Below are positions 1 to 64,000 of a DNA stretch of 64,000 nucleotides, piece after piece. The position numbers and the translations under genes were made by a program. The notes beneath the pieces are model-generated. The model did no database searches. It was not told where the DNA came from and saw nothing but the letters and a program-made list of their open reading frames with translations. The stretch comes from a virus (lineage: Duplodnaviria; Caudoviricetes), in the IMG/VR virus record IMGVR_UViG_3300037991_002562, positions 44,869 through 108,868 of that record. The stretch is one strand, 5' to 3'. How positions within the stretch are numbered: position 1 is the first letter of the stretch; the number at the start of each line of letters is the position of its first letter.

Positions 1-2
1 CT

Positions 3-716
3 TTAATGCGTGAGCGTAGTCCTAGTGAAGTTCATTACTTTTTTAGTAATATCAAAGGTTACGTAACCGGATATAAGGACTCTAAGGTAGAATCGGGATG
101 GTTTGAAAAAGCTAGACATAGTTTTGCTCTAAGACGAGAACGAGAGTTCAGGTCTTACTTAGGTACATTTAATTATTACCTAATTAGGGCAGGATGTAAA
201 ATAGAAGCCATTACAGACCCTTATGAGCCGCCAGATGAAGCCGCAGCTAAAGAAGATTACTATATCGAAAGAGCAACAGCGTTACTAAATTCTAAAGCAG
301 AGTCATTCATACCAAGGCACAACGATGCCTATGAGTTGAAAATGCTTTATTGTGCGTTATACGACGTAGATGAAGACAGTATCAGCTTTGACGATGCTCA
401 TGCTTTTGTTCAGTTAAAGATTGAAGAGAAGCTAGACTTCCTACACTCTATTATTCCAGTGTTCTGGGAAGAGATTAGTAAAGCATCTACTCAAAAGCTA
501 ATGGTAGCTCTTAGAGAGAAAGGTAAGCACTTTTACTTAGCGACAGGACAACAAGCTAGACCAAGCATGGCCTATGCTAAAAATGTCCTTAAAAGGTGTA
601 TGATAGAAACATTAGACGATGTAGAAGAGGTAAAAGAGTTGTATAGACGCTATTGCTTGTTCAAGGGCTACGAGAATCCACTTAACAAAGAGGAAAAAGC
701 CTGTGAAATCGTTTGA
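3..716 (+). CDS. C-terminal part of a large replication protein (probably T5-type origin-binding protein/helicase), truncated by window edge
   Basis: Frame open to window start; lies upstream of D2/D3 as T5 obp does; no motif visible. Confidence 0.4.
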   Translation, partial: LMRERSPSEVHYFFSNIKGYVTGYKDSKVESGWFEKARHSFALRREREFRSYLGTFNYYLIRAGCKIEAITDPYEPPDEAAAKEDYYIERATALLNSKAESFIPRHNDAYELKMLYCALYDVDEDSISFDDAHAFVQLKIEEKLDFLHSIIPVFWEEISKASTQKLMVALREKGKHFYLATGQQARPSMAYAKNVLKRCMIETLDDVEEVKELYRRYCLFKGYENPLNKEEKACEIV

Positions 717-966
717 TGACTTAGCTAACCCACATAAAGCACGCCCGCCTAGAAAGCGTAGGCGTGCTCCAACCAAAAACCCTAACCAACCAAAACTTAA
801 AGAGGTAGACAAAACCAGATGTCAAGTAGTACCCCTTGTGGTACGATTATTTCCAGAGTTATTAGAGCATAGCTTTAGAATAGATAACTTCAACCCTCAC
901 AACACATATATTCAGATACTCTCAGAAGCAGGAAAATTAAGAAAAGAATTGCTAAATCTCTTATAA
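703..966 (+). CDS. Hypothetical basic protein
   Basis: 87-aa ORF overlapping the upstream stop, GAGG RBS. Confidence 0.6.
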   Translation: MKSFDDLANPHKARPPRKRRRAPTKNPNQPKLKEVDKTRCQVVPLVVRLFPELLEHSFRIDNFNPHNTYIQILSEAGKLRKELLNLL

Positions 967-1006
967 TCTAATATAATATACGTATATTAAGAAATGAGGA
1001 AAGATT

Positions 1007-1252
1007 ATGAAATTCGATAGAGTTAAGTTTGTAGAAGATGCAAAACAAGGCGCTATGGTAGTAACATTTCAGAAAGTTGACAAATCTATCCGCAAGATGG
1101 TTTGTACCTTGCAACCAGAAATCGTAAATCCTACACTTAAAGGCGGAATGCGTAACACACGTCCGGAGGACGTTACGCCTGTTTACGACCTTGAAGCAAA
1201 AGGTTGGCGTTCTTTTAGAAACGATAGTGTAATGTCAGTAGAGGAGCTATAA
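1007..1252 (+). CDS. WYL-like/SH3 beta-barrel phage protein
   Basis: VTFQKVD..IRKMVCTL...VYDLEAKGWRSFR pattern; promoter-like element and GAGGA RBS upstream. Confidence 0.7.
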   Translation: MKFDRVKFVEDAKQGAMVVTFQKVDKSIRKMVCTLQPEIVNPTLKGGMRNTRPEDVTPVYDLEAKGWRSFRNDSVMSVEEL

Positions 1253-1254
1253 TT

Positions 1255-1923
1255 ATGGCTAGAGCTAAACTTGATGTAACTCCAGAACAAATGGAGAGTG
1301 TAATCGCTTATTTGGAAACAGATAAAGCGACTAAAAAAGCTGCCTGTGAGATGCTTGGCATTGCGTATAATACTAAGCGTCTAGGTACGCTTATCGAAGA
1401 TTATCAGCAAGGTCTAGAAAGAGACAAGCGACTTCGCGCTAAGAAGCGTAAAGAACCTGTTACAAAAGCCGAAGTAGTAAATATCATCACAGATTATTTG
1501 TCTGGTGATTCTTTAGCTGAACTATCAGATAACTACTACCGTAGCACAGCTATTCTTAAATACCATCTAGAAAAGCACGGTGCTCTTCTTAGAACTAACG
1601 AGCGTGTAAACGAGCTTAACCCGCCTTTGTTACCTGATGAATGTATGGCGGATTCTTTTGAAAACGGACAATACGTATGGGTAGCCAAGTATGGCTCGAT
1701 TGGTATCGTTAAGGCGAAATTTAAAAATGCGTATCGTGTCAAAGTAATCAACGAGTCTATGAACCAGTATTGTTATCAACCTCCAGAAGAGCTTGGGTCG
1801 CTTGAGCATCTGATAGAGCTTGGGGTGGATGTTAAAGGACTTATCAAGTCTGCAATGTCCGATGACGATATTTTGATAAAAGTTAACGAGGGTGTAAAAA
1901 ATGCCAACAAACGAACTAAGTAA
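1255..1923 (+). CDS. D2: T5 D2-like DNA-binding protein
   Basis: TKKAACEMLG, YLSGDS..E....YYRS, LNPP.LPD motifs recalled from T5 D2; synteny. Confidence 0.85.
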   Translation: MARAKLDVTPEQMESVIAYLETDKATKKAACEMLGIAYNTKRLGTLIEDYQQGLERDKRLRAKKRKEPVTKAEVVNIITDYLSGDSLAELSDNYYRSTAILKYHLEKHGALLRTNERVNELNPPLLPDECMADSFENGQYVWVAKYGSIGIVKAKFKNAYRVKVINESMNQYCYQPPEELGSLEHLIELGVDVKGLIKSAMSDDDILIKVNEGVKNANKRTK

Positions 1924-2038
1924 TTTTGTGATGCCGTATACTATGGCATCGCAGCAAGAATTAACCGACCTAACTAAGCGCGAGCTTGAAGCTAGTAAAT
2001 AGATCATAGATAAACTAACTAGGATTATAGAATATATT

Positions 2039-2605
2039 ATGACTAAACAAACCGATGAAAACTTTGCAACGTGTGCAGACGCAGTACGAAAAGAGAATAC
2101 TGCGCTGAAAAAGCGTATTGCTGAAATAAAACAACTAATGGAGAACGACTTAGTCGTTGTTACACGTAAAAAAGATTTTCAGATTAAAGAGCTCCAAAGT
2201 AAACTTGAGCAAACTGTCTCTGAAAAAGAAATGATAGTTAATGAAACCAAGTGTATGGTTAATAAGCTTGAGAAGCGATGTGAAGACTATGAGAAGAAAG
2301 AGCAATGCGTGAAACAGTACGTAACTGATATTGAGTCAAAACTGTTTAAGGCTAATAGTACCATCAAGGATATAACCCAGGATCTTGATAAGAAGCAAGA
2401 AATAATCAATGAACAACAAAAAGAGCTAGAGACAGCTAGTATAGAACTACGTCATTATCGCTTTAAGGATGAAGTCAACCAACTACTGTCTGATGTAGCT
2501 ACGGGGTTAGATAGTGAGATTAAGAGCTTAATGGAAGAGTACGGTGTCGAAACCTCTGGCTTCTCCGTAAAATTTGTAGTAGAAGAAGAGTATGAAGATG
2601 AGTAA
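2039..2605 (+). CDS. Coiled-coil hypothetical protein
   Basis: E/K/Q-rich heptad pattern, 188 aa. Confidence 0.65.
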   Translation: MTKQTDENFATCADAVRKENTALKKRIAEIKQLMENDLVVVTRKKDFQIKELQSKLEQTVSEKEMIVNETKCMVNKLEKRCEDYEKKEQCVKQYVTDIESKLFKANSTIKDITQDLDKKQEIINEQQKELETASIELRHYRFKDEVNQLLSDVATGLDSEIKSLMEEYGVETSGFSVKFVVEEEYEDE

Positions 2606-2695
2606 TATTACCACAGCAGAAGCAGCTAGCTCTGGTAAGCTAGACACACGAGTAGACGCGTTAGGGTTTAGTAAGTCAGAAATTCATTAAATTTC

Positions 2696-2724
2696 TTGAC
2701 CAAAAGCCCAAATCATAATATAAT
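2696..2724 (+). promoter_or_regulatory. sigma70 promoter for D3
   Basis: TTGACC-17-TATAAT. Confidence 0.8.
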
Positions 2725-2756
2725 ACCTTTTCAATAATAAAAGAAGGAAATAAAAA

Positions 2757-3152
2757 ATGTCTGACTGGACACCTGAATCAAAAGATGAACTAATTGCGCA
2801 ATACGTAACGGAAATTGAAAAATTTCCAGAAGAAGAGCGCGGCGACCACAGTGCGGGTATCGTAAAGAGCTTATCAGAGCAGTTTGATAAGACCGTTAAC
2901 GGTGTGCGTATTATTTTATCGAAAGCTGACGTTTACGTCAAGAAAACTCCAACCGCTAAAGCAGCTAAATCTGCTGACGGCTCAACTGGCGCTAAGCGTG
3001 TTAATAAAGCACAAGCAATTGAAGAACTAAAAACTGCGATTGCAACTATCGACGAAGACCTAATCGACGAAGATATCGTGACTAAACTAACAGGTAAAGC
3101 TGCGCAGTACTTCACAAGCGTTCTAACACAAGCAACAGCACTAAAGGGGTAA
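2757..3152 (+). CDS. D3: T5 D3-like DNA-binding protein (A2/D5 family)
   Basis: MSDWTPESKDELIAQY..., VNGVRIILSKA.VYVKK, RVNKAQ; synteny. Confidence 0.8.
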   Translation: MSDWTPESKDELIAQYVTEIEKFPEEERGDHSAGIVKSLSEQFDKTVNGVRIILSKADVYVKKTPTAKAAKSADGSTGAKRVNKAQAIEELKTAIATIDEDLIDEDIVTKLTGKAAQYFTSVLTQATALKG

Positions 3153-3156
3153 TAAT

Positions 3157-3501
3157 ATGGATGCAAAAACTTTTGAGCGTAACGCACAAGGCGACTTCTA
3201 CCTGTATTACCGAAAAAGTGGTAGCAATCAAATTACCTACCTTACGGGGACTCGTGACTTACACGAGTCTTCCTACATAGAAAAGGAATTACCTGATAAT
3301 GCCAGACGTAAAAACTCCGATGGTAGTTATCATATAGTAGCCAATGAGGATGGTAGTGTAAATGTGCTGAATAACAACAGAGTTGCGGTGTGGAGTTGGA
3401 ACTCATACAAGTTACGATTCTTACCACTATCTAGAATTGTTAAGATTGTACCCCTGAGTTCTGTACTAGGGAATAGCAATGCTGGAAGGTCACGTAGATA
3501 A
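3157..3501 (+). CDS. Conserved T5-like hypothetical protein
   Basis: ORF between D3 and PC4-like gene. Confidence 0.65.
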   Translation: MDAKTFERNAQGDFYLYYRKSGSNQITYLTGTRDLHESSYIEKELPDNARRKNSDGSYHIVANEDGSVNVLNNNRVAVWSWNSYKLRFLPLSRIVKIVPLSSVLGNSNAGRSRR

Positions 3502-3763
3502 ACTAGAAGTCGAACTATTCAAAAACGACGAAAAAGGAATCTTATACAAGCTGTCAGTAACCGAGTTCAGAGGTAAGTCTTATCTTTCAGTTCGGGAATG
3601 GTATTTAGATTTTGAAGGAGTTTACGCTCCAACAAAGAACGGATTTACAGTCCCGTATACTCTAGATACCACACTGGCTCTGTTTGAAGCCTTGGTAGAT
3701 CTTCTGTCTAAAGCAGAAGTGTTAGAAACTTTACTAGAGAAACGAAATGAAAGAACTACTTAA
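3479..3763 (+). CDS. PC4-like ssDNA-binding protein
   Basis: LSVTEFRGKSYLSVREWY...PTKNG PC4 signature. Confidence 0.8.
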   Translation: MLEGHVDKLEVELFKNDEKGILYKLSVTEFRGKSYLSVREWYLDFEGVYAPTKNGFTVPYTLDTTLALFEALVDLLSKAEVLETLLEKRNERTT

Positions 3764-4718
3764 AACTGCTTCTGAAGCCTACTACGATGGAAACCCAATC
3801 CTTACTAATGAGCAATACGACACATTAGAACGTATGTACGGCCAAACTATCTCTGGTAACGGAGACACACCTCACGCATTTAGAATGTACTCACTTCAAA
3901 AGTGCTACGACATGCAGGATGCCCCACTAAGCATCGAAAGATGTACCGAGACTCCCAAGCTAGACGGAGCTGCTATCTCAATATTATACGTCCAAGGAAA
4001 TTATACATTGTCTCTTACTAGAGGCGATGGATTTAAAGGGCGCGATATAACAGATAAAATCCGACAGCTTGTTCCACATAAGATCGAAACCGACAAGGAT
4101 TTAGTACAAATTACTGGAGAAGTAGTTTGTAGCCACACTATGCCTAATGCACGGAATTACGTATCTGGAGCTTTAAACCTTAAAGACTTCGACGAGTACT
4201 CTAGCAAGGTTGTAGAAGGATCTATTGAATTTGTTGCCTACTCTGTACAAACCTCGGAATCTTCTATTGGTATTACTACCTCATATCCGGATGACATGAA
4301 GTTATTATACCGAAACGGATTTTTGCCTGTAACTGAACTACAGATAGAAGATGGTTTAGCCTCTGCTTATGGAACAGCAAGCTTTCTAACAGACGGAATT
4401 GTGTACAGACTATCTAGTAACGCTCAATTCAAAGCGCATGGCTTTACCTCTAAGTTTCCAAAAGGAGCTTTTGCTTTCAAGGAGAATGCTGAGGCTGTGG
4501 AGACTACTCTTTTAGACGTAGTTTGGCAGACTGGAAAAAGCGGCAAGGTTTCTCCAGTGGCGATTCTAGAACCTGTTATGGTAGGGGATGCGAAAGTATC
4601 TCGCGCTACTCTTAACAATATAGAATTTATAAAGGCGCTAGACTTAGAAATAGGATGCAAGGTAGGCATTGTTCGCAGCGGTGAGATTATACCTTGTGTA
4701 GTTTCCCGTATTGATTAG
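3747..4718 (+). CDS. ligA: NAD-dependent DNA ligase subunit A (adenylation + OB domains)
   Basis: KLDG active-site motif, TRGDG, DGIV, WQTGKSG, RATLNN, RSGEIIP. Confidence 0.95.
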   Translation: MKELLKTASEAYYDGNPILTNEQYDTLERMYGQTISGNGDTPHAFRMYSLQKCYDMQDAPLSIERCTETPKLDGAAISILYVQGNYTLSLTRGDGFKGRDITDKIRQLVPHKIETDKDLVQITGEVVCSHTMPNARNYVSGALNLKDFDEYSSKVVEGSIEFVAYSVQTSESSIGITTSYPDDMKLLYRNGFLPVTELQIEDGLASAYGTASFLTDGIVYRLSSNAQFKAHGFTSKFPKGAFAFKENAEAVETTLLDVVWQTGKSGKVSPVAILEPVMVGDAKVSRATLNNIEFIKALDLEIGCKVGIVRSGEIIPCVVSRID

Positions 4719-4748
4719 AGTACACGGTGATATAAATCAAAAAATCAC

Positions 4749-4777
4749 TTGTAATTTTTGACAAACGTGTATATAAT
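4749..4777 (+). promoter_or_regulatory. sigma70 promoter upstream of ligase subunit B
   Basis: TTGTAA-17-TATAAT. Confidence 0.7.
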
Positions 4778-4855
4778 ACTTTCATGGTTTGGGGGAGATA
4801 AGAACTTCTCCGTAAACCTAGGAAGTTCTCTCCCAGACCTGACCAAGGAATAACT

Positions 4856-5620
4856 ATGGAAATTTTAGTACCAACAGAATGTCCCTCCTGCGGAAGTGAG
4901 CTAGAGACAGTAAACAGTCAATTGTTCTGTCGAAACTCTAAATCATGTCCTGCACAATCTACTAAGCGCGTACAGCACTTTTGTAAGATTTTAAAAATCA
5001 AGGGATTCGGAGAGGTCACTGTTAATAAACTAGAGATTTCTCATATTAACGAGCTATTAACTCTTACGGAAGAGTTTTGTAAAACAAAAGGGATAGGGGA
5101 TAAAACCTCAAGCAACTTAGTAGCTCAGATTCAAGACCGACTTAATAAAAAAATCTACGTATCAGATTTTATCTCAGGAATGTCAATACCTTTAGTAGGT
5201 ACTTCACTAGCCAAGAAGCTAGGCTCAATTAAAATAGACGACCTGACGTATGAAGCTATACGCGAAGTAGGTGGTGGCGATAAAGCTGCAAACAACTTAA
5301 TGGCTTGGATCGAAACAGACTGGATTCCAGAATTACAAACCGAATGGAATCAGTATTTAGTAACAGAAAAACCAGTCAGTAATACTATACAGCAAAAAGG
5401 TGTAGTGTGTATTACAGGCAAACTAAACGACTTTCCTAATCGAAATGCCGCAGCAACACATTTAGCGTCACTCGGTTGGGAAGTAAAATCATCAGTAACC
5501 AAAACAACACAATACTTAGTCTGCGAAGATGATTCAAAGACAGGTTCAAGCTCTTACAAAAAAGCAGAGAAACTTGGACTACCTATTGTGACAATCAAAG
5601 AATTAGAGGATAATTATTAA
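4856..5620 (+). CDS. ligB: NAD-dependent DNA ligase subunit B (Zn finger, HhH, BRCT)
   Basis: CPSC...C...C Zn finger, IKGFG HhH, VCITG..SVTKTT.YLV BRCT. Confidence 0.92.
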   Translation: MEILVPTECPSCGSELETVNSQLFCRNSKSCPAQSTKRVQHFCKILKIKGFGEVTVNKLEISHINELLTLTEEFCKTKGIGDKTSSNLVAQIQDRLNKKIYVSDFISGMSIPLVGTSLAKKLGSIKIDDLTYEAIREVGGGDKAANNLMAWIETDWIPELQTEWNQYLVTEKPVSNTIQQKGVVCITGKLNDFPNRNAAATHLASLGWEVKSSVTKTTQYLVCEDDSKTGSSSYKKAEKLGLPIVTIKELEDNY

Positions 5621-5621
5621 T

Positions 5622-6356
5622 ATGGCAAAATTTAGCTGGAATGAAGATAACACTGCGCAACTAGTAGACATGGTAGGCGCTCCTGACGAGACAATTACTC
5701 AAGCGCAACTAATCGAAGTAGCAGAACAACTTGGAACATCAGCACGTTCTGTAGGTTCTAAACTTCGTAAAATGGACTACAGCGTACAGAAAGCTAGCGA
5801 AGCTCGTAGCTCAGCATGGTCTGAAGCAGAAGAAGCAGAATTAGTAGCATTCTTAGACGCGAACAGCGGTGATTACACTTACGGCGAAATCAGCTCTGCT
5901 ATCCTAGGCGGGAAGTTCTCTCCTAAACAAGTACAAGGTAAAGTACTTAGCCTAGAAAAAACATCTGACGTAAAGCCAACTGAAAAAGTTGCTCCACCAC
6001 GTAAATATACTGAAGAGCAAGAAGCTAAGTTTGTAGAGATGGCTCAAGCCGGTGAAAGCCTTGAAGCAATTGCAGAAGCGTTAGGTGTAAGCCTTAACTC
6101 TGCTCGCGGTAAAGCTCTAGCGCTAACTAAGTCTCATAATATCGAGATGCCTAAGCAAGCGAAAAGCAACGCACAAGCTCGCGTAGACGTATTTGAAGGC
6201 GTTGACGTTGAAACAATGACAGTAGAACAACTAGTAGAAGCTACTGGACGTACTGCTCGCGGTATTCGTTCTACACTATCTCGTCGTGGCTTAACATGCG
6301 TAGACTACGATGGTGCTGCAAAGCGTAAGAAGTTAGACGAAGCATCTGCTGAGTAA
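5622..6356 (+). CDS. D5: T5 D5-like DNA-binding transcription regulator
   Basis: Repeated W/Y-x-E-E HTH-like units; position after ligB. Confidence 0.85.
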   Translation: MAKFSWNEDNTAQLVDMVGAPDETITQAQLIEVAEQLGTSARSVGSKLRKMDYSVQKASEARSSAWSEAEEAELVAFLDANSGDYTYGEISSAILGGKFSPKQVQGKVLSLEKTSDVKPTEKVAPPRKYTEEQEAKFVEMAQAGESLEAIAEALGVSLNSARGKALALTKSHNIEMPKQAKSNAQARVDVFEGVDVETMTVEQLVEATGRTARGIRSTLSRRGLTCVDYDGAAKRKKLDEASAE

Positions 6357-6375
6357 TATTTAGTACTACCTAAGA

Positions 6376-6407
6376 GGGAGTGAGTGAGTTACTCACTCCC
6401 TTTTTTC
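6376..6407 (+). terminator. Rho-independent terminator
   Basis: GGGAGTGAGT...ACTCACTCCC stem followed by T-run. Confidence 0.8.
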
Positions 6408-6421
6408 TTATAGGGGCAATA

Positions 6422-7810
6422 ATGATAAATACTGAAGGCTTAGTCCTTAAATTGCTGATGCACAGTAAAGAGTCAGAACAAGCATTATTAGCCTTCTCAA
6501 GAATAAAAGAAAAGCACTTCTCAGAATCCTTCAAACCCGTATTTACTGCTATTAAAGATTTCTACCACGAGTTCAACACTCTGCCATCTAGTAACGACAT
6601 TTCTATTTATAGAGGAAGGTCGGCTAGGGTTCAAGTAGTTCTAAAGTCTATTCAGAATTTAGATATTACTAACCTAGACTTGGATGTAGCGGTGGAAGCT
6701 TTATTAGATAACCACTCCCAAGAGGTTGCACTAGATTTAATAACCGACTTTGTAGACAACGTATCTCTCCTTTCTAGGAACGAAATGTTGGATACTTTGG
6801 CAAGACTACCTATCTACTTTGAACAAGAGATTGAGTCTCCAGAGAAAGTATTAACTGCGCATGAACTAACAGCGTTCAAACCTAAAGAAGACATTCTTAA
6901 AGACGCAGTTCTACTTGGGTTATCTAATACGTGGGACAGTAAAATAACGTGTCAAATAGAAGACCTAATACTGTTAGGGGGAAGAAGAGGATCCGGTAAA
7001 AGTATTGTATGCTCCAATATTGTAGCAAATCAAATGGAGCAAGGAAACGTTGGTGTCTATTTCACAATAGAAATGACTGGACAGGAGACATTCCAGAGGA
7101 TACTTTCTATAGTTACTGGTGTTAACTATGGGAATATAAAAGCTGGTGAATTTAGTGTTGAAGAGCAAAAGGCTATCGCAGAATGGCTGGCTAGTCAATA
7201 CGAAGAGTCAGAAGATATTTTAGATGAATTTTTAAAGTCTGACGACCCTGACCCTTACTTATTCGAAAAACAACTAAAATCAACTTGCACACCTATTAAG
7301 GACAGTAAGTTAGTTGTTATAGATGACAGGGAACTTTCACTAGCATCAATCGATGTTCAGCTATCAAAACTAAAAGCCAAGTATGGCGATAGGTTCAAGG
7401 TTGCCGTAATAGATTACGTTAACCAAGTGGTTTGGGATGGTCACGAATCTGAAATGTATGATTGGAAGATACAGACTATTATAGCTAAGCAACTTAAAAA
7501 CTTAGCTAGGAAATATGGAATACTAATTGTTTCACCTTACCAGATAGACTCTACCGGAGAAGCTAGACTTTCTAAAGGTATACTAGATGCTTGCGATACA
7601 GCACAGCTACTCGAACCAGATAAGGAAACCAGCACAATTACATTCATACCGTCAAAAGTTAGAAGCAGTTCTGACGAAGTTACATCGACGGTAGCAATAG
7701 CATGGAATTGTCTAAAGATACATCCTAAAGAAGTCAATATAGACGACTTGAGACCAGAAGAAGAAAGTAAAGAAAATACTTTCCCATCTGGCGCAGGAGA
7801 GTTAGTGTAA
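6422..7810 (+). CDS. DnaB-like replicative helicase (T5 D6)
   Basis: Walker A GRRGSGKS, FTIEM, VIDY; start moved to ATG 6422 after the terminator. Confidence 0.9.
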   Translation: MINTEGLVLKLLMHSKESEQALLAFSRIKEKHFSESFKPVFTAIKDFYHEFNTLPSSNDISIYRGRSARVQVVLKSIQNLDITNLDLDVAVEALLDNHSQEVALDLITDFVDNVSLLSRNEMLDTLARLPIYFEQEIESPEKVLTAHELTAFKPKEDILKDAVLLGLSNTWDSKITCQIEDLILLGGRRGSGKSIVCSNIVANQMEQGNVGVYFTIEMTGQETFQRILSIVTGVNYGNIKAGEFSVEEQKAIAEWLASQYEESEDILDEFLKSDDPDPYLFEKQLKSTCTPIKDSKLVVIDDRELSLASIDVQLSKLKAKYGDRFKVAVIDYVNQVVWDGHESEMYDWKIQTIIAKQLKNLARKYGILIVSPYQIDSTGEARLSKGILDACDTAQLLEPDKETSTITFIPSKVRSSSDEVTSTVAIAWNCLKIHPKEVNIDDLRPEEESKENTFPSGAGELV

Positions 7811-8664
7811 TGTCTAGAGTTGAAGAGATTTTAGATAGAAAGAAAATTCACTACGTTCCTAAGGGTAAAGATGTATTAGTTAAGTGCTTCAACCCAGAGC
7901 ACGAAGATACGCATCCTTCATTACGTATAGACCGGGAAACTGGTCTATACCACTGTTTAAGTTGTGGTTATAGAGGAAACATACTTACTCAATTACGAGA
8001 TCCTACCCCAGCGTACACCGCAAAAGTAGCAAAAATAAAACAGTCAATTTCTAAGCTTCGCGCCCACCGCGTAGTTTCGTATCCTGCCGATATGCATTCA
8101 CCTATTACGTATGAGTATCGGGGAATTGGTATAGATACGCTAGAGAAATTTGGTGCGTTTAAATCGGAAGAGATGTTTCCAGATAGGATAGTAATACCTA
8201 TCTCAGACTATAACGAAAACCTAGTGTGTATGATTGGTAGATATGAAAACACTGACATATCTCCTAAATACCTAATGAAGCCCAAAGACGTTCAAACTCC
8301 TTTGTTTCCGTCACCTATTAAATGTGACCTATCCTCAGGCGTTTTGATACTAGTGGAAGGTTTATTCGACGTAATTAACTTACACGACAAATCTCTTACT
8401 AACGTCGCGGCAACGCTAGGAACAAAACAATTGACAGCCAAGAACATATTTGATAAACTATTACCATATATGTCGAGTGGCGTCTCGAAAATAGTAATCG
8501 TATTTGACCCTGATAAATCAGGAATCGAATCCGCAGATAAACTAAAAAAGCTAATAGACTACAATACGGACTTAGTATGCGAGGTTTACAAGTTACCTGG
8601 CTCTAAAGACCCCGGTAGCCTAACTTATGACGAGGTTCAGACTCTTAAGTCTAGAATCATGTAG
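7810..8664 (+). CDS. DNA primase
   Basis: CFNPEH...CLSC Zn domain, VEGLFD and FDPD TOPRIM motifs. Confidence 0.92.
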   Translation: MSRVEEILDRKKIHYVPKGKDVLVKCFNPEHEDTHPSLRIDRETGLYHCLSCGYRGNILTQLRDPTPAYTAKVAKIKQSISKLRAHRVVSYPADMHSPITYEYRGIGIDTLEKFGAFKSEEMFPDRIVIPISDYNENLVCMIGRYENTDISPKYLMKPKDVQTPLFPSPIKCDLSSGVLILVEGLFDVINLHDKSLTNVAATLGTKQLTAKNIFDKLLPYMSSGVSKIVIVFDPDKSGIESADKLKKLIDYNTDLVCEVYKLPGSKDPGSLTYDEVQTLKSRIM

Positions 8665-8697
8665 CACACTAACTCAGTGTATAAACTAAGGAATTAT

Positions 8698-11052
8698 ATG
8701 AAAATAGCAATCATCCAAAAATGCCCATCCAAGACTGAATACCAGAAACTGTTCATGTTACAGAATCACGAGGTAGAAGTCTACAACCTATCAAGTACTA
8801 AGGTTTCTCGGCTACTTAAACGAGATATAGACCTTACAGACTTCGACCCAACTAAATTCGACTACGTAATCCTCGTAGGTTCTGAAGCTCTAAAAAACTA
8901 TACAAAACAAACATCAGTAACCGATTATACCGGAAAACAAGTTGAAGGTAAATGCGGTTATCCTAATTTCATTGCTAGTATATCACCAGCGATGTTAGCA
9001 TTTAAACCAGAAAACAAGCCTGTGTTTGACTTAACTGTAAAAGCTATCCATAATATATTTGGTGGCGTTGAAGAAGACATGGCAAATAAAAACTACGAGT
9101 TCTACAGAGAGACTGAAGATATTAAGAAGTTTCTTAGAAGAGCTGAAGCCCACGGAACTGACGTAGTAGCGCTCGACTCCGAAACCAGTGCATTAGAACC
9201 TAGAGAAGGGTACATGCTCGGTATCTCTGTAACATACGAGCTTCACCAAGGAGCTTACCTAGACTCGGATGGACTAGACCAAGAATGTGTTGATATTCTA
9301 CAAAAAATTATCGATACTAAGGACGTAGTATTCCACAATGCTAAGTTCGATATGAAGTGGTTTCTTTACCATTTAGGCGTAAGGTTTGACCACAGAGAAG
9401 GTCACGTACACGATACAATGATTCTTCACTATCTGTTAGACGAGCGACAAGGTACTCACGGACTGAAATCTTTGGCACTTAAATACACAGACTTAGGGGC
9501 ATACGATGATGAACTTGACGAGTGGAAGAAAGATTACATAAAACAGTATTCTATTGACCCAGACACATTCTCGTATGACCTAATACCTTGGGACATAATC
9601 AAGGTGTATGCAGCAAAAGATACAGATGCTACATTCCAACTGTTCCGTAAGTTCTACCCTATTCTTATTAAGAACAACAAATTAAAATACTGTTACGAAG
9701 AGCTACAACTACCAGCACTTCACTTCTTAACTAGAATGGAAGACCGTGGAGTTCCGGTATCTGCTAACAGACTTCTAGAAGCTAATAACTACCTAGACAG
9801 TCAGCTATCAGCTTACCGTAAGCAGCTATGGGAAGTAGAAGAAGTAATAGAGCTAGAGCAAGAGCAAGGAGCAGTGTTTAATCCTAACTCTGTTCAGCAA
9901 ATTAGAAAGCTACTGTTTGATAAAGTAGGCTTAAAACCGACAGGTAAATTGACAGGCACAGGTGCAATCTCAGTAGACAAAGAGGTGCTAGACACTCTAG
10001 CTGCTCAGCATAAAGTACCAAAGCTTATTAAGAATATCAGAACGCATTTAAAACTTAAATCAACCTACATATCTAAGCTAATACCGTGTATTAATTCAGA
10101 TAGTAGAGTACGAACAGGGTTTCACCAAACCACGACCACTTCGGGTCGATTGTCCTCATCAGGTCGATTTAACATGCAGCAGCTCCCAAGAGATAATCCT
10201 ATTATCAAAGGTTGTGTAGTTCCTCCTGAAGGTTATAAAATAGTAGCCTTGGACTTAACCACCGCAGAAATTTATTTTGCGGCTGTCTTATCGGAAGATA
10301 AGGCAATGCAGCAAGTATTTATCAACATGAAGAAAGACCCTGATAAATACCCTGATTTTCATAGCAACATAGCACATATGGTGTTTAACTTACCATGCGA
10401 ACCTAAAGATGTAAAAGAGTTATATCCTGCGCTAAGACAGGCAGCAAAAGCCATTAGCTTCGGCATTTTATACGGGTCAGGCCCAGCTAAGGTAGCAGAA
10501 GCGGTTAACCTAGCGTTCCTAGAGAATGACCAACCTGCAACTTGTACTGTAGAAGATGCTAAAGGATATATCCAAGACTACTTCCGCAGATTCAAGCAGC
10601 TTAAACGTTGGATTGATGAATGTCATAACCAAATCAAAGAGCATGGTTTCATCTATAACCACTTTGGTAGAAAGCGCAGACTACGCAATATTAACTCTAA
10701 AGACAGAGGTATTGCTTCTGGTGAAGTTCGTTCAGGATTTAACGCAATCATCCAGTCTATCTCTAGTGATTCATTGCTACTAGGTGCGATTGATGCTGAT
10801 AAGGAAATCATAGAAAAAGGATTCCCTGCTGAAATCTTCGCTCTAGTACATGACTCCATCGTGGCAATTGTTAGAGAAGACAAAGTAGAAGAGTACATCG
10901 AGCTAGTAACTAGAAATGTACAAAAAGACCGTGGATGTTCAATCCCTGATTGTCCTGTTGGTCTAGAGGCGGACTCAGAGCCAGGTGGTTCTAGAGACTA
11001 TTCTTGTGGTAAATTAGAAGCTAAGTATCCAGACTTAGCTAAGGTAGCATAA
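8698..11052 (+). CDS. Family A DNA polymerase with 3'-5' exonuclease
   Basis: DSET, HNAKFD, YAAKD exo motifs; TSGRLSS, DLTTAE, RQAAKAISFGILYG, VHDS. Confidence 0.97.
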   Translation: MKIAIIQKCPSKTEYQKLFMLQNHEVEVYNLSSTKVSRLLKRDIDLTDFDPTKFDYVILVGSEALKNYTKQTSVTDYTGKQVEGKCGYPNFIASISPAMLAFKPENKPVFDLTVKAIHNIFGGVEEDMANKNYEFYRETEDIKKFLRRAEAHGTDVVALDSETSALEPREGYMLGISVTYELHQGAYLDSDGLDQECVDILQKIIDTKDVVFHNAKFDMKWFLYHLGVRFDHREGHVHDTMILHYLLDERQGTHGLKSLALKYTDLGAYDDELDEWKKDYIKQYSIDPDTFSYDLIPWDIIKVYAAKDTDATFQLFRKFYPILIKNNKLKYCYEELQLPALHFLTRMEDRGVPVSANRLLEANNYLDSQLSAYRKQLWEVEEVIELEQEQGAVFNPNSVQQIRKLLFDKVGLKPTGKLTGTGAISVDKEVLDTLAAQHKVPKLIKNIRTHLKLKSTYISKLIPCINSDSRVRTGFHQTTTTSGRLSSSGRFNMQQLPRDNPIIKGCVVPPEGYKIVALDLTTAEIYFAAVLSEDKAMQQVFINMKKDPDKYPDFHSNIAHMVFNLPCEPKDVKELYPALRQAAKAISFGILYGSGPAKVAEAVNLAFLENDQPATCTVEDAKGYIQDYFRRFKQLKRWIDECHNQIKEHGFIYNHFGRKRRLRNINSKDRGIASGEVRSGFNAIIQSISSDSLLLGAIDADKEIIEKGFPAEIFALVHDSIVAIVREDKVEEYIELVTRNVQKDRGCSIPDCPVGLEADSEPGGSRDYSCGKLEAKYPDLAKVA

Positions 11053-11390
11053 TGAGAAAATTACTTAAAGTTTTTGGAGCTGAGGGAAGCTCTGATGATA
11101 GTAGCTTTGTAACCTATCTATACAAGCTGGTTCTGCATAGAACCGGCCCTACTTCCCCACAGTCTGAGATCCCTATATACTTGGACAACAACAAAGTAGG
11201 TACTGTATTACTACCTAATGTGACAGATGGTACTTTATATCTAGCTTGTGACTTGACTATATCAGAAGAGTTGCTAAAGTTCTTAGTACCTTCGTTAACA
11301 TTAGCTAATTCTGGTTACGTTCATGTAGAGTTGAGAGTAAAAGAGGTGTTTGATGTTTCTGGAGTGCCAATTCCCGATCTACGAAATTAG
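11052..11390 (+). CDS. Hypothetical protein
   Basis: Translationally coupled to pol stop (TAATG). Confidence 0.55.
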   Translation: MRKLLKVFGAEGSSDDSSFVTYLYKLVLHRTGPTSPQSEIPIYLDNNKVGTVLLPNVTDGTLYLACDLTISEELLKFLVPSLTLANSGYVHVELRVKEVFDVSGVPIPDLRN

Positions 11391-11862
11391 GAAGTACGTA
11401 GATAAATTCGAGGAAGGTAACTACATTGTTATTCAAACTAACAGAACTAGATGGGTGCTTGACTATAAGTACAAAACCGACGACGATTATGCTATACGCA
11501 GAATGAAGTTAAAAACCGACCCACTTTGTCCGTACAAAGTGTATCCGCTATATAAGATGCACAGGACAATAGGGCAGGTAATTCGTTCTAAGCATAGAGA
11601 GTTTATAGATAGCACAGGTCGTATGATTTTATATAAGCCTGCTAAGTTCTATAATATTAAAATAGCCAAGATAAGAGCGTCTTGGCTAACTCAAACAGGG
11701 CATCGAGCGTATAAGGTTTTAGAAACTAATAGAACATTTGTATCTATTGACGGTCAGTACACCCATATAGCCTATGTTGAAGTAGGTAGGCGTACCTTTT
11801 TAATTGATTTAATAACTTCCAAGGAGCTTCCAGAGTTCAAAACAGTTAGAACAAAAATATGA
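11350..11862 (+). CDS. Conserved T5-like hypothetical protein preceding D10
   Basis: FPIY, FIDSTG motifs; synteny. Confidence 0.7.
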   Translation: MMFLECQFPIYEIRKYVDKFEEGNYIVIQTNRTRWVLDYKYKTDDDYAIRRMKLKTDPLCPYKVYPLYKMHRTIGQVIRSKHREFIDSTGRMILYKPAKFYNIKIAKIRASWLTQTGHRAYKVLETNRTFVSIDGQYTHIAYVEVGRRTFLIDLITSKELPEFKTVRTKI

Positions 11863-13507
11863 GAAAAAAGGCAGTAATATCTAACAAGATATATTTGAAC
11901 TGTTCTAAAGGTTCGGACTTACAGCACAAGCTAGAGTCCGAACTAACTTATGAAATAAATCAACAACCTATCTCAGAGTTCCCTTTGGTTATTAGACACC
12001 TTACTAGGATATCTGATATGGTTGTTTCATTCCCCGCAGGTAGAGTAGACCTAATACCAGATGATTACGAAATTGTAGACAAACGTAGTTATGAAGAAGC
12101 TGAAATACCAGAGCCTAGTTTTACGCTAAGAGAGAATCAAGCAGAAGCTAATGATTATTTCAGCGATGGTATGTCTGGTATTATCAACTGTAAACCGGGT
12201 TAGTGTAACCTTAGCTCGGTATAAACTCTTCTAATTGCTGGAACGTCCTTAGAGCTTTTTAACTACAGCGTAACTGGAAACGGTAAGCGCGAATGTTTGA
12301 AAATAAAAAGATTGGATAATCAGCAGCTAAGACCCTAAAATGGGTAAAGTTCAGAGACTATCCCTATATGGGAGTAGGCTTCAACGGAAGTCGAAATGGA
12401 GAGTAATATCATTAAGATATTAAAGATATAGTCCGATCTTTATCGAAAGATAAAGAGCGTCAGGTAACGGTCTGACGCGTAACATAAATGTGGGGTAAGT
12501 CCATATGTGCTATGGGCTTAATAGCTAAGTACCAATTAAAGACCTTAATAGTAACTACTACCACAGTTATACGTGATATGTGGGTTAAGGAAATAAAACA
12601 GCACTTTGGTATAGAGCCTTGTGTTATTGGAGGTGGGAAGGTTATAAATCCCGAATCTCCAATAGCCGTAGGTAATATACAAACAGTAGAGAAGATTATC
12701 CAAAAGGAAAGCGGTACGTATGGAATGCTGATAATCGACGAGTGCCACCATTGTTCTGCCAATACATTTACCAAAGTTCTGAACGTATCTAGAGCATCTA
12801 TAAAAATAGGTCTTAGTGGTACATTGACCAGACGAGACGGTAAACACGTACTGTTTAACGACTTCTTTGGTTCCAAGAGGTTTGTTGGTAAAGATGAAAA
12901 CCGTATGAAGCCTACTGTGTGGGTTTATAGGTCAGCAGTACAAATTCCATCCAACTCTATGATTCCGTGGGCACGCCGCGCCAACGCAGTTATGGAAGAC
13001 CCACGACATTTAAGTGATGTTATTTTTATAACTAAAATATTGGAGCAGCTAGGGCACAGAGTTTTGGTGGTTGCAGATAGGGTAGAGTTTTTAGAAAAAG
13101 CTCACAAGGCATTACCTTATAGCTTAATAATAGCTAAGAACATGGCCGCTACCGCCGAAGAGCGGGAGATAGTCATGAATGCTGTTAAACAAGGAAAAGC
13201 ATTATCATTGTGTGCAACACAATCTATTTTCTCCGAAGGTGTGTCACTTAACGAACTATCTGCATTAGTTGCAGGGTCTTTAATCAGCTCTGAAGAGTTA
13301 CTTGAGCAGCTTATTGGTAGGGTTCAAAGACCTGCTAATAATAAGCTACCTCCTATAGTAGTAGATATAAGACTAGAGGGTGAAACAGCTAGAAGACAGT
13401 TCTATAACAGGAAAGCTCTGTATACAAGAGAGGGCTGGGAAGTTAAAGAAATAAGCAGGGCGGCAATGCTGGACTTGGTGAAACAACATGAGCAAACAAT
13501 TAGCTAG
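11859..13507 (+). CDS. D10: D10-like SF2 helicase, join(11859..12200,12491..13507)
   Basis: Spliced Walker A CKPG|WGKS, LRENQ Q-motif, DECH, GLSGT, QLIGRVQR. Confidence 0.92.
12201..12490 (+). ncRNA. Group I self-splicing intron, no internal ORF
   Basis: P AATTGCTGGAA, Q AATCAGCAG, R GTTCAGAGACTA, S AAGATATAGTCC; P1 ACCGGGT/GCTCGGT with U.G at the splice site; terminal G; removal restores the frame. Confidence 0.95.
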
Positions 13508-13787
13508 CACTACACTTAACCTCATACTTGCAGAGGTTTCTAAAGACTTAGTAGACCCTAGCATGGGAGACCATAAGAAGTATTGGCAAATACTATCTAC
13601 AGGTATAGAGAAGTTTATACAGAAAATGGCCTCCTGTGAACATAGCAATACCGTAACCAAGTTGAGCAACGGTGGCTTGTCTGGGTCAGGTAAGAAAATA
13701 ATAAGCAAAATAACTCACTGCGAAGATTGTGGTAGAGTTTTAAGCACAGAAGTATTTGGAAAGGCTAATAATCTAGATACCCTGTAG
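13488..13787 (+). CDS. Hypothetical protein with Cys/His Zn-ribbon-like motifs
   Basis: CEH...HCEDCG. Confidence 0.55.
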   Translation: MSKQLASTTLNLILAEVSKDLVDPSMGDHKKYWQILSTGIEKFIQKMASCEHSNTVTKLSNGGLSGSGKKIISKITHCEDCGRVLSTEVFGKANNLDTL

Positions 13788-13810
13788 TGCAAATAAAATT
13801 AAAATATTTC

Positions 13811-13839
13811 TTGACATTTCGATCTATTATGTATATAAT
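13811..13839 (+). promoter_or_regulatory. Consensus sigma70 promoter
   Basis: TTGACA-17-TATAAT. Confidence 0.9.
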
Positions 13840-13867
13840 GACTTTTCAAATTGAGGGATTAAACAAA

Positions 13868-14191
13868 ATGACATACTTCGATTATGAATACTGTTACATA
13901 TTAGGTGCAGGAATGCCTAAGAAAATACTGCGAGCTTTCGAGCTAACAAAAAACAGACGTGGCAACGATTTCCTAATAAATGAAGAGGGCTTACTTAAAT
14001 CTAAAGCTTCTGCCTTACATAAGGCTCAATACTTAGGACTTGCTGCGTTACGTAACTATGATGACTACGCAGAGTCTCAAAGAAAAACACTCAGTAGAGG
14101 GCTTATCCCAAACTGGATTAAACTAGGGGAGTTAGAAACCAACCCCCTGATTACTATAACAGAAACAGAAATTATTTTAAATAAGGAATAA
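13868..14191 (+). CDS. Conserved T5-like protein preceding D11
   Basis: YLGLAALRNY, NPLI motifs; start set after GAGG RBS. Confidence 0.7.
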   Translation: MTYFDYEYCYILGAGMPKKILRAFELTKNRRGNDFLINEEGLLKSKASALHKAQYLGLAALRNYDDYAESQRKTLSRGLIPNWIKLGELETNPLITITETEIILNKE

Positions 14192-14197
14192 ATACAT

Positions 14198-14869
14198 ATG
14201 CTATCATTTGACGATTTACAAGGCGAAGCTAAAAAAGGCTCTAAAGTTAATTACATGAAACTACAAGACGGCACTAACCGTTTCCGTATTGTTGGTGACA
14301 TTCTACCAGGTTACTTTTACTGGGTGAAAGGAGCAACTGGCGACGACCGCTCATTTGAATGCTTGCAGTTTGATCGTAACACAGAGAAGTTTAATTCTAG
14401 CTTACCAGACCCTGTTAAAGAGCTTAACCTACAGGATGGTAAAGGTAACGACTTACGTTGCGGTTGGGGATACCGTTGCCAAGTAATAAACGAAGCAACA
14501 GGCAACCTAGAGGTACTAACTCTTAAGAAAGGTATGCTACAAGATATCATCAAGTTTGCTAAAAAGCAAAAAATCAACCCAACTAGCTACGAGAAAGGTT
14601 GCTGGATTACAGTAGAGCGTAAGAAAACTGGCCCGAAAGTGTTCAACGTAGCTTACGATGTAGACCCATTCAGCTTTGTATCTGAGCCTCTATTAGAGGA
14701 GCACATGGAAAAGGTTAAAGACCTTAAACCAATGGCTGAAATTTTCCCACGTGAGACAGCAGAAGAACAACGTGCTCGTCTTAAAGTTCACCTAGAAGGT
14801 GCTCCGGCGGAAAACTCAGAGTCTGAAGAAGAAGCGACAGCAGAAGCAATGAACGAACTAGAAGACTAA
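14198..14869 (+). CDS. D11: D11-like single-stranded DNA-binding protein
   Basis: DGTNRFRIVG, acidic C-terminal tail, synteny. Confidence 0.8.
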   Translation: MLSFDDLQGEAKKGSKVNYMKLQDGTNRFRIVGDILPGYFYWVKGATGDDRSFECLQFDRNTEKFNSSLPDPVKELNLQDGKGNDLRCGWGYRCQVINEATGNLEVLTLKKGMLQDIIKFAKKQKINPTSYEKGCWITVERKKTGPKVFNVAYDVDPFSFVSEPLLEEHMEKVKDLKPMAEIFPRETAEEQRARLKVHLEGAPAENSESEEEATAEAMNELED

Positions 14870-14876
14870 TTAGTTC

Positions 14877-14906
14877 GAAGAGGGTGGCGAAAGTCACCCT
14901 TCTTTT
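14877..14906 (+). terminator. Rho-independent terminator
   Basis: AGGGTGGC-GAAA-GTCACCCT then TCTTTT. Confidence 0.75.
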
Positions 14907-14916
14907 AAGGAATTAC

Positions 14917-15864
14917 ATGGATCATATTTTCGTAGCAGACATTCACATAAAGTTAGGACAAAAGAATGTACCTAGTGAATGGCAGCGCAATCGAGTAATG
15001 CTACTAGCAAAAGAGTTAAATGAATACAAAGATAAAACATTGGTAATTGGTGGAGACTTGCTTGATGTAGCTAAGCCTACTATGCCAGAAGTGTGTTTGA
15101 TGTATGACTTCCTTAGAGCGCTAGAGCACGAAGAAATAATTTTAATACCTGGAAACCATGAAATGCTTACTAAGAAAAAGGATTGCTTTGAAGTTTGCGA
15201 CCAAATATTTAAAGACCTTAATATAACATTAGTTAGAGATTTCCAGACGATAAACAATGTAGACTACATCCCGTATAACATACTATTATCAGATAGTTGG
15301 AGCACTCCAAAGTCTACACTAGCAGTAACCCACGTACGCGGGGAAATCCCACCACACGTTAAACCAGAAGTAGAGCTTTCCAAGTTCTCCCACTATGAAA
15401 AAGTATTCTGCGGAGATTTACACTCTCGTAAAAACTCCCAGTTAAATCTTATATATCCAGGTAGCCCATACACTACTAGCTTTCATAGAAGTGTATCAAA
15501 GGGAGCAAATGGTATTGTATTATTTGATTCTAATACCGGAGAGCATGAGTGGAAAGAGCTAAACCTACCACAACTATTAAGACTTACTATTACCGACCCT
15601 GAAGAAGCAATACCTGGCGAGTATCACCACACTCTTTATGAGATTGAGGGTAACTTAGCCGACCTATCTAAAGTTAAGAATAACGAACTATTAGATAAGA
15701 AAGTAGCAAAAGATATTGTAACTCCTCCAACTCTAGAGCTAACAGGTGACATATCCGACGAGCTTCAAACATATCTTAAAGGAGTTAAGGATATTAAGGG
15801 AGAAGGTATGTCAAGACTTCTTACTATATTTAAAGAAGCACTACAAGGAGTAGACGACGTATGA
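14917..15864 (+). CDS. D12: D12 SbcD/Mre11-like nuclease
   Basis: ADIH, GGDLLD, PGNHE, GDLH, YPGSP metallophosphoesterase motifs. Confidence 0.9.
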   Translation: MDHIFVADIHIKLGQKNVPSEWQRNRVMLLAKELNEYKDKTLVIGGDLLDVAKPTMPEVCLMYDFLRALEHEEIILIPGNHEMLTKKKDCFEVCDQIFKDLNITLVRDFQTINNVDYIPYNILLSDSWSTPKSTLAVTHVRGEIPPHVKPEVELSKFSHYEKVFCGDLHSRKNSQLNLIYPGSPYTTSFHRSVSKGANGIVLFDSNTGEHEWKELNLPQLLRLTITDPEEAIPGEYHHTLYEIEGNLADLSKVKNNELLDKKVAKDIVTPPTLELTGDISDELQTYLKGVKDIKGEGMSRLLTIFKEALQGVDDV

Positions 15865-17699
15865 TTACGATAAAAAAGCTAAAATTTAGCAATATGTTCT
15901 CCTATGGTGAGAATAATGAGATTATCCTAAACAACTCTAACGTGCTTCAACTTGTAGGTAAGAACGGTGCAGGTAAAAGTTCAATACCGACAATACTTGA
16001 AGAGCTTCTGTATAATAAAAACTCTAGAGGCACTAAAAAGGCAGATATAAAAAACCGATACACGGACGCTAACTATTACTCAGGTACAGTTGAGTTTGAC
16101 GTAGACGGTGACGAATATATACTAGAGAAAGTAGTAAAGAGCAGCACAAAACTTACGCTAACTAAAAACGGGGAAGATATATCAGGACACACCCCTACTC
16201 AGACTTACAAAAAGTTAGAAACGGAAATTCTAAAACTAGATTTCAACACATTTAGTAAGTTAGTGTACCAGTCAATGAACAGCTCTTTGGACTTCTTGAA
16301 AGCTACCGACTCTAAGAGAAAAGAGTTCTTAATATCACTTCTATCCTTAGACAAATACGTTACTATTCACAATAGAATTAAAGAAGTTGTGAAAGAGGCT
16401 AAAGACGTATTAACAGGACATAAGGCCGTCGCTGCGGCCAAAGAATCCGAAATAAAGTCTAACAGAGCTATTGAGGTTACGTATAATGCAAAAGAAGTAC
16501 CTGTAGTAGACGAAACTATTAGAGACGAGATTGCGAATCTTAAAGCTATAGAGTCTCAGCGTGAAAAGATTCAGGAAAGAACTATTAGATACGCTAGGGC
16601 TTTTAAAGCAAAAGAAGCTGCTAAGCTGGCGTGGGAAGTTTTTGAACTCCCAAAAGATAAACCTGAAGCTCCCGATACTGAGCACTTAAAAAATCTATAC
16701 AAAGAAGCTCAAAATGTACAAGGACAAATTAACTCTTTAAGAAAGAGTATTAGGGAGCTAGAGTCCGGAGTAGGAAAATGTTCCGCATGTGGACAAGAAT
16801 TGCCGGACAGCGAAAGTAAACAAGAACATTTACTATGCCTTAAAAAGGAGCTGAATGAGCTCGTAGAGTACCAACAAGGTAAGCAAAGAGAGCATGAAGA
16901 AGGTAATCGCAAAGCTAGTGAATATTCCAAGCATCAATTACTTGTAGAGAAGCAAGCAGACCTTAAAACAGCCTTTGAAAACGCACAAGAAGCACTAGAA
17001 AATACTGAAAAGCCGGATGCTTTACCTGACTCTGTTGAGGACGAAATAACTAGACTTACTGCTGAATACAATAGACAAACTGTTGCTAAGCAACAAGCTG
17101 AACAGCACAACACTCTGCGCGCTAAGCAAATTGCTAAATACGAAGCGCAGAAAGAGTTAGTAGCTCAAGCTAAAGAGAAACTAAAATCTACTCAAGAGTC
17201 TATACGAGAATACGAAGCTTATTTAGAAGATGTGAAGATACTAGAGAGTGCGTTCGGGCCGAAAGGTCTTGTACAGTATAAGATAGAATCTAACATCAAA
17301 GTATTTGAAGCACTAATTAACGAATACTTAGTTCTATTAAGTAATGGTGACTTCAACATTAGATTCCAGATTGAGGATTCTAAACTTCGTATAGTAGTGT
17401 TCCAACACGGTGAAGAAATCGATATAAACTCAGCATCTAGTGGTGAGTTCAACAATATTAACACAGCTACCTTACTAGCGGTAAGGAAGATGATGACTTC
17501 AATCTCTAAAGTAAGTATTAATATACTATTCTTAGATGAAGTTATTTCTGTACTAGACGTAGAGTCTAGAGAGAATTTGATAGATATTTTAGTTAAAGAG
17601 CAGAACCTTAACTCAGTAGTGGTTAGTCATGGGTTTGAGCATCCTTTAGCAGACACGGTATCTATAGTTAAAGAAGGAAAAACTTCAAAATGCAAATAA
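15861..17699 (+). CDS. D13: D13 SbcC/Rad50-like ATPase
   Basis: GKNGAGKS, CSACG hook, SSGE signature, LFLDE. Confidence 0.93.
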   Translation: MITIKKLKFSNMFSYGENNEIILNNSNVLQLVGKNGAGKSSIPTILEELLYNKNSRGTKKADIKNRYTDANYYSGTVEFDVDGDEYILEKVVKSSTKLTLTKNGEDISGHTPTQTYKKLETEILKLDFNTFSKLVYQSMNSSLDFLKATDSKRKEFLISLLSLDKYVTIHNRIKEVVKEAKDVLTGHKAVAAAKESEIKSNRAIEVTYNAKEVPVVDETIRDEIANLKAIESQREKIQERTIRYARAFKAKEAAKLAWEVFELPKDKPEAPDTEHLKNLYKEAQNVQGQINSLRKSIRELESGVGKCSACGQELPDSESKQEHLLCLKKELNELVEYQQGKQREHEEGNRKASEYSKHQLLVEKQADLKTAFENAQEALENTEKPDALPDSVEDEITRLTAEYNRQTVAKQQAEQHNTLRAKQIAKYEAQKELVAQAKEKLKSTQESIREYEAYLEDVKILESAFGPKGLVQYKIESNIKVFEALINEYLVLLSNGDFNIRFQIEDSKLRIVVFQHGEEIDINSASSGEFNNINTATLLAVRKMMTSISKVSINILFLDEVISVLDVESRENLIDILVKEQNLNSVVVSHGFEHPLADTVSIVKEGKTSKCK

Positions 17700-17959
17700 A
17701 GAAAACACTATCCACAGATGGACTACGTAGACTAAGCAGTAAAATAGATGAGTTAATAATAAGCGGAGCTTATAAACATGCTCAGGTAGTTTATGTAGAA
17801 CCTTTCGATGACCACTATATGCAAATGCTACAAACTAAGCACTATGAGTTGCCGGAAAAAGAGCAAGAAGAGAAACTTAGAGAGTTGTTACACGCTAAAG
17901 AGCAAATTCAAAACGCTCTTATCGATAGGTTAGCAGAGGAAATAAAGAGTGGGAAGTAA
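17690..17959 (+). CDS. Hypothetical protein
   Basis: Overlaps both neighbours in the operon. Confidence 0.55.
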   Translation: MQIKKTLSTDGLRRLSSKIDELIISGAYKHAQVVYVEPFDDHYMQMLQTKHYELPEKEQEEKLRELLHAKEQIQNALIDRLAEEIKSGK

Positions 17960-18398
17960 ACAGTCAGCAAAAGGTTCTCGATTCGAGTACAAGATAAGAG
18001 ATATGCTTACTGAGAAAACTGGCGTTAAGTGGGACAGAGTTCCACTTAGCGGAGCAGGTACAATGAAAGGTGATTTATACTGCCTGACTAACCACTATTA
18101 CTATTGCTTTGAATGCAAGTCTTTTAAAGACACAGTAATTCAAGAGAACCTACTATCAGCTAAATCAAATAACATATTCTCTTGGTGGGAACAAACGCTT
18201 AGAGAAGCAAAAGAAATGAATAGAAAGCCTGCTCTAGTATTTAAGAAAGACAGGGGCAAACCTATTATAGCAGTCGAAGAAGACATTGAAGGAATTAATA
18301 AATTCTCCATTACCGCTTTTGGCATGGAGGGAGTTAACCTTTATCTGTTCACCGACTGGCTAGCAGTTAAAAAAGTAGAGGAAATAATACTAGTATGA
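17949..18398 (+). CDS. D14: D14 Holliday junction resolvase-like PD-(D/E)xK nuclease
   Basis: KGSRFE, RVPLSGA, GD...ECK, WWEQ. Confidence 0.85.
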   Translation: MGSKQSAKGSRFEYKIRDMLTEKTGVKWDRVPLSGAGTMKGDLYCLTNHYYYCFECKSFKDTVIQENLLSAKSNNIFSWWEQTLREAKEMNRKPALVFKKDRGKPIIAVEEDIEGINKFSITAFGMEGVNLYLFTDWLAVKKVEEIILV

Positions 18399-19282
18399 AG
18401 GGAATTTTCGAATTAGAAGACGAAGGACTAGACACTAGAGACTTTGATGGGCAAAATAACTTGCTCCTAGTTGACGGTCTTAACCTAGGATTTAGATATA
18501 AACAACAAAGCTTATTTGACCACGCTGCTCCTTATATGAATACTGTTAACTCCTTAGCTAAATCCTACGGTTGCAATCATGTAATCGTAGGATCAGACTA
18601 CGGAAAATCTACTTTCAGAAAGGAAGTAAGCGAAGGCGAGTACAAAGCAAATCGTGAAATAATGCGAAAAGAACAGACTGAAGAAGAAGCCGAGAAATTT
18701 AAGAAGTTCTTGGAGGGCTTTGAAAAAGCCCTTGCTTTAGTCGGTACTATGCATCACACAATAAAACTTCGCAATGTGGAAATGGACGACATTGCTGCTT
18801 ACATTGTTAAAAAGTACGGACACTTATTTGACAACATTTGGTTAATCTCTTCAGATAAAGACTGGGATTTACTATTAAAGCCAAACGTACATAGGTTCTC
18901 CTACGTTACTAGAAAAGAGTACACTGTAGATAACTTTGCAGAATCCCATGAAGGTTGTGAAAATCCTGAGGACTACGTGTCTATGAAAGTGTTTTCTGGA
19001 GACCCCGGAGACAATGTTGCAGGGTTCCCAGGCGTAGGCGCAAAACGAGCTTACAATCTAATACGTGAGCATGGCTCAGCATTAGACGTATACGACGCGT
19101 TACCTCTAGCAGGTAAACAAAAATATATACAGTCAATTAATAACGACCCTGAGAAAATTCTTAGGAACTACGAATTAATGGACTTGCTTAGCTACTGCGA
19201 AGAAGCTATAAACCACCCAGACAATAACAATACAAAATTAATTGACGATATTATGCAGGAGATAATTAATGAGCTTGATTAA
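18395..19282 (+). CDS. D15: D15 flap endonuclease / 5'-3' exonuclease
   Basis: VDGLNL, YKANR, EMDD, SSDKDW, GDPGDNVAG.PGVGAKRA. Confidence 0.95.
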   Translation: MKGIFELEDEGLDTRDFDGQNNLLLVDGLNLGFRYKQQSLFDHAAPYMNTVNSLAKSYGCNHVIVGSDYGKSTFRKEVSEGEYKANREIMRKEQTEEEAEKFKKFLEGFEKALALVGTMHHTIKLRNVEMDDIAAYIVKKYGHLFDNIWLISSDKDWDLLLKPNVHRFSYVTRKEYTVDNFAESHEGCENPEDYVSMKVFSGDPGDNVAGFPGVGAKRAYNLIREHGSALDVYDALPLAGKQKYIQSINNDPEKILRNYELMDLLSYCEEAINHPDNNNTKLIDDIMQEIINELD

Positions 19283-19703
19283 AGTTAAATACGAAGAAAT
19301 GCAGGAAGCTAAACTGCGTAAGGCTACCGATGGATCTGCAGGCTACGACATAGCTGCTAACGACACAGTGGTTATACCTAGAGGCTGCAAGTCGAAAGTA
19401 ACTACGGGAGTAGCTTTAGAAGTACCTGAAGATATGTATGCAGAGCTAGTTCCTAGGTCTAGCTCTGGTAATAAAGGATACCGATTAGCTAATACTATGG
19501 GTATTATCGACTCAGACTTTAGAGGCTACATCGATATGTACATAGAGAATACAGGGTCTGCGGAGCTAATCATATACCCCGGTGACTATCTATGTCAGCT
19601 TATATTTAAGAAGAAAGAAAAAGTAACCTTTAAAGAGGTTAAAGAACTAAACGAAACTGCGCGCGGCGACGGCGGTTTTGGAAGTACAGACGAACTAGTA
19701 TAA
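19269..19703 (+). CDS. dut: Trimeric dUTPase
   Basis: AGYD, PRSS, GIIDSDFRG, RGDGGFGST. Confidence 0.96.
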   Translation: MSLIKVKYEEMQEAKLRKATDGSAGYDIAANDTVVIPRGCKSKVTTGVALEVPEDMYAELVPRSSSGNKGYRLANTMGIIDSDFRGYIDMYIENTGSAELIIYPGDYLCQLIFKKKEKVTFKEVKELNETARGDGGFGSTDELV

Positions 19704-19713
19704 GGAAAAACTA

Positions 19714-19905
19714 ATGAACGATGAAACTCAATTAACGCTTTTAAAAGCAAAAATTTATGATGCTAACGAAGCACTTGACAATATGAATAGAATCCTTTCA
19801 GAGGTAGTAAAAGTATCGGGACTAGATACAGAGAAAGATATAACAGCAGAAGATATTATAGATAGAGTTAAATATCTAGCTTCTTTAGAAGACTATAAAG
19901 AATAA
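19714..19905 (+). CDS. Hypothetical protein
   Basis: AAGGA RBS, 63 aa. Confidence 0.6.
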   Translation: MNDETQLTLLKAKIYDANEALDNMNRILSEVVKVSGLDTEKDITAEDIIDRVKYLASLEDYKE

Positions 19906-19943
19906 AATAAAACCCCTTAGGCCGAAACCTAAGGGGTTTTTTG
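19904..19943. terminator. Bidirectional terminator between early and late modules
   Basis: A-run, CCCCTTAGG-CCGAAA-CCTAAGGGG, T-run at convergent genes. Confidence 0.9.
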
Positions 19944-19946
19944 CTA

Positions 19947-21230
19947 TTACGGGCCGTACCACCTTAAAGTTCCGGTAGCCGTGCTTTCTACAATAGTTGA
20001 GTTATCTTGCCTAAACCTTACTTCAATAGTAACACCAATGGTATAAAAACCTTCAGTGTTTTGTTTAGGTCTAGTTTTAAAACCTACGTAGTGAAACTGA
20101 GCAGGTATATCTTGCCATGTATTAATTTGAGATCCGTTTATCAAAACTACATCAACACCTTCCCCTCTACCTTCCTGATTTAGAATTTGCCAATTAAATC
20201 TTACTTGACAATTATCCCGTATAAGACCATAACCTAAAGTGTAGTCTACAGACTCTTCCCACCCTATTTCTATTTCAGCGGGGGTGGAACCAGTGTCTGT
20301 CCTAGATACAGCAGATTTATCATTAGGGTATTTATCAAAGTATAGGGATGTACCTGTGCCTGGAAAATCACTTAAACGTATTGGAGGACTTGTTGGTACT
20401 CCGTTATTTTGCGTAATATTAGGTAGGAAGTCACCACCTCTTAAATAGTCGGTTAACTTAGCAGGTTCATAATCTGTACTAGCGTACTGTCTACGTCTTC
20501 CGAAGAACCCGAATACTTCCGAGAACTTTATAGGTAGTCCTGTTATACCTGAAGGTATAAATTGAACGCTGTTACTACTACCTGTTGTAACGGACACATC
20601 ATCATAAACTGTCCCTATAGTTAGCCTATTTGTAACTGTCTGACTGAAGGCTTGAGGAGTATTACACTTTAACTCCACCAAATCCCCAGAATTCACTGTA
20701 GTACTAGAAGTACGCCAACTACCTCCGTTAACCCTAAACTTAAAGTACGTACTATTATTAATACTACAAGTTACAGGTACGTTAATACCACGAACAGTAA
20801 CCGAGCCAATGTATACCTCTATACCCGGTGCTTTGCTTGTCTGATTACCCATATTCCAAGAATCAGGAGTATTATCGTTAGGGTTTAATACTCGTATGTT
20901 TACGGTGAAATTTCTGGTCTTACCGTTAGCAGAAAAAGTACAAACAACCCCATCAGTTACATAACTAGCATTACTTTTTATTACTTTAGAGGCTGTTTGG
21001 TTAACTTCGTATAAGTAAGCAACGGTAGTATTAGTCCACACCGAAGAGTCTAAACTACCTATACCTATATTATAGTTAGAGGGGCTGCCTGATTTACTAC
21101 TCCACCTAAATACTATAGTGTCCCCTCTATTAACTTCTATAGGATCACCAGGGCCAGTTATATTTATAGTATGGCCTAGCTCTGGTTCGTAGAAGTGAGT
21201 AGTAGCTAAATTAACAGTTATAGTCGCCAT
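19947..21230 (-). CDS. Tail-fibre-associated structural protein
   Basis: S/T/N/G-rich beta protein downstream of the tail fibre. Confidence 0.6.
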   Translation of the reverse strand: MATITVNLATTHFYEPELGHTINITGPGDPIEVNRGDTIVFRWSSKSGSPSNYNIGIGSLDSSVWTNTTVAYLYEVNQTASKVIKSNASYVTDGVVCTFSANGKTRNFTVNIRVLNPNDNTPDSWNMGNQTSKAPGIEVYIGSVTVRGINVPVTCSINNSTYFKFRVNGGSWRTSSTTVNSGDLVELKCNTPQAFSQTVTNRLTIGTVYDDVSVTTGSSNSVQFIPSGITGLPIKFSEVFGFFGRRRQYASTDYEPAKLTDYLRGGDFLPNITQNNGVPTSPPIRLSDFPGTGTSLYFDKYPNDKSAVSRTDTGSTPAEIEIGWEESVDYTLGYGLIRDNCQVRFNWQILNQEGRGEGVDVVLINGSQINTWQDIPAQFHYVGFKTRPKQNTEGFYTIGVTIEVRFRQDNSTIVESTATGTLRWYGP

Positions 21231-24200
21231 TTTCTTTTAACTCCTTAACTTCTCTGGCCAGGTCGTTAACTGCGTTAACTAGAAGGGCCAGGACTGCCAT
21301 AGGGGATACGTTTAACATCCCTTCGTCATCTTGTCCTACTGCTTCTGGAAGCACTTCTTGTACGTCCTGAGCAACAATACCTGCCTTTTTCTGCTTTAGA
21401 TTAATCTGGTCATACGTATATCCAGTTAGCTTAGCTACCTTATTTAACGAGCTATCTATCTTCTCTAGGTTTTCCTTGACCCTAATATCAGAAGTAGCAA
21501 CCCAGTCATCTGCCCAGCCCTCGCCACGCACAATAAACTTAGTATCAGACTCAGTACCAGATAATTCAAACGCATCCCCAGAAGGTACCCCAAAAGCGTT
21601 GTCGGAATGCTTGTAGATTAAGAAGCCTCTTTGAGCGTATCCATTAGAAGCGTTATCAGAAAAAGTAATTTTAGCACCGGCCCCGTTGGTAGGCGTTCTA
21701 ATTACTAAACCATTATTATGATTAATTAAAATTTCACTGTTAGCAACAAGCTGAGTACTGTTAATTCTTAAAGGTTCTCTATACGTACCGGAGCTTCCTG
21801 CATCATACATTCTAAACGCAAAAGGCTCCCCATAGTCGTCATTTGTCCAGAACTCCATAGCTCCGTCATTACCGTTGGTACCGATGTATCTAATACCCCC
21901 TTGGTCATTATAACCTGCTGGATTGAAATAAATACCTTTGTTAATTCCAGTAACTTCTATACCGTTAACTATATCTAGACGGTTGCTCAGGCTCATATAA
22001 CTTCCGTAGAAGTTATTAGAGTATGTACTATTGAACCTCCAACTAGAAGTACCTAAACTACTAGAACCTCCAGACTGGTAAGGTATTATTCCATTAGACG
22101 TGGTACGAATCCAAGTTGAATCGCTACCTTCGGAAGTACCCATCCCAGCATATCCATTTTTGAAAACCTCCCTAAATCTAGGCTCTCTGCTAGTGTACAC
22201 CTCATACCAACTAGACCAGTTATCTCCAGTGTCTCTAAGCGCTCTAGTATATAGCCTGCCCCAGCCCCCACTAGTCCATCCTCCCCACAGCTCGATTGAT
22301 CCGCCTGTACCGCTCCCCCACACTATAGACTCGCCATAGTTTGAAGAGTGAGGTGGATTGTCAGTAGCTGCTCTAGTACCGTAGTGAAATAGTCCGTCTC
22401 TAAGGGTGTTTCTACTGCTCGGAACAGTAGCAGTACCTATACTTCTAACTAGACTAGCCTCGTCCGAATACTTAGTCTTGGAATCAAAAGTGTAAGTGCC
22501 TGCGTTAGAGTGAGACCTCATACCGTGTAAGTATCCATCACTATCCACAGTTAAATGTATAGACCTAGAACTGGATGTTTGAGCACTTAGTATAGCTGTG
22601 TATGTTGGGTTTAGAGTAGTACCTTGAGCAGTAACTGAGCTTACATAAATACCGGAATCTTGAGCCCCCGGGCCAGTACCATTAATATCAAAACTACCTA
22701 CAAAGTTTACTTCTGAGTATGGGTGAGTATGTGCTGCAGGGGTAAATGTTGTGGGCTTACCTGTTACCTCATTCCAGGTAGGCTTGTGCTGTTCGCTATA
22801 GACTTTGTACCAACCTGTCCAAGAATCACCACCACTACTTCCCTGACTAGTCCTAAACTGTAACTGAGCATCAGTACCATTAGAAAGTTCTATAGCCAAC
22901 TGAGAACCGAACCCATTATTGTCTCCGTGTTTGAAATTAAGAACATGCCACCAAGAACTTTCTTCAACCCCTGAGTTATCAGCGTTACCTAGACCTTGGG
23001 AGGTTGTGTAAAACCCAGGCTCTAGGGTAGAGCTGTCGTGTAGTGTGGTTCTAGATGCTCCATAGACTACAGCAGGTAGTCTAGGTTTATCCTGTATATC
23101 AGACCATCGAATATCCATAGCATCTCTAACGTCATTAGGGGTATATACGTACGATTGTTGGCTATTTCCTGAAGAGCCCCATATATGTGTAGGTGCGCTA
23201 GACCCCCATGACCAGTTAAATGATATATTCTTAACCAGACCTAACCCAACATCTGAGGCCGTTGGTTTATTACCCTCATGATAGACCCCATTATTACCAA
23301 TAGTTAATCCAGCAAAATTAGGGCTAGAGTTAGTATTTAAGTTCTGGTTAGCGAAGTTTACCATAGAATAGGTTATAGTTGGCAACCTTGCGGAATTTAA
23401 AGTACCTGAGGTTATGTTAGCAGCACTGTGGTTATGGCTCGCGGCAGCAGCTCCTAATTCTCCTAAGGTAGGCTTAAGACCTTCATGGTATACGTTGTTG
23501 CCTCTATAGGTAAATGTAGATTCGGACAGAAACATTACTTGGTTAAGTGCTACTGACTGACCGGCAGTAACCCCACTCTTTACTTCAAAGCTAAAACTAG
23601 CGTTAGTGTTGGAGTCTTTATTAAACTCTATACGTCCAGAGTTACCACTTATATCTGGTACTCCGGATACATGGTTAAAGGTAAGGTTAGCATTTCCTTG
23701 ACCGTCATTTGTAGTAAGAGCAGGTCCTCCGTTACCTAATCCACCTACCACTTGCCCGCTGACGTATAAATTACTAAATGTAGGACTAGAGTTAGTATTA
23801 ACACCTTGGTTAGCAAAGTTAACATGCGAGGTTGAAAGTTGACCATTTGCAGAAACTAACTTACTCCAGGTAGGTACTTTAGGAGTAAAGATCACAGAAG
23901 TACCACTTACTGCAATAGTTAGTAGGTCAATGTCCTGTGAGAATAAAGACCTAAACTGCAAATCACCGCTTGAGTTGGCGTGGAACACGCCTGCTCCTGT
24001 GCCAACGTTAGAGGCGGAGTTTACTAGGCCACCTCCTCCACCGCTTCCTCCGCCTCCATCATACCCAGAGAACATAGCATCAATTTCTGCCTTTGTATAT
24101 AGAGAGGCAGCAGGGTACGTTTGGGACTTTGTATAAGCGTCAGCTTTTAATATATACCTACCATCATGGTTATGGGTATTAGCAGAATACCTACCATCTA

Positions 24201-24309
24201 GGATTCCGAAGAATCCTGAGATGTTAGAGTTAATCCAGCTACCGTTAGAGTATATAAGTATATCTTGGTTCTGCGCACTAGTTATTGTAAAGTTATTAAG
24301 AGTAGCCAT
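21211..24309 (-). CDS. Long (L-shaped) tail fibre with C-terminal intramolecular chaperone (peptidase S74)
   Basis: HNH/HTH fibre repeats, VYHEGxKPT, W..W..VY gp53-like repeats, SDIRVKENL...GIVAQDV. Confidence 0.88.
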   Translation of the reverse strand: MATLNNFTITSAQNQDILIYSNGSWINSNISGFFGILDGRYSANTHNHDGRYILKADAYTKSQTYPAASLYTKAEIDAMFSGYDGGGGSGGGGGLVNSASNVGTGAGVFHANSSGDLQFRSLFSQDIDLLTIAVSGTSVIFTPKVPTWSKLVSANGQLSTSHVNFANQGVNTNSSPTFSNLYVSGQVVGGLGNGGPALTTNDGQGNANLTFNHVSGVPDISGNSGRIEFNKDSNTNASFSFEVKSGVTAGQSVALNQVMFLSESTFTYRGNNVYHEGLKPTLGELGAAAASHNHSAANITSGTLNSARLPTITYSMVNFANQNLNTNSSPNFAGLTIGNNGVYHEGNKPTASDVGLGLVKNISFNWSWGSSAPTHIWGSSGNSQQSYVYTPNDVRDAMDIRWSDIQDKPRLPAVVYGASRTTLHDSSTLEPGFYTTSQGLGNADNSGVEESSWWHVLNFKHGDNNGFGSQLAIELSNGTDAQLQFRTSQGSSGGDSWTGWYKVYSEQHKPTWNEVTGKPTTFTPAAHTHPYSEVNFVGSFDINGTGPGAQDSGIYVSSVTAQGTTLNPTYTAILSAQTSSSRSIHLTVDSDGYLHGMRSHSNAGTYTFDSKTKYSDEASLVRSIGTATVPSSRNTLRDGLFHYGTRAATDNPPHSSNYGESIVWGSGTGGSIELWGGWTSGGWGRLYTRALRDTGDNWSSWYEVYTSREPRFREVFKNGYAGMGTSEGSDSTWIRTTSNGIIPYQSGGSSSLGTSSWRFNSTYSNNFYGSYMSLSNRLDIVNGIEVTGINKGIYFNPAGYNDQGGIRYIGTNGNDGAMEFWTNDDYGEPFAFRMYDAGSSGTYREPLRINSTQLVANSEILINHNNGLVIRTPTNGAGAKITFSDNASNGYAQRGFLIYKHSDNAFGVPSGDAFELSGTESDTKFIVRGEGWADDWVATSDIRVKENLEKIDSSLNKVAKLTGYTYDQINLKQKKAGIVAQDVQEVLPEAVGQDDEGMLNVSPMAVLALLVNAVNDLAREVKELKENGDYNC

Positions 24310-27300
24310 TAATTACCTCCTCTGATATGGATGGCCCCGTTCTGGAAATCAATCATCATTTTATAGTTACCAGAATTACCTCCATGGTTGTATATTCTGT
24401 CAACTTGAATTTCTTCAAAGAAGCCTTCGTCAGCGGCTATTGCTCTAGCCCTAACAGTCCCATCAGCAATAATGTTACCATTAATCTTTACGGCGGCTTC
24501 CCAAGTAGCCCCGTTCCACATATAAGTGTCTGTTTGACTTGGATTGCTTGAGTTATATAATGTTAGTGTGTCGTAAGCAAACACAGGCCCTACTAGCCCC
24601 TGTAATTTAGAGTAAGCATGGGAGCTTGTGCCTCCTGACCACACTGAAGAGTTTAGTGGGTTTTGCGTAGTACTAGCTTCAAACCAACCTGGAGCTCTCT
24701 GTCCAGTATCGCCATCAGCACCTGTAGCACCGGGCGCTCCGTCCTCTCCTTGTTCACCTTTAAACTTAGACCAAGTATAGTCCGCTTTATTAGTGCTCTC
24801 AGTAGGTGTAGTCTTATTTACTGCTATACCTATATATTGAGTATTAGCTTGAGGGGTATCAGTTAAGTTAGAACCGTCTGAGCTAGGGCTATACTTAATC
24901 CAAGTGTAGAGAGTTTGGCCGTCAGCTCCAGGCTCTCCAGGAACCCCTTGACCACCTTGCATTTTAGACCAAGTGTAATCAGAAGGTGTATTACTCTCTG
25001 TAGCCGTAGTCTTGTTATATGCAAAACCTATGTAGGTCTTTCCAGTAGGGTTATTACTAATACCCCCACCAGAAGCATTATCAGCGTAGCGTATCCATGT
25101 GTATCTAGACTGACCATCCGCTCCAGGGTCACCTGGAACACCCTGAGGTCCGGGCTCTCCTTGTTCACCTTTAGGGCCTTGTTTAGATACGAACAACGAA
25201 AATACTCTATCGTACGTTATAGTGCCTTCACCAGTATTGTAGGTAGCTCTAATAGTAATAGCAAACGTGTCTTTTGTAGGTGCTCCGTTTGTAAGAGGGA
25301 CTCCTGTAACTGTGTACGTACTTCCTGATAGTGTAACAGTACATCCATCAGCTGAAACAATAGAGTAGCTAGTGCTAGGACTATTAGAAAGATCGGAAGT
25401 ACCCTGGTATAGTTTGAACTGACCACTAGCATCTGCTAAGTAAGGGTTTTTGCCTTCAGCATCTACTGGTACTGCTTGGTTATCGTTAGTAAGGTAGGCA
25501 TAAAATGGCTCTTCTAATCCAGCTATTTCATCGAAAGATTTAACTTTTCCAATGTTAGTAAAATCTTTAATGTTGGAAGTTGCCCAAGTCTCAGCATTAG
25601 GTTTGTAGTAAACCCTAACAACCATATTGTTGTAGCTAGACAACGCTCCGTTGGCTGTGCTTATTGTAAGTTTTTTAGCACTGTTAGGCGCTCCTGTGTA
25701 CTGAGCACTAAGAACTTGAGAAGTGATATCATTATCATTACCGTCTAGTACTTGCCATACTAAGTTACTAATAAAATCGGCATTACCATTAGTACTAGCG
25801 TTTAGATTGATTACTGTAGGGTTTTCTCTGAGGCTATTGTCTTCACCCTTAAATAATACAATATTGTTCGTAGCGGTTAAGCTAAGTGTAGTATATCCAA
25901 TAGACCCAGGAGGTAACGTACTAGCATCGTCAGGTAGATCTATAGTAACACCACCAGATATTGTAAGGTCATTACCATCCCATCTAAGATATTTACTATC
26001 ATCACCTAAATCAAACTGAAAAGTATTCTGAGAAGAATACCCTGCCCACATACCAGCCCCGCCTGTAGCGTATCCAGTTTTTGTACTAGTTCTAATACTA
26101 GGTGCTACTCCGTTTAGCCAGTCTAAAACTACTGAGGCTGCAGTAATATCATTTATTACTGCTTCACCGTCTATTTGCAGTCTCTCTTGAACTGCATCAT
26201 AGATGAAGCTATCTCCGATAGTGACATTACCTGTGTCTGCATCGACGTGAAATGTCCTATACTGGCCTGCTTGCCCCCAATCTTTGTATGCGCTAATACC
26301 TTGGTCAGTAACTTGAATATTAGTAGATACAGGAGGAGTGCTGTTACTTGGAACAATTTCAAAGTTAAGTGAGCCAGTCGCGCCCGCAAGCAATACTACT
26401 TTAGAGTATAACCAATCCGAGTAACGTGTCTCTTCAGCACCCCAACCAACAGCACGTATTCTAAATGCATACCTATTACCTAAAGGTATAGCAGGCATTA
26501 TAAGGTCTGTAGTACTCGCAGCTTGGCTGTACTGTATAGCATTAGCCCAGTCTAGGGTAGATAGGTTAGTGGTATTGTTGATACTGTCGTTGCGCACTCT
26601 CTGAATTTCAAAATGCCTTATTCTACCAATATCCGTACCAGCCCAATCCCAAGACATTATTAGTTCATAGGTAGGAGTACCATCCCAGCTAGTAAAAGCT
26701 TCGAAAGATATAGAGTTTAAGTTATCAGGAGCAGAGGCAGAAGATGCGTATTCAATTTCTTGCAGGGGAAGTTGTAGTCCTCTATCACTTATGTCGGAAT
26801 CGAAATATTCGATTGACGTTGAACCATCTCCGAACGTCGATTTAACTCTAAAGACGTAAGTCTCTCCTAGTTGAAGACCTGAACTTACGCTTAGATTATA
26901 AGAGAGATTACCGGAATAAATGGGATTCCAAGTCAATCCGGCTAGACTTCCAGAATAATTTGTCGCAACTTCTATCTGGATACTAGAAACCCTAGTGTTC
27001 TCAATATTGTCCGCTCCTAGTTCTAACACTAAGTACGGAGGAGCTGAGTTGCTTAAAGTGTCAGGGGTATTAACTAGTACATTAGTTAAGTAAGCTCCTC
27101 TAATAGAACTAACTCTAACAGGGTCGCTAATATTAATAGCAGTACCCAGTCGCGAAGTGACAAGAGCATTGGAGCAAGTACCAAAGCTTTCACCTTTGTA
27201 GTTAATCTTTTTAATAGACGAACCAGCTAGAGTAGCTCCATCTGCCATAGCGTCCATAACAGCCACTTCTATAACGTACTCTTGCGAACTATCTATAGAA

Positions 27301-27524
27301 GGTATTGGCAGGTCAAAGAAGTTAACTTCAGCCTTATCAATTCGGTACAGTTCAAATTGAGTAGCATTAGTTATATAGTCTGAAGTACCAACAGGTACTA
27401 CGTATAGATAACATGCTATAGCACTAGCATCGTAATCTACTAGGCTAGAGTGGTTAACTCTAGCCTTATTACCTAGTAAAGTAACTGACACTATACTAGG
27501 GGTTTGTGGTATAATATTCTTCAT
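24309..27524 (-). CDS. Central/straight fibre protein (pb4 position) with FnIII-like and collagen-like segments
   Basis: YxFRVxA FnIII strands, GxY repeats, YTWIxY repeats. Confidence 0.7.
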   Translation of the reverse strand: MKNIIPQTPSIVSVTLLGNKARVNHSSLVDYDASAIACYLYVVPVGTSDYITNATQFELYRIDKAEVNFFDLPIPSIDSSQEYVIEVAVMDAMADGATLAGSSIKKINYKGESFGTCSNALVTSRLGTAINISDPVRVSSIRGAYLTNVLVNTPDTLSNSAPPYLVLELGADNIENTRVSSIQIEVATNYSGSLAGLTWNPIYSGNLSYNLSVSSGLQLGETYVFRVKSTFGDGSTSIEYFDSDISDRGLQLPLQEIEYASSASAPDNLNSISFEAFTSWDGTPTYELIMSWDWAGTDIGRIRHFEIQRVRNDSINNTTNLSTLDWANAIQYSQAASTTDLIMPAIPLGNRYAFRIRAVGWGAEETRYSDWLYSKVVLLAGATGSLNFEIVPSNSTPPVSTNIQVTDQGISAYKDWGQAGQYRTFHVDADTGNVTIGDSFIYDAVQERLQIDGEAVINDITAASVVLDWLNGVAPSIRTSTKTGYATGGAGMWAGYSSQNTFQFDLGDDSKYLRWDGNDLTISGGVTIDLPDDASTLPPGSIGYTTLSLTATNNIVLFKGEDNSLRENPTVINLNASTNGNADFISNLVWQVLDGNDNDITSQVLSAQYTGAPNSAKKLTISTANGALSSYNNMVVRVYYKPNAETWATSNIKDFTNIGKVKSFDEIAGLEEPFYAYLTNDNQAVPVDAEGKNPYLADASGQFKLYQGTSDLSNSPSTSYSIVSADGCTVTLSGSTYTVTGVPLTNGAPTKDTFAITIRATYNTGEGTITYDRVFSLFVSKQGPKGEQGEPGPQGVPGDPGADGQSRYTWIRYADNASGGGISNNPTGKTYIGFAYNKTTATESNTPSDYTWSKMQGGQGVPGEPGADGQTLYTWIKYSPSSDGSNLTDTPQANTQYIGIAVNKTTPTESTNKADYTWSKFKGEQGEDGAPGATGADGDTGQRAPGWFEASTTQNPLNSSVWSGGTSSHAYSKLQGLVGPVFAYDTLTLYNSSNPSQTDTYMWNGATWEAAVKINGNIIADGTVRARAIAADEGFFEEIQVDRIYNHGGNSGNYKMMIDFQNGAIHIRGGN

Positions 27525-30500
27525 TTATATCTCTAAGTATGCCCACGGGCCGAAGCCTAACTGACTGTACCCTGGAACCTGCTTCCCCGGTGTAAGGGCT
27601 GGGTCAGACCTAGCTCTTACTTTTATTCCTAGGTTTCTAATCAGTCCAGCACTACCATGGTAAGCTTGATAATCATCCATATTGTTTTCTACGGTGTAGC
27701 TAAATCCAGTAGTTTCATCAAGAGTAGATGGAACAATCCATTGACTGTATTGCTCACCTTCTTGGTCGAACTTAAAGAATATAACTTCGTAAGCGTTAGT
27801 AATACTGTCTTGCGTATCCCACACTATATCAATACTAGGGCCGAAGAACTGATTAGTAGTTCCGGGCACTCTGTTAGTTACGTTTAGTCCTGTTATAGGT
27901 GGAAGCTTGTCTGGGAATAATGGGTCAGTAGAATTTAAGCTCTTGGATACCCAAGTACTAAACCCACCAGATGCTAACACAGCCCTAACTCGGAAAGTAA
28001 ATGTCCATTCATCTGTCCTACTACTAATGTCGTTTACGAAATCGTAAATCTTACCATTCTCGTCTAACCTATCAGGCTGAACTTGGATTGTACCGCTAGT
28101 CTCATCAGGGTCTCCATCAGTAGGCCCTATAAACCATTGGTACTCGTATCTCAGTATAGGTTGAGAAGCGGAAGGCTTCCACCTTAACAAGAATGTAGAG
28201 TAGTCTGGCTCTCCAGTAACTTCCCAAGAGGTTAATATCTCAAGTTGGGTAGGTGCTCGTACACCTATAATTGGAGGTATTTGAACATCAGTCCTATCAG
28301 TCTGGTCAATGTTACTATAGATTTCTGCATCAAAGTCTGTAAGAGTTAGATTAACTAGCCCGTCTTTTCTAAGTGTTATAGCAGATACTCTAAGCTTTTC
28401 AGGCCCTGTAGGAAAGAATCTAGGATAGTTAAATAGGACGTTATCGTTGATCTTTAAGTAAGAGTATTTGTAGTATGTAACTATAGAGAAAGTTCTGTTA
28501 TATCTACTTCTCTTCAACTCTAAAGCTGCTAAGTTACGTCCGGTGTAGTAGTTGGTAATATATGAGAACTCAAGTCTACCTTTCTTCTCAATACCATTAT
28601 CTGCCTCCTTATATCTAGAGTCAAAGAATACTACGTTGTTAGCGTCATAGCCCTTAGCAGGATCGGATATTCTAGCATCAATAGTATTGTAACTGTCTTT
28701 AGAAGACGTATTCTTGGAGCTAATAGCATCTTTTGTCTCAGTCCAATCTATAACCGTAGGATTACCATCACCGTCAGTAACCACATCATTGTTGTTCTCA
28801 ACACTAAGAGTATATTTACCTCCTATGTAGTTAAGAGTACCGTTAATCTGAGCTAGCATGCTACTAACATTTTTAAACACAGTTTGGTCAGTACTAATAT
28901 GAGTATTACACTGATACTTAGCTCTTGTAGGTACTATATTACCGTGAACGTCTTCATAAGTGTTAGACAGTGTCTCCCATCCTAAGTACCTCCAGTACGG
29001 AACCCATCCAATGTCGTAGGAGTCATCCTCTTCATTTAATAGCTGAGCAGTTTCCCAGAATGACCTTATATTAACATCATCTAGGTCTATTTGTCCACCA
29101 CTATCACTAACTAAGTAATCTAGAAGCTGCCATGCCATGTTTAGAGTATGGTCTGGTATTCCACCATTTACTGATAAGTCTGAAGAGTCCCAAATATCAG
29201 GCTTAGAGCCTTGAACTACCACTTCTATCTCTGGTAGCTCTGTTTTGTCTTCAGTAAGTTTAGTATGTACAACTACATAAGCAGTATCTAGAAGCCTGTG
29301 GTTAGTACCCCAGTATTCTTCTCCAGGTGTAGTACCTTGCAATAAAAATCCTTGATTAGCTGCTATGGCTACTAAGTCAGGGTCTGCTGTTTGGTTGTCC
29401 TTACCGTGGTATACTGTAATGTCAATAGTAGAAGTTTCGTCCTCTATCTCGTATTTAGTGCCGTGTATAGAGGGTATACCTATTTGCCCAGTACCCCCCT
29501 TTGCAGAAGTTTCTATTGTGTGACCAGCTCTCTGAGAACCTACACATATAGTAACTTCTGACTCAGCTTGTTCATCAGGCTGTCCACAGATAACAGTTTT
29601 GTTATCTATGTATAAGTTTAAGAATCCGTCAATTTCACCTTCACATACAGTATAAACTGCGTATACTTCGGAAGGGTCACTAGCATCTACACCTGCGAAA
29701 ACAGGATGTAGGGGAAGTCGTCTAACTCCGTACACCTTAGGTAGATAAGCAGCAGATAAGTTAAATCTTAGGTCTATTTCCCTAGTAACCTCTACTTCAT
29801 ACTCTACTAGACGTTTCATACCTGCTAGGCCAGCTAAACCGCCACGCTTTTTCATCTTGTAGCGGGTTTCTTTAGCTTTATATTGAGCTTCTAAGTTAAT
29901 AGCTGTATTAGCATGCATGAAGCCTAAATCTGATGTGTGTGCTGGTTTTCTAGCAACTGTAGGATCGGGTAAGTCTTCGAATACTCCAGGTGAAGTTTCA
30001 ACACTTACTAAACCTCGATGGGCGGTATCATCGGCCAACCTTCCTGTAACATTTTGGAAGTAGGCAAAATGGTTGGCGGCCTCCCATGTAACTTCTGAAG
30101 ACCCGCGTTGTACTGCCTCTTTAACAGATATGTCTGTTATAATACCTTTAAAGTATTTAAGAGGGCCACCGTCTACATCCATGTCTATAATGTTACCATC
30201 ATCGTCTAGGAATGCTCTGTAGATAGTGATTTTCTTGTGTACATAACTAACGTCGTTAGGTTGTTTTAATGCTCTGTCTAGTTCTTCTTGCCACTCACCC
30301 GCGACAGTTATAGAAATAGAGTTTACCTTGATTCCTTGGTCTTCCTTAATATCACTAATTCGAGATATTCTATTAGTAAGGTAGGTAACACCATTGTACT
30401 CTATCGGTGCCCCATAGTCGGTATAGTAACCACTAACAGATTCACCTTCGATTGTAGGTAACTCAAGCTCTACAAGGTGAGCAATCGTAACATTTGGTTT

Positions 30501-30551
30501 AGTAGCTAAATACTGCAATGCAGCGTTACTATATCCTCTATGAGTAGTCAT
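27525..30551 (-). CDS. Baseplate hub/Tal protein (pb3-like)
   Basis: LPKVYG, CEGEIDG, LLDYL motifs; follows Dit. Confidence 0.85.
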   Translation of the reverse strand: MTTHRGYSNAALQYLATKPNVTIAHLVELELPTIEGESVSGYYTDYGAPIEYNGVTYLTNRISRISDIKEDQGIKVNSISITVAGEWQEELDRALKQPNDVSYVHKKITIYRAFLDDDGNIIDMDVDGGPLKYFKGIITDISVKEAVQRGSSEVTWEAANHFAYFQNVTGRLADDTAHRGLVSVETSPGVFEDLPDPTVARKPAHTSDLGFMHANTAINLEAQYKAKETRYKMKKRGGLAGLAGMKRLVEYEVEVTREIDLRFNLSAAYLPKVYGVRRLPLHPVFAGVDASDPSEVYAVYTVCEGEIDGFLNLYIDNKTVICGQPDEQAESEVTICVGSQRAGHTIETSAKGGTGQIGIPSIHGTKYEIEDETSTIDITVYHGKDNQTADPDLVAIAANQGFLLQGTTPGEEYWGTNHRLLDTAYVVVHTKLTEDKTELPEIEVVVQGSKPDIWDSSDLSVNGGIPDHTLNMAWQLLDYLVSDSGGQIDLDDVNIRSFWETAQLLNEEDDSYDIGWVPYWRYLGWETLSNTYEDVHGNIVPTRAKYQCNTHISTDQTVFKNVSSMLAQINGTLNYIGGKYTLSVENNNDVVTDGDGNPTVIDWTETKDAISSKNTSSKDSYNTIDARISDPAKGYDANNVVFFDSRYKEADNGIEKKGRLEFSYITNYYTGRNLAALELKRSRYNRTFSIVTYYKYSYLKINDNVLFNYPRFFPTGPEKLRVSAITLRKDGLVNLTLTDFDAEIYSNIDQTDRTDVQIPPIIGVRAPTQLEILTSWEVTGEPDYSTFLLRWKPSASQPILRYEYQWFIGPTDGDPDETSGTIQVQPDRLDENGKIYDFVNDISSRTDEWTFTFRVRAVLASGGFSTWVSKSLNSTDPLFPDKLPPITGLNVTNRVPGTTNQFFGPSIDIVWDTQDSITNAYEVIFFKFDQEGEQYSQWIVPSTLDETTGFSYTVENNMDDYQAYHGSAGLIRNLGIKVRARSDPALTPGKQVPGYSQLGFGPWAYLEI

Positions 30552-31195
30552 TATAGAACCGTACCTCTAAGTGCTAGAGAAAAGCCTTGCACTAGTCCTG
30601 AGGCAGTGACCTCTTCGCGAGGCTTATCTCCTACTAGTACGCATTTAAATTTAATTTCATTTGGCTCAAGCTCAGTGGTATTATCAATAGGACTGTCTAT
30701 TACACAATGTAGTGTGTAACGCACGGAAGTACTAATGTTCTCTACCTTGATAACTTTATAGATTCTATCGTTACCTGATAGTTTTAAGTAATCTCCGGCT
30801 ACTAGAGTACCTCCTAGGGACGCTCTATTAGCTACCTCTATAGTTTGAGCATTAATTTTTGTTATGAGACCCTGTCCCCGTTGAGGGCCAGATCCTACCC
30901 AGGCCCCGTTTTTAGGATTCGCTCTGTCAGGAAACCTGACATAGAACCTTGACGCCGAGCCTTGTAAAGAACTAAGAAAAACCCCTAGTTCGTTGTAAGT
31001 TTCAGGCAACATACTGTTGTATGATAAGCTGATGTTCCAGTAGTTCCCACCTTGGTAAACTGCAATTGTAGAACCCCCGTTTAGTTCCGTTGATTGAACG
31101 GGTGCAATATCGTATATTGTCTGAGATGCCCAACCCGGCCCTACAGGTGTAGTAGTGGGGTCTGGCAATTGTGGAATTGATGTATTGTAAGCCAC
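30551..31195 (-). CDS. Distal tail protein (pb9-like)
   Basis: LPDP...GPGW; size and synteny after tape measure. Confidence 0.8.
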   Translation of the reverse strand: MAYNTSIPQLPDPTTTPVGPGWASQTIYDIAPVQSTELNGGSTIAVYQGGNYWNISLSYNSMLPETYNELGVFLSSLQGSASRFYVRFPDRANPKNGAWVGSGPQRGQGLITKINAQTIEVANRASLGGTLVAGDYLKLSGNDRIYKVIKVENISTSVRYTLHCVIDSPIDNTTELEPNEIKFKCVLVGDKPREEVTASGLVQGFSLALRGTVL

Positions 31196-31222
31196 GAGTT
31201 ACCTCCTTAATTTATACTTACT

Positions 31223-31250
31223 ATTATACCCAATAAACAAGTTTTGTCAA
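31223..31250 (-). promoter_or_regulatory. Late sigma70 promoter
   Basis: TTGACA-16-TATAAT, AAGGAGG RBS downstream. Confidence 0.7.
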
Positions 31251-31305
31251 TACCTAACTTCGCATATTTTTTAAAGGCACAAAAGAAAAAAGCGCAGGGA
31301 TAACC

Positions 31306-34300
31306 CTACGCTTCTAAAGATGCCAAAGTGAAACCTTTGGAGTTGGCTGCCCTTTCTAGAGCTTCCCAAATGTCGTCTGACCTATCAACAATACTTTGAC
31401 TATCTAGAGCTGTAATGTTTAGGTTAAGATTATTTTTGGTAACTGGTTTAGACTCAGTTTCAGATTCTGATGCTGGTTTAACGTATAATGGTTGAGTTGG
31501 AACAATTTGCTCTGCTCCTCTCTCACCTACAGTTATAGAACCACCACCTGATCTACCAGGAGTAAAGTTATTAGCTCCTGTACCAAATCCAGACTCTCCA
31601 CGTAAGTAGGATAGCTCACCCATAGATGCTCCCATAGAGGTATCTACAGCGTTATTTCTAGAACCTACTGAAAGTGATAAGCCTCCAGTGTCCGCGTCTA
31701 GTGCTGCTAGTTGTCCAGCAGATGCCTTCTTAATATTATTAATCTGCATCATACCCATAGCAGCCATAACAGCAGCCATTGCACCACCTACTATAGGGCC
31801 TAGCTGAGCAACGGATTGCATCATAGCAAGCGACGTAGCCATAGCAGTCTGAGCAATACTAGACTTTTCTTTCTCTTTGATCTTTTTCTTTTCTAAGGCT
31901 CTAATCTTAGCTAAGGATTCCTGAGATTTTCCGTCACGTTTTTTCTCTGCTGCAATCTGGTTATCAATATCAGCAACAATCCCGTTAGTCATCTCACTAA
32001 ACATTGAAGACGCCATTGTACCAACTGCTATTATACTATCTGAGAAGTCCGCCAGCACTAGCTCTTGATTACTGGCCAGTAGTTCGGTGACATTACCCAT
32101 AGTGTCTACAATAGTACCAGACATGGATATAAACTCATTCTGCAGACTGGTTAATCCTGGTACTGAACCAGCCACCTCAGAAATAGCAGCACCTATTTCC
32201 CTATACGCAGATGCTTCCTCTTTAGCTTTAGCTATTCTTACGTCTGCTTCCGCGGCTATAACCTCAGCGGACAATACTCTAATCTCTGCATTGTTAGCAC
32301 CGCTAGCTTTAGCCGCAGCTAAGTTAGCACGTGCAACGTCTAAGTCTAGAGCTGCTTGAGTAACTGCTCTGGCTGCCTCAACTTCTTCATTAAGTCTTCT
32401 ACCTCCTAAGGATTCTCTACTTCTGGCCATATCATCCATAATAGAGTTTACTGTTGAATCAGCCTCTGCCTGTCTAACAGCTTTTTGAGCCTTGGCTAAA
32501 TCTTTGTAGTACCTAACTTCATCTTTAAGTAAGTCAACTTTACTTTGTTGAATTATCTCTGCTTCAGTTTGAGTACTGCTCAGTGCTTTCATAGTAGCCA
32601 GTAGCTTATCTTCCGCATCTAGTTCTTGCTGTATCAGTTCATATTTATCTCTGTACACCCCTAAACCTGCGGATTCAAATCTGTTAGCTGCTAAAGTATT
32701 ATTAAGTTTAACTTGGTTAATCTTCTCTAACTGCTTTTGGTACTCAATCTGCTTCTCTAGTAAGTAGATTTCGTTGCGCTTCTCTCTAATAGCTTCAACA
32801 TTATTCTTATCTGCGTTATCCATAAAGTCTAAAAGATTTTTCTGAATGTCTAGTTGTGACTCTAGTCCTTGCAGCTGAGAGTTTCCTTGTAGCGTGTTAT
32901 CTAGAGCTGCTGCTGATAATGTAACGGATAAGTCTCTAACTTTTTCGTTTAACTTTTCAGCATACTCGTACAGTTCGTCAAAGCTATTTATAGTAGCATC
33001 TAACCCTAAAGATTTAGATATTTTTTCAAACTCTTCTCTAGTTTTAGCAGTAACCGTCTCAATATCTTGGATATTTGCTGGTATATTAGCTTCTCTAAGG
33101 CTCATAGCAGTCTTAACAAATTCGGACATAGGCCCAGTTACTTGTTGGGAGCTAGTTGATAAAGACTCCATATCTCTAGCTGCTATCTCGAAGTCTCTGT
33201 TAAATGCTATAATAGCCGCCCCCATCTCAGCTATTTCATCATCGCTGAAACTGGACACTGCAATGCCTGCCTCACCTAGGACTTTATAGTAGTCACGAAG
33301 TGACTTGGTCGCGGCGTCAACAGTGATTTTCTGCCTATCCATTGCCTGCTCTGTATTATCCAATCCTGGAATTAATCCTACTAAGCTGTTAGACAATTCT
33401 TTAAGTTCATCAGAGAAAGCGTATAACAACCCCCCTGTAACAGCAGTGGCTATTAGGAATAAGGGATTTTTAACCATTGCTATAGTTGCTGCTTTTACTG
33501 CGGAGGCTATAGCAACAAAACCACCAGCTACTGCTGCAAGGGCAGTAGGTATTCTACCAGCTGTAAGAACTGTCATTGCTACAGCATTAGAACGTGCCGC
33601 CGCAGTTAGTCCTACAACAGCTGTGGTAATTGCTTTAGTGGATACTACAGCCAGTAGCGATTTAGTAGCGTATACTGTAGTAATAGCTACCAGAGCTTGC
33701 AGAGCTATAGTGAAGTTTTCTACTGTATCTTTTGCATCCTCTAAATATCCAGCGCTTTCCTCAGTAGACTCACCAAGTTCTTTGGTAGCCTTGCTAAGTT
33801 CAGAAGCAGCTACTAAAGCTTGCCCCCAGTGTTCACCTTCTAGAGCTAACTTTAAGGTTTTTTGAGACTCAGTTACATCATCAGTAGCAGCCTTAAACTT
33901 ATTAGTCTCGTTTATAGTATTAAGTAAGGAAGTACTTACCTTAGCTAAAGGTTCTAATAGTTTAGATAGCCCTACTAGCATGTTGTCAATAGCATTCTTT
34001 GCCGCAACGCCTAGCTCTTCCCACTTAGTAGCTCCTGCGTCAATTCCAGAGAATCTAGTATCTAACTGACGTTGAACTTCGTTAGTTAGTGCTAGTTGAC
34101 GTTCGTAATCAGATAGCTCGTCTACGGTCTTATCCACCGTTTTAGCATATGCTTCGAACGCTGGAGTCAATCTTGTAACAACACCTAGTTCGTCAAATAA
34201 TTCAATCTCTTGCTTAGAGATACCGCGAAGTACTCTATCCATAGAGTCGTTGAAGTCTCTACCTAGCGCTATTGACGCTTTACGCGCTCCTACTGTTAGG

Positions 34301-35211
34301 TTCTCTAACTGTTCCGCAGTAAAGTTAAATGCAGCACCTTTAGTAGCGAATGACATACTTTCTCTAACCGACAATGCACCTTGAGAAAGCTCTGACATAT
34401 CTCTAGCTAGACCTTTAACGTTAATACCTGAAACGGCTGCCGAGAAGCTAGCTGTTTGAGTCATTAGCCTATCGAAGTTAGCAGCTTCATTTAGTACCCT
34501 AAAGGCTTCTGAAACCGCGTAAACGTTAATAGCTATACTAGCGTACGCAGATGTTAATGGGTTCATAGAGAACGCTAATTCACTGAAAGCTCGCTTCTGG
34601 TTTCTTCCACTACCTGCTAGACCCCTAGCAGAGTTGTTGAAACCGTCTTGGCTTTGAGTAGCTCTGCCAACAGACTTGCTGTATTCGTTCATAGCCTCAG
34701 CAGAAGCTTGAGTTGCGTCCCTAGTAGTTTTTAAACGTTTAGCTGTTTTACCAGTGTTCTCTTCCATAGCTTCTAGCTGTATGTTAGATACTCTAATACG
34801 TTCTTCAATTCTATCTAGACCTATAACTACTTGGTTCAATATTTTTTCTAGAGACTGCATTCCTGCTGCCCCTGTAGTGCTATCGTTTACGCTTTTAAGC
34901 GACTTGGCAGCACTAGATGCTGTTTTGTTAACCATGTCTAGTGTTTTGTTAACTTCTTGCATCCTTTTCTGGTATGTTTCTAATCCTTTAGTTTTTATCT
35001 TATTAGCACTCATAGAGGAGTTAATAGTTTTCATACTATTAGACATTGACTCTAATGCGGTGTTAATGGACTTGAAACTTCTACCAGACCCTTTGACTGT
35101 CTCTATAACAGCTTTAAGGTTTTCATTAAGCTTACCAGACTCACGAGCAGCAGTGGTAATATCCTTACCACTTACTTTAATCATTATGTCTCTTATATTT
35201 CGTTGTGCCAT
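31306..35211 (-). CDS. Tape measure protein (pb2-like)
   Basis: 1301 aa, Ala-rich coiled coil, hydrophobic segments, KQEIELFDELG, VGERGAE. Confidence 0.92.
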   Translation of the reverse strand: MAQRNIRDIMIKVSGKDITTAARESGKLNENLKAVIETVKGSGRSFKSINTALESMSNSMKTINSSMSANKIKTKGLETYQKRMQEVNKTLDMVNKTASSAAKSLKSVNDSTTGAAGMQSLEKILNQVVIGLDRIEERIRVSNIQLEAMEENTGKTAKRLKTTRDATQASAEAMNEYSKSVGRATQSQDGFNNSARGLAGSGRNQKRAFSELAFSMNPLTSAYASIAINVYAVSEAFRVLNEAANFDRLMTQTASFSAAVSGINVKGLARDMSELSQGALSVRESMSFATKGAAFNFTAEQLENLTVGARKASIALGRDFNDSMDRVLRGISKQEIELFDELGVVTRLTPAFEAYAKTVDKTVDELSDYERQLALTNEVQRQLDTRFSGIDAGATKWEELGVAAKNAIDNMLVGLSKLLEPLAKVSTSLLNTINETNKFKAATDDVTESQKTLKLALEGEHWGQALVAASELSKATKELGESTEESAGYLEDAKDTVENFTIALQALVAITTVYATKSLLAVVSTKAITTAVVGLTAAARSNAVAMTVLTAGRIPTALAAVAGGFVAIASAVKAATIAMVKNPLFLIATAVTGGLLYAFSDELKELSNSLVGLIPGLDNTEQAMDRQKITVDAATKSLRDYYKVLGEAGIAVSSFSDDEIAEMGAAIIAFNRDFEIAARDMESLSTSSQQVTGPMSEFVKTAMSLREANIPANIQDIETVTAKTREEFEKISKSLGLDATINSFDELYEYAEKLNEKVRDLSVTLSAAALDNTLQGNSQLQGLESQLDIQKNLLDFMDNADKNNVEAIREKRNEIYLLEKQIEYQKQLEKINQVKLNNTLAANRFESAGLGVYRDKYELIQQELDAEDKLLATMKALSSTQTEAEIIQQSKVDLLKDEVRYYKDLAKAQKAVRQAEADSTVNSIMDDMARSRESLGGRRLNEEVEAARAVTQAALDLDVARANLAAAKASGANNAEIRVLSAEVIAAEADVRIAKAKEEASAYREIGAAISEVAGSVPGLTSLQNEFISMSGTIVDTMGNVTELLASNQELVLADFSDSIIAVGTMASSMFSEMTNGIVADIDNQIAAEKKRDGKSQESLAKIRALEKKKIKEKEKSSIAQTAMATSLAMMQSVAQLGPIVGGAMAAVMAAMGMMQINNIKKASAGQLAALDADTGGLSLSVGSRNNAVDTSMGASMGELSYLRGESGFGTGANNFTPGRSGGGSITVGERGAEQIVPTQPLYVKPASESETESKPVTKNNLNLNITALDSQSIVDRSDDIWEALERAANSKGFTLASLEA

Positions 35212-35306
35212 TAATTATTACCTTATATAAAAAAGGCCCTAAGCCTTTCGACCTAGAGCCAAACGTGAAACACAGGTGCTTCACTCCAGAGGATAACTTT
35301 GTACTC

Positions 35307-35702
35307 CTAGCGACCCTTGCTGATTTCTTTTTTAGCTTTCTCAACAGAGTTTTTCACATTAATTCTGTCTAGGTGTAGAATTGCTTCCGTTATCTCCATT
35401 CTGCTCCAAAAGTCCGTTATTAAGTATGTATCTAGTAAGAACGGTAGAGCAGATACGTTTTTTCCTGCGTAAGTACTAACATTACCTCCTGTATACGTAT
35501 CTGGAAGCTTAGAGTAAATCTCTAGAGAGTCCTGTACAAACTGAGGCAAGTCCGAAAAATCCGGGGGCATCTTGTCAGGGTCGGGTTCATCACCCATACG
35601 CTCACAGATTTCCAAGTACTGTTCTTTAGTAATATTATGTTGCTGGTTGCTTTGGTATTTATCGAGTAGGTCTAAACCCTTACTTAGATTGCTCTCCGCG
35701 AA
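35307..35702 (-). CDS. Tail assembly chaperone, downstream (GT-like) frame
   Basis: ICERMGDEPDPDKMPP; frame stays open upstream into the G gene (+1 frame); start uncertain. Confidence 0.7.
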   Translation of the reverse strand, partial: FAESNLSKGLDLLDKYQSNQQHNITKEQYLEICERMGDEPDPDKMPPDFSDLPQFVQDSLEIYSKLPDTYTGGNVSTYAGKNVSALPFLLDTYLITDFWSRMEITEAILHLDRINVKNSVEKAKKEISKGR

Positions 35703-36096
35703 AGTATTTTAGTTTAAACGCCACCTCGTTTACCCAAGCTTCAAAAGCAGTACTATTTTTGATAAGTAATACAGCGTTGTCATGGTTGTACGGGATCTCG
35801 TCTTCGTCGTTTACTTGATCGTCATTAACTGGTAATAAGTCTTTAACGTATTCTCCTGTTAGACCTTCCCAACCCTTGATAGCAGCATTGGTGAATTTCT
35901 CTGCGAACTTGTTCTCGTCTAGAGTTTCTTCCATGCTAGAGTAGCGGTCTGACATTCTTGTAACTGTGCAGTCTTTACGAATCTTGTTCGCTAGCTGTCT
36001 GCTTATTAGACCAATTTTAACTTTAAATCCTTTGTAGCCTGGGAACTCTAGTTCCGCAGTTTTTGATTCCTGTAATACATCTTTTAAATTAACCAT
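35680..36096 (-). CDS. Tail assembly chaperone (G-like)
   Basis: IKGWEGL motif; position between tube and tape measure genes. Confidence 0.85.
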   Translation of the reverse strand: MVNLKDVLQESKTAELEFPGYKGFKVKIGLISRQLANKIRKDCTVTRMSDRYSSMEETLDENKFAEKFTNAAIKGWEGLTGEYVKDLLPVNDDQVNDEDEIPYNHDNAVLLIKNSTAFEAWVNEVAFKLKYFRGEQSK

Positions 36097-36103
36097 ATTT
36101 CCT

Positions 36104-36970
36104 CTAGATTATTATTTGTGAGTCTACGCTATTTAGTAGCTTAAAGTCTGATACCGACTGTAGTACTCCTGAGCCAAAATCAGCTCTCTGTGTTATGTTG
36201 CAATGTCCTAGGTTGACTGTCATGTAGTCGCCTAGGGATATAGATACTGGCACATCAGGTAAATACTTGGGCTCTTCTGTCCCTCTTTTTATGGTTGTTA
36301 TATTACCTGCTACTGCCAAGTTTGACCCTACTACATCCTCAGGAATAAACATAGTTCCAGAAAATGCGTCGTGTACTGATTGATTATTTAGCCAATTTAT
36401 ATCTCTAGTTAATTCTAATGTAGCTCCTGCTACTCTAGAAACATCAATACCGGGTACAGATGCTGAGATATATGCGTTTGTAAATGACCCTTGAGAGTAT
36501 AATGTTCCGTTAGAAGGTAGAACTATTGAATCCGTCATAGAAGTAAATCCTCTAGCTGTCACAGACATACCAAGAACCCCTCTAGGATTTAGTTTAAAGC
36601 TAAGATTTTCTAGTACCACATTATCTATAAATACTATCTTTGCTCCTAAATCTACGTAAACATCAAACTTTTTAGTCAACTGTCCATTAACTGCTGGGAA
36701 GTTACCTGAAGCATCAAAGCCGTACCATTCCAAGACTTTTTTCTCAACTGTAATATTATCGCTGAAATACATTTCAAAGTCAAAGGAGCAATTAGACTTG
36801 GCATTTACATAAGTTTTGTTATTAATAGCTACTGGGTTATGTACTGTTGATACATCGTACCCTCGCTCAATAAAGGTTTCGGAGAAGTTAAAGTCCGCTA
36901 CCTTTAGCAGGTAGCGGTCAGTACCGTCGTCTATAATGAGCTTAGAGCCTCTTTTAAAACTAAAGCTCAT
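36104..36970 (-). CDS. Baseplate tube/minor tail protein (p140-like)
   Basis: Tail-tube-like sequence, synteny. Confidence 0.75.
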   Translation of the reverse strand: MSFSFKRGSKLIIDDGTDRYLLKVADFNFSETFIERGYDVSTVHNPVAINNKTYVNAKSNCSFDFEMYFSDNITVEKKVLEWYGFDASGNFPAVNGQLTKKFDVYVDLGAKIVFIDNVVLENLSFKLNPRGVLGMSVTARGFTSMTDSIVLPSNGTLYSQGSFTNAYISASVPGIDVSRVAGATLELTRDINWLNNQSVHDAFSGTMFIPEDVVGSNLAVAGNITTIKRGTEEPKYLPDVPVSISLGDYMTVNLGHCNITQRADFGSGVLQSVSDFKLLNSVDSQIII

Positions 36971-36979
36971 TTAGTCTCC

Positions 36980-38131
36980 TTATCGGAAAAACGTAATGTT
37001 TACTTCGTCACCGTCGTCCATATCAGCGCTGCTAGGAATACCTTTAAATTCTAGAGACTGAGATATGATGGAGTCTACTGAAACAGCTGGGATACCAATA
37101 TGCGCTTGAGGAAGGTTCACTTCCACACGACTACTATTAGATTTACCACCTAGTTCAAAAGTGATGTTAGAAACGTTAATAACGTTTTTGTTTTGTACCA
37201 TTTGTTTTAGTAAGTCCGCAGAACCGTAAGCGTTTGCGTCACTAGAACCGTCGGCTAAACCAACACCGTCACGTAGATAACTATCCATTGATCCAGATAC
37301 ATCGAATGTACCAGTAAATGAGCCTACCGGAGTATCTACTTCAGCTAATGTTGAAGGAGTTACATAACTGATGTTGTTGTTGATAGTTAGTGAGCCACCT
37401 GTTAGAGCAATACGGTAGTATGAAGTGCTACCACCTGCGTTAGACTGCATAGTAACAGTTGTTAACTTACTTAGGATGTAAGAACGGTCAGCTGGAATAC
37501 CTACGAAAGAATCCGCTGTTGGAATATCAGGGTTGAATGTTTCCGCTGTAGCCGACATAAATGCAGGAGCTGCGATTTCAACCATCTCTGTACCTTGTCC
37601 AGACCAGTTAGTCATAGCAATGTCAGCAATGTCTAGAGGTATTGACGCTTCATTAACCTGAGCTTCTTTAACTAGATAAACCTTGTTATCAATCTTAAAG
37701 TAAAGGTTAAGCTTAGTTAGTACGTGAGCACCGTTTTTAGTGAATCCGATTTTAAACTCTGAACCTGTTGAGTAAACGTCAGTTTGACCAGCATTACCTG
37801 CGCCATCGCCTTGTAGTTCAAGAGGAAGGTCATTGCTGGTTGCTAGAGCATGCCATAAGATAGCATCTAGAGCATATACATCACCGTTTACTAAGTATGG
37901 GTTTAGGTATGTTGAGAAGCTCCAGTCAACAGGGTCTAGATTGGTATTGAAACGTCTAGAACCACGAGTTGGTGTAGGGCCTGCCTCTTCTGGGGAAATA
38001 TCCTCAGAAGCCATGTTCTGACCTAAACTATACCCGTCTTGAATTGGGATCTCAAATGTGTTTGAGTTATCGTGTCCAGTGTCCACTGTACTAACCCAAA
38101 GTCTGGTATTACGTGATAAATTTAAAGACAT
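36980..38131 (-). CDS. Major tail tube protein (pb6-like, apparently without C-terminal Ig domain)
   Basis: LSRNTRLWVST, RGSRRFNT.LDPVDWSFSTY. Confidence 0.9.
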   Translation of the reverse strand: MSLNLSRNTRLWVSTVDTGHDNSNTFEIPIQDGYSLGQNMASEDISPEEAGPTPTRGSRRFNTNLDPVDWSFSTYLNPYLVNGDVYALDAILWHALATSNDLPLELQGDGAGNAGQTDVYSTGSEFKIGFTKNGAHVLTKLNLYFKIDNKVYLVKEAQVNEASIPLDIADIAMTNWSGQGTEMVEIAAPAFMSATAETFNPDIPTADSFVGIPADRSYILSKLTTVTMQSNAGGSTSYYRIALTGGSLTINNNISYVTPSTLAEVDTPVGSFTGTFDVSGSMDSYLRDGVGLADGSSDANAYGSADLLKQMVQNKNVINVSNITFELGGKSNSSRVEVNLPQAHIGIPAVSVDSIISQSLEFKGIPSSADMDDGDEVNITFFR

Positions 38132-38142
38132 TAATTATTCTC

Positions 38143-38610
38143 CTAGTAATCTCTTCTTTTTTCATATTCTACAGAGAGTAGTATCTCCCCAATTCCTTGA
38201 GGCTGTAATAGACCTTCATCTGTAGTGATAGACAATATAGTGTTGGATATAGTTTTATTGGTCTCCTGACCACTACTTGTAATTAAATTATACGCCATAT
38301 CCAAATTCTTGTCAAAAAACTTTTCTAAGTCACCAATGATTTGCTCAAGTTCCCCTTGGGCATCATCTTGGTTTTTTACATATACTCGTACAGCAACTTC
38401 AAGCCTACAAAGGGTAAAGTTGGAGGGCATGTCTTCTCTAGTCTCAGGCCCAGGAGTAACAGTAATAGTAGGGAAATTCTCTATATCTTGGAAATGTCGA
38501 ACTCTAGATTCCACATTCCCGTACATGTTAGTAAGGTAATCCCCAGTACCATTTAATACTTGTTGTAACTTTTCTACATATGCGACTGGAATCGCTGTTC
38601 TGGCATTCAT
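38143..38610 (-). CDS. Tail terminator (p142-like)
   Basis: FPTITV.PG.E, SITTDEGLL. Confidence 0.85.
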   Translation of the reverse strand: MNARTAIPVAYVEKLQQVLNGTGDYLTNMYGNVESRVRHFQDIENFPTITVTPGPETREDMPSNFTLCRLEVAVRVYVKNQDDAQGELEQIIGDLEKFFDKNLDMAYNLITSSGQETNKTISNTILSITTDEGLLQPQGIGEILLSVEYEKRRDY

Positions 38611-39317
38611 CTAAAGTCACCATTAATAATATTGCCGTGTTTACTTCTTCCTGAGTACACGCTAAATCTAGTATTAGCTAAATCCTGGTCACTTATTAGT
38701 AACGATAAAGCATCAGCTATTGCGTTAGAGAATATATCCCTAGGGTCACGGCCTTTCTTATACTGAGCAAATCCCGGTTCAAATGTTTGATACGGGTAAT
38801 ACAGATAAGTAAAGTGTATGCTACTTCTCTTTAGGTTAAAGCTAGTAATATTAACAGAGTTGGCTAACCTACCAGTCCTAAAGTTTAGTGTGTTTCCGTA
38901 CTTGTGCCCTTTCATAATTTCTTTAGCTTTTATCTTAACCATACTATTAAGAAGAGTAGCTAATTTAAGAGCACCAATAAATCTTCCAGACCTAGAGCGG
39001 AGTGCCTGGGCCGACTTGGTAACATTGATTCTTTTAGTTCTAGAGAAACCTTTTATCTTATTACCTGTGCTATCACCTACTATAGTAGATACAATACCAT
39101 CTACTTCCGATTCTAATACCTCTATAGCAGCATCTATAATTTGCTCTATACTCTTCTCAGAGGTCTCTATTCCTCTAGAGTCCAGTGTATAAGCTAAATC
39201 CGCTCCACGCTCTACTAACATTTCTCTGTATTCTTGAACTCGTCCTAAAGCTATAGAATCTAATAGTTTAGCTTCTACTAATTTTCGATATTCTAAATCT
39301 AGGAAACTGGTAAACAT
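38607..39317 (-). CDS. Tail completion protein (p143-like)
   Basis: LNFRTGRLANS, PYQTFE, RDPR. Confidence 0.8.
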   Translation of the reverse strand: MFTSFLDLEYRKLVEAKLLDSIALGRVQEYREMLVERGADLAYTLDSRGIETSEKSIEQIIDAAIEVLESEVDGIVSTIVGDSTGNKIKGFSRTKRINVTKSAQALRSRSGRFIGALKLATLLNSMVKIKAKEIMKGHKYGNTLNFRTGRLANSVNITSFNLKRSSIHFTYLYYPYQTFEPGFAQYKKGRDPRDIFSNAIADALSLLISDQDLANTRFSVYSGRSKHGNIINGDFR

Positions 39318-39859
39318 TATAACACCCTGAACATATCTAATATAGTTCTAATGTGACTTGGTAAAATACTAGCATCAGTAAAGTCTACTGACTGTCCATT
39401 ACCTATATCTTTAGACTTATTAAATTCCCTTTTATCGTAGTAAGTTGTTAGCTCTACTGCTGCTTGTTTAAGTGCAAAAGGCACTACAGTATACCCATAA
39501 GTATAGTCAACAATAAAGGCTCTAGGATTTCTAGGTAGGTTTATTGAGGGATCGATTAGTTCTATCGTGCCCTCTTGAGGGTGCAGAATGTATTGGGAAG
39601 AATCAAGCTCTTCGGTATACTCAGATGACCTTTTAATCCCTAAATACTCTACACTTATGATAGGAGTATCTGGTAATATGATGTAGTAATTGCTTTGGTT
39701 TAGTCGTACTCCGGTAGCTACCGAACCGCTAAAACTAACTTGACAGTATTCTTCTATAATACTATTAACAGCATCAATTAAAGGCTGGAGCTGAGTATCT
39801 TGTTTAGGATTGTTTATACCCTTAAATAATTTGTATTCGTTTAGAGTTATAACACTCAT
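39317..39859 (-). CDS. Head completion/adaptor protein (p144-like)
   Basis: ITLNEYK, YTYGY..VP..LKQA, LP.HIR.ILD.FR. Confidence 0.85.
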   Translation of the reverse strand: MSVITLNEYKLFKGINNPKQDTQLQPLIDAVNSIIEEYCQVSFSGSVATGVRLNQSNYYIILPDTPIISVEYLGIKRSSEYTEELDSSQYILHPQEGTIELIDPSINLPRNPRAFIVDYTYGYTVVPFALKQAAVELTTYYDKREFNKSKDIGNGQSVDFTDASILPSHIRTILDMFRVL

Positions 39860-39869
39860 ATTTGCTCCC

Positions 39870-39902
39870 AATAAAAAAGCCCCACCCAAAGGTGGGCAGG
39901 GC
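39870..39902 (-). terminator. Terminator after capsid gene
   Basis: GC stem CCCACC/GGTGGG followed by T-run on the minus strand. Confidence 0.7.
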
Positions 39903-39923
39903 TTCTGTTTTAAGTATTATCTA

Positions 39924-41861
39924 TTACGCCGCTGCGTAAGTAACTGCAACAACACCTTTGTCTTGTCCGTCAGTGTCACGGATTAGAGACTCTAGGTTTA
40001 GACGTTGTGTAGCAACGATAACACGACGATCTTTCTCTACGTCGAAGTCAGTACGTACTGTAACTGTACGCTGAGTTGGAACTAGGAAGTTCTTAGTGTT
40101 AACTAGTACTGCGTATGCTTTAGCAACTCCAGGAGCTTCGAAGTGGTCAGATACGATAACTGGCATACCGTAGATAGAACCTACTTGACCAGATAGCTTA
40201 GTAGCTGCCCCGCCTACTAGGTTAACATCAGCCCATGCGTCGTCTTCGATTAGCGCGTAGTAAGCCTCTGTAGAAACTACTAGAGTAACATCACGTACGT
40301 TTAGACCATAAAGCTTCATTTTCTTACGAGCTTTAAGAATCATCTTAGCTGTAATTGGAGTGTTACCATTAGCTGTCGCTGTAGATGTTTCAACACCACC
40401 AGCTTTGTTAGTGTCGCTAGAAGCTTCAGCAGCTGTAGCACGTGGAACTAGACCTTTAGGTTCTGTAGTACCGTTACCTAGTAAGAATGCACGGTCAATT
40501 TCGTTAGCGTGAGACTCAACTAAGTGTTGACGAATTAGAGGTAGAAGAGGTATGATAGCATCTTCTGATGTTTCGTCAGTGATGTAGCTCTTAGCAGCAA
40601 GCTTCATTGTTTTAAGCGTGATTTCGCTTAGAGCTGCTGTGATCTCGCTACCAGTACTTGCGTCAGTACCGTAAGCTGTACCAGATACCCATGAAGCGTT
40701 CTTACGGTCAGGGTTTACTGGGATAGTTAGGTTAGCAGACGTCATTGTAATGTCGCGGAAAAGTGGAGCGATAACAAGTTCTGCTTGAATGTCGCGGATT
40801 AGGTCAGTAGAGAACACTGTCTCGTACGCTTCGCTAGAAACTTCGATTGAAGAAGAATCATTTACCGCTTTAACTGTTTCACCGAATTTAGTACCAAAAG
40901 TACCTTTCTGTGTAACGATACCTAGTAATACTGCGTCATTAACAGACTTACGAGTATCGGGGTTCATTCCGTCAGTTACCTTGTTATAAGAGAACGACTT
41001 AGTACGAGATGCAACTACTTGCTTGATTTCTTCACGTAGTGCTTCGATTTCGTCTTCGCGAGCTTTAAGAGTATCTGCGAAACTCTTTTGGTTGCTAGCA
41101 ATCTTGCCTTCAAGCTCGTCTACGATAGACTTAGCAGCTTCGCGAGCTTGAGTTTTAATTTCTTCAGCTTGCTTAGCAGCTGCGGCTTTAGCAGCGGCTT
41201 CTTTAGCCTTTGCGTCAGCTTCTTTTTGGCGTTCTTTATCTAATAGGCCCATAACGTCGTCTAGGGTTAAGCCTGTGTTTTCATTTTTTGTTGACATATC
41301 TTGGATTTCCTTAATATCTGTATTTTCAGCCTCTTCAGCAGGAGGCACGAATTCTTTTTTAAATGCCTCTGCGTCAACGAGTGACTTAGAGACCGAAAAT
41401 GTAGAGTCTTGGTTGCAAGGAACGGAAACTACCGAAACCTCTAGTAACTCTAGGTCTGTAATCATATAAGTGTCGGTTTTACTATGATACTCAGCATCAT
41501 GAATATAAAAACCTACACTAAATGTGGACAATACGCCATCTTTGATAAGGTGGTATACGTCTCCAGCTCCCTTGCTAATCTTAGCTTCGATGAAAAATCC
41601 ATTATCATCTGCGTACCAGTTAGTAGCTTTACCGATTGGCTTGCTATGGTCGTGGAAGGCTAAAATTATTGGGTTCTTTGAATAGTTTTTAGTAGCATTG
41701 CCTTTTAACCAAGTATCCTTTGGTATAACATCGCCAGCTCGGTCCTTAGTGACCGTATTGGCGTAGCCACTAATTATAATATCAGAAGATTCATCGTCAG
41801 CCATCTTAACTGTTTTAATCTGACTGACAATCTTACCTTCGTACTTATTCTTTAGAGTCAT
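39924..41861 (-). CDS. Prohead protease fused in frame to HK97-fold major capsid protein; probable internal capsid start at 41297
   Basis: ISGYANT..DRAGD, HDHSKPIG, FSVGF, LLEVSVVSVP protease; coiled-coil delta domain and capsid (GSIYGMPVIVS). Confidence 0.92.
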   Translation of the reverse strand: MTLKNKYEGKIVSQIKTVKMADDESSDIIISGYANTVTKDRAGDVIPKDTWLKGNATKNYSKNPIILAFHDHSKPIGKATNWYADDNGFFIEAKISKGAGDVYHLIKDGVLSTFSVGFYIHDAEYHSKTDTYMITDLELLEVSVVSVPCNQDSTFSVSKSLVDAEAFKKEFVPPAEEAENTDIKEIQDMSTKNENTGLTLDDVMGLLDKERQKEADAKAKEAAAKAAAAKQAEEIKTQAREAAKSIVDELEGKIASNQKSFADTLKAREDEIEALREEIKQVVASRTKSFSYNKVTDGMNPDTRKSVNDAVLLGIVTQKGTFGTKFGETVKAVNDSSSIEVSSEAYETVFSTDLIRDIQAELVIAPLFRDITMTSANLTIPVNPDRKNASWVSGTAYGTDASTGSEITAALSEITLKTMKLAAKSYITDETSEDAIIPLLPLIRQHLVESHANEIDRAFLLGNGTTEPKGLVPRATAAEASSDTNKAGGVETSTATANGNTPITAKMILKARKKMKLYGLNVRDVTLVVSTEAYYALIEDDAWADVNLVGGAATKLSGQVGSIYGMPVIVSDHFEAPGVAKAYAVLVNTKNFLVPTQRTVTVRTDFDVEKDRRVIVATQRLNLESLIRDTDGQDKGVVAVTYAAA

Positions 41862-42078
41862 TAGCTTGGTTACCTGATTTTCCTGCTGGTGCTTTCTTAG
41901 TAGGAGCTTTTGTTTCTTCTCCAGCTAGTGCATCTTGGTAACGAACAACGAAGTTGTCCCACGTACCGTACTCTTTAGAAATATCAGCCACTAGGCATGG
42001 TGCTTCTGGGTCGTTACGGAACGCTGTTTTACCTGGCAGGTCTTTGCCGTAATGTTTCATTATTTTCTCTAGTAACAT
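41845..42078 (-). CDS. Small head-region protein
   Basis: 77 aa, coupled between portal and protease. Confidence 0.6.
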   Translation of the reverse strand: MLLEKIMKHYGKDLPGKTAFRNDPEAPCLVADISKEYGTWDNFVVRYQDALAGEETKAPTKKAPAGKSGNQANDSKE

Positions 42079-43289
42079 TATTTGTCATCTTCATTTGTTG
42101 AAGGCTTGCCGCCTTCCTGACCTGATACTCCGGTAGCAGAACCTGCAACGTTTGCAGGAATTCTGATTTCGTCTAGTAATGGGTCTTCTAAAGGTTCTAG
42201 TCTTAGTATTGAACGAGCTTCTTTGCCCAGCATAATACCATTGTTGACTAGAGATGAAAGTCTGTCTGACTCTGCTTTTAAGTCTGGTCTTAGAGCGACC
42301 ACTTTATGAGTAGTTAACTCAATATCATAAGCAAAGAAAAACTCAAATGCAGACTCAAATTTTCTCATCATCGGAAGAATGGTAGTGGAGAATAACAACT
42401 CCATATTCGGCCTAAGGTTAGCATTATTACCAGAATCTAGTAGTATATGAGGTATACCCAGTGCTAAGGCTATTCGTTTTTCCATCGCTTCCATGGATTC
42501 GTTAAAGTCTAAATCTCTAAAGCTATTTGTATTTAGTGACTTAGCCTTCATTCCAGCATCAAGAATCATAGGTCTACCCTGCGAGTCTTTAGGGTTAAAC
42601 TTAGACATCCACTCTTTTTCGCGTCTATCTTTTAATCTGGTAGATAGTACTGCTTCAGTCTCTACGACTAGGCCAATCATTGTACCATTTTCGTAGAATC
42701 TAGCCTGAAAATCTAGAGCGGTTTCGTGTGTAAGGATTGTCTTGATAGCTGCTAGTAATCTTGAACGCCCTCTGAAGTTTCGGTACTCGGAACTTGAGGA
42801 ATTGTCTCTGATGTGTATGATTTCATTAGGTTTAAACTTAACAATAGAATTATAAACATACTCGCTAACGTACGCCTTTTCATCAGTTTTAATCTCCATG
42901 TGTCTTGCAGGTACATGGTAGAAGCCTGAACCGTCAAAGTGAACAAAAACGTTACCCTCGATAATCATGTCTAGAAGTAATAGCCTTTTAAACGTATTGA
43001 TATCCATGTAAGGGTTAGGTCTGTTGTTCATTAAAGTACTGAGCGTTTTGCCGCGCATGTTACCATCAGCTCTAGCCGTGAAACTAAGTTTGTCTTTTAC
43101 GTCAAACTCAATATCCGAACCTAAGTCTACTAGAAGATTAACACAGCGGTTAACAATTTCCATTAGGTTGTACGCGTTTTCAGTTGTTCTAATTTTGTTC
43201 TGGTTTGTCCCAACGTGTGTACCCGCCTCTTCAGCTATGTACCTTTGGGCGGGGTTTGCTTTAGAATGAATTTTGCTTCGTAAGCTCAC
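42078..43289 (-). CDS. Portal protein (pb7-like)
   Basis: RPNPYM, GNVF, EIIHIR, ALGIP HK97-family portal motifs. Confidence 0.93.
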   Translation of the reverse strand: MSLRSKIHSKANPAQRYIAEEAGTHVGTNQNKIRTTENAYNLMEIVNRCVNLLVDLGSDIEFDVKDKLSFTARADGNMRGKTLSTLMNNRPNPYMDINTFKRLLLLDMIIEGNVFVHFDGSGFYHVPARHMEIKTDEKAYVSEYVYNSIVKFKPNEIIHIRDNSSSSEYRNFRGRSRLLAAIKTILTHETALDFQARFYENGTMIGLVVETEAVLSTRLKDRREKEWMSKFNPKDSQGRPMILDAGMKAKSLNTNSFRDLDFNESMEAMEKRIALALGIPHILLDSGNNANLRPNMELLFSTTILPMMRKFESAFEFFFAYDIELTTHKVVALRPDLKAESDRLSSLVNNGIMLGKEARSILRLEPLEDPLLDEIRIPANVAGSATGVSGQEGGKPSTNEDDK

Positions 43290-43301
43290 TTAACGCTGTC
43301 C

Positions 43302-43712
43302 TCAAATCAAAGAGGCAAATCTACCTTTAGTAGTCTTGCCCTCTGCTTTGTCGCGCTGTTTTTCAACCCAACGCTCCTGTTTCTTAGCGGTGTGCAAAGG
43401 AGGCTCACGTCCATAGATAGAATGTAGTTTTCTATGATGCTCTTCGCAAAGAGTAACAGTGTAGTCTACAAGCTCATACCAATACATCTTATAAAAGTCA
43501 TCTCGCATTGCTCGGACTTCTTCATCTGTATCTACTGGAATATTATGCTCCTCTACGTAATTCTTGAAGAGGGTAGAAACCGTGGTATAGTGGTGTAATT
43601 CCAGTTTTTCTTCCGTACTACATATTGCACACTTACAGTCCTTTTTATAGTTGGACTTTATACCGTCTCTAATATGTTTTACGGCAACCCGCTTTTTGGT
43701 ATTTGCTGCCAT
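43302..43712 (-). CDS. HNH-like nicking endonuclease (T5-type, between portal and TerL)
   Basis: CAIC..LELHH...TLCEEHH..LH. Confidence 0.82.
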   Translation of the reverse strand: MAANTKKRVAVKHIRDGIKSNYKKDCKCAICSTEEKLELHHYTTVSTLFKNYVEEHNIPVDTDEEVRAMRDDFYKMYWYELVDYTVTLCEEHHRKLHSIYGREPPLHTAKKQERWVEKQRDKAEGKTTKGRFASLI

Positions 43713-43794
43713 AAATTTTTTCCTCCTAATCAATATAAGCTATTATAAACACTTTTATAAATTTGTAAAGTATTTAATTTAGTGCTACTTCTGT

Positions 43795-45078
43795 CTATAC
43801 AGTAAAGCTATATAAAGCATATCTCAACGCGTCAGCTATGTGGGAAAATGCATCATGGATAGGTTTAGGCTTTAGTAGCTCAGGACGAGGATCCCACCTA
43901 TAGTTAGCTAACATATCTATAGTGTGTATACAAGATTTGTCAACTATTAGCTTACCGCTATCTACCATACTCTGAACATATGCTATACCGTCCAGTACTG
44001 ATTTTTTACTGGGGTTGGATGGTATATCGTGTAGCTCTGCTAAATCCTGCCTAAACTGTGCAGCGGCAGAATCACAGAAGACAAAGTCTGTGTCTTCTCC
44101 CATCATCTTTCTTATATGTTCTGCGTGTTGGTCTGTATTTCTTTGCGCTTCCAAGTACTCATCAACGATATAAAATACCTTAGAGTCGAAGTCATAATAG
44201 ATTTTAAGTACCGCAGTAGGGTCTTTATAACCAGCGTCAATACCCATAATAGCATCGCAATTTTTAAAGTCACGTCCAGACAAGTCCTGAACATACTTAT
44301 CGGCATCGAACCCTTCGTATATCTGACCTTCGAACGTTGTAAAGTCCGCTTCATACTCTTGTCTAAACTCCGCATTAGACATTGAAAGCTTAGCCTCTGC
44401 AATGTCAGCCTCAGACGTTCTAGGATTATCTCTCCATGTAGAGTGTATTGAAGCCCAGAAAGGGTACTTGTCGTCATATCCACGCATGTAGAAGTCATGG
44501 AAGTAGTTAGTACCACGAGGTGTTGAAATAAATATAGCTTTAGAATTGTCTTTGTCTAGAGTAGGACGTAGCTGGATGTTGAAAGCATCCACACCTTTAG
44601 GGTCTAGTGCAGCTTCGTCAAATAGTATTAGGTCATAAGAACGACCTACACAAGAGTTAGCCTGAGATACAGAACCTAGCTTTATTAGAGAACCATTCTC
44701 TAGTACAATCTCTTTATCCTTAGCATTCATTTTCTCAGTTTGTATATCGTGCTTCTTAATAAGCTTTAACTGCTCTGTCCATGAAATGTTAGATAGTGAG
44801 TAGTTAGGCGATATAATAAGTATTTGTGTGCCAGGCTCTAGAGCCTTTAGGAACGCTATGTGGTTAGCACTAAATGTCTTACCTGTACGTCTCGAAAGAC
44901 ACCCCACCACGAAACGATGGGCAGGGTCATTGATAGCATTGATAAGAGCTATCTGAGGAGGTATTAACTCTACCCCCTCTAACTCGAAGAATTGGTCGAC
45001 TGGAAGCTTTAGAAATCGTTTCTCTAAAGGAAAGTCTTGCAGCTCTTCAAAGTTAATACTGGCTCTAGATACTTCCAT
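43795..45078 (-). CDS. terL: Terminase large subunit
   Basis: SRRTGKT, LFDEAA, ISTPRG, GIDAG, H.ADALRY. Confidence 0.96.
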   Translation of the reverse strand: MEVSRASINFEELQDFPLEKRFLKLPVDQFFELEGVELIPPQIALINAINDPAHRFVVGCLSRRTGKTFSANHIAFLKALEPGTQILIISPNYSLSNISWTEQLKLIKKHDIQTEKMNAKDKEIVLENGSLIKLGSVSQANSCVGRSYDLILFDEAALDPKGVDAFNIQLRPTLDKDNSKAIFISTPRGTNYFHDFYMRGYDDKYPFWASIHSTWRDNPRTSEADIAEAKLSMSNAEFRQEYEADFTTFEGQIYEGFDADKYVQDLSGRDFKNCDAIMGIDAGYKDPTAVLKIYYDFDSKVFYIVDEYLEAQRNTDQHAEHIRKMMGEDTDFVFCDSAAAQFRQDLAELHDIPSNPSKKSVLDGIAYVQSMVDSGKLIVDKSCIHTIDMLANYRWDPRPELLKPKPIHDAFSHIADALRYALYSFTV

Positions 45079-45569
45079 TAACTACTCCCTAGCTTGCTAA
45101 TTAGCTTATCGTACGAAGACTCCTCAATAACGTAGTTGTTATACTGGTTATTAGTCTGGTTCTTAATTTGAACTTCTTCTTTCTTACGCTCAAGTTCTAG
45201 AAGCTCTTTCTTAACCTTAGCCTCGAATTCAAGTTCTTTCATCTTCATAGCATGCTGTGCTTGCAGCAGGTCTAGAATATCTTTACTAGAGCCCATATCG
45301 GTATCGTCCATTTCCTCTAGTTTCTTAGCAATAAGTTCATCCATGACTCTAGCCATCTTAAAGCGATTTCGGAATCCTGCTTCGTGATAGATTCTATCTA
45401 CATATTCCTTGATCTCACGCTTGTTTAGTTCTGATTGTAAGTCCGCTACTGGAAGCCCTAGCTCTAGACTAGTCTTCTCTATATCGCCGCCCGACATTAT
45501 ATATGCCTCGGCTACTTTTAACCCTTCTGGACTTAGCTTTTCTGGGTCTATTAATTCTGTACTGCTCAT
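45078..45569 (-). CDS. terS: Terminase small subunit
   Basis: LSPEG..VAEAY, GFRNR, GSSKDI; synteny. Confidence 0.85.
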   Translation of the reverse strand: MSSTELIDPEKLSPEGLKVAEAYIMSGGDIEKTSLELGLPVADLQSELNKREIKEYVDRIYHEAGFRNRFKMARVMDELIAKKLEEMDDTDMGSSKDILDLLQAQHAMKMKELEFEAKVKKELLELERKKEEVQIKNQTNNQYNNYVIEESSYDKLISKLGSS

Positions 45570-45570
45570 G

Positions 45571-47544
45571 TTAATTTAATCCTATGAATGAAAAGGAGAA
45601 ACCTGGAATAGTAACACTATTTTCTAGTCCTCCACTACCGTTAAAGGAGAAGTATGAATAATCGTACTCTATACCTATAAGGGTGTCTGTAATTTTTACT
45701 AAATAAAAGGTACAACGTATAGTATACCATGTATTCCAATAGGGGTCTCCACTAGGAAGCTCCTCCTTGTCAAATCTATATGTCTCGGAAGTGGAGTAGA
45801 AAGGCACTCTAGAAGAGAATGATGAAAATCCTATAATGCCTTTGTCTTGTGCATATAGCTCTTCCCATGACTGCTGGTCACTAGAGTAATCCCATTCCAC
45901 GGGGGTAACTGAGTAACCCCAACAACTAGAACTCCTAACACTATCAAGTATTATTGTTAGGTCTGTCAATATACCTGTACCAGAAATAAACCCTTCTCCT
46001 TGGGAGTTAGTCCCATGAGACGGTATATTAAATGTATAAACAGGAGTAGTGTGGTCTGTACTCTTACCCATGTACCTCATACGAGTCCTTCCACGACCTG
46101 CATTAAACCAAGTGTTACCCCCTCGTTTAATTATCCCCTTAGTCATTTCAATGTCCCATCCAGAACCACCAGACCCACCAAGAATTTGCACAGCATCGCT
46201 AGGGTTCTGGCCGGAATACACCCCTAAGGGGTCTATCAGGCCGACCACTGGTATTATAGGATCAGATAGATTCATACTATTAACATACGAACCGTCATTG
46301 ACAATACCTGCATAGGCTAGGAACATACCTGAGAAATCTGCCCCATCTACTGTAAAATTATTAGAGTCTAATAGTATACCCGATGCTCCGGTTTTAGCGG
46401 TTTCATAGTTTAAGTCTCTACCACTACTCACTATATTGAATTCATATATCTCAACAGAGTTTATATCCTGAGGTGTCCTAATGTAAGTGTCCCCTGAGGC
46501 GTAGTAAGCCCCTCCTGAACCATAAGCGAAAGACCCGAGAGTATATTCAGCCTGAGCCAAGTTCTCGTTACTAAAATTAATTTTTCTAGTTATTACAGGT
46601 GCTCCGCCTCTTCGGTTGCCTAACTTATCTACAGTAACTACCATAGTTAGACGAGTAGAACTAGGAGTGTAAGATACTGAGTTTCCTGTAGTGCCGTCTA
46701 ATGCATCTGAGAAATAAAACTTTCTAAAGGCATCGTCGGTATACTCAGTTATTCTAATATACTTTAAGCATTTAATATAGTCAAACATACTATGCATGTA
46801 AGTATCGTCACCGTAGTCTACATTAATACCTACCCAATCCTGAAACCAATCTGTAGCAGTCTTGCCCGACTCCACGGCGGGCGGAGCCGCCGGGACTACG
46901 TTAGGATTACATATATGAAGTATCTCATCTCCGGCCCGGTTTACACCAAGAAAGAAGTCGCACGGAGCCTCTGGCTCAGGTCTAGGGGGTGGAGGTGAAA
47001 GTAGGGACGCAGATACTGTGTTTGAGAAAGGCCCGTAAACTACGTCACTGCCTGTGCCCTTCACCATGCGGATTTTAAAGCTACCGCCAGTTTCATGTAT
47101 ATAGCTACTACCCGTGCCAGTAAATACCGTAGTACCGTTTCTTACGACTTCTACCCTTTCCCCAATATCTGTGTTGGGAGTCCAGTCTAATAATACTCCG
47201 TCATATCTACTAGTAGCAGTTAGTACCCTAGTTTCAGGCTTCACGTGAAATATGATGTTTATGGTGTTACTAGGATATAAATTATCTGTTCTTATCTGGG
47301 CTTTTGTAGCGTTAGCTGGTGGTATTACCTTTAACGAATTGGAACTAGTAGAGGTATTAGCCGACTGCCAGTTTCCACCTACTAGCCAATATAAATGGTA
47401 CATCCCTGGACTACTAGGCTCAGTCCATTGCAAGTTAGCATATTTATAGATAGGACTGGTAGAGTTTGATAAGTTTGTTACTTTTTTAGCAGGGTTGTCC
47501 GCCACGAAGTAGACGGATACCGTTCCAGTTGTATATATAGCCAT
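45571..47544 (-). CDS. Putative receptor-binding protein (pb5 position)
   Basis: 657-aa beta-rich protein at the T5 oad locus; positional call only. Confidence 0.55.
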   Translation of the reverse strand: MAIYTTGTVSVYFVADNPAKKVTNLSNSTSPIYKYANLQWTEPSSPGMYHLYWLVGGNWQSANTSTSSNSLKVIPPANATKAQIRTDNLYPSNTINIIFHVKPETRVLTATSRYDGVLLDWTPNTDIGERVEVVRNGTTVFTGTGSSYIHETGGSFKIRMVKGTGSDVVYGPFSNTVSASLLSPPPPRPEPEAPCDFFLGVNRAGDEILHICNPNVVPAAPPAVESGKTATDWFQDWVGINVDYGDDTYMHSMFDYIKCLKYIRITEYTDDAFRKFYFSDALDGTTGNSVSYTPSSTRLTMVVTVDKLGNRRGGAPVITRKINFSNENLAQAEYTLGSFAYGSGGAYYASGDTYIRTPQDINSVEIYEFNIVSSGRDLNYETAKTGASGILLDSNNFTVDGADFSGMFLAYAGIVNDGSYVNSMNLSDPIIPVVGLIDPLGVYSGQNPSDAVQILGGSGGSGWDIEMTKGIIKRGGNTWFNAGRGRTRMRYMGKSTDHTTPVYTFNIPSHGTNSQGEGFISGTGILTDLTIILDSVRSSSCWGYSVTPVEWDYSSDQQSWEELYAQDKGIIGFSSFSSRVPFYSTSETYRFDKEELPSGDPYWNTWYTIRCTFYLVKITDTLIGIEYDYSYFSFNGSGGLENSVTIPGFSFSFIGLN

Positions 47545-47879
47545 TATAGTGGTTCCGTACCAGGGCCCCCAGGAGGAGTTCCGGCCTCTTCGTTGATTTC
47601 CATCTCAAAGTAATATTTATAAGTATTTTGATTAGACACATTAGAATCTGTGTATGTTATGTCACGTTGTATAAAAAATCCCTCGCCCCCGTCCGTTGGT
47701 AAGCTGTAATTTCCAGAAACTTTAGAGAAAGACCCATTGTTAGTAGACCTCATTACATATCCGTATCCATTTTCCTTAAGCTTTGTCGCAGTACCCCCAG
47801 AATTTACCCTAACACGTATAGATACTTCTATGGTAGACCCTACTATCTCTGCATTTATTGTACTGTTGTTATTTGCCAT
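47544..47879 (-). CDS. Small FnIII/Ig-like structural protein
   Basis: Y.VMRS...YTDSNV....YKYY pattern; AGGAGG RBS. Confidence 0.55.
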   Translation of the reverse strand: MANNNSTINAEIVGSTIEVSIRVRVNSGGTATKLKENGYGYVMRSTNNGSFSKVSGNYSLPTDGGEGFFIQRDITYTDSNVSNQNTYKYYFEMEINEEAGTPPGGPGTEPL

Positions 47880-47900
47880 GGTTTCCTCCTAATATTTAGT

Positions 47901-47929
47901 ATTATACGGTAAGCTATGCAAATTTTCAA
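47901..47929 (-). promoter_or_regulatory. Late sigma70 promoter
   Basis: TTGAAA-17-TATAAT. Confidence 0.75.
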
Positions 47930-47970
47930 TTGTATTATTTTTACCCACGGTTAGGTAATGTGCTGTTTAA

Positions 47971-48092
47971 GTTTGAGATCAGCGCTGTATAGTACTTCTA
48001 TAGTTTAGTCATTTTTCTAAGTGTTACACGCGTTTGAGATCAGCGCTGTATAGCACTTCTATAATTTAGTAATTTTTCTAAGTGTTACACGC
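47971..48092. repeat. Tandem 61-bp direct repeat x2
   Basis: 47971-48031 and 48032-48092, 3 mismatches. Confidence 0.9.
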
Positions 48093-48185
48093 GTGTAAGA
48101 GTACCCCCGTATCTAAATGAGAACAAGTCTCATTACCGCCCTATGGGTATGGGATCGCATACCTTAGTACACGATCCCGATCTTA

Positions 48186-48569
48186 CTACTCTGTGTCGTC
48201 ATCAGATCCCATTTCTAGATCGTCAATGATTGCCGCTTGCTGCTCAACGAATGCCGCTAACGCTTCTAACTCGCCCTTGTTCGCTTTCTCCAAGCTGTCA
48301 ACCGTTAGACCTGTTGTTTCAGCGATTTGCTTAACAACTTCGATTTTACGCGTTGCGCTTGGGTTGCCAACCTTAGCTTTGGCATCTGGTGAAACATATT
48401 CTTTCATGCTAACCAACTTCTGACGGACGCTGTTTTCTGTTACGTCAAACTGTTGACCGATAGCTTTAAGCTGCGCCTGTTCAAGCGCTTTGCCGCTATT
48501 AGCTTCAATAGCTGCCGCGTATGTTGCGCTCAATTTCGCTGTTGTTTCTTCTGTCCAAATTTTAGCCAT
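48186..48569 (-). CDS. A2: Pre-early A2-like DNA-binding protein (second-step transfer)
   Basis: W.EE.T.K...Y, SVRQKL.S.K.Y, KVG..S..RK, SLEKA.K..L as in T5 A2. Confidence 0.85.
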   Translation of the reverse strand: MAKIWTEETTAKLSATYAAAIEANSGKALEQAQLKAIGQQFDVTENSVRQKLVSMKEYVSPDAKAKVGNPSATRKIEVVKQIAETTGLTVDSLEKANKGELEALAAFVEQQAAIIDDLEMGSDDDTE

Positions 48570-48664
48570 GATTTGATCTCCTTAGATCGTAAATTAAATG
48601 TTGGTTTGTGTTTGCGGTCGTATTTTGCCCCGACCGCTTGAGCATTAAAACAAATTTCGCTTAA

Positions 48665-50326
48665 CTATGCAATAACTTTTTGGGGGTTCAAGGTGATTAA
48701 TTGAACTTGCCCGTTGCTGTATTCCATCATGTGACCGTGATCCCACGATGACGCGCCCCCACGGTTATAGCCTTGGTTCAGTCGAGCGGTAACGCCTGTC
48801 GTAAACACTGAGCCTATTATGCATGGGCTATGGGTGTGTCCTGTTATTAGGTTTAAATTCCAGTCCTTGAACTGATTTGGGTTTCCTGCGCTCCCGTTAG
48901 CTCCTTTATGTCCGTGTTGCGAGTAATCGAATTTTAACGGTTTAAATGGCTTGTCCATTCGACCAAAGTGCACATTAGTCGGCAACTCTGGCAACGTGGT
49001 TAAATCAGCATTTTCTAGGGCGATTTGCAACGCATTTTTCTCATGTTCGCCTTGGTCTAAGGTATCGCACACTAGCCAGTTAAGCAGATAGTATAATTTG
49101 CTGTTGTGGCTGTCCTGCTTGGGGTTGACGCTGCTATCATCCAGCCAGTTGTCTAGGGCTGAGTTATGGTTGCTTTCAGTAATTGAAACGGTATCAACTA
49201 GGGTTGATAGTTCGGTCAACTGATAGATCACCTGTTTAAGATCGTTCTCAACGCTTTCATGTCGATTTGCGTACAAGTGTTTCCCACTGTTACGGTTATG
49301 GTGAGATCTTGTGCTAAAGTGTAAAATATCATCAACTGCGATCACACTTGGTTTAATCCGATCCAAAAATTCAACTGTTTTTTCCCAATACGCTTGGTCA
49401 TAAACTTCACAGTGTAGATCACCTAGCTTTCCGGCTTCTGGTAACTTGCCATAAAAATATTCGAGTTCAGGTAACACCACATTCAACGATCCGTCATCGC
49501 CTTGAAAGACGTTGGTAACATTATAGCCACCGTCGCACTTGTAAACGATCATGGCTGCCTGCTTGTGATCTTTTTCCGCTTCTGCCCCTGCGCGGCTTCT
49601 GGTGTAGTTGTACGCGGTACAGCTACCAGTAGTGACCGCCTTTGTGACAGATTGATCATTGAGTCGCGGCAATGTTTTATACTGTTGCTTGGGGCTTGCT
49701 ACTACCGTGATCAATTCACCGCTGTTCAGCTTTGCCGCTGCGTTAACTGGTACTTTGTTAGTCGGTAGCACTGCCGCTGTGCTGGCAACTAGGCAAGCGT
49801 TTTTCTCGAATAGCCAACAATCATCAAGCTGTAAATATTGTAGGATCTTAGGATTGAAAACTTCTTCCTCTTTCTCTACCGCTGGACTAAAGGCGTTTTT
49901 GTTATAGTAAACGGGCATTACCATTAAACGCGCATCTAGGCTGGCAGATTTCATGTCATCGACTAAGGCAAGAAGTTGATCCTCAAAGCCTGTGGTAATA
50001 GTGTTATTTTGTGCGCTTGTAATTACGAAAACATCACCGTCTAGAACTGGTAATAAATCGCGCTGTGATTGCGTGTAACCAACTTGTGTATCTGCCGCTG
50101 GTTTAGTCGCTGCGCTTGGCTTTTTCGCTTTCTCTGCCTCTCTCTGGCGTTCTAGCTCCTCAATAACTAGCGGCATTAAGATAGATGCGTCACCATTAAG
50201 ATCAAGGTTATGGATCGCATCCTCAACAACTTCCAAGCGTGAATCACGTTTACGCTTGCCTAAAAGGTTATTTTCTGCGCACTCTGCGCAGAGTAGATCA
50301 AATTTCTTATCGTTTAAAGGTTTCAT
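48665..50326 (-). CDS. A1: Pre-early A1-like protein (host DNA degradation/second-step transfer; metallophosphoesterase fold)
   Basis: ITSAQNN, TTGSCT..NY...AG, GDLH, ESNHN, QHGH, GHTHSP; 553 aa. Confidence 0.9.
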   Translation of the reverse strand: MKPLNDKKFDLLCAECAENNLLGKRKRDSRLEVVEDAIHNLDLNGDASILMPLVIEELERQREAEKAKKPSAATKPAADTQVGYTQSQRDLLPVLDGDVFVITSAQNNTITTGFEDQLLALVDDMKSASLDARLMVMPVYYNKNAFSPAVEKEEEVFNPKILQYLQLDDCWLFEKNACLVASTAAVLPTNKVPVNAAAKLNSGELITVVASPKQQYKTLPRLNDQSVTKAVTTGSCTAYNYTRSRAGAEAEKDHKQAAMIVYKCDGGYNVTNVFQGDDGSLNVVLPELEYFYGKLPEAGKLGDLHCEVYDQAYWEKTVEFLDRIKPSVIAVDDILHFSTRSHHNRNSGKHLYANRHESVENDLKQVIYQLTELSTLVDTVSITESNHNSALDNWLDDSSVNPKQDSHNSKLYYLLNWLVCDTLDQGEHEKNALQIALENADLTTLPELPTNVHFGRMDKPFKPLKFDYSQHGHKGANGSAGNPNQFKDWNLNLITGHTHSPCIIGSVFTTGVTARLNQGYNRGGASSWDHGHMMEYSNGQVQLITLNPQKVIA

Positions 50327-50391
50327 ATATAACGGTTTCCCTATTAAGGTTTTTTAAGGGGCTATGAAGCCCCCGTTACGGGTTGATCAAA

Positions 50392-50907
50392 TTAATGACC
50401 GTGAAAAGGAACGTGAATTGCTTTCATGTTCAAGCGCTGTGCCATTTGGCAGTTTGCTAGATTATCATCGACCAAAAATGATCGCGATAGCTCAAGCGAT
50501 GAAAACGCGCGGGTTAAGTGGTACTCTTTTAACTCAAAATCACGACGGCGATCATTCTCGCCCTCTCTGGAAAAGATCGCGGTAGGTTTGATTCCGTTCT
50601 TGCGTAGCCACTTGTTAGAATTATTGCACATAACGCGAGCAGTGCAAACAAAAAATGATCTTCCTGCATCAGTTAGGAACTGCGGCACTTCTGCCAGTGG
50701 CATAACTTGATCTTTTGCAATGTTTGCCGCTGTCGATAATTTGCGGTACATTTCAAGGTTAAGCGATCCATCTGGGTGTATCGCTTGGCGGTGTGTAGCA
50801 TCGATCACCACACCATCAAGATCAAAAATAGGTATAATGCTCTGATCCAATAGGATCGCATCAGTCATTTGAAGCGCTGCGGCTCTGGTATTTTGAATTG
50901 TTAACAT
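50392..50907 (-). CDS. dmp: HAD-family deoxynucleoside-5'-monophosphatase
   Basis: FDLDGVVID..HR, G.LNL..Y, CTARVM, VDDN. Confidence 0.85.
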   Translation of the reverse strand: MLTIQNTRAAALQMTDAILLDQSIIPIFDLDGVVIDATHRQAIHPDGSLNLEMYRKLSTAANIAKDQVMPLAEVPQFLTDAGRSFFVCTARVMCNNSNKWLRKNGIKPTAIFSREGENDRRRDFELKEYHLTRAFSSLELSRSFLVDDNLANCQMAQRLNMKAIHVPFHGH

Positions 50908-51429
50908 CTGGTTAACTCCCGTTTAAGGTATATAAAAATATACGTTGGGGCGTTGTGCCTCTCAACTGTTACCCATTATATATAGCAATAAACTTTTGTC
51001 TACATTAGTTTTTATACGTATGTATGAAATTATATACTTTTCATTTGCTCTATTATGTGCTACCCTACCAGCAAATGCAAATGAGAATGATTCTCAATTG
51101 ACCGGCTCCGCCAGGTCGGAACGACCAAACGCAAATGATAATGATTCGCATTCAACCGCGCCGATTTTCGGTCGCTTTCCCAGTTATGGCTTATTATTAC
51201 ATTTACGTGTAGGTTTGTCTAGGACTGAATAGTTCTAAGAATGAATTTATTTAGGCGATTTTGTTATATAGTGAATTGTGGCATTCTAGCAATTACTGTG
51301 CCAACTCAAAAATCGTGCCAAAGTCGCAAATCACGCACAATGCCTCTAAATGGCTCTGTATTGGGAGCATGAGGCAAGCCAAGCAAGTGCATTGCTACAC
51401 CCCAGAAGTCTTCTCAGATTGCCATTGTG

Positions 51430-52113
51430 TAAGTCATTGATTTTAAAGGGAAAAATAATGCTTGACAAGCCAGTGGCACGATTTTTTCTATTGCATAAGT
51501 CGTGCCAACCTTTATTGGTCAATTTCACTACTTTTTGGTTAAATGCTCGATTGGTACGATTCTTGCTAGTAAAACTTTTTGGTACTGCTAATACAAATGA
51601 GAATGATTCGCATTCTCGCCGATTTTGCATACTGGCACGAAACTTGCTTAATGAGAACGGTTCGCAAATGAGAATAGTTGCTATTTAGAAATGGCATGAA
51701 AGTTGCTAGGGAAGTTATCCACAGGAACGTGTGGGTAAGTGAAGTTATGCACAATACTGTATAAATATACAAGCGCTCAGCAGCAGCTGGTGGACTTATC
51801 CACAGAAAATTGTGGATAAATATACCTGTATAGATATACAGTAGTTTTAAGTTGTGGGTAACTAAAACATACCGTTTAAAGCTCCTGTATCGCATTCTGG
51901 GGGGGTTTTTAGGTCGGAGTAATACTAGGGGTTAGGGTGTGGTAGAGTACGAGGGTGTAAAAAATCCTGACCTGGTGTCGAGAAACTTTACAACGCTAAG
52001 TTATTGATATACAAGGATTTTTTGTTTTTTGACGCTAAAAACTGTCGGGTTTCTTTACACTGGCACGGTTCTGTTATGTGCTGGTTTAGCAAAAATTAGC
52101 TAAGTTATTGATA
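51430..52113 (-). promoter_or_regulatory. Three IHF consensus sites
   Basis: WATCAANNNNTTR exact matches at 51430, 51997, 52101. Confidence 0.75.
51715..51861. promoter_or_regulatory. DnaA-box cluster interleaved with LexA boxes
   Basis: TTATCCACA at 51715, 51796, 51811(-); 1-mismatch boxes at 51730, 51745, 51853; CTGT-N8-ACAG at 51826 and near-match at 51757. Confidence 0.8.
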
Positions 52114-52186
52114 TATAGGGGTTTTTCAAAGTTGGCACTAGGGTTGCATTATATATAGTGTGTCACGGGGCACATACTAAAACAAA

Positions 52187-52537
52187 ATGAGAATTATTAT
52201 CATGTTAAACAAAAAAATCCAAATTACTGAGAATGTTGTTATTTCACTATATCGTTGCAATGCTGAAACTTTGGGTGTAGATATTGTACGCTTTTATTTT
52301 AAAGGCGAATTAGTAGGCACTTACATTTCAACAGTGTTTGAAAAACGTGCAAGCGTGTGTTTATATGAATTAGTTGATGAGGTAGCATCAGAAGAAGCAA
52401 AAGCATTTTTACTAGAATGCTCTAACCAAAAAGAAATACTAAAAACTCTAAAAGGATTAAAAGATATTAGAAAAGACTTGACAAACGAAGATAAAGCTAT
52501 TTTTAATGTTTACCTAAAAGCGTTTGACGTGAACTAA
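52187..52537 (+). CDS. Pre-early hypothetical protein
   Basis: 116-aa ORF; start overlapped by a Fur-like box. Confidence 0.55.
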   Translation: MRIIIMLNKKIQITENVVISLYRCNAETLGVDIVRFYFKGELVGTYISTVFEKRASVCLYELVDEVASEEAKAFLLECSNQKEILKTLKGLKDIRKDLTNEDKAIFNVYLKAFDVN

Positions 52538-52842
52538 GCAAAAACCGTGCCAAGTGAGAAAGTCAAGAACTTTCTCACTTGTGTAAATGAGAATAGTTCT
52601 CATCTGGCCGCGCCGATTTTACAGCATAGCGAGGCGATTGTCAAGTTAAATTTTACACGTCCGACCAGTTAAAAAAGTGTTGCTGTTTTATACTTTATAA
52701 TAAAGTGGGTCGCGCCGATTTGGCAATGCGAATGATTCTCATTTACGCCCGATACGTGTCTGGTATGACCAGTGAAAAAGTTGTTGCGGTCTGTGCGGGT
52801 AGCTGTATAATGATTACATCAACTAGAGACAGGGAGGCAGCT

Positions 52843-52983
52843 ATGAACGTGGCTCAGATTATCGGATTGTTATTTTTAGCTATGGCTCTAGCTACACTTT
52901 TTTCTAGAGAGCCACTGGCATCGATTCCGGTGGCTACAATAGGTGTGTTGCTAATATTTGGCGACACTGAGAAACCAATTTAA
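52843..52983 (+). CDS. Small two-helix membrane protein
   Basis: GGAGG RBS, hydrophobic 46 aa, TATAAT at 52806. Confidence 0.6.
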   Translation: MNVAQIIGLLFLAMALATLFSREPLASIPVATIGVLLIFGDTEKPI

Positions 52984-53049
52984 CCCCGTAGGCGATAACC
53001 GCCATTTTGCCCCGTCTATATGGGCGGGGCACTTTTTAAGGGTAGGATA

Positions 53050-53241
53050 ATGGATAAAAAATTCGGCTGGTATGGTGCTGGCCTAATGGTAATTTTTAGT
53101 TTTACCTTGTTGCCGGTATTCGGTATACTAGGCTTAACGTTGCTTACGGTGCAAGCGGTTAGCACTAAGCAACATAACTTGATAGCTCTAAATACATTCA
53201 GCATACTAGGGCTAATTTTAAACTCTACGGGAGTAATTTAA
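53050..53241 (+). CDS. Small membrane protein
   Basis: Hydrophobic 63 aa, AGGA RBS. Confidence 0.6.
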   Translation: MDKKFGWYGAGLMVIFSFTLLPVFGILGLTLLTVQAVSTKQHNLIALNTFSILGLILNSTGVI

Positions 53242-53242
53242 T

Positions 53243-53641
53243 ATGTTTAAGCAATTCGCAGCAACACAAATCCTAGCTAATGCTATCGCTTCGGTCTTAG
53301 ATTTGGGAAAGGATCTAAGTTGTGAAAATGTGGTTTCTACAATGATGGTAGAGGCAAGCAAAAACGAAATACCAGACGCGGACTTAAAAACTTTCAGCGT
53401 GCACACGATTGTGGTGGCAACGAATACACCAACCACCCCAATTGTCGCAAACCTAGAAGAAATTGCGCAAGCGGATGATCCTTTGATGCATTTGGCTGGT
53501 TGTATACTGAGTGAGGAAAATCTGTTAGGGATACAAAAAACCCTAGAAGCTGAACCTGACGAAGACGAGGAAGAAGGTTCACTTCTTGGTGTGGTTCGTA
53601 ATTTGCGTGGCAATGTGCGCATTGAAAAGGATGTAAACTAA
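53243..53641 (+). CDS. Pre-early hypothetical acidic protein
   Basis: GGAG RBS, operon context. Confidence 0.65.
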   Translation: MFKQFAATQILANAIASVLDLGKDLSCENVVSTMMVEASKNEIPDADLKTFSVHTIVVATNTPTTPIVANLEEIAQADDPLMHLAGCILSEENLLGIQKTLEAEPDEDEEEGSLLGVVRNLRGNVRIEKDVN

Positions 53642-53898
53642 TGCCGTGCCGCGACCCATTGACAGACCACGAACTGGAAGCCGCTAAACTGAAAAACAAA
53701 CTTGACAAGGTAACAGACTTGTTATGTGAAGCCTGTTCAGTTATCGAGACTAACGGTATGGACGACGATTGTAGCCTTGAATTAAAACAGTGGATTGCGG
53801 ATCATTTTCAGGCAGATCAAAACAACGTCAGGCGACAAATTGAATTGTTGTCGGTCGCAGAGTTGCGCAAAGTTGTGAAGTTTTTAGACAGTCTATAG
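53641..53898 (+). CDS. Pre-early hypothetical protein
   Basis: MPCRD...LLCEAC...W...H pattern seen in phage proteins. Confidence 0.65.
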   Translation: MPCRDPLTDHELEAAKLKNKLDKVTDLLCEACSVIETNGMDDDCSLELKQWIADHFQADQNNVRRQIELLSVAELRKVVKFLDSL

Positions 53899-53907
53899 GG
53901 GGCAGCT

Positions 53908-54162
53908 ATGGCGAACACATCCATTGAAAAGGGGCGTTCGCCAACGCCTCTCAGGACAGTAAGCACAATTCGCAGAGAATTGCAAGCGCTAGAAAATCAG
54001 GCTAACGAGATAGCGCGAAGTAGCTTTTTAGCGTATGAGTTTTTATCTAGCGATTTGCTAGAGCAGATTAATGCGAAAAAATCAACTATTAATTTTCTCA
54101 CTACCAGAATAAGACGGCGCAAGCTTTACAACTGGCTGAGAAAGAAGACGGGGTGTAAATGA
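53908..54162 (+). CDS. Pre-early hypothetical basic protein
   Basis: RBS and operon context. Confidence 0.55.
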   Translation: MANTSIEKGRSPTPLRTVSTIRRELQALENQANEIARSSFLAYEFLSSDLLEQINAKKSTINFLTTRIRRRKLYNWLRKKTGCK

Positions 54163-54485
54163 TTACCATACAATTAGACGATATACAAGCTAAATTATTA
54201 GCTAACCTATTAAATGGTGAGAAGCTAATACCGCAAGAAGTGAGGGAGCTTGTTCCACTGGTCAACCAGCTTAATACTGGCACAATGAACCGCGAAAAGT
54301 GGATTCAAGGACTAGCAGAGGGCAAGCGCTACACACATGAATACTTTACTAGTAGTGAGTGGGTACAAGCAAGTGCTGTGCCAGAACATCTGGAATTTGA
54401 AGACGGGGTATTATGCTCTATCGAAGAATTTGAGCGCTACCGCGAAGGCTGGCCGCATGACCTATGGGAGGAGATCGAAAAATGA
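54159..54485 (+). CDS. Pre-early hypothetical protein
   Basis: ATGA overlap; G.R.THEYF...EW. Confidence 0.6.
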   Translation: MITIQLDDIQAKLLANLLNGEKLIPQEVRELVPLVNQLNTGTMNREKWIQGLAEGKRYTHEYFTSSEWVQASAVPEHLEFEDGVLCSIEEFERYREGWPHDLWEEIEK

Positions 54486-54922
54486 TTGACCACCTTGACC
54501 AACTAGTACCTTGGTGTTTATAGCTGAATAAAAAGTGCATATTTATGCACTTTTTTGCATAACCGCGCCACTCCAGCACACGGATTCCCACCTATACAGT
54601 ATAACAGGTCTACACGTCAAGTCAAGCACTTTTTCCTGAATACAAATCTAAATGAGAATGATTCGCATTCAACCGCGCCGATTTTACCACACTCTGACAC
54701 AAAAAACAAGTCCGACCAGTACATGCGAGTGGTTCTCATTTAACTTTTTGAATCTAAATGATAACGATTCGCATTCGCAAAGTAACCTTATTTTTCGACA
54801 AATAAATTTACCGAAGGTTTACCCCGATAGGGGAGCGCAGCGACCTGCGCCAGAGTACGATTTCGACTAGTACTAAACCGACCGCTGCCCCTACGTGTAA
54901 GCTACCCTGAGTACTAATCCGA

Positions 54923-55156
54923 CTACCATGGCGGCTTGTCCCAATCTTCAGCGGGCACTACGGCTTCTGACGGGCGTGCTGTGCTGGTGGAGTTAGACGG
55001 GCGCGAAGTGCCCTGCGCCGGAGTACGATTCTGACCGAGTACTAGACCGACCGCCTCTGCCAAGAGCAGGAGTTCGTCTTTCTTAGCAGCACTGAGGCTA
55101 GGGGCAACAATGTTTAAGTGAGTACAAATCTGATTGGCTATATCTGTCTTAGTCAT
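54923..55156 (-). CDS. Small protein resembling the A2-family C-terminal helix module
   Basis: TK.DIA.QI...L.....SL..AKKDELL.LA. Confidence 0.5.
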   Translation of the reverse strand: MTKTDIANQICTHLNIVAPSLSAAKKDELLLLAEAVGLVLGQNRTPAQGTSRPSNSTSTARPSEAVVPAEDWDKPPW

Positions 55157-55188
55157 GTTAATTCCGCTTAATTCAATTTATACGCATA

Positions 55189-55875
55189 TTATATAAGATC
55201 TGAGGCGGAAAAGCAAGGAATTTCTTGAGTTATTTCGGGTTTTTCAGGGATTTCTTGAGGAATTTCAGGGAAATCTATATCTTTAAATGCATACCATTTA
55301 CCGTCTAGAGTATAAGAATTATGGTACTTTGCGCAGTATATAGTATTAAAATTATCTATGCCCTCTTCTTCTACATACTCCCAGAACTCAGCTAAAGACC
55401 ATCCGGCCGGTTTCACCTCGGAGGGTGGTAGGTAGCCGAGGACCCGGTAGGCGTTGTTGTCTATTAAAAATTGTTCAGTCTCATCACCCACCAGCTCTTC
55501 TATTTCAGAGTACAAATCCGGTGATAGTTTGTTTTTTGCTAGGGTCTGCATAGCGTGGAGCTCTTTTATTGCTTTTAGACCTACTTTTCTAACTAGGGGC
55601 AATACCTCGATGCATATGTACTTTAACCACTCTCTTGCATTGGGTTGTACGGACACTCCTAAAAAGAAGTAAATTGTGGATTCATCATACAATTTACGTC
55701 CATCGTCGTGAGTCACGACGCGGGATTGAAAATCAGCATTACGCTTAAGAAAATCATTGACTGCCACCTTAGGCCTTGCGTACCCTAGTTTCTTTGCCAT
55801 GTCTTCCAAGTCAAAATAAAACTTGTTATTTATCTTGTAGAGTGATATACCCTTTTCTAAGTTTAATATATTCAT
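55189..55875 (-). CDS. Bro-N domain DNA-binding protein
   Basis: FYF.LEDMAKKLGY.RP..A...ES.IY......PNA..W...I..EVLP.VRK.G. Confidence 0.8.
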   Translation of the reverse strand: MNILNLEKGISLYKINNKFYFDLEDMAKKLGYARPKVAVNDFLKRNADFQSRVVTHDDGRKLYDESTIYFFLGVSVQPNAREWLKYICIEVLPLVRKVGLKAIKELHAMQTLAKNKLSPDLYSEIEELVGDETEQFLIDNNAYRVLGYLPPSEVKPAGWSLAEFWEYVEEEGIDNFNTIYCAKYHNSYTLDGKWYAFKDIDFPEIPQEIPEKPEITQEIPCFSASDLI

Positions 55876-56102
55876 AGTAAATGCCTCCAGGCTTCAGTAC
55901 CAGTCATCATACCACATACGTAGTCCTGCCATCTTCTACAAACGGCACAATCACCCTTAAGTAGAAAGAAGTAAAGCTCCGATTCGGTAATTTCAGTTTT
56001 AGTAATGCCAGAGTCGTAACCTAAAACTTTATTAAGGTCAGCAACTAGGGCGGTATTGCGTTCAGTTATGGGCACGCCTGCCGTTAATTCATCTATATTC
56101 AT
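55872..56102 (-). CDS. Short Bro-N-like protein
   Basis: DLNKVLGY...ITESELY. Confidence 0.5.
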   Translation of the reverse strand: MNIDELTAGVPITERNTALVADLNKVLGYDSGITKTEITESELYFFLLKGDCAVCRRWQDYVCGMMTGTEAWRHLL

Positions 56103-56215
56103 AGATTTTAGTATATCAAAAATAGTCTAGGAGGGCAAATGATTTAACAAAACGCTTGATTAGAGACGTTTTTTAACGTATAATACTTGTATTGAATGAA
56201 TGAGGAAGAACGAAT

Positions 56216-56527
56216 ATGTGGAACGAACAAAAATCAGCTCAACTAGTTAAGACTTACAAAACTAGCGGCTACGATGTTGCACAAGCGGCGAAGGCGCTTG
56301 GAGTATCGGAACGCTCTGCTATCTCTAAGCTAGCTGCTCTAGGAGAGTATGTTAAGCCTGTAAGTACTAAACCGAGCACAGGGCGCATTAACAAAGCACA
56401 GTACATTTCTGCGGTCGAGGCAATGCTAGGAGTCAAGTCTGGTAAACTAGCGGGTCTCTCTGGGGCGAGTGCTAATGCGATAGAAGAATTAGCGGCAGCT
56501 CTAGTAAAACTAGGAGACCAAGCATAA
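56216..56527 (+). CDS. A2/D3-family DNA-binding paralogue
   Basis: MWNEQ....LV..Y, A.ALGVSERS..SKL, RINKAQ; own promoter cassette 56156-56207. Confidence 0.7.
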   Translation: MWNEQKSAQLVKTYKTSGYDVAQAAKALGVSERSAISKLAALGEYVKPVSTKPSTGRINKAQYISAVEAMLGVKSGKLAGLSGASANAIEELAAALVKLGDQA

Positions 56528-56772
56528 TGGATATTATTGTTACTATTTGGACTGCATTGATTTTTGTAGGGTATCTAGCCTACTTCGCAGGCGACAAAGC
56601 GACTGTAGTAATGTATGACCTAGAGGTGTATCAGGGTAAAGTGTTTAATTGGGCGGATGCAGTTAGTATTATACTAGGGATAGCGTCGGGGCACTATTGG
56701 CTGGCTTTGCTAGTGCCACTCAGCTCTATTATCATGTATAAGCGCACTCGCAAAAAGTTGGGACTTTCTTAG
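56527..56772 (+). CDS. Small membrane protein
   Basis: Two to three hydrophobic segments, basic C-terminus. Confidence 0.65.
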   Translation: MDIIVTIWTALIFVGYLAYFAGDKATVVMYDLEVYQGKVFNWADAVSIILGIASGHYWLALLVPLSSIIMYKRTRKKLGLS

Positions 56773-56880
56773 TCCCTGCTCGCGCCGCTCCGCGGCGAGC
56801 CCTTTCCCATCTATAACATGTATTATACGCGGAATTGAGTCCGTTTGCAAGTGATTTTTAGTAAGAAACTGGTGAGACTA

Positions 56881-57410
56881 GGGTGGGAATTGGGGCGGAA
56901 TCGGGGAATTTTAGTCGCGCCTAACGGTCGTTTACGACCTGCGCCCTCCGAAAAAACTTTAAAATTTCTTGCGTGGCTACAAACCCAATCTTGGCCGTAA
57001 ACGGCCGGGTTAGGGGTATAAGTGTAGTAAGGCGTTTGCCACTTCGCGGCGGGTTCAGGGTATAAGTGTATGAAACCTAGGGGAAGGGTTGGGAGATTCG
57101 GGATATAAGTGTAATAAGGAAGGTGTTGATAACGCTCTCGCCGGAACAATGCCGAAGGCATGGAGTGGGCGAGGATGTGGTAAAAGTATATTAGAGTCTA
57201 GGGATAAGTCTGTAGGGAGGCCTAGGAATAGATTTAGACTAGGATTGGAAAGGCAGCAGGCGGGGCGAGTCCAGGGCCGTATGTTGGGAAGGGTCGGGGA
57301 AGATTGGGGAGGTTTGGGGAATAAGTGGGGAAACAATCCTCTGATATAGTTATAGGTATAGCAGAGCGAAACGAGTTCTCTGATATAGCTATAAGTATAA
57401 CTATAAATAG
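56881..57410 (+). repeat. Non-coding G-skewed repeat tract, candidate injection-stop-signal region
   Basis: GGRTATAAGTGTA x3 (about 57014, 57058, 57101), CTCTGATATAG x2, three G4-type motifs. Confidence 0.65.
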
Positions 57411-57484
57411 CTTATCCTCCTAGTTTTTTGATACTCAAAATTTTAAAATTGGTACTTTTTCGATAGATACAATTATGGCAATAA

Positions 57485-57652
57485 AATCTTTTTGTTGTGT
57501 TCGCTTAAAGCGACTATGTCTTAGTATTGGTTAGGCTTGTCAAAGTTACTTGGGGTGTGCTTTAAACAGAGTCGCACCCCACTTTGAGCCAAACCGACTA
57601 AGAAGTCGCTAAAGCTCACATCAATAGAGAGTCATATAACTCTCTAGAAGAT
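57485..57652 (-). ncRNA. Candidate rod-shaped structured RNA
   Basis: TTTACA-17-TACAAT promoter (57687-57659), long imperfect inverted repeat, no ORF. Confidence 0.5.
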
Positions 57653-57698
57653 GTTAATATTGTAGCAGATTTTTTTCTCCATGTAAAGTATTTTGTTT

Positions 57699-57971
57699 TT
57701 ATTCACCAATGGGTTCTGACCACAATGCTTCAAATGGTTCTTTGCAGTAAACAACATATGACCAAGACGTGTAACTTGGGTTACTTTTTCGGTCGACTTT
57801 GTTTGCTTCTAGGATTTGAAGATATTGGTCGTATTTTTGCTTAACAGTTCTTTCCTTATCATCCCTGAACATTCGCTGTGTGATTTGCATATGCTTTAGC
57901 AGCATTTCTTGGGTGTGGTTTGGGAATTTGTTACAAAACTGTCTTAGTTTAACTTTGTAGGCTTCTTTCAT
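57699..57971 (-). CDS. Early hypothetical protein, family 1 copy a
   Basis: Similar to 57968..58264. Confidence 0.7.
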   Translation of the reverse strand: MKEAYKVKLRQFCNKFPNHTQEMLLKHMQITQRMFRDDKERTVKQKYDQYLQILEANKVDRKSNPSYTSWSYVVYCKEPFEALWSEPIGE

Positions 57972-58264
57972 TTCTTAAAATACTCTGTATACCCTGCTCT
58001 AGTGGCAATGGTCTTTTCTATAAAACTTAGAAAGGATTCTTCTTTATAATACACTACATATTTCCAGCTTGTCCAACTAGGAGGACTATGGGATTTTAGT
58101 AATGAGTTTCTGTTTAATCGCTCTAGGAACGCTTCGTAACATTCTCTAGTAGTAGCGTATTGTTTATCATCACGGAAGTATTCCCTAGTCTTTTCTAGTA
58201 GCTCTTCCGTTGGGTTGATAAACTTGTTAGTGAATTGTTTTAGTTTGATTTCGTATGAGTTCAT
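57968..58264 (-). CDS. Early hypothetical protein, family 1 copy b
   Basis: Y..KL.QF.NKF.N.T, FRDDK, PS.TSW.YVVY.KE shared. Confidence 0.7.
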   Translation of the reverse strand: MNSYEIKLKQFTNKFINPTEELLEKTREYFRDDKQYATTRECYEAFLERLNRNSLLKSHSPPSWTSWKYVVYYKEESFLSFIEKTIATRAGYTEYFKK

Positions 58265-58497
58265 AGTACTGCCATCATCCTAGATCTATTAATCTTTTTT
58301 ATTTCTGCTTTAATAGCTTTTAATCCTCCGACTTTTCTTAGTATCTTCCATCGGGTGTACATTACTTCTAGCTTAGACATATCTTTGTAACCTTTAATCC
58401 ACCAAGTAGCACTGGTGTAGGCGACGTAGTCGCCAGCTCCTAGGTTTACAACAGCTTGTCGGACTAGAGGGCAGCTAACTCCAAAGAACAATACCAT
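58261..58497 (-). CDS. Early hypothetical protein, family 2 copy a
   Basis: V.QAV.NLG...YV......WWIK.Y shared with 58856..59053. Confidence 0.55.
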   Translation of the reverse strand: MVLFFGVSCPLVRQAVVNLGAGDYVAYTSATWWIKGYKDMSKLEVMYTRWKILRKVGGLKAIKAEIKKINRSRMMAVL

Positions 58498-58508
58498 ATC
58501 TTAATGCG

Positions 58509-58844
58509 TTAAACATTCGGATTACTCCTAGCTATGAGCATCATTCTAAGGCTGTACCAATGTTTTAGAATAAACTGTATAATCTCTTTCCTAGCCGCTC
58601 TACCTGCTTCTGTATTTGGTCGACCTGCTTTAACCCAATAGTGTTCTGCTGGGTCTATGCCAGGACACCCCATTTCATGGAGGATTTGGCCGAGGTTACT
58701 TACATCCGTTACTGTACCCGGAGGTGAAATATGCGTAGCTATTTGATGGCACAGGTAATCGTTACTTCTCAAATGATACGGTGGGGTGTATCGTACCTTG
58801 CTATTTTCTTCAAGCTCGATTAGTCTTTCAACTTCTTCTCTCAA
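58509..58844 (-). CDS. Early hypothetical protein
   Basis: 111-aa ORF in operon. Confidence 0.5.
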   Translation of the reverse strand: MREEVERLIELEENSKVRYTPPYHLRSNDYLCHQIATHISPPGTVTDVSNLGQILHEMGCPGIDPAEHYWVKAGRPNTEAGRAARKEIIQFILKHWYSLRMMLIARSNPNV

Positions 58845-58855
58845 AGATGCCCACT

Positions 58856-59053
58856 CTATTCAGTAGTACGGATTACAACTTTCCACAGAGGAATATTGTA
58901 GTACTCTTTAATCCACCACACGCTTTCCTGATGCTCCACGTATTGAGAGCCGCCTAGATTAATGACGGCTTGTTTAACAACGGTCGAACTAAGGTTAGGT
59001 CTGTCCCCTCTTACGGCTATGCAGATGCCTACTAATAATGCTCTTAAATACAT
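58856..59053 (-). CDS. Early hypothetical protein, family 2 copy b
   Basis: Paralogous motif; boundaries uncertain. Confidence 0.5.
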   Translation of the reverse strand: MYLRALLVGICIAVRGDRPNLSSTVVKQAVINLGGSQYVEHQESVWWIKEYYNIPLWKVVIRTTE

Positions 59054-59102
59054 AGTCTTGTGTTCCAGTTTAGTTTCATAAATTTAATGATGACCCACAT
59101 AA

Positions 59103-59411
59103 TCACAGGCAAGACTCAACGTAGTCTTTAGCTTTTTGTATAAACTCTTCTAGGTCTTTTGATTGGTCGTTAAGTCTTTGTATATTCGACAAAATCTCAA
59201 TATGTCCATCAGGTAGGTCTAAGTCTAGAAGCTCTACTTTTCTATTTTGTAGGTTTGTATTTACAATATGTAAAAGTTCTTCCTTAGTCATTAAGTGACC
59301 AATAACACAGCGGCAGTCTCTGCTGCCTATGTACACTGTCCTTAAAAGCTTATCTTGATCTTCTACTTTTTGAATAGCTTCTAATAAATTTTCTTTAGTT
59401 ACTGGTTTCAT
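59103..59411 (-). CDS. Early protein, family 3 copy a
   Basis: MKPVTKENLLEAIQKVE.Q, RCVIGHL, Q.LND. Confidence 0.75.
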   Translation of the reverse strand: MKPVTKENLLEAIQKVEDQDKLLRTVYIGSRDCRCVIGHLMTKEELLHIVNTNLQNRKVELLDLDLPDGHIEILSNIQRLNDQSKDLEEFIQKAKDYVESCL

Positions 59412-59737
59412 GCGAATAGTTCCTCTACCAAGGCTCTAGCCTCTTTTACAAATACATCTACCGGTAAGTCTTCAATATCGTTCAAGCTTTGAAGCCTCGC
59501 TAGGATAAGAGAGTCTTTTTTAGGTACGCTGATAAAGTCGGACTGTTGAAGTAATGCTCCAATAGAAGCGTCATTGAGCTCGTCTTCTTTTAGTTTAATT
59601 AACTCTTGCTCTTCCATTAAATGACCTACAACACAACGACAGCCTGTGTTATCTTCATACGCATAATGAGTTAGCTTACCTTGCTCTTCAACTTTCTGAA
59701 TAGCTTCTAACAAATTTTCTTTAGTTACTGGTTTCAT
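59408..59737 (-). CDS. Early protein, family 3 copy b
   Basis: Identical N-terminal 17 aa to copy a. Confidence 0.75.
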   Translation of the reverse strand: MKPVTKENLLEAIQKVEEQGKLTHYAYEDNTGCRCVVGHLMEEQELIKLKEDELNDASIGALLQQSDFISVPKKDSLILARLQSLNDIEDLPVDVFVKEARALVEELFA

Positions 59738-60051
59738 TGGTACGATTCCTCAATAATTCGTGTGCAACGAGATTTGAAATTGTCCATACTCGTAGCGGTG
59801 TCGTTAACAAACTGCAATGCTGATAGAATCCCTTCAGGTTCAGTTCCTAGGAGGTGCTTTCCAATAACACCTATTGGAAGCCCATTAGCATTGTTACTTA
59901 AAATGGCATGTAGTTCTTTATCTTCTAGTAAATAGCCTACAACATCGCGATGTTTGCCGTCGCTGGAAATGTAGGCATTTTTAAGGATAAGTCCTTGGTC
60001 TATTACTTCCTGTACCGCTTTGGTTACGTTTTCTTTAGTTAATTTCTGCAT
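59734..60051 (-). CDS. Early protein, family 3 copy c
   Basis: TKENV..AVQ.V..QG, VVG.LL, LQ..ND. Confidence 0.7.
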   Translation of the reverse strand: MQKLTKENVTKAVQEVIDQGLILKNAYISSDGKHRDVVGYLLEDKELHAILSNNANGLPIGVIGKHLLGTEPEGILSALQFVNDTATSMDNFKSRCTRIIEESYQ

Positions 60052-60407
60052 GTTATAACCTTACCGAAGTGGGACTGAACTACTCCCATTGCACGGGTTT
60101 TAAATTCTTTAACGTGTTTTGATTGGTCATGTGCCCATTGTAGATCTGCTAACAAGGGTTCGTCTTCTTCATTAAAGAATCCGTGCTCGTGGTTAACCCA
60201 GTCTATACTAGTATCTCCCTCAGTAGAGTCAGCTAGTGCTCTTTGTTCTGGGGTAAGAAGCTTACCAACGACACAGTTTATACTTGAGTTGTTAGGCATT
60301 GCATAATAGCATCCAATAGCGTCATTTTCTTTCACTTCAAGGCTCAGGCATCCCTGTGCCATAACTGCTTCGATCGCATCAACAACTTGTTTTCTAGTTA
60401 AGCGCAT
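60039..60407 (-). CDS. Early protein, family 3 copy d
   Basis: QG..S, C.Y, CVVGKLL, LQ.AHD. Confidence 0.7.
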   Translation of the reverse strand: MRLTRKQVVDAIEAVMAQGCLSLEVKENDAIGCYYAMPNNSSINCVVGKLLTPEQRALADSTEGDTSIDWVNHEHGFFNEEDEPLLADLQWAHDQSKHVKEFKTRAMGVVQSHFGKVITCRN

Positions 60408-60642
60408 TAGTAGCCTCCAATAGTTCTTTTAATGTAGCGGGTTCAGCATTTTCCGATAATACGAAGTCAGTGCCGGACTCCCAGTACTCTAATTCTACTA
60501 GCTCCCCATCTTTCATGCTAGCTATCAGTACTTCATCCTCGTCCACTTTGCCTATCATCAAGTAATAGAGTTTAGGAAAAATAGTTTCAAGTGCTTCTAG
60601 GTTTTCTTCGGTGTCTTCGATAATAAAGTTTTTCATTTGCAT
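60394..60642 (-). CDS. Early acidic hypothetical protein
   Basis: Follows promoter/RBS cassette. Confidence 0.65.
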   Translation of the reverse strand: MQMKNFIIEDTEENLEALETIFPKLYYLMIGKVDEDEVLIASMKDGELVELEYWESGTDFVLSENAEPATLKELLEATNALN

Positions 60643-60678
60643 TCCTCATTTATTCAATACAAGCATTATACGTTAAAA

Positions 60679-61077
60679 TTAGCTGTTTTGCAAATGATTT
60701 AATCGAGCCAATGTTTTTCGCTTCAAATCTCGGTATCTTAGTTCTTGTTCGTAACGCTTAACGTGCGTTATTTGGTCTTTTGTTAAGACCTTGGGATTGT
60801 AGTCGTACAGGTTTTTAAGTAGTCTATATGTTTCAATATCTTGCTCTAGTGCTACATAACCATTGAACTCATAAAAGAAGTTCTCTGGCTCGTATACATA
60901 AGCTCTACCATTTGTCTCAAACCAACAATATCTAGTAAGCCTATTGTAATATAGCCCTGTTCTTTTAAATACTGGCTTTATTTCGTCGAAGTAGTTTTCT
61001 AGTTCAAAGTCATACCTTTCATTAAGCCTAGAATTATTTCCATATACATAGAATGTTAAGGGTAATACTTTAATCAT
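60679..61077 (-). CDS. Early hypothetical protein
   Basis: 132-aa ORF. Confidence 0.6.
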   Translation of the reverse strand: MIKVLPLTFYVYGNNSRLNERYDFELENYFDEIKPVFKRTGLYYNRLTRYCWFETNGRAYVYEPENFFYEFNGYVALEQDIETYRLLKNLYDYNPKVLTKDQITHVKRYEQELRYRDLKRKTLARLNHLQNS

Positions 61078-61472
61078 AGTTTTTCCAGTTTTCGTATAAT
61101 AAGGTTAATAAAGTCGATTGCGATTTCTCTGTCTGAATGTTCTTCATTTATATGTGGGTGTCTTAATTCTTCGTTTGTGAAAAACTCAGACTCATACGCC
61201 CCTGTACGTCTAACCACATAAGTAGACCCGTAGATACTTTCCGCCACACTTAGTCCTGCTTCTTCTAGAACATCCTCAAATAGGTTTTCTAGTTCGCTCG
61301 CTGCTGCCATGCAAGCAAGGTTTGAGGACGAATTACCTGGGTCTCTGTAGACTGTTAAGTCCCCTATCAAACAGCAAGAACTTCCACAGTGCCAGTACCC
61401 CATGTCTAGAGGGATAGTGGCCTCTCTAGAAGCCTCGATCATTTCTTCTAAAAATTTAATTAGTTTGTTCAT
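61074..61472 (-). CDS. Early protein, family 4 copy a
   Basis: MNK, DM..W, CG...C.IG shared with 61686..62114. Confidence 0.65.
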   Translation of the reverse strand: MNKLIKFLEEMIEASREATIPLDMGYWHCGSSCCLIGDLTVYRDPGNSSSNLACMAAASELENLFEDVLEEAGLSVAESIYGSTYVVRRTGAYESEFFTNEELRHPHINEEHSDREIAIDFINLIIRKLEKL

Positions 61473-61686
61473 TTTGTCGGCTCTCCAGTATTGAAATGTC
61501 AAATGGGTTTAGTACTGAAATCACGCTGTCCCAGTTGTTAAAAGATATTTTTATTCCTGAAAGGTCTGAGAAAATTAAGTTATGGGATTTACCATTTATA
61601 GTAATCTCTTTTTCTTTAAGCACGGCAGCCTTCGCTGCCACTTCACTTAAAGGTGTATGGATTACTAGAAGTTCTGCTATTGTCAT
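61456..61686 (-). CDS. Early hypothetical protein
   Basis: Coupled ORF. Confidence 0.55.
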   Translation of the reverse strand: MTIAELLVIHTPLSEVAAKAAVLKEKEITINGKSHNLIFSDLSGIKISFNNWDSVISVLNPFDISILESRQNEQTN

Positions 61687-62114
61687 TAGTAACCCTTATA
61701 AAATTCAATTAGCTCTTTAGTAGGACTATAATATGCATTAAATTCTTCAGGTACACCGTTTTCTAGGAAGTAGCGAATGCGTTTAGCTACTCCTTGAGGT
61801 GTATTGTCTACCTCTTTCCAGTCATATCCAAACATCCATTCCTGTGGAGAGTAATCGATATCAAAATACTTATCTATAAAGTCATTCCAAATAGGAATCA
61901 TATTAGTCTCTTCGATACTTAGTCCTAGAGCTTGAGGAGCATGACCGATAGCACACGCGGCGTAACCACAACTGCCAATATCCACGCCTTCTAGTTCATC
62001 AGGGCATAGTGCTCCAGTATCACAAGCTACCCAGTCAGCCATGTCAAAATGTTTATAGTCTTCTGGTAAGCTGTCTAAGAATTTTGCTAGTTTTAAAAGG
62101 TTTTCTTTGTTCAT
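61686..62114 (-). CDS. Early protein, family 4 copy b
   Basis: FDM..W...CG.AACAIGHA pattern. Confidence 0.7.
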   Translation of the reverse strand: MNKENLLKLAKFLDSLPEDYKHFDMADWVACDTGALCPDELEGVDIGSCGYAACAIGHAPQALGLSIEETNMIPIWNDFIDKYFDIDYSPQEWMFGYDWKEVDNTPQGVAKRIRYFLENGVPEEFNAYYSPTKELIEFYKGY

Positions 62115-62247
62115 TTATTTTTCCTCATTCAATACAAGTATTATACGTTAAAATTAGCTGTTTTGCAAATGATTTTGAAGAAGTTTTTGTTACATCAGTC
62201 CTGTTTTTCATTATTTACCGTAATTGCTAAATCCTCATAATTCATAA

Positions 62248-62463
62248 TCATACCCCTAGCAGTACGTATAACGCGTTAGCTGCTGAGTCGTCTTTGTTAG
62301 AATCTAAGTACTCAATAGCTTTGGCTATTTTTTCGTTTGCTTCTTTTAGTGACGCGGTGCAATGTTGGATTTTTCGGTGAGCAGACTCAAGCTCCTCTTT
62401 AGCTAAAGTCTCCATAGGAGAGTGCGCTATTTTTGAATCATACTCTTTTAAATATTGGCTCAT
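62248..62463 (-). CDS. Early hypothetical protein
   Basis: Follows promoter/RBS cassette. Confidence 0.65.
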   Translation of the reverse strand: MSQYLKEYDSKIAHSPMETLAKEELESAHRKIQHCTASLKEANEKIAKAIEYLDSNKDDSAANALYVLLGV

Positions 62464-62529
62464 TTATATTCCTCATTTAATACAAGTATTATACGTTAAT
62501 TTTAGCTTTTTATCAAGTAATTTAACGAC

Positions 62530-62551
62530 AAAAAGGAGGCCGAAGCCTCCT
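62530..62551 (-). terminator. Rho-independent terminator
   Basis: AGGAGGC-TTCG-GCCTCCT-TTTT. Confidence 0.85.
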
Positions 62552-63015
62552 TACTGTAATTTATATACTATAACTTTGTGGTCAATAAAGATTTCTTCTA
62601 ATAGAGTAAGAACTATTTCCCACTTACCACCGGCTCTATCACTACCCATTAAGTATGGTACAGCAATAGTAGAACCTTTTGGAACATATCTTGAAGCTTC
62701 TAACATTGCTTCTACTAGAGCAACGTAACTTAGCTGTCTACTGAAATTATCGTTCATTATACTAGATTTTCTACCAAAATAGTCTTGACCATATAGATTT
62801 AAAACACTACCGTCGGTAGACACACTTCCTAGTATAGAGCTAGTAGCCCTACGGTAGTGTACTGTATCCGCTTCGTAAGCACTAGGAATTCTTTCCATGA
62901 TTTCCTTAGCAATGCCCGAACCGAAGTTATTTCGACAGTTGCAGCAGTGCATAAGGTACTCTACCTCTCCCTCTAATAACGCTGAAACTGCATTGCCTAG
63001 TTTAAAATTAATCAT
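62551..63015 (-). CDS. Macrodomain (ADP-ribose-processing) protein
   Basis: HCCNC..NFGSGIAK, NLYGQ, P..GSDRAGGKW. Confidence 0.88.
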   Translation of the reverse strand: MINFKLGNAVSALLEGEVEYLMHCCNCRNNFGSGIAKEIMERIPSAYEADTVHYRRATSSILGSVSTDGSVLNLYGQDYFGRKSSIMNDNFSRQLSYVALVEAMLEASRYVPKGSTIAVPYLMGSDRAGGKWEIVLTLLEEIFIDHKVIVYKLQ

Positions 63016-64000
63016 AGCATAGCCCTCATACGCACGTCATTCCACGACGTTTTGCGAACCATTTTACCGTTCTTAAAGATAACTTCTAAGTCACCACCTT
63101 CATCGTTAGGTTGTTGGTCATATAGCTCACCATCAATAACTTTTAGGTAGCCTTTAGCTGATTTCTTAGTACCGTTATCAGTTTTAGGGTCTTTGAACAG
63201 TTCTACATGCTCACCACCACGAGTACCTGCTGTAGCTTTAAATGCAATTCCTAGAGTGTCTCTAGTATTATACTGGTATGTATAAGAACCGATACCGAAT
63301 ACAACGTTACATGATGCAAAACCTTTAGCAGCAAGTCGAGCCATAATAGCTTCACAACGGTGAAGTGTGATTGAGTCACCGTAGATAAGACCTACTGAAC
63401 TGTTAAGGACTTTGAACCCGTTTTCGGTTTCACTACCTCCAAAAATATCGTACAGAACTTCAACCGCTCCCTTAACTTCATGTTCGGCTAGTTCTTTGCC
63501 AGTTTTACGACAGTAGTAAGAGCCATTTGATTCAAGGTACTCGCTAGGCTTATAACCTGTTAGAATCTTGACAGGGTCTCCGCTATTACCACAGACCATA
63601 GTACCTTTATTTCTCTTAACAAGAAGTCTTCCTGTAGGTACAGTTACACAGTATACGTTGCCCTTATAATCTACTTTGCTTTTACGTCTAGCTTGTCCTC
63701 CAATTTTATTATTCTTCGTTAAATGGGCAGTATATACATTTGAGAACTTGTCTGACCGTGTATCCTCTCTTTCAGAGATAAAAACACCGTAACCTGCTCC
63801 TATAGCTACTAGCTCTACTACCTCTACTACAGACTTAACAGTAGTATCAAACTTAAAGCGTGTATCTGTACGTCTAGTAGCGTCCCAGTAGGATAGCTCT
63901 TCTATAAATTCTTCACACCAAGTCTTGCTTAAGCTAGCAGTATCGACCCAAGATAAGTCTTTAGTAAAGTTAGACGCGTCACCTACTTCTATATGAATTT
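63012..64000 (-). CDS. nadV: Nicotinamide phosphoribosyltransferase (3' part), intein-interrupted
   Basis: SGDP, LIYGDSIT, VFGIGS, RDT...A.KAT, KDPKTD.GTKKSAKG; frame open to window end. Confidence 0.92.
   Translation of the reverse strand, partial: IHIEVGDASNFTKDLSWVDTASLSKTWCEEFIEELSYWDATRRTDTRFKFDTTVKSVVEVVELVAIGAGYGVFISEREDTRSDKFSNVYTAHLTKNNKIGGQARRKSKVDYKGNVYCVTVPTGRLLVKRNKGTMVCGNSGDPVKILTGYKPSEYLESNGSYYCRKTGKELAEHEVKGAVEVLYDIFGGSETENGFKVLNSSVGLIYGDSITLHRCEAIMARLAAKGFASCNVVFGIGSYTYQYNTRDTLGIAFKATAGTRGGEHVELFKDPKTDNGTKKSAKGYLKVIDGELYDQQPNDEGGDLEVIFKNGKMVRKTSWNDVRMRAML
63585..64000 (-). mobile_element. Intein (C-terminal part) with LAGLIDADG-type endonuclease segment
   Basis: Manual translation ...FIEELSYWDA...YKGNVYCVTVPTGRLLVKRNKGTMVCGN|SGDP: blocks E, F, G, terminal Asn, +1 Ser. 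Confidence 0.9.

Follow-up and report, generated by a model that had tools for sequence, protein, structure and literature searches.

An array of Fur-operator-like boxes in the pre-early DNA of an uncultured marine T5-like phage

Results

The phage is represented by a marine metagenome only, and its genome (G000, 108,868 bp) was scanned for boxes in full. The window is the 64,000-nucleotide stretch C1:44869-108868, and positions below are window positions unless given as C1. By its gene content, a 6.7-kb stretch of the window is identified as pre-early DNA, the phage being T5-like, marine and uncultured. The stretch encodes a homologue of the DNA transfer protein A1 (48665..50326, − strand; phrog_1745, E 1e-130) with about 46% identity to A1 of Vibrio T5-like phages, a 127-aa A2-like DNA-binding protein (48186..48569, − strand; phrog_1725, E 3e-18) and, in the dmp position, a HAD-family phosphatase assigned by family/profile match (50392..50907, − strand). 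These genes lie beside the boxes described below, and the label ‘pre-early’ given in an earlier sequence-only reading was correct. The A2-like protein is 34% identical to T5 A2; its structure model is all-helical (pLDDT 89.7), with no significant structural relative in Foldseek (best E 0.16). A rightward block of small pre-early ORFs (52187..54485, + strand) gave two weak matches only, to PHROGs of unknown function. RNA-library contigs cover 52877-54467 of this block, which as contigs alone are not proof of transcription. The phage genome had no match to the Fur family (PF01475, 0 matches). The assembly was circularised with an overlap of 99 bp only, and the pre-early stretch is probably the long terminal repeat in collapsed form.

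Twelve copies of a 19-bp box are confined to this block. A degenerate pattern with ≤3 mismatches recovered, at identical starts, every one of the 12 sites listed in the sequence-only reading. In the window it produced 25 strand-wise matches, accounting for the 12 sites plus one at 13191 (expected 0.80 ± 1.20), and five matches were exact against 0.00 expected (100 shuffles). Genome-wide, all boxes with ≤2 mismatches fall within C1:92984-99643 (reversed control, 0). At ≤3 mismatches there are 13 sites (reversed control, 1), 12 of them inside 6.7 kb of 108.9 kb; the site at 13191, the sole match outside that stretch, has three mismatches and is chance-grade. Non-coding DNA holds 11 of the 12 boxes and the remaining one (52186) overlaps a start codon.

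Each box comprises two AATG(A/C)GAAT half-sites flanking one free base. The boxes had been called palindromes, and the inverted-repeat form holds; perfect symmetry does not, with none of the 12 perfect and 5 to 8 of 9 arm positions complementary. An AATGCGA-type half-site occurs, one per box, in seven of the 12, and its partner half is GAGAAY or GATAAY in six of these seven. Overall, the phage boxes favour GAGAAT/GCGAAT half-sites over the GATAAT of Fur, and half-site position 6 is G in 20 of 24 cases and T in three. Frequent GAG/GCG combinations and arms that do not stay complementary suit a pair of protein half-sites rather than a hairpin. In a relative of about 85% nucleotide identity (L009), six boxes align with window boxes; by eye, 10 of the 12 substitutions in them hit positions that are degenerate in the window (5, 6, 9, 10 and 15), which points to constraint on the box in the relative as well.

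The leftmost copy (48116..48134) is a terminal-type box, AATGAGAACAAGTCTCATT followed by ACCGCCCTA. The left end of Vibrio phage phi 3 carries this box together with the ACCGCCCTA flank (30-48), and Vibrio phage SJ1 has a 19-mer identical to the terminal-type box 16 bp from its record end. By analogy with these terminal boxes, the physical left end of the genome is probably within a few tens of bp of box 48116. A pair (51080-51098 and 51134-51152) is found upstream of the leftward dmp-like/A1/A2-like operon, with a predicted sigma-70 promoter (51002->50975, − strand; consensus scan) downstream of both; their positions are kept in L009, with changes at positions 6, 10 and 15. The trio 51596, 51650 and 51667 (51596..51685) is interleaved with sigma-54-type elements, and a single box (52186..52204) overlaps the beginning of ORF 52187/52202-52537. 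An inverted pair (52586-52604 and 52725-52743) occupies the gap that separates this first rightward ORF from the second, with box 52586 just downstream of a predicted − strand promoter (52644->52616, TTGACA-17-TAAAAT; consensus scan). The distal three-box cluster (54651, 54722 and 54757; 54651..54775), with start-to-start spacings of 71 and 35 bp, comes after the final rightward ORF and after a hairpin with a T-run at about 54530-54556. Five of the 12 boxes carry a flank motif, CGCCGATTT (repeat family D2; 51159, 51617, 52611, 52713 and 54676, spanning 51159..54684), whose five genome-wide occurrences are all box-adjacent and on the + strand.

Two further kinds of element share the block. Four consensus DnaA boxes in two repeated units (51715+, 51745+, 51796+ and 51811−; 51715..51819, repeat family D8) form clustered pairs within 105 bp, representing four of the 12 TTWTNCACA matches in the genome, and the cluster is kept in L009. 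The sigma-54 -24/-12 consensus is TGGCACG-N4-TTGCW, and GG/GC elements at this fixed spacing (TGGCAC-N5-TTGCW) occur exactly at 51288-51303(−), 51633-51648(+), 52133-52148(+), 52537-52552(−) and 54368-54383(−), and with one mismatch at 51474(+), 51492(−), 51552(+), 51692(+) and 50429(−), the last just left of the 51288..54383 span, inside the dmp-like gene. These 10 matches compare with 1.44 ± 1.15 expected, and all five exact matches in the genome are in pre-early DNA (reversed control, 0). The element at 52133(+) is oriented towards the rightward ORFs and that at 51288(−) towards the A1 operon; those at 52537(−) and 54368(−) lie antisense. Both kinds, the paired DnaA boxes and the sigma-54-type elements, keep to the pre-early DNA and recur in Vibrio and Aeromonas T5-like phages. 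The phage genome has no match to the sigma-54 activator ATPase (PF00158) and no sigma-54 gene; box-to-element distances show no single fixed spacing, and no activator/enhancer arrangement was found within the phage. The elements are only candidate sites for sigma-54 polymerase.

The same pattern finds boxes in other T5-like phages. Phage T5 has seven per terminal repeat and none in its roughly 101-kb unique part; those at 9552, 9587, 9656, 9691 and 9697 lie inside the annotated iss (9140-10149; NC_005859), where sites span 9552-9715. Both boxes of phi 3 are within its terminal repeat, matches in or beside repeat copies make up 12 of 12 in SJ1 and seven of eight in Pectobacterium DU_PP_V, and all four in Aeromonas TS3 are near record ends. 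Arrays are thin in some Vibrio lineages (one site in 234P7B, two unique sites in Cilsick). Across 80 A1-bearing IMG/VR loci (1.29 Mb), 347 boxes with ≤2 mismatches were detected versus two in the reversed control; 62 loci have boxes and 18 have none at this threshold, some of the 18 being short or not T5-like. Confinement of the T5-type box to such DNA was thereby surveyed and found in this phage, seven others and the 80-locus set. On these comparisons, the 12 palindromes are identified as copies of a conserved box marking the first-step-transfer (terminal-repeat, pre-early) DNA of T5-like phages, an identity missed by the sequence-only reading, whose Fur-operator match and pre-early confinement both stood. 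The available text of one account of the T5 left terminal repeat describes Repeat Regions 2 and 3 / injection stop signal, direct repeat C and palindromes E-J, as well as paired DnaA boxes (Davison, 10.1101/866236). By sequence match, the T5 equivalent of the box is the ‘direct repeat C / palindrome’ array located in its injection-stop region, to which the distal three-box cluster is the likely counterpart here.

Fur and its operator are conserved across gammaproteobacteria, and the phage pattern retrieves the strongest known E. coli Fur operators, bearing out the earlier claim of a Fur-box match. In E. coli K-12, the symmetric pattern identifies 51 sites versus seven in the reversed control, and all 11 sites with ≤2 mismatches are 5' of genes (nohD, gpmA, oppA, yddA, nohA, ydhY/fumD, sufA, yoeA, ryhB, fecI and fhuF). 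The 3-mismatch matches include the fepD/entS and fepB/entC intergenic regions, and the preferred phage half-site, AATGAGAAT, is found in the top-scoring gpmA, ryhB and fecI sites. The two strongest non-iron sites are upstream of nohA and nohD, packaging genes of cryptic lambdoid prophages, namely the terminase small-subunit genes of Qin (nohA) and DLP12 (nohD/nohB). At least nine of the 11 best sites are among the strongest Fur clusters listed in Table 4 of Chen et al. 2007 (PMC2189734); as far as that source was available, several clusters in the table, including that of nohA, are marked as gel-shifted or footprinted (nohA as gel-shifted), and yddA is named among 42 Fur clusters above 17 bits. 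The box therefore reads as a high-grade operator for the host Fur repressor: the 19-bp inverted repeat of the Fur consensus is present, except that 20 of 24 half-sites have G and not T at position 6. Among 100 listed K-12 half-sites, position 6 is T in 58 and G in 30 (by-eye count), so the phage consensus departs systematically from the Fur optimum, and does so in T5-like phages with different hosts. Placement differs as well: the same source (PMC2189734) gives promoter overlap for 83% of Fur clusters in E. coli, versus few phage boxes that touch predicted promoters, most being upstream of or between them and off the -35/-10 hexamers (consensus scan only).

Discussion

The best reading of the array, which we give about an even chance, is that host Fur docks on the boxes. 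Iron-loaded Fur dimers already in the host would dock on phage DNA during entry: close to its left end, at the distal cluster that follows the rightward pre-early operon, and in the central control region, where paired DnaA boxes and sigma-54-type elements are also found. On this first DNA to reach the cell, bound Fur would serve as a roadblock or architectural factor, marking operon borders and the pause region and possibly contributing to the injection pause, until cleared by A1/A2; the bound boxes would not be a sponge for host Fur. This reading is favoured by a box that stays the same between phages although their A2 proteins share only 34% identity, and by the lack of a Fur-family gene in the phage itself. 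The T5 injection stop needs no phage protein synthesis, so a protein that the host already contains suits the role. Counting against Fur docking are the preference for G at position 6, the placement of most boxes off -35/-10 hexamers when E. coli Fur clusters so often overlap promoters, the thin arrays of some Vibrio lineages and the 18 of 80 boxless A1 loci; it also leaves unexplained how a cytoplasmic protein on already-entered DNA would halt further entry. Fur docking offers a testable candidate for how T5-like phages handle their first injected DNA.

A further point against it is the co-occurrence of the boxes with A2, and the main competing explanation, possible if on the unlikely side, is that they are operators for a phage protein, most plausibly A2-like, else another conserved pre-early or virion protein. 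Bound protein would restart DNA transfer or shut off pre-early transcription, and the likeness to Fur operators would reflect mimicry, competition or coincidence. In the available text of two sources, A2 is a DNA-binding protein conserved with A1 across T5-like phages, essential and required for second-step transfer, with no known DNA target (10.1101/866236; 10.64898/2026.04.02.716235). The A2-like gene is within the same block as the boxes, these sit where A2 action is expected (the iss region), and the box consensus, with G at position 6 and frequent GCGAAT, differs systematically from the Fur optimum in phages of E. coli, Vibrio, Aeromonas and Pectobacterium alike. However, the 19-bp box is essentially the same in this phage and T5 despite their divergent A2 proteins, and the half-site agrees with the Fur consensus at eight of its nine positions, in a pattern that retrieves the strongest E. 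coli operators, making coincidence unlikely. Without a significant structural relative, the A2-like model lends no positive support to palindrome recognition, and A2, whose synthesis follows the pause, cannot be what brings about the stop. The nohA/nohD sites also indicate that Fur boxes near phage DNA ends are not limited to A2-bearing phages.

Fur docking could be part of a wider arrangement, which we regard as doubtful, in which non-coding T5-type first-entering DNA is a landing pad for host proteins (Fur, DnaA and sigma-54 polymerase) that hold or pause entry. Fur would occupy the boxes and DnaA the paired DnaA boxes; sigma-54 RNA polymerase would be parked as activator-less closed complexes in the marine, Vibrio and Aeromonas lineages. 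Jointly these proteins would hold or pause the DNA and insulate the pre-early operons until A1/A2 clear them. If so, phage DNA entry would have Fur as a structural co-factor, and what stops T5 injection, a question 60 years old, would gain testable host-protein answers.

Repression of pre-early promoters by box-bound Fur in iron-replete cells, the iron-dependent gating suggested earlier, is rather improbable, as the box geometry is unlike that of Fur-repressed promoters. Box 52586 does lie about +4 to +22 from a predicted strong − strand promoter, boxes 51080 and 52725 overlap weak predicted promoters, and box 52186 is about +26 to +44 from the sigma-54-type element at 52133, over the start codon. 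But the best predicted promoter, that of the A1 operon, has boxes upstream only, as does a TATAAT-type promoter at ~52783-52811 before the rightward block (by eye, outside the promoter-scan list), and the sole strong promoter with a box directly downstream is antisense. The main T5 array is in untranslated DNA past a terminator, and repressing takeover genes in well-fed hosts brings no evident benefit to the phage.

DNA-level signals without a sequence-specific regulator (hairpins/cruciforms, terminators, packaging/end-processing signals or nick sites) are very improbable. They would suit the one copy that keeps a fixed distance (16-30 bp) to the end of the genome in phi 3, SJ1 and DU_PP_V, the strand-specific CGCCGATTT flank and the 7.9% nick of T5, between GCGC and TTTT just right of its array, but not the incomplete arm complementarity of all 12 copies, the terminator-like score of one copy only, the seven boxes lacking the flank or the internal copies far from any genome end.

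The previously proposed Fur sponge, titrating host Fur to derepress iron uptake or receptor genes, is scarcely credible: some T5-like phages use Fur-regulated receptors, and each genome has many strong Fur-type sites, doubled by the terminal repeat, but one entering genome brings 12 sites against thousands of Fur molecules per cell, and the array also occurs in T5-like phages that use BtuB (receptor of some, such as BF23), which is not an iron transporter. Not all phages with the T5-type box, then, have an iron transporter as receptor. In T5, as far as the source was available, pre-early functions shut off host expression and, through A1, set off the degradation of host DNA, both within minutes (10.64898/2026.04.02.716235), so derepressing host genes would gain the phage little.

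Compared with known systems, the five exact and five one-mismatch elements with variable spacers, all pre-early, resemble sigma-54 promoters, but several are antisense to ORFs and they come with no phage activator or sigma-54 gene and no identified enhancer site. The boxes share the 19-bp 9-1-9 inverted repeat of Fur operators (gpmA, ryhB, yoeA, fecI, fhuF and sufA), but prefer G at position 6, often as GCGAAT, are mostly off promoter hexamers and control no iron genes. Like the nohA/nohD clusters, they are strong Fur-type boxes by a phage DNA-end/packaging region with no iron-gene link; those clusters belong to another phage family, are single rather than arrayed and come without A1/A2 or two-step injection. 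T5 has seven copies as opposed to twelve spread across the whole block and lacks the sigma-54-type elements; here, in addition, the DnaA-box cluster is central only and the leftward operon order (dmp-like, A1, A2-like) is reversed. As in T5, the 19-bp box has a 5' TAAATGAGAAT and a 3' CATTCGCATTC context and is confined to first-step-transfer DNA, paired DnaA boxes are in the neighbourhood, the distal cluster has a 35-bp spacing (T5 9552/9587/9656/9691), and A1/A2 run leftward and small ORFs rightward.

Fur-box-like array in the first-entering DNA

A scan with the degenerate 19-mer of the sequence-only reading (≤3 mismatches) returned, to the base, all twelve Fur-box-like sites proposed by that reading, at 48116, 51080, 51134, 51596, 51650, 51667, 52186, 52586, 52725, 54651, 54722 and 54757. 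Exact matches numbered five in the window compared with none in 100 shuffles, and ≤3 mismatches gave 25 strand-wise matches, that is, the 12 sites plus an extra three-mismatch site at 13191 outside the array, against 0.80 ± 1.20 expected. Across the 108,868-bp IMG/VR record, of which the window forms C1:44869-108868, sites with ≤2 mismatches were restricted to C1:92984-99643 (reversed-pattern control, 0), and ≤3 mismatches again yielded the 12 boxes and 13191 (control, 1). These scans show the box to be confined to first-entering DNA. Eleven boxes are non-coding and one lies over a start codon. The description of the sites as palindromes holds in so far as all are inverted repeats, with the half-site consensus AATG(A/C)GAA(T/C) and AG (13), CG (7) or AT (3) at positions 5-6 of the 24 half-sites, but none of the 12 is a perfect palindrome. 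A hairpin or terminator reading was dropped because the box arms lack complementarity.

The array overlies a pre-early gene block comprising, on the minus strand, an A2-like gene (48186-48569; phrog_1725, 34% identity to T5 A2), a homologue of the DNA transfer protein A1 (48665-50326; phrog_1745, E = 1e-130, ~46% identity to Vibrio T5-like phages) and a HAD phosphatase in the dmp position (50392-50907). Small plus-strand ORFs follow at 52187-54485; they belong to no informative family, and two have weak PHROG matches of unknown function. A second, weaker match to phrog_1725, the A2 family of DNA-binding proteins, lies right of the box region (56216-56527, plus strand; E = 1.4e-5). A megablast search of named phages with this region gave no match, and no close relative at the DNA level has a name; two IMG/VR contigs, L008 and L009, are close (A1 95% and 93% identical, respectively). 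No tRNA was found in the whole window and no Rfam family in 47500-58000.

The record is closed by a 99-bp overlap, and any long terminal repeat would therefore have collapsed in assembly. The 48116 box and its ACCGCCCTA flank equal an element at 30-48 of the left end of Vibrio phage phi 3, and an identical copy of the 19-mer lies 16 bp from the record end of Vibrio phage SJ1. Since these are terminal elements, the physical left genome end is probably near 48087-48100; the right end may be near 54.8-55.1 kb or further to the right. Two tandem 61-bp repeats, 95% alike, occupy 47971-48092 directly left of the 48116 box, at the presumed junction of late genes and genome end, and both L008 and L009 contain related copies.

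Contigs assembled from RNA libraries, in which DNA carry-over is possible, also map to the block. In two runs from a single study, contigs stop at 50967, which is seven bases beyond the predicted -10 of the A1-operon promoter; this point was not taken as a transcription start because a contig from a third run, of another study, bridges it. The stretch 51224-51991 was uncovered in the same two runs, which is no evidence of silence. At 56171-56207, contigs of two RNA-library runs part from the window sequence: their ends are loose on either side, and one joint leads to 58500 on the opposite strand. This may reflect a strain variant, or a rearrangement, in the divergent promoter region that separates 55872-56102 (minus) from 56216-56527 (plus).

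Distribution across T5-like phages

Named phages were compared using the symmetric pattern at ≤3 mismatches. T5 has seven sites per terminal repeat and none in its ~101-kb unique part; those at 9552-9715 fall inside the annotated injection-stop region (iss), and 6098 falls within IRCspacerIRD (6022-6152; coordinates from the Davison preprint, 10.1101/866236). Among Vibrio phages, phi 3 has two sites, both in the repeat, SJ1 has 12 matches, all in or beside repeat copies and three with 35-bp spacing, Cilsick has two unique sites and 234P7B has one. Pectobacterium phage DU_PP_V has seven of eight sites within its first 12.7 kb, and all four sites of Aeromonas phage TS3 are near record ends. A scan at ≤2 mismatches of 80 viral loci that carry A1 (1.29 Mb in all) gave 347 boxes distributed over 62 of the loci, compared with 2 for the reversed control. 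In the one-per-contig set, 23 of 34 loci had boxes, typically with one box 2.1-3.4 kb past the A1 start, toward the genome end, and with clusters 0.8-9.5 kb upstream; the remaining 46 loci, which are either second copies of a repeat or additional records, mainly enterobacterial, enter only the 80-locus count. The box is a family trait of T5-like phages, one and the same element whether the host is E. coli, Pectobacterium, Aeromonas, Vibrio or the uncultured marine one. Citromicrobium phage RXM and Rhizobium phage RHph_N37, which are not T5-like, could not be used to ask whether a different host goes with a different box, because their A1-like genes lie in replication modules and lack a pre-early block.

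L009 is ~85% identical over the block, and the boxes are found at the same locations in it. Six aligned boxes differ by 12 substitutions, of which ten are at positions that are degenerate within the window too. Box copy number varies, since L009 lacks the 51615-51690 insert carrying two boxes and a seventh aligned box, 54722, is decayed there, leaving six boxes in total (≤3 mismatches).

Likeness to Fur operators

The phage pattern retrieved 51 sites from E. coli K-12 compared with 7 for the control. The 11 of them that have ≤2 mismatches are all located 5' of genes, namely nohD, gpmA, oppA, yddA, nohA, ydhY/fumD, sufA, yoeA (a TonB-dependent receptor), ryhB, fecI and fhuF, and three-mismatch matches include the fepD/entS and fepB/entC intergenic regions. 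The strongest Fur clusters in Table 4 of Chen et al. 2007 (PMC2189734), many of them gel-shifted or footprinted, include yoeA, gpmA, nohB, ryhB, sodA, fecI, entC, yebN, fhuF, nohA, fadD, oppA and sufA, and 9 of the 11 best K-12 sites appear in that list. This retrieval bears out the match to the Fur box, and the box may be regarded operationally as a Fur operator. Consensus sequences for IHF, ArgR, Lrp and Zur do not appear to fit it. Among the best Fur-type boxes of K-12 are those at 580592 and 1636591 (loci L013 and L017), which lie upstream of two packaging genes, nohD in the cryptic lambdoid prophage DLP12 and nohA in Qin, close to the expected place of cos. They are a second instance of Fur boxes next to the ends of phage DNA.

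Sigma-54-type, DnaA and flanking motifs

Exact matches to the sigma-54-type element TGGCAC-N5-TTGCW occur at five places in the genome, each within 51288-54383 (control, 0); allowing one mismatch gives 10 matches against 1.44 ± 1.15 expected. Phages phi 3, Cilsick, 234P7B, SJ1 and TS3 likewise have exact matches in their pre-early part alone, and T5 and DU_PP_V have none. Among the 80 loci (control, 0), 14 of the 25 with A1 at least 33% identical to the A1 of the window carry 21 sites, and 2 of the 55 with A1 at most 32% identical carry 2, these being two repeat copies of one record. All 18 matches in the 34-locus set are 965-5575 bp upstream of A1, and the IMG/VR loci with such elements include L009, L031, L033, L037, L040, L042, L045, L049 and L090. 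In T5-like phages of the marine, Vibrio and Aeromonas groups these elements are confined to the pre-early DNA; in enterobacterial ones they are no commoner than chance. Their orientation is mixed, some facing pre-early operons and others pointing back into them. A box centre lies 50-165 bp upstream of 8 of 21 elements with no single fixed distance, and no coupling is claimed. Four consensus DnaA boxes, of 12 genome-wide, cluster at 51715-51819, and the cluster is conserved in L009.

The motif CGCCGATTT occurs five times in the genome (51159, 51617, 52611, 52713 and 54676), each time adjoining a box and on the plus strand. It might be a nick site, because the annotated 7.9% single-strand interruption of T5, cut between GCGC and TTTT, adjoins the T5 box array just to its right. 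A second family of small palindromes, CTGGT-N3-GACCAG-like, sits between box pairs at 52655-52669, 52759-52773 and 54706-54720; its member GTCCGACCAG occurs only twice in the genome, and L009 has a perfect ACTGGTCAGACCAGT at about 16180-16200 (window orientation). A FadR-like reading of GTCCGACCAGT is unsupported: a FadR-type palindrome gave 5 matches in the window against 1.84 expected, and 9 in K-12, where its reversed control gave 28.

Candidate readers and roles of the boxes

We give even chances to Fur binding the boxes. On the reading preferred here, pre-existing host Fur would dock on the entering DNA and act structurally; Fur, DnaA and a parked sigma-54 polymerase could jointly make the injection pause, which A1/A2 would release. 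This pause model fits the site layout. No gene for a Fur-family protein, a sigma-54 factor or an activator ATPase was found in the phage. Evidence against a simple Fur reading includes G at half-site position 6 in 20 of 24 phage half-sites, a bias shared by SJ1 and DU_PP_V, against T in 58 and G in 30 of 100 listed half-sites among K-12 matches (by-eye count), as well as the position of most boxes off predicted -35/-10 hexamers, the thin array in some Vibrio lineages, and A2.

A2 is a serious rival as reader of the boxes because it is a DNA-binding protein, described as essential in a preprint (10.64898/2026.04.02.716235), without an assigned target. In the structural analysis, 69 representatives were aligned; the A2-like model is all-helical (pLDDT 89.7), and Foldseek against the PDB gave no match at E ≤ 0.001 (best, 0.16), with weak rows for MntR/DtxR-type and homeodomain folds at a TM of about 0.27. 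These results are uninformative on the target site. Iron-dependent gating of pre-early promoters, also put forward earlier, is possible for only a minority of boxes, judged by predicted promoters and box-to-element spacing. The suggested Fur sponge fails on numbers, since one entering genome offers 12 sites to thousands of Fur molecules per cell. It also fails because pre-early functions destroy host DNA early (10.64898/2026.04.02.716235).

Comparison with T5

A search of mostly open-access papers found nothing linking Fur or sigma-54 to T5-like first-entering DNA, and 'Fur', 'iron' and 'sigma' occur zero times in a term search of the Davison preprint (10.1101/866236). These findings touch on what halts and restarts T5 DNA injection, and turn an anonymous repeat into a concrete case testable in E. 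coli with T5. The T5 sequence has the same extended box context, TAAATGAGAATCATT...CATTCGCATTC, and the DnaA cluster of the window resembles the paired boxes of T5 described by Davison. The T5 element corresponds to direct repeat C and palindromes E-J, with no binder named in the preprint's account of these repeats, and the window element is a further case of this known, functionally unexplained repeat class.

Follow-up and report, generated by a model that had tools for sequence, protein, structure and literature searches.

Conserved host-type regulator sites in the non-coding pre-early DNA of a T5-like phage and their predicted role as a protein-loading array

Why does non-coding DNA beside the pre-early genes of a T5-like phage carry clustered consensus-like sites for unrelated host regulators? 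The question arises from an uncultured marine T5-like phage (108,868 bp; the assembly is circular and its terminal repeat is collapsed in the sequence), of which we analyzed a stretch of 64,000 nucleotides, here called the window. The region under study, 50.9-54.9 kb of the window, makes up 3.6% of the genome. An earlier note, made from the sequence alone, had described a dense cluster of regulator sites in its non-coding blocks, and our analysis finds this observation largely real and confirms it in part. Judged by the genes alongside it, the array DNA is the non-coding part of a T5-like pre-early module: the adjoining operon encodes dmp (PHROG 415), A1 (PHROG 1745), and A2 (PHROG 1725), and a tblastn search with it finds counterparts in T5, phi 3, and Chester. 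The homology of these three genes suggests that the region is first-injected in this phage.

A sequence check finds the sites where the earlier note had placed them (Table 1). The consensus strings for all regulators do not come from a database, and the ligand classes rest on them; we take the labels Fur, sigma54, DnaA, LexA, and IHF to denote matches to these strings. The total of nine sigma54-type sites stands, with a split of five exact matches to TGGCAC-N5-TTGCW and four carrying one mismatch in place of the six full and three partial sites first counted. Two of the nine are not intergenic, one lying within ORF 54159-54485 and the other overlapping the stop codon of ORF 52187-52537. Motif cores of the five host-type classes account for 22% of the non-coding DNA (29% when all listed elements are counted), and the truly tiled stretch is confined to the core at 51596-51861 (185 of 266 nt, by hand count from site coordinates); the description of the blocks as largely back-to-back matches fits that core and is overstated for the rest.

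Table 1. Features of the pre-early region and its site classes (window coordinates).
Feature	Position	Strand	Details
Terminal-type Fur-like palindrome, then ACCGCC	48115..48138		read from sequence
Pre-early operon dmp-A1-A2	48186..50907	-	dmp 50392-50907, A1 48665-50326, A2 48186-48569
Sigma70-type promoter of dmp-A1-A2 operon	50975..51002	-	TAGACA-16-TATAAT, 11/12 matches
Two Fur-like palindromes and CGCCGATTT box	51080..51169		51080-51098, 51134-51152; box 51158-51169
Four sigma54-type sites and one IHF-core match	51288..51567		51288-, 51474+, 51492-, 51552+; IHF 51430
Tiled core, order of elements	51596..51861	+	Fur-like, CGCCGATTT box, sigma54 51633, Fur-like x2, sigma54 51692
Tiled core, order continued	51596..51861	+	DnaA x3, LexA-like 51757, DnaA inverted pair 51796/51811, LexA 51826, DnaA 51853
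Conserved ATACCGTTTAAAGCTCCTGTA element downstream of DnaA/LexA module	51869..51889	+	near-identical string after the module in pVp-1 and related contigs
28-nt direct repeat (51995, 52099)	51995..52126		IHF-core match in each copy (51997, 52101)
Overlapping sigma54 and sigma70-type promoter elements, then Fur-like site	52132..52204	+	sigma54 52133; sigma70-type 52132-52159; Fur-like site spans ATG of ORF 52187-52537
Second non-coding block	52537..52842		sigma54 52537-; 13-bp perfect hairpin 52551-52581; two Fur-like sites, each with a CGCCGATTT box; GTCCGACCAGT repeat 52659; CTGGT-N3-ACCAG palindrome 52760
Six small pre-early-type ORFs, no family assignment	52843..54485	+	sigma54-type site 54368- inside last ORF
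Terminator hairpin of rightward operon	54530..54561	+	12-nt arms, 100% complementary; T-run
Third non-coding block	54651..54775		Fur-like 54651, 54723, 54757; CGCCGATTT box 54675; GTCCGACCAGT repeat 54710
Fur-like family AAATGAGAATNATTCKCATT, 11 copies	starts 51080, 51134, 51596, 51650, 51667, 52186, 52586, 52726, 54651, 54723, 54757
Sigma54-type sites, exact	51288-, 51633+, 52133+, 52537-, 54368-
Sigma54-type sites, one mismatch	51474+, 51492-, 51552+, 51692+
DnaA boxes, 6	51715, 51730, 51745, 51796, 51811, 51853
LexA-type palindromes, 2	51757, 51826
IHF-core matches, 3	51430, 51997, 52101

The site cluster is far beyond chance and restricted to the pre-early module. Counted on both strands of the 108,868-bp genome and given as matches in the region over matches in the genome, sigma54 sites number 5/5 when exact and 9/11 at up to one mismatch, the LexA 16-mer 2/2 at up to two mismatches, the Fur 7-1-7 box 3/3 at up to two and 9/18 at up to three, and IHF matches 3/9. 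DnaA boxes number 3/4 when exact and only 6/27 at up to one mismatch. Shuffling the 2,021 nt of non-coding DNA 300 times with dinucleotide frequencies preserved never gave as many matches as observed for sigma54, Fur, DnaA, LexA, IHF, or FadR. The consensuses of CRP, FNR, PurR, TyrR, PhoB, Zur, NtrC, and Cra have no match in the region at up to one mismatch. Two regulators named in the earlier note drop out of the inventory. The count of the supposed ArgR site is reached by 29 of 300 shuffles, and the sequence is a terminator, as indicated by its perfect 12-bp hairpin and T-run directly 3' of the last gene of the rightward operon. The best FadR matches carry three or more mismatches of 17, and the FadR "half-sites" are two copies of one phage repeat, GTCCGACCAGT (52659, 54710).

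Are these sites maintained? Against an 86%-identical relative (L005), none of 32 LexA positions has changed, 3 of 54 DnaA positions have (all at a variable or weak position), and 3 of 55 sigma54 positions have, two of these making up a TGGTAC>TGGCAT swap next to an altered spacer. At the sigma54 site 51552, the -24/-12 elements are kept and the spacer is altered, and the Fur-like palindromes at 51080 and 51134 are both kept with a 14-nt deletion in the spacer between them. That -24/-12, DnaA, and LexA elements persist in this relative while the sigma54 spacer varies indicates that the sites are under selection. Taken over all classes, motif positions changed less (17/202) than other positions (98/741) without reaching significance (p = 0.069). 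The relative also lacks a 61-nt block that holds three sites, so single sites are dispensable. Because sigma54 spacers and flanks differ and only the -24/-12 elements are common, the sites are not copies of one recent duplication.

Wider comparison indicates that the array extends beyond this phage. Each of the ten T5-like records examined (phages of Escherichia, Klebsiella, Pectobacterium, Aeromonas, and Vibrio, plus uncultured ones) contains LexA 16-mer matches (up to two mismatches), always clustered in the pre-early region and nowhere else, and the reversed pattern gives 0 matches in all ten; the core module is common to T5-like phages of five host genera. The order sigma54, DnaA, LexA-like, DnaA, LexA recurs in the Vibrio phages phi 3, pVp-1, and Chester, the A1 proteins of which are only about 45% identical to A1 here. 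In these three, in 234P7B, and in Aeromonas phage TS3, exact sigma54 sites are found in pre-early non-coding DNA only; as here, a -24/-12 site lies 7-10 nt upstream of a DnaA box, and LexA-like, DnaA, and LexA elements follow, then a common ATACCGTTTAAAGCTC tail. Their sigma54 sites number two or three and their Fur-like ones are few, against nine and eleven in this genome, and there is no nucleotide-level match to it beyond short elements. The number of sigma54 sites ranges from none in T5 (no exact match) and Klebsiella phage Roth50 through two in phi 3 to nine here. Scans of IMG/VR with a DnaA-LexA junction pattern returned 7 stretches in 5 contigs, all of 37-128 kb, and with a further such pattern 33 stretches in 23 contigs, all of 96-123 kb.

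We put a probability of about 0.5 on the reading that this is a conserved cis-acting array of the pre-early module, predicted to be loaded by host DnaA, LexA, and sigma54 holoenzyme. The core elements are best explained as coinciding with predicted high-affinity sites for proteins that every gammaproteobacterial cell already contains; the identity of the binders and the function of the resulting complex we infer from sequence. Since pre-early DNA would enter before any phage protein exists, pre-existing host proteins could load at once to form a nucleoprotein complex. Such a complex would act on the phage DNA itself and would not be a means of depleting host regulators. Its effect may be a hold or pause of the DNA at the envelope, or it may govern when pre-early transcription or the second transfer step occurs. 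The multi-protein binding platform proposed earlier thus survives in its near-consensus host-type sites, their conservation, and the lack of matching regulators of the phage's own; it loses ArgR, FadR, and the certainty of Fur as a ligand. Against this reading, a paper on a genome-wide E. coli screen does not name lexA, rpoN, or dnaA in its text among T5 determinants; essential genes and mild effects would escape screens of this kind. Transcriptionally inactive binding sites of sigma54 holoenzyme are reported by Bonocora et al. (2015, PMC4591121); they too have consensus -24/-12 elements, many without a gene, on which holoenzyme can sit without an activator, but they are chromosomal and often intragenic, whereas the sites here cluster in phage non-coding DNA and are conserved across phage genera.

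A different ligand is possible for some of the repeats, and above all for the AAATGAGAAT family: A2, perhaps with A1 or terminase, may bind them for pre-early shut-off, restart of DNA transfer, or marking of the repeat ends, with the likeness to host sites incidental. We consider this unlikely as an account of the whole array, at somewhat better than one chance in five. The Fur-like family has a consensus of its own (TGAGAAT-G-ATTCGCA, which disagrees with 3 of the 14 specified positions of the Fur 7-1-7 box), conservation is stronger in its left half than in its right, and all five genome copies of the lineage-specific CGCCGATTT box adjoin it. The Vibrio phages Chester and phi 3 also have this element, 12-31 nt away from the physical end, and its presence at 48115 here suggests that the physical left genome end probably lies about 10-35 nt to the left of that palindrome. 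With a copy at the genome end, a phage protein such as A2 becomes an equally good ligand. In phi 3 and Chester, a further copy precedes the A2 start codon by about 30-36 nt (hand count), as an autoregulatory operator would. A2 itself is annotated as a DNA-binding protein (PHROG 1725) and, though only 26-36% identical among eight phages, has a V-R-x-K-L stretch that is invariant in all of them, so that it could read a family-wide motif. Compared with solved DNA-binding folds, however, A2 gives no significant match as a single sequence (RpoD at E about 0.2) or as an eight-sequence profile, in which the RpoD match is absent. It is also hard to explain by A2 binding why the LexA 16-mer is identical or nearly so in all ten records, why exact DnaA R-type boxes and exact sigma54 -24/-12 elements with free spacers are present, or why both T5 and Roth50 contain a perfect Fur 7-1-7 box (0 mismatches). 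At up to two mismatches, several records contain the reversed Fur-like pattern about as often as the true one, so only matches with up to one mismatch are informative. The sites called Fur in the earlier note are indeed near-consensus and clustered, but with their own consensus, the adjoining box, and the copy at the genome end, the ligand of these Fur-box-like palindromes is ambiguous and could be either host Fur or phage A2.

Could the sites instead be ordinary operators and promoters that couple pre-early genes to host state, through LexA and SOS, Fur and iron, or sigma54 with a host enhancer-binding protein? A few placements would suit this: the sigma54 site 52133 is as far from ORF 52187 as a promoter would be, the start codon of the same ORF lies within a Fur-like site, and another Fur-like site overlaps the predicted leftward -35 element at 51081. 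We find it doubtful as a general explanation. Most sites face no gene or are antisense (52537-, 54368-), the DnaA/LexA module falls in a stretch (51508 to 52132) with no predicted sigma70-type promoter, and in phi 3 a convergent operon has its 3' end where the module points. Moreover, this phage has no sigma54 activator among its proteins (a search of them for a Fur or a LexA DNA-binding domain was likewise negative), and repression of essential A1 and A2 by holo-Fur or LexA would presumably harm the phage. LexA boxes of temperate phages and other mobile elements couple these to the host SOS state; they overlap the promoter of a lysogeny or induction gene, whereas this phage is of a strictly virulent type and its LexA box has no promoter predicted over it.

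A host-protein loading array has a parallel in datA and DARS, chromosomal DnaA-box clusters that act without a gene. Like the array, they combine several DnaA boxes with an IHF site as a protein-loading locus and not as an operator, but they regulate the nucleotide state of DnaA on the chromosome, whereas the cluster here is carried by phage DNA as it enters, with LexA and sigma54 sites in between. The same resemblance of DnaA-box pairs and IHF-core matches to origin or datA-type loci, together with the position of the array in or beside the terminal repeat in T5, phi 3, and Chester, might speak for an origin-like or end-processing element tied to that repeat; we know of no role of LexA or sigma54 sites in packaging. 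According to Davison (2020, section 3.3.3; preprint 10.1101/866236), T5 origins lie near the genome center and the replication genes outside the first-step DNA. A replication or packaging element is accordingly highly improbable. Least probable of all is the decoy suggested in the earlier note, in which the array would titrate host regulators to derepress or silence host regulons, since for all the many strong predicted sites for several regulators, nine of which could matter more for sigma54, a scarce protein, one entering copy brings only 2 LexA, 6 DnaA, and 9 sigma54 sites (fewer in relatives, with 2 sigma54 sites in phi 3), the conserved module order and spacing argue for an assembled structure and not for site number, and T5 destroys host DNA within minutes, its degradation of the host chromosome during the pause making control of host regulons pointless.

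The predicted host-loaded array is best explained as homologous in organization to T5 repeat regions 1-3, which hold the injection stop signal. The T5 injection-stop region (Repeat Regions 2 and 3, left terminal repeat; AY587007; 10.1101/866236) is likewise non-coding and beside dmp, A1, and A2, has DnaA-box clusters, AAATGAGAAT repeats, and a CTGTATA-N2-TATACAG palindrome abutting a DnaA-type box, and is better conserved than the neighboring genes. In T5, palindrome D (9330-9349) agrees with 19 of the 20 positions of the LexA 20-mer, and a second copy lies in inverted repeat D. The AAATGAGAAT "Fur-like" element recurs there as direct repeat C and palindromes E-I, at the place assigned to the FST shear point (about 9618; Davison 2020, 10.1101/866236). 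The two arrays also differ. This genome has one module in the central non-coding block and not at the repeat boundary, whereas in T5 two modules form an inverted pair; paired DnaA boxes are inverted and separated by 6 nt here, and tandem and separated by 3 nt in T5; nine sigma54-type sites here compare with no exact match in T5; the CGCCGATTT box belongs to this lineage, unlike T5; and the gene order is dmp-A1-A2 here and A2-A1-dmp in T5. The searchable literature yielded no description of LexA, Fur, or sigma54 sites in this region, only of DnaA boxes, which were already known in T5. The core of the array is present in T5 itself, within its injection-stop region.

We show that the pre-early non-coding DNA of this phage is a conserved, gene-poor block of strong candidate protein-binding sites, and that these are confined to the pre-early module. 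Both strands of the whole genome were scanned with consensus strings, the region 50908-54922 making up 3.6% of it. As the sigma54 promoter consensus we use TGGCAC-N5-TTGCW, in which GG (-24) and GC (-12) are a fixed distance apart; every exact genome match (5/5) lies within the region, as do 9 of 11 at one mismatch or fewer, giving five exact and four one-mismatch sites. These are alike only in their -24/-12 elements while spacers and flanks differ, and thus they are not recent duplicates. The LexA (SOS) box of Gammaproteobacteria, presumably a CTGT-N8-ACAG palindrome with an AT-rich centre and the consensus TACTGTATATATATACAGTA, has two matches genome-wide at up to two mismatches of the 16-mer, both in the region. 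For the DnaA box, assumed to be the 9-mer TTATNCACA, we find three exact copies of TTATCCACA, one TTATGCACA and two TTACCCACA; three of the four exact genome matches fall in the region, against 6 of 27 at up to one mismatch, so that only the exact class is discriminating. All three genome matches to the Fur box, which we take to be the 19-bp GATAATGATAATCATTATC or the 7-1-7 form TGATAATNATTATCA, are in the region when the 7-1-7 form is allowed two mismatches, and 9 of 18 when it is allowed three. The IHF core, presumably WATCAANNNNTTR, is degenerate; the region holds three of its nine exact genome matches, a number reached in 0 of 300 shuffles, and two of these are copies of one 28-nt repeat.

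The copy numbers given in the earlier note (11 Fur-like, 9 sigma54-type, 6 DnaA, 2 LexA and 3 IHF) were reproduced. When the non-coding DNA (2,021 nt) was shuffled 300 times with its dinucleotide content preserved, no shuffle reached the observed counts, ArgR excepted. Consensuses for CRP, FNR, PurR, TyrR, PhoB, Zur, NtrC and Cra had no match in the region at up to one mismatch, which indicates that a particular set of sites is present, as opposed to a broad resemblance to regulator sites. The description of the DNA as largely back-to-back matches was too strong: motif cores make up 22-29% of the non-coding DNA overall, and only the core is truly tiled (185 of 266 nt by hand count). Two of the proposed regulators also fall away. 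The FadR operator, which we take to be the 17-bp palindrome AACTGGTCCGACCAGTT, has no match at two mismatches or fewer; the two "half-sites", at three mismatches, are copies of the repeat GTCCGACCAGT, and the fuller site at 52758 has five mismatches by our own count and fits just a generic GGT-N3-ACC palindrome. An ArgR operator consists of two adjacent 18-bp ARG boxes; here there is a single box with two mismatches, equalled in 29 of 300 shuffles, and the site is instead a hairpin with perfectly paired 12-bp arms and a T-run behind it, immediately past the last gene of the rightward operon.

Features of the pre-early region and its borders, in window coordinates
Feature	Position	Strand	Remarks
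Two tandem 63-nt direct repeats	47970-48095		just left of the inferred genome end
Variant palindrome AAATGAGAACAAGTCTCATTACCGCC	48113-48138		terminal-type palindrome at 48115
A2	48186-48569	-	PHROG 1725, 'DNA binding protein'
A1	48665-50326	-	PHROG 1745, 'DNA transfer protein'
dmp	50392-50907	-	polynucleotide kinase/phosphatase-type PHROGs 415, 505
Best Fur 7-1-7 copies	52188; 51082, 51136		1 mismatch; 2 mismatches each (of 14)
CGCCGATTT words	51159, 51617, 52611, 52713, 54676		five in whole genome
Tiled core	51596-51861
Ordered site module	51692-51861		sigma54, DnaA, (DnaA), DnaA, LexA-like, DnaA, DnaA, LexA, DnaA
LexA-like palindrome	51757		ACAA end, 2 mismatches
Putative LexA box	51826		CTGTATAGATATACAG, 1/16 mismatch
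Promoter and hairpin unit	52540-52644	-	hairpin 52551-52581
Two ~45-nt direct repeats and a third, shorter copy	54843-55053		partly within doubtful ORF 54923-55156

The observation is real, and it gains strength from a point that the earlier note did not have: it holds for the entire family, including T5. A nucleotide search of the region against the phage collection gave no match in near or distant mode, and relatives were found via the A1 protein, which 1,131 records carry, and short patterns. The LexA 16-mer (at most two mismatches) is present in all ten T5-like records compared, namely T5, Roth50 (Klebsiella), DU_PP_V (Pectobacterium), TS3 (Aeromonas), phi 3, Chester, pVp-1 and 234P7B (Vibrio) and two IMG/VR contigs, with two to five sites per pre-early region; outside that region it has 0 matches in the ten records (37-127 kb), and a reversed-pattern control likewise gave 0. 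Exact sigma54 matches occur only in pre-early non-coding DNA in phi 3, Chester, pVp-1, 234P7B and TS3; DU_PP_V has one TGGCAT variant there, and whole-record scans of T5 and Roth50 found no exact match. At up to one mismatch, all matches to TGAKAATNATTMTCA are pre-early in the records having any (T5 3, Roth50 2, DU_PP_V 3, TS3 2, phi 3 3, pVp-1 1 and the close relative L005, an IMG/VR contig, 5); matches at two mismatches carry no weight, since a reversed control is about equally frequent. The order of sites is also shared: phi 3, pVp-1, Chester and related contigs have a sigma54 site, a DnaA box 7-10 nt downstream, a LexA-like palindrome, a DnaA box and a LexA box, and the module here and those Vibrio phages have the tail ATACCGTTTAAAGCTC in common. 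Two DnaA-LexA junction patterns searched over IMG/VR hit only contigs of 37-128 kb (5) and 96-123 kb (23). Phages with an A1 homologue that are not T5-like, from Alphaproteobacteria (Rhizobium, Citromicrobium, Rhodobacter), have no such arrays, and their A1 lies in tightly packed gene modules.

In T5 itself (AY587007), palindrome D (9330-9349) agrees with the LexA 20-mer in 19 of its 20 positions; inverted repeat D contains a second copy, at 6135, and both abut the DnaA-box pairs. The element behind the "Fur" sites of the earlier note recurs in T5 as "direct repeat C" and palindromes E-I (9468-9637), all copies of AAATGAGAATCATT. The accessible text of a preprint on the T5 repeat regions and injection stop signal (Davison 2020, 10.1101/866236) places the first-step shear point at ~9618, which falls inside that stretch; it describes DnaA boxes, regards the palindromes as potential sites of restriction type, and nowhere uses the words Fur, LexA or sigma. 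Its supplement lists further T5 repeats. The accessible parts of papers from 2023 and 2026 still list only repeats, palindromes and DnaA boxes for the stop region, with no function tested. We found no description of LexA, Fur or sigma54 sites in T5-like phages in the literature searched, although an earlier mention in the 1987 or 2005 T5 papers or in supplements is possible. Like that region, the array here is long and untranslated, contains DnaA boxes in pairs as well as palindromes and repeats, and is conserved in related phages. It probably belongs with the known T5 repeat and stop region as a variant of it, with a pairing geometry unlike that of T5.

Within the lineage, L005 (A1 93% identical) has non-coding DNA ~86% identical over 50.9-51.96 kb and is wholly divergent between ~51960 and 52800. 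At individual sites, motifs persist where spacers do not: the sigma54 site at 51552 is TGGTACGATTCTTGCT in this genome and TGGCATGAAACTTGCT in L005, its elements retained and its spacer altered; the Fur-like sites at 51080 and 51134 are kept despite a 14-nt loss in the spacer between them; DnaA boxes differ only at a variable or weak position; and both LexA-type palindromes are identical. Over all motif positions the contrast is modest, with 17 of 202 changed versus 98 of 741 other positions (p = 0.069). One Fur-like copy accounts for eight of these 17 changes; it borders a 61-nt deletion that takes out three sites in L005. The motifs appear to be constrained and individual copies expendable. 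Comparison of four metagenome runs with the window shows indel and cassette mosaicism; in a variant on a 44-kb contig (run X16), 972 other letters replace 53643-54486 and 51536-51689 is unaligned, a pattern indicating cassette exchange of the small pre-early ORFs and of part of the array.

The genome (108,868 bp, 40% G+C) is a single contig whose ends overlap by 99 bp, so that the assembly is circular and any long terminal repeat in it has collapsed. The phage is uncultured, and its DNA is present in marine metagenomes from six studies. PHROG matches and tblastn to T5, phi 3 and Chester place the array in one pre-early module with dmp, A1 and A2, and to the left of these genes lie terminase, portal and head genes. 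The closest A1 proteins in the phage collection are those of T5-like vibriophages (~45% identity), with T5 at ~32%. The leftward operon reads dmp, A1, A2 here, versus A2, A1, dmp in T5, phi 3 and Chester, and the module is single and central, which differs from T5 and the vibriophages. The terminal-type variant palindrome matches an element whose distance to the physical end is 12-31 nt in Chester and phi 3, suggesting a physical left end near 48.09 kb; A2, A1 and dmp would then enter first, followed by the array. By homology with T5, the array would be first-injected DNA. In one metagenome variant a copy of the 63-nt repeat is missing: the contig joint passes from 48010 to 48072 and omits 61 nt. 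On its right side the terminal repeat probably ends near 54.9-55.1 kb, where Fur-like sites give way to other direct repeats. These ~45-nt repeats (…CCTGCGCC-GAGTACGATT…AGTACTA-ACCGACCGC…) lie past the last Fur-like site; they resemble T5 direct repeat D in their position next to the repeat boundary, whereas the likeness in sequence is weak. A looser CCGAC word was considered as a link to direct repeat D and dropped, its enrichment being only mild. Elsewhere in the region, a strong leftward sigma70-type promoter (TTGACA-17-TAAAAT, 11/12) points into a Fur-like palindrome and then a perfect 13-bp hairpin with a T-run; this unit could yield a short RNA that runs leftward and is antisense to the terminal part of ORF 52187-52537. 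An Rfam search of the DNA returned no RNA family.

No sigma54 activator domain (PF00158) is encoded in the phage genome, nor is a Fur-family or LexA DNA-binding domain, so the canonical ligands would be host proteins. We consider it likely that host proteins bind the LexA box and the exact forms of the DnaA boxes and -24/-12 sites; these match the strongest consensus form and are conserved over five host genera. For the Fur-like repeats (AAATGAGAAT), the ligand is ambiguous between host Fur and phage A2. Host Fur would account for the perfect 7-1-7 boxes of T5 and Roth50 and for the copies here at one or two mismatches. However, the family consensus, TGAGAAT-G-ATTCGCA, departs from the 7-1-7 form at 3 of 14 positions and is better conserved in its left half than in its right, which is poorly conserved. 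In this lineage all five genomic CGCCGATTT words lie 2-5 nt from a Fur-like site, an association seen among the relatives examined only in L005; the terminal-type variant, with its counterparts near the physical ends of Chester and phi 3, also speaks against Fur, as do copies ~30-36 nt upstream of the A2 start in those two phages (our own count). A2 is 26-36% identical across eight phages and has an invariant V-R-x-K-L stretch, and could therefore read a family-wide motif. A2 homologues carry the precomputed Pfam family PF26822; our own Pfam search gave no match for A2 or the small ORFs. We assign no fold to A2: against solved structures its residues 8-51 gave only weak matches to the C-terminal part of RpoD (E ~0.2), which an eight-sequence A2 profile did not reproduce. 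Perfect 7-1-7 boxes lie inside dmp at 233-247 in T5 and 113-127 in the Roth50 record, 113-233 nt from the left genome end; a copy with a single mismatch lies 19-32 nt into the phi 3 and DU_PP_V records. According to the accessible text of an overexpression screen in E. coli BL21 (PMC7553319), fragments that raise ferrous-iron uptake protect against T5 and a T5-like phage, which its authors attribute to Fur repression of the receptor gene fhuA. Boxes of Fur type carried by the entering DNA might be a second route.

What, then, might the array do? A few sites (52133, 52186 and 51080) are compatible with an ordinary role as operators, but the module is not: no sigma70 promoter is predicted over it, and in phi 3 it points into the end of a convergent operon. 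Titration of host regulators in trans, as a decoy, is unlikely, since a single entering copy offers few sites and relatives offer fewer, and T5 host DNA is, in the accessible accounts, destroyed during the pause. The host-protein platform proposed in the earlier note is partly supported; its decoy role is unlikely and, of seven regulators, two (ArgR and FadR) are rejected and one (Fur) is ambiguous. DNA that is inside the cell before any phage protein would at once be bound by host proteins already present (DnaA, LexA and sigma54 holoenzyme), and Fur or A2 may bind as well. The resulting nucleoprotein complex might act in cis on DNA transfer, by holding, pausing and restarting it, and might also set the timing of pre-early transcription. 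Sigma54 holoenzyme is able to sit on a promoter without firing, according to the accessible part of PMC4591121. A more specific proposal, which we consider improbable at roughly one chance in eight, is that two-step transfer in T5-like phages is gated by host DnaA, LexA and, where the host is marine, sigma54 holoenzyme, possibly with Fur, clamping the entering DNA. The pre-early nuclease programme would destroy host DNA and thereby trigger RecA-dependent cleavage of LexA, which would release the clamp.

A LexA box would be unusual in a strictly virulent phage. If gating of this kind were true, it would be SOS signalling in the host that sets the time of the second transfer step. To our knowledge, a mechanism for the pause in T5 transfer after ~8% of the genome has been lacking for decades, and the array is a concrete, testable lead on this old problem. 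If the palindromes are read as a family-wide LexA box, sigma54 sites and Fur-like elements, a region that was opaque yields a few candidate proteins with names, most of which can be purified and have viable mutants; the question is therefore directly testable in T5 and E. coli K-12.

Follow-up and report, generated by a model that had tools for sequence, protein, structure and literature searches.

DnaA boxes and LexA-type palindromes beside the pre-early genes of a marine T5-like phage

What six DnaA boxes interleaved with LexA-type palindromes might be doing within 147 bp of a phage genome is the question raised by this locus, which we analysed within a 64,000-nucleotide stretch of DNA (hereafter the window, whose numbering is used for this phage throughout; positions 44,869 to 108,868 of IMG/VR record IMGVR_UViG_3300037991_002562). 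The source phage is marine and T5-like, with a genome of 108,868 bp, and the injection pause that T5-like phages make after their first few kilobases has been an open question since the 1960s. Papers from 2023 and 2026 call the mechanism of that pause untested or poorly understood (PMC10644984; PMC13250531). A first-pass annotation had read the cluster as a datA/DARS mimic, halting host initiation through titration or inactivation of DnaA, or else as a membrane anchor, and had added that titrating LexA could modulate SOS; overall, its interpretation is partly supported.

A non-random cluster of DnaA boxes with LexA-type palindromes

The elements of the cluster and its surroundings are as follows.

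51715..51861, no strand: core module of six DnaA boxes and two LexA-type palindromes (genome-wide motif scan)
51715 (+), 51796 (+) and 51811 (−): DnaA box TTATCCACA
51730 (−) and 51853 (−): DnaA box TTACCCACA
51745 (+): DnaA box TTATGCACA
51757..51772, no strand: near-perfect LexA-type box CTGTATAAATATACAA, with a gap of 3 bp to the preceding DnaA box (51745-51753)
51786..51793, + strand: Chi octamer GCTGGTGG, within the second copy of a 34-bp repeat
51826..51841, no strand: LexA-type palindrome CTGTATAGATATACAG, separated by 6 bp from the 51811-51819 DnaA box and corresponding to 'palindrome D' of T5
51430, 51997 and 52101 (within 51430..52113), − strand: three strict IHF consensus sites, WATCAANNNNTTR

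Motif scanning of the 108,868-bp genome, together with the sequence itself, recovered all six of the DnaA boxes first noticed in 51715-51861, three of them perfect and three one-off, and both of the inverted pairs (51715/51730 and 51796/51811), which are convergent with 6-bp spacers. Between the first pair (ending at 51738) and the second (starting at 51796) lie 57 bp, and the module as a whole divides into two units of 81 bp each, the first from 51705 and the second from 51786. These 147 bp contain three of the genome's four perfect DnaA boxes and six of its eight TTAYNCACA boxes. Genome-wide, the DnaA-box count is not raised (14 versus 11.2 ± 3.3); what is raised is the clustering, at six boxes per 150 bp versus a maximum of one (165 runs) or two (35 runs) in 200 simulated first-order Markov genomes. 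Chance origin of the box cluster is thus excluded, and the scan found no second DnaA-box cluster or inverted twin elsewhere in the genome.

Both LexA-type boxes were likewise borne out by the motif scan: CTGTATAGATATACAG at 51826 is perfect and is the genome's sole AT-rich CTGT-N8-ACAG (0.065 expected), and CTGTATAAATATACAA at 51757 carries one mismatch, in its CAG arm. The T5 copy of the palindrome fits the 20-nt SOS-box consensus except at one central position, and in the T5 literature searched we found no mention of a LexA-type identity for palindrome D. The Chi octamer GCTGGTGG is present at 51786 as had been described, and it is probably there by chance; with seven octamers in the genome against about 3.3 expected, enrichment is not significant, and Chi lies within 150 bp of just 3 of 59 related modules, so that we rejected it as a functional part.

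A cluster of DnaA boxes in a strand-switch region, with the cumulative GC-skew minimum near 50-51 kb, could also mark a DnaA-dependent phage replication origin, but we regard this as highly improbable. The skew minimum follows gene orientation, no AT-rich tract adjoins the cluster (the most AT-rich 40-mers of 51300-52300 start at 52177-52187, about 320 bp off), and none of the 86 GATC sites of the window falls in 51500-52100. T5 origins, moreover, are reported near the genome centre, and the same preprint argues against a replication role (10.1101/866236). The earlier remark that such an origin is not obviously needed, given that the phage has its own replication proteins, agrees with the lack of an AT-rich unwinding tract and of GATC near the cluster, and gene annotation (PHROG) confirmed the phage's own helicase and polymerase.

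Setting at the predicted left genome end and conservation

The module stands beside a compact block of pre-early genes, with the following landmarks.

48094..48140, + strand: predicted physical left terminus (about 48094) and left-end signature AGTCTCATTACCGCC (48126-48140)
48186..48569, − strand: A2-like protein (29% identity to phi 3 A2, E 2e-8)
48665..50326, − strand: A1 'DNA transfer protein' (phrog_1745, E 1.3e-130)
50392..50907, − strand: dmp-like HAD phosphatase, a 5'-deoxynucleotidase homologue (phrog_415)
50908..52186, no strand: non-coding control region of 1.28 kb, between the leftward dmp-A1-A2 operon and rightward small ORFs
51588..51690, + strand: T5 'DRC'-type repeats (AAATGAGAAT...) joined to a CGCCGATTTT(GCA) element

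A1 is 46.6% identical to its counterpart in Vibrio phage phi 3, the best named relative, and is flanked by the dmp-like gene (33% identity to phi 3 dmp, E 3e-14, with a PF25109 score under that profile's cut-off) and the A2-like gene, in the order dmp-A1-A2 of a leftward operon. The cluster lies within the 1.28-kb non-coding region upstream of this pre-early operon, just past the dmp-A1-A2 promoter region and some 3.6 kb inward of the left end predicted for the genome. That terminus is placed directly 3' of a 61-bp tandem repeat (47971-48092). The conserved signature AGTCTCATTACCGCC, which has no second copy in this phage, lines up with the beginnings of five isolate records, those of T5, phi 3 and three others. 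The record's own 99-bp end repeat was rejected as a terminal repeat, being most likely an assembly overlap. A viable T5 mutant reportedly retains only A1, A2, hdi and 009 (10.64898/2026.04.02.716235), so a minimal first-injected block like dmp-A1-A2 would be workable, and in the present phage a natural pre-early block of three genes has the module at its edge.

Within the control region, two ORFs (51350-51688 on the + strand and 51566-51895 on the − strand) were rejected as genes because they had no PHROG match and because indels of the relative L007 fall inside both. An Rfam scan of 50800-52700 gave two chance-level matches only, far under the family thresholds. Further DRC-type copies start at 48110, 51074, 51128, 52180, 52580, 52719, 54645 and 54751; the AAATGAGAAT repeats match just 14-15 of the 19 positions of the Fur-box consensus, a lead only. 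Of the IHF sites that had been described on both flanks, three strict matches to WATCAANNNNTTR do lie on the two sides, though 136-285 bp away and not adjacent; no IHF consensus occurs inside the cluster, the nearest being 136 bp away, the window holds five strict matches versus 4.3 expected, and the sites at 51997 and 52101 fall inside a 28-bp direct repeat.

This setting bears on the datA/DARS-like reading, in which the cluster would arrest host initiation by titrating or inactivating DnaA and would modulate SOS by titrating LexA, and to which we give very little credence. In keeping with it are the density of DnaA boxes (six in 147 bp), the presence of three IHF consensus sites no more than 300 bp away and a copy number that would be high after replication; on the other side, a single genome copy at the pre-early stage would offer few sites against the thousand or so DnaA and LexA molecules of a cell, no IHF site lies inside the cluster, and the element is family-wide in first-injected DNA beside A1. 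In T5, A1 is reported as required for the rapid breakdown of host DNA (10.64898/2026.04.02.716235), so that controlling host initiation would have little point. The proposed DnaA mimic and LexA titration are thus unsupported, given a family-wide first-injected module, an A1 gene carried by the phage and a cluster that lacks an IHF consensus.

Conservation singles out the module itself. It is better conserved than its flanks and than the aligned A1-proximal stretch: against L007 the 147 bp are 95.9% identical (141/147), with 51786-51866 at 100%, versus 49.7% and 38.1% for the two flanks and 86.6% for the A1-proximal stretch, coding and non-coding together. Variant marine contigs change the box at 51715 to TTATCAACA, which T5 carries too, and one variant contig has A>G at 51767, inside the 51757 LexA-type box; among the changes listed for the variant contigs, none falls in 51786-51866. 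TTATCAACA is given as one of the common variant DnaA boxes of T5-like phages (10.1101/866236).

Across the family, the pairing of DnaA box and LexA-type palindrome is kept, and spacing, orientation and copy number vary. A palindrome lies within 25 bp of a DnaA box in 27 of 31 contigs with full-length A1, and 59 of the 60 palindromes in 663,777 bp of relatives adjoin a DnaA box at that distance, the gap being exactly 10 bp in 55 of the 60 (versus 6 and 3 bp here). By comparison, 40 loci with only partial A1-like matches yielded no palindrome in 684,588 bp. The phage proteins have diverged to about 30% identity and the sites nonetheless stay at host consensus, so the readers of the sites are probably host proteins; that both kinds of host site persist amid changed surroundings points to host DnaA and LexA as those readers, rather than to DNA shape or a phage protein.

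The same observations speak to the idea that palindromes and inverted boxes form a DNA secondary structure (a cruciform or knot) that stalls transfer without any host protein. Folded as single-stranded DNA, 51700-51870 reaches −31.1 kcal/mol (z = −6.6), and secondary structures are mentioned in the published discussion of the injection stop signal, or iss (PMC13250531). We nonetheless find this reading very doubtful, as it is the host-consensus site sequence that is conserved across clades, not the pairing pattern, and the same-strand DnaA-box pairs of T5 cannot form these hairpins.

Sigma-54-type motifs around the module

A third kind of host-type motif, of the form TGGCAY-N5-TTGC, accompanies the module.

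51289..51303, − strand: sigma-54-type motif aimed at the dmp-A1-A2 operon, identical in L007
51633..51647, + strand: second sigma-54-type motif, 59 bp upstream of the 51692 motif on the same strand, fitting the extended sigma-54 consensus
51692..51706, + strand: sigma-54-type −24/−12 motif TGGCAT-N5-TTGC, identical in L007
52133..52147, + strand: sigma-54-type motif upstream of the ORF at 52187 (motif scan)

The genome has six copies of TGGCAY-N5-TTGC, versus 0.255 expected and a simulated maximum of two (200 runs), and all six fall in 51289-54369, within 3.1 kb. Two Vibrio phages likewise have sigma-54-type motifs beside the module. Enrichment is confined to the N5 spacing, with six copies here, four in L007, two in phi 3 and six in 70E35-3, and other spacings are absent from these four but for one N3 match in the present genome. 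The arrangement also repeats: after the TTGC, a DnaA box starts 8 nt on here (the first box, following the 51692 motif, at about the expected transcription start) and 11 nt on in phi 3, with a LexA-type palindrome following. Two of the 70E35-3 motifs are instead preceded, at 7-12 bp, by a DnaA box or the palindrome. An IHF consensus (52101-52113) sits 20 bp upstream of the 52133 motif, which by score doubles as a sigma-70-like promoter (TTGGCA-16-TATAGT).

These regularities would fit a different role for the boxes, as transcription operators gating sigma-54 promoters (sigma-70-like in T5) instead of a transfer stop. In that arrangement DnaA would cover the start point (about +1) of the 51692 promoter, LexA would bind a short way downstream, and whether transcription leaves the pre-early block rightward would depend on the replication and SOS state of the host. 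Against this, profile searches of the phage proteins gave no match to an enhancer-binding activator (PF00158) or to sigma-54 (PF04552), no upstream activator site was found for the motifs, three of the six are antisense to predicted ORFs, and no sigma-70-like promoter was found to overlap the cluster; T5 and its close kin, moreover, keep the DnaA/LexA module without a sigma-54-type motif, the orientation of motif plus module relative to A1 is reversed in phi 3, and none of the RNA runs contains the stretch. The literature search found nothing relevant on sigma-54 promoters in T5-like or Vibrio phages. We therefore treat gating of transcription as possible but doubtful, noting that it is compatible with a docking role.

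A putative docking site and its counterparts in known systems

Taken as a T5-type element, the module would most likely be a dock to which the host proteins DnaA and LexA bind, situated on the inner margin of the first-injected DNA; we consider this role probable. In such a dock, the six boxes would carry a DnaA oligomer and the two palindromes LexA dimers, with sigma-54 RNA polymerase possibly also bound beside the DnaA and LexA sites in the marine clade; the resulting nucleoprotein complex would hold or pause the genome until A1 and A2 act, and might also block transcription exiting the pre-early block. LexA is not membrane-bound, which counts against a dock. In the T5 model, membrane-bound DnaA would attach to boxes located at the injection stop signal; this, the sole published hypothesis for the homologous T5 element (10.1101/866236), agrees with the membrane anchor that the first-pass annotation had offered as its alternative. 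That model is still hypothetical, and box function is untested in T5 and BF23 (PMC10644984; PMC13250531). Two reports weigh against docking: T5 injects its whole genome into FhuA proteoliposomes in vitro (10.1101/866236), and T5 survives the 'hegG to 017' deletion, in which the upstream copy is probably lost (10.64898/2026.04.02.716235).

More speculatively, and in our judgement improbably, marine and Vibrio-clade T5-like phages might wire their first-injected DNA to DnaA, LexA and sigma-54 RNA polymerase at once, with polymerase parked at −24/−12, start sites covered by DnaA boxes and LexA operators adjoining, so that the complex forms a lock timing genome entry or early transcription. If true, this would amount to a host-state-gated checkpoint on DNA entry and a rare use of sigma-54 by a lytic phage. 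The present locus adds a distant marine lineage to the T5-type module with both kinds of host site kept, and the clade-specific sigma-54-type motifs offer a further testable lead.

Compared with the SOS boxes of Gammaproteobacteria, the 51826 box shares the CTGT-N8-ACAG form with an AT-rich spacer; it differs in overlapping no recognisable sigma-70 promoter, and the palindrome is tied to DnaA boxes (59/60 in relatives). The sigma-54-type motifs have the exact GG-N10-GC geometry of −24/−12 elements and, at 52133, the upstream IHF site of promoters with IHF-assisted activation, but they come without a phage activator gene or upstream activator site, and several are antisense to ORFs. With oriC, datA and DARS of E. 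coli the cluster shares high-affinity DnaA boxes gathered in about 150 bp and IHF consensus sites nearby; unlike them, it has no AT-rich unwinding element, GATC cluster or internal IHF site, and it sits in first-injected phage DNA. It is a copy of neither the host origin nor datA.

The closer parallel is T5, and we think it likely, judging from the sequence, that the cluster is a marine phage's version of the T5-like module of DnaA boxes plus 'palindrome D'. Because neither megablast nor blastn matched the region to any of 50,697 phage records, a set from which near-identical entries may have been absent, we infer from composition and placement alone that the element is homologous to the T5 repeats. 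The reference elements in T5 (AY587007) are IRC-spacer-IRD (Repeat Region 2, 6022-6152) and IRD'-spacer-IRC' (Repeat Region 3, in the injection stop signal region, 9332-9462), and CTGTATAAATATACAG occurs there at 6137 and 9332, beside the annotated repeats D and D' and DnaA boxes. Paired DnaA boxes are reported in the iss region of 25 T5-like phages (10.1101/866236). Shared features are the location in non-coding pre-early DNA, paired and clustered DnaA boxes, an AT-rich CTGT-N8-ACAG beside a box and the accompanying AAATGAGAAT-type (DRC) repeats; with Repeat Region 2 the module further shares a position upstream of the A1 operon, and with Repeat Region 3 possibly nearness to the right end of a short terminal repeat. 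When 51880-52075 was aligned with the right ends of Tequintavirus repeats, however, the similarity was weak and gapped, which weakens the case for nearness to the true stop point. The T5 pairs, however, are same-strand and 3 bp apart, whereas those here are convergent with 6-bp spacers; T5 has two copies, whereas here a single module carries two LexA-type boxes; and sigma-54-type motifs are attached here and absent from T5 and its close kin. The 52-bp spacer between arms, stated to be invariant in T5-like phages (10.1101/866236), is not matched either, the distance being 57 bp and T5-style arms not being delimitable.

Single-copy modules are themselves on record, as 'Type 4' phages (10.1101/866236), and phi 3 (KP280063) also has one copy, at 7229-7351 in its left terminal repeat, with CTGTATAAATATACAG at 7229 beside TTATCCACA at 7267 and 7317. 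Phi 3 differs in having two DnaA boxes rather than six, a gene order of A2-A1-dmp rather than dmp-A1-A2, and a module that faces the opposite way relative to A1, following six rightward ORFs and lying 440-540 bp before the annotated repeat end. What the two phages share is the composition of the module and its local order: the sigma-54-type motif comes first, the DnaA box at about +1 follows it, and beyond lie LexA-type palindromes and another DnaA box.

Phage identity and position of the cluster

The phage is T5-like, and its window corresponds to the right part of the IMG/VR virus record (44869-108868), in which a 99-bp repeat at the ends most likely reflects overlap in assembly. DNA runs holding the cluster stretch amounted to 20 rows from 6 studies, marine metagenomes throughout, with no RNA runs. 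Genes for a DnaB-like helicase, a DNA polymerase, an SbcC-like protein, a tape measure, a portal and a terminase were found, so the phage does carry its own helicase and polymerase, as the first-pass annotation had stated. By tblastn, A1 had Vibrio phage phi 3 (KP280063) at the top of 1131 matching records (46.6% identity), with tequintaviruses at ~31% identity.

Pre-early genes in the window
48186-48569, (-), A2-like ORF downstream of A1 (29% to phi 3 A2, E 2e-8)
48665-50326, (-), A1 'DNA transfer protein' (phrog_1745, E 1.3e-130)
50392-50907, (-), dmp-like ORF upstream of A1 (33% to phi 3 dmp, E 3e-14)

Given the dmp-like ORF upstream of A1 and the A2-like ORF downstream, the pre-early operon runs leftward as dmp-A1-A2, the reverse of the annotated A2-A1-...-dmp order in phi 3 and T5. 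The cluster lies within a 1.28-kb gene-free region (50908-52186), with this operon on one side and small ORFs running rightward on the other. Beyond the latter, an ORF at 55189-55875 (-) resembles Bro-N/anti-repressor (Ant) proteins (PHROG E 5e-9; Pfam Bro-N score below cut-off), and another among the early genes, 63012-63599 (-), matches the nicotinate phosphoribosyltransferase family (PF04095, E 2e-18).

The genome has a single copy of a 15-nt signature, AGTCTCATTACCGCC (48126-48140), which can be aligned to the initial 30-60 nt of the T5 and phi 3 records and of those of three other isolate genomes. From this alignment, we predict a physical left genome end near 48094, directly after two 61-bp tandem repeats (95% alike, 47971-48092), which would place the module ~3.6 kb from that end, preceded only by A2, A1, dmp and their promoter region. 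The predicted left end of the repeat is closely preceded by a 657-aa ORF (45571-47544, -) with no Pfam or PHROG match, at the place where T5 has its receptor-binding protein pb5.

Motif content and clustering

All of the motifs named in the first-pass annotation are present in 51715-51861, by sequence reading and by a genome motif scan.

Motifs of the cluster, from the motif scan
51715, (+), DnaA box TTATCCACA
51730, (-), DnaA box TTACCCACA
51745, (+), DnaA box TTATGCACA
51757, LexA-type box CTGTATAAATATACAA
51786, Chi GCTGGTGG
51796, (+), DnaA box TTATCCACA
51811, (-), DnaA box TTATCCACA
51826, LexA-type box CTGTATAGATATACAG
51853, (-), DnaA box TTACCCACA

These sites form two 81-bp units, the first 34 bp of each being a direct repeat (family D9), and include two convergent DnaA-box pairs with 6-bp spacers. 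Across the whole 108,868-bp genome, three of the four perfect DnaA boxes and six of the eight TTAYNCACA boxes fall in the cluster. The genome-wide DnaA-box total is ordinary (14 vs 11.2 ± 3.3 expected); the clustering is non-random, with six per 150 bp against at most two in 200 of 200 first-order Markov simulations. For AT-rich CTGT-N8-ACAG palindromes, the expectation is 0.065 per genome. Chi was rejected as a special feature of the cluster, with 7 in the genome against ~3.3 expected by simple arithmetic.

The strict IHF consensus has 5 matches in the 64-kb window (4.3 expected). Matches at 51430, 51997 and 52101 do flank the cluster, as had been claimed, but 136-285 bp away. The identical consensus stands in both copies of a 28-bp direct repeat (51995-52022 and 52099-52126; 89% alike, 104 bp apart), the second of which is 20 bp upstream of a sigma-54-type motif at 52133. 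A datA/DARS mimic, the function first proposed for the cluster, is unlikely, since A1-type phages are reported to destroy host DNA early (10.64898/2026.04.02.716235) and no strict IHF consensus lies inside the cluster. Nor is the cluster likely to be a replication origin, as neither an AT-rich tract nor GATC is found nearby, and T5 origins are described as central (10.1101/866236).

Family-wide pairing, local conservation and sigma-54-type motifs

Relatives were drawn from an A1-profile scan of IMG/VR, which returned 80 loci. An AT-rich CTGT-N8-ACAG palindrome lies within 25 bp of a DnaA box in 27 of 31 distinct contigs with full-length A1. Of the other four, one contig stops short of the region, one is a 7-kb fragment, one has 26% identity and one is a locus where upstream sequence is scarce. 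Nearly all such palindromes in 663,777 bp of relatives (59/60) adjoin a DnaA box, and none occurs in 40 loci with partial A1-like matches only (684,588 bp). On these sequence counts, DnaA boxes paired with a LexA-type palindrome are characteristic of the family, and the window is a distant instance. In T5-type loci, 55 of 60 palindromes stand exactly 10 bp from the box, with separate counts for the left and right repeat copies within a genome.

Identity to L007, the closest relative with the module region (A1 93% identical)
51560-51690, left flank, 49.7%
51715-51861, whole module, 141/147 (95.9%)
51786-51866, second unit, 81/81 (100%)
51961-52186, right flank, 38.1%

The A1-proximal stretch is 86.6% identical to L007, coding and non-coding DNA being aligned together. 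Changes within the module mostly exchange one DnaA-box variant for another: in L007, the box at 51745 becomes a perfect consensus and that at 51715 becomes TTATCAACA, which is present in T5 and is given among the common variant DnaA boxes (10.1101/866236). A variant 44-kb marine contig has changes of this kind at 51720, 51734, 51749 and 51767, and among the changes listed for variant marine contigs none falls in 51786-51866. The module is a real, selected element. To its right, ~0.9 kb (51961-52840, including ORF 52187-52537) has no similarity to L007 7731-8453 (~0.7 kb), which carries a different ORF; similarity resumes at 52841, and the break may be a repeat/unique boundary or a swapped cassette.

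Sigma-54-type -24/-12 motifs (TGGCAY-N5-TTGC), from the motif scan
51289, (-)
51633, (+)
51692, (+)
52133, (+)
52538, (-)
54369, (-)

These six are the only ones in the 108.9-kb genome, all within a ~3.1-kb pre-early stretch (51289-54383), against an expectation of 0.255 and at most two in 200 simulations. With spacings N2-N8 tried, only N5 was enriched, the others giving zero except for one N3 match in this genome. At N5, L007 had 4 matches, phi 3 had 2 and Vibrio phage 70E35-3 had 6; T5 had none, and no T5-type locus had a sigma-54-type motif. The motif at 51692 is followed by the first DnaA box at a distance of 8 nt; its phi 3 equivalent ends 11 nt before a DnaA box, with the palindrome next, and in 70E35-3 two motifs have a DnaA box or the palindrome 7-12 bp upstream. 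The module could also be an operator on sigma-54 promoters, a rival compatible with a docking site for host proteins. The phage encodes no sigma-54 or enhancer-binding ATPase gene, and our literature search yielded nothing on motifs of this kind in T5-like phages or phages of Vibrio.

Proposed docking of host proteins and comparison with T5 and phi 3

We take the module for an array of protein sites rather than a DNA structure, because its composition is kept while its geometry is not; its single-strand fold is strong (z = -6.6) owing to the inverted sites, and the same-strand DnaA-box pairs of T5 cannot reproduce it. Recognition is more likely by DnaA and LexA of the host than by proteins of the phage, since the sites stay at host consensus while A1 diverges to ~30% and A2 to 29%. 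DnaA and LexA, perhaps with sigma-54 polymerase, would bind the module, and the bound complex would delimit the first-injected DNA on its inner side, pausing or holding the genome until A1 and A2 have acted. The DnaA boxes of the T5-like element are already published: Davison describes box pairs, in IRD'-spacer-IRC' as well as IRC-spacer-IRD, that are conserved across 25 T5-like phages, and proposes that membrane-bound DnaA halts incoming DNA there (10.1101/866236). LexA is absent from the T5 papers text-searched, and a literature search found nothing linking it to the T5 pre-early region. A BF23 paper remarks that experimental studies of the stop-signal idea are lacking (PMC10644984), and a 2026 PNAS paper calls second-step transfer poorly understood (PMC13250531). 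The present phage contributes a distant lineage, a minimal context and sigma-54-type motifs. By analogy, a naturally occurring pre-early block of three genes seems plausible, as a T5 mutant in which just A1, A2, hdi and 009 remain is reported viable (10.64898/2026.04.02.716235), a result that also hints that the upstream T5 module copy may be dispensable.

In T5 (AY587007), the annotated repeats D and D' contain CTGTATAAATATACAG (6137 and 9332) beside DnaA boxes, the copy at 9332 being annotated as palindrome D. The same 16-mer occurs in phi 3 at 7229, beside TTATCCACA at 7267 and 7317, and this module lies 440-540 bp before the annotated repeat end at 7769. The T5 'DRC' repeats (AAATGAGAAT...) recur here in at least nine copies (48110-54776), as palindromic AAATGAGAATGATTCGCATTC repeats that are often joined to CCGCGCCGATTTT and start at 48110, 51074, 51128, 51590, 52180, 52580, 52719, 54645 and 54751. 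Compared with a Fur-box consensus, they agree at 14-15 of 19 positions; the genome has 17 such matches, 10 of them in 51077-54760. There is, however, no alignable nucleotide similarity to T5, and the module here is single-copy. Whereas T5 has same-strand DnaA-box pairs, those here are convergent and separated by 57 bp rather than the '52-bp spacer' of T5; unlike in T5, the box-to-palindrome gaps are 6 and 3 bp, and two LexA-type boxes share one module.
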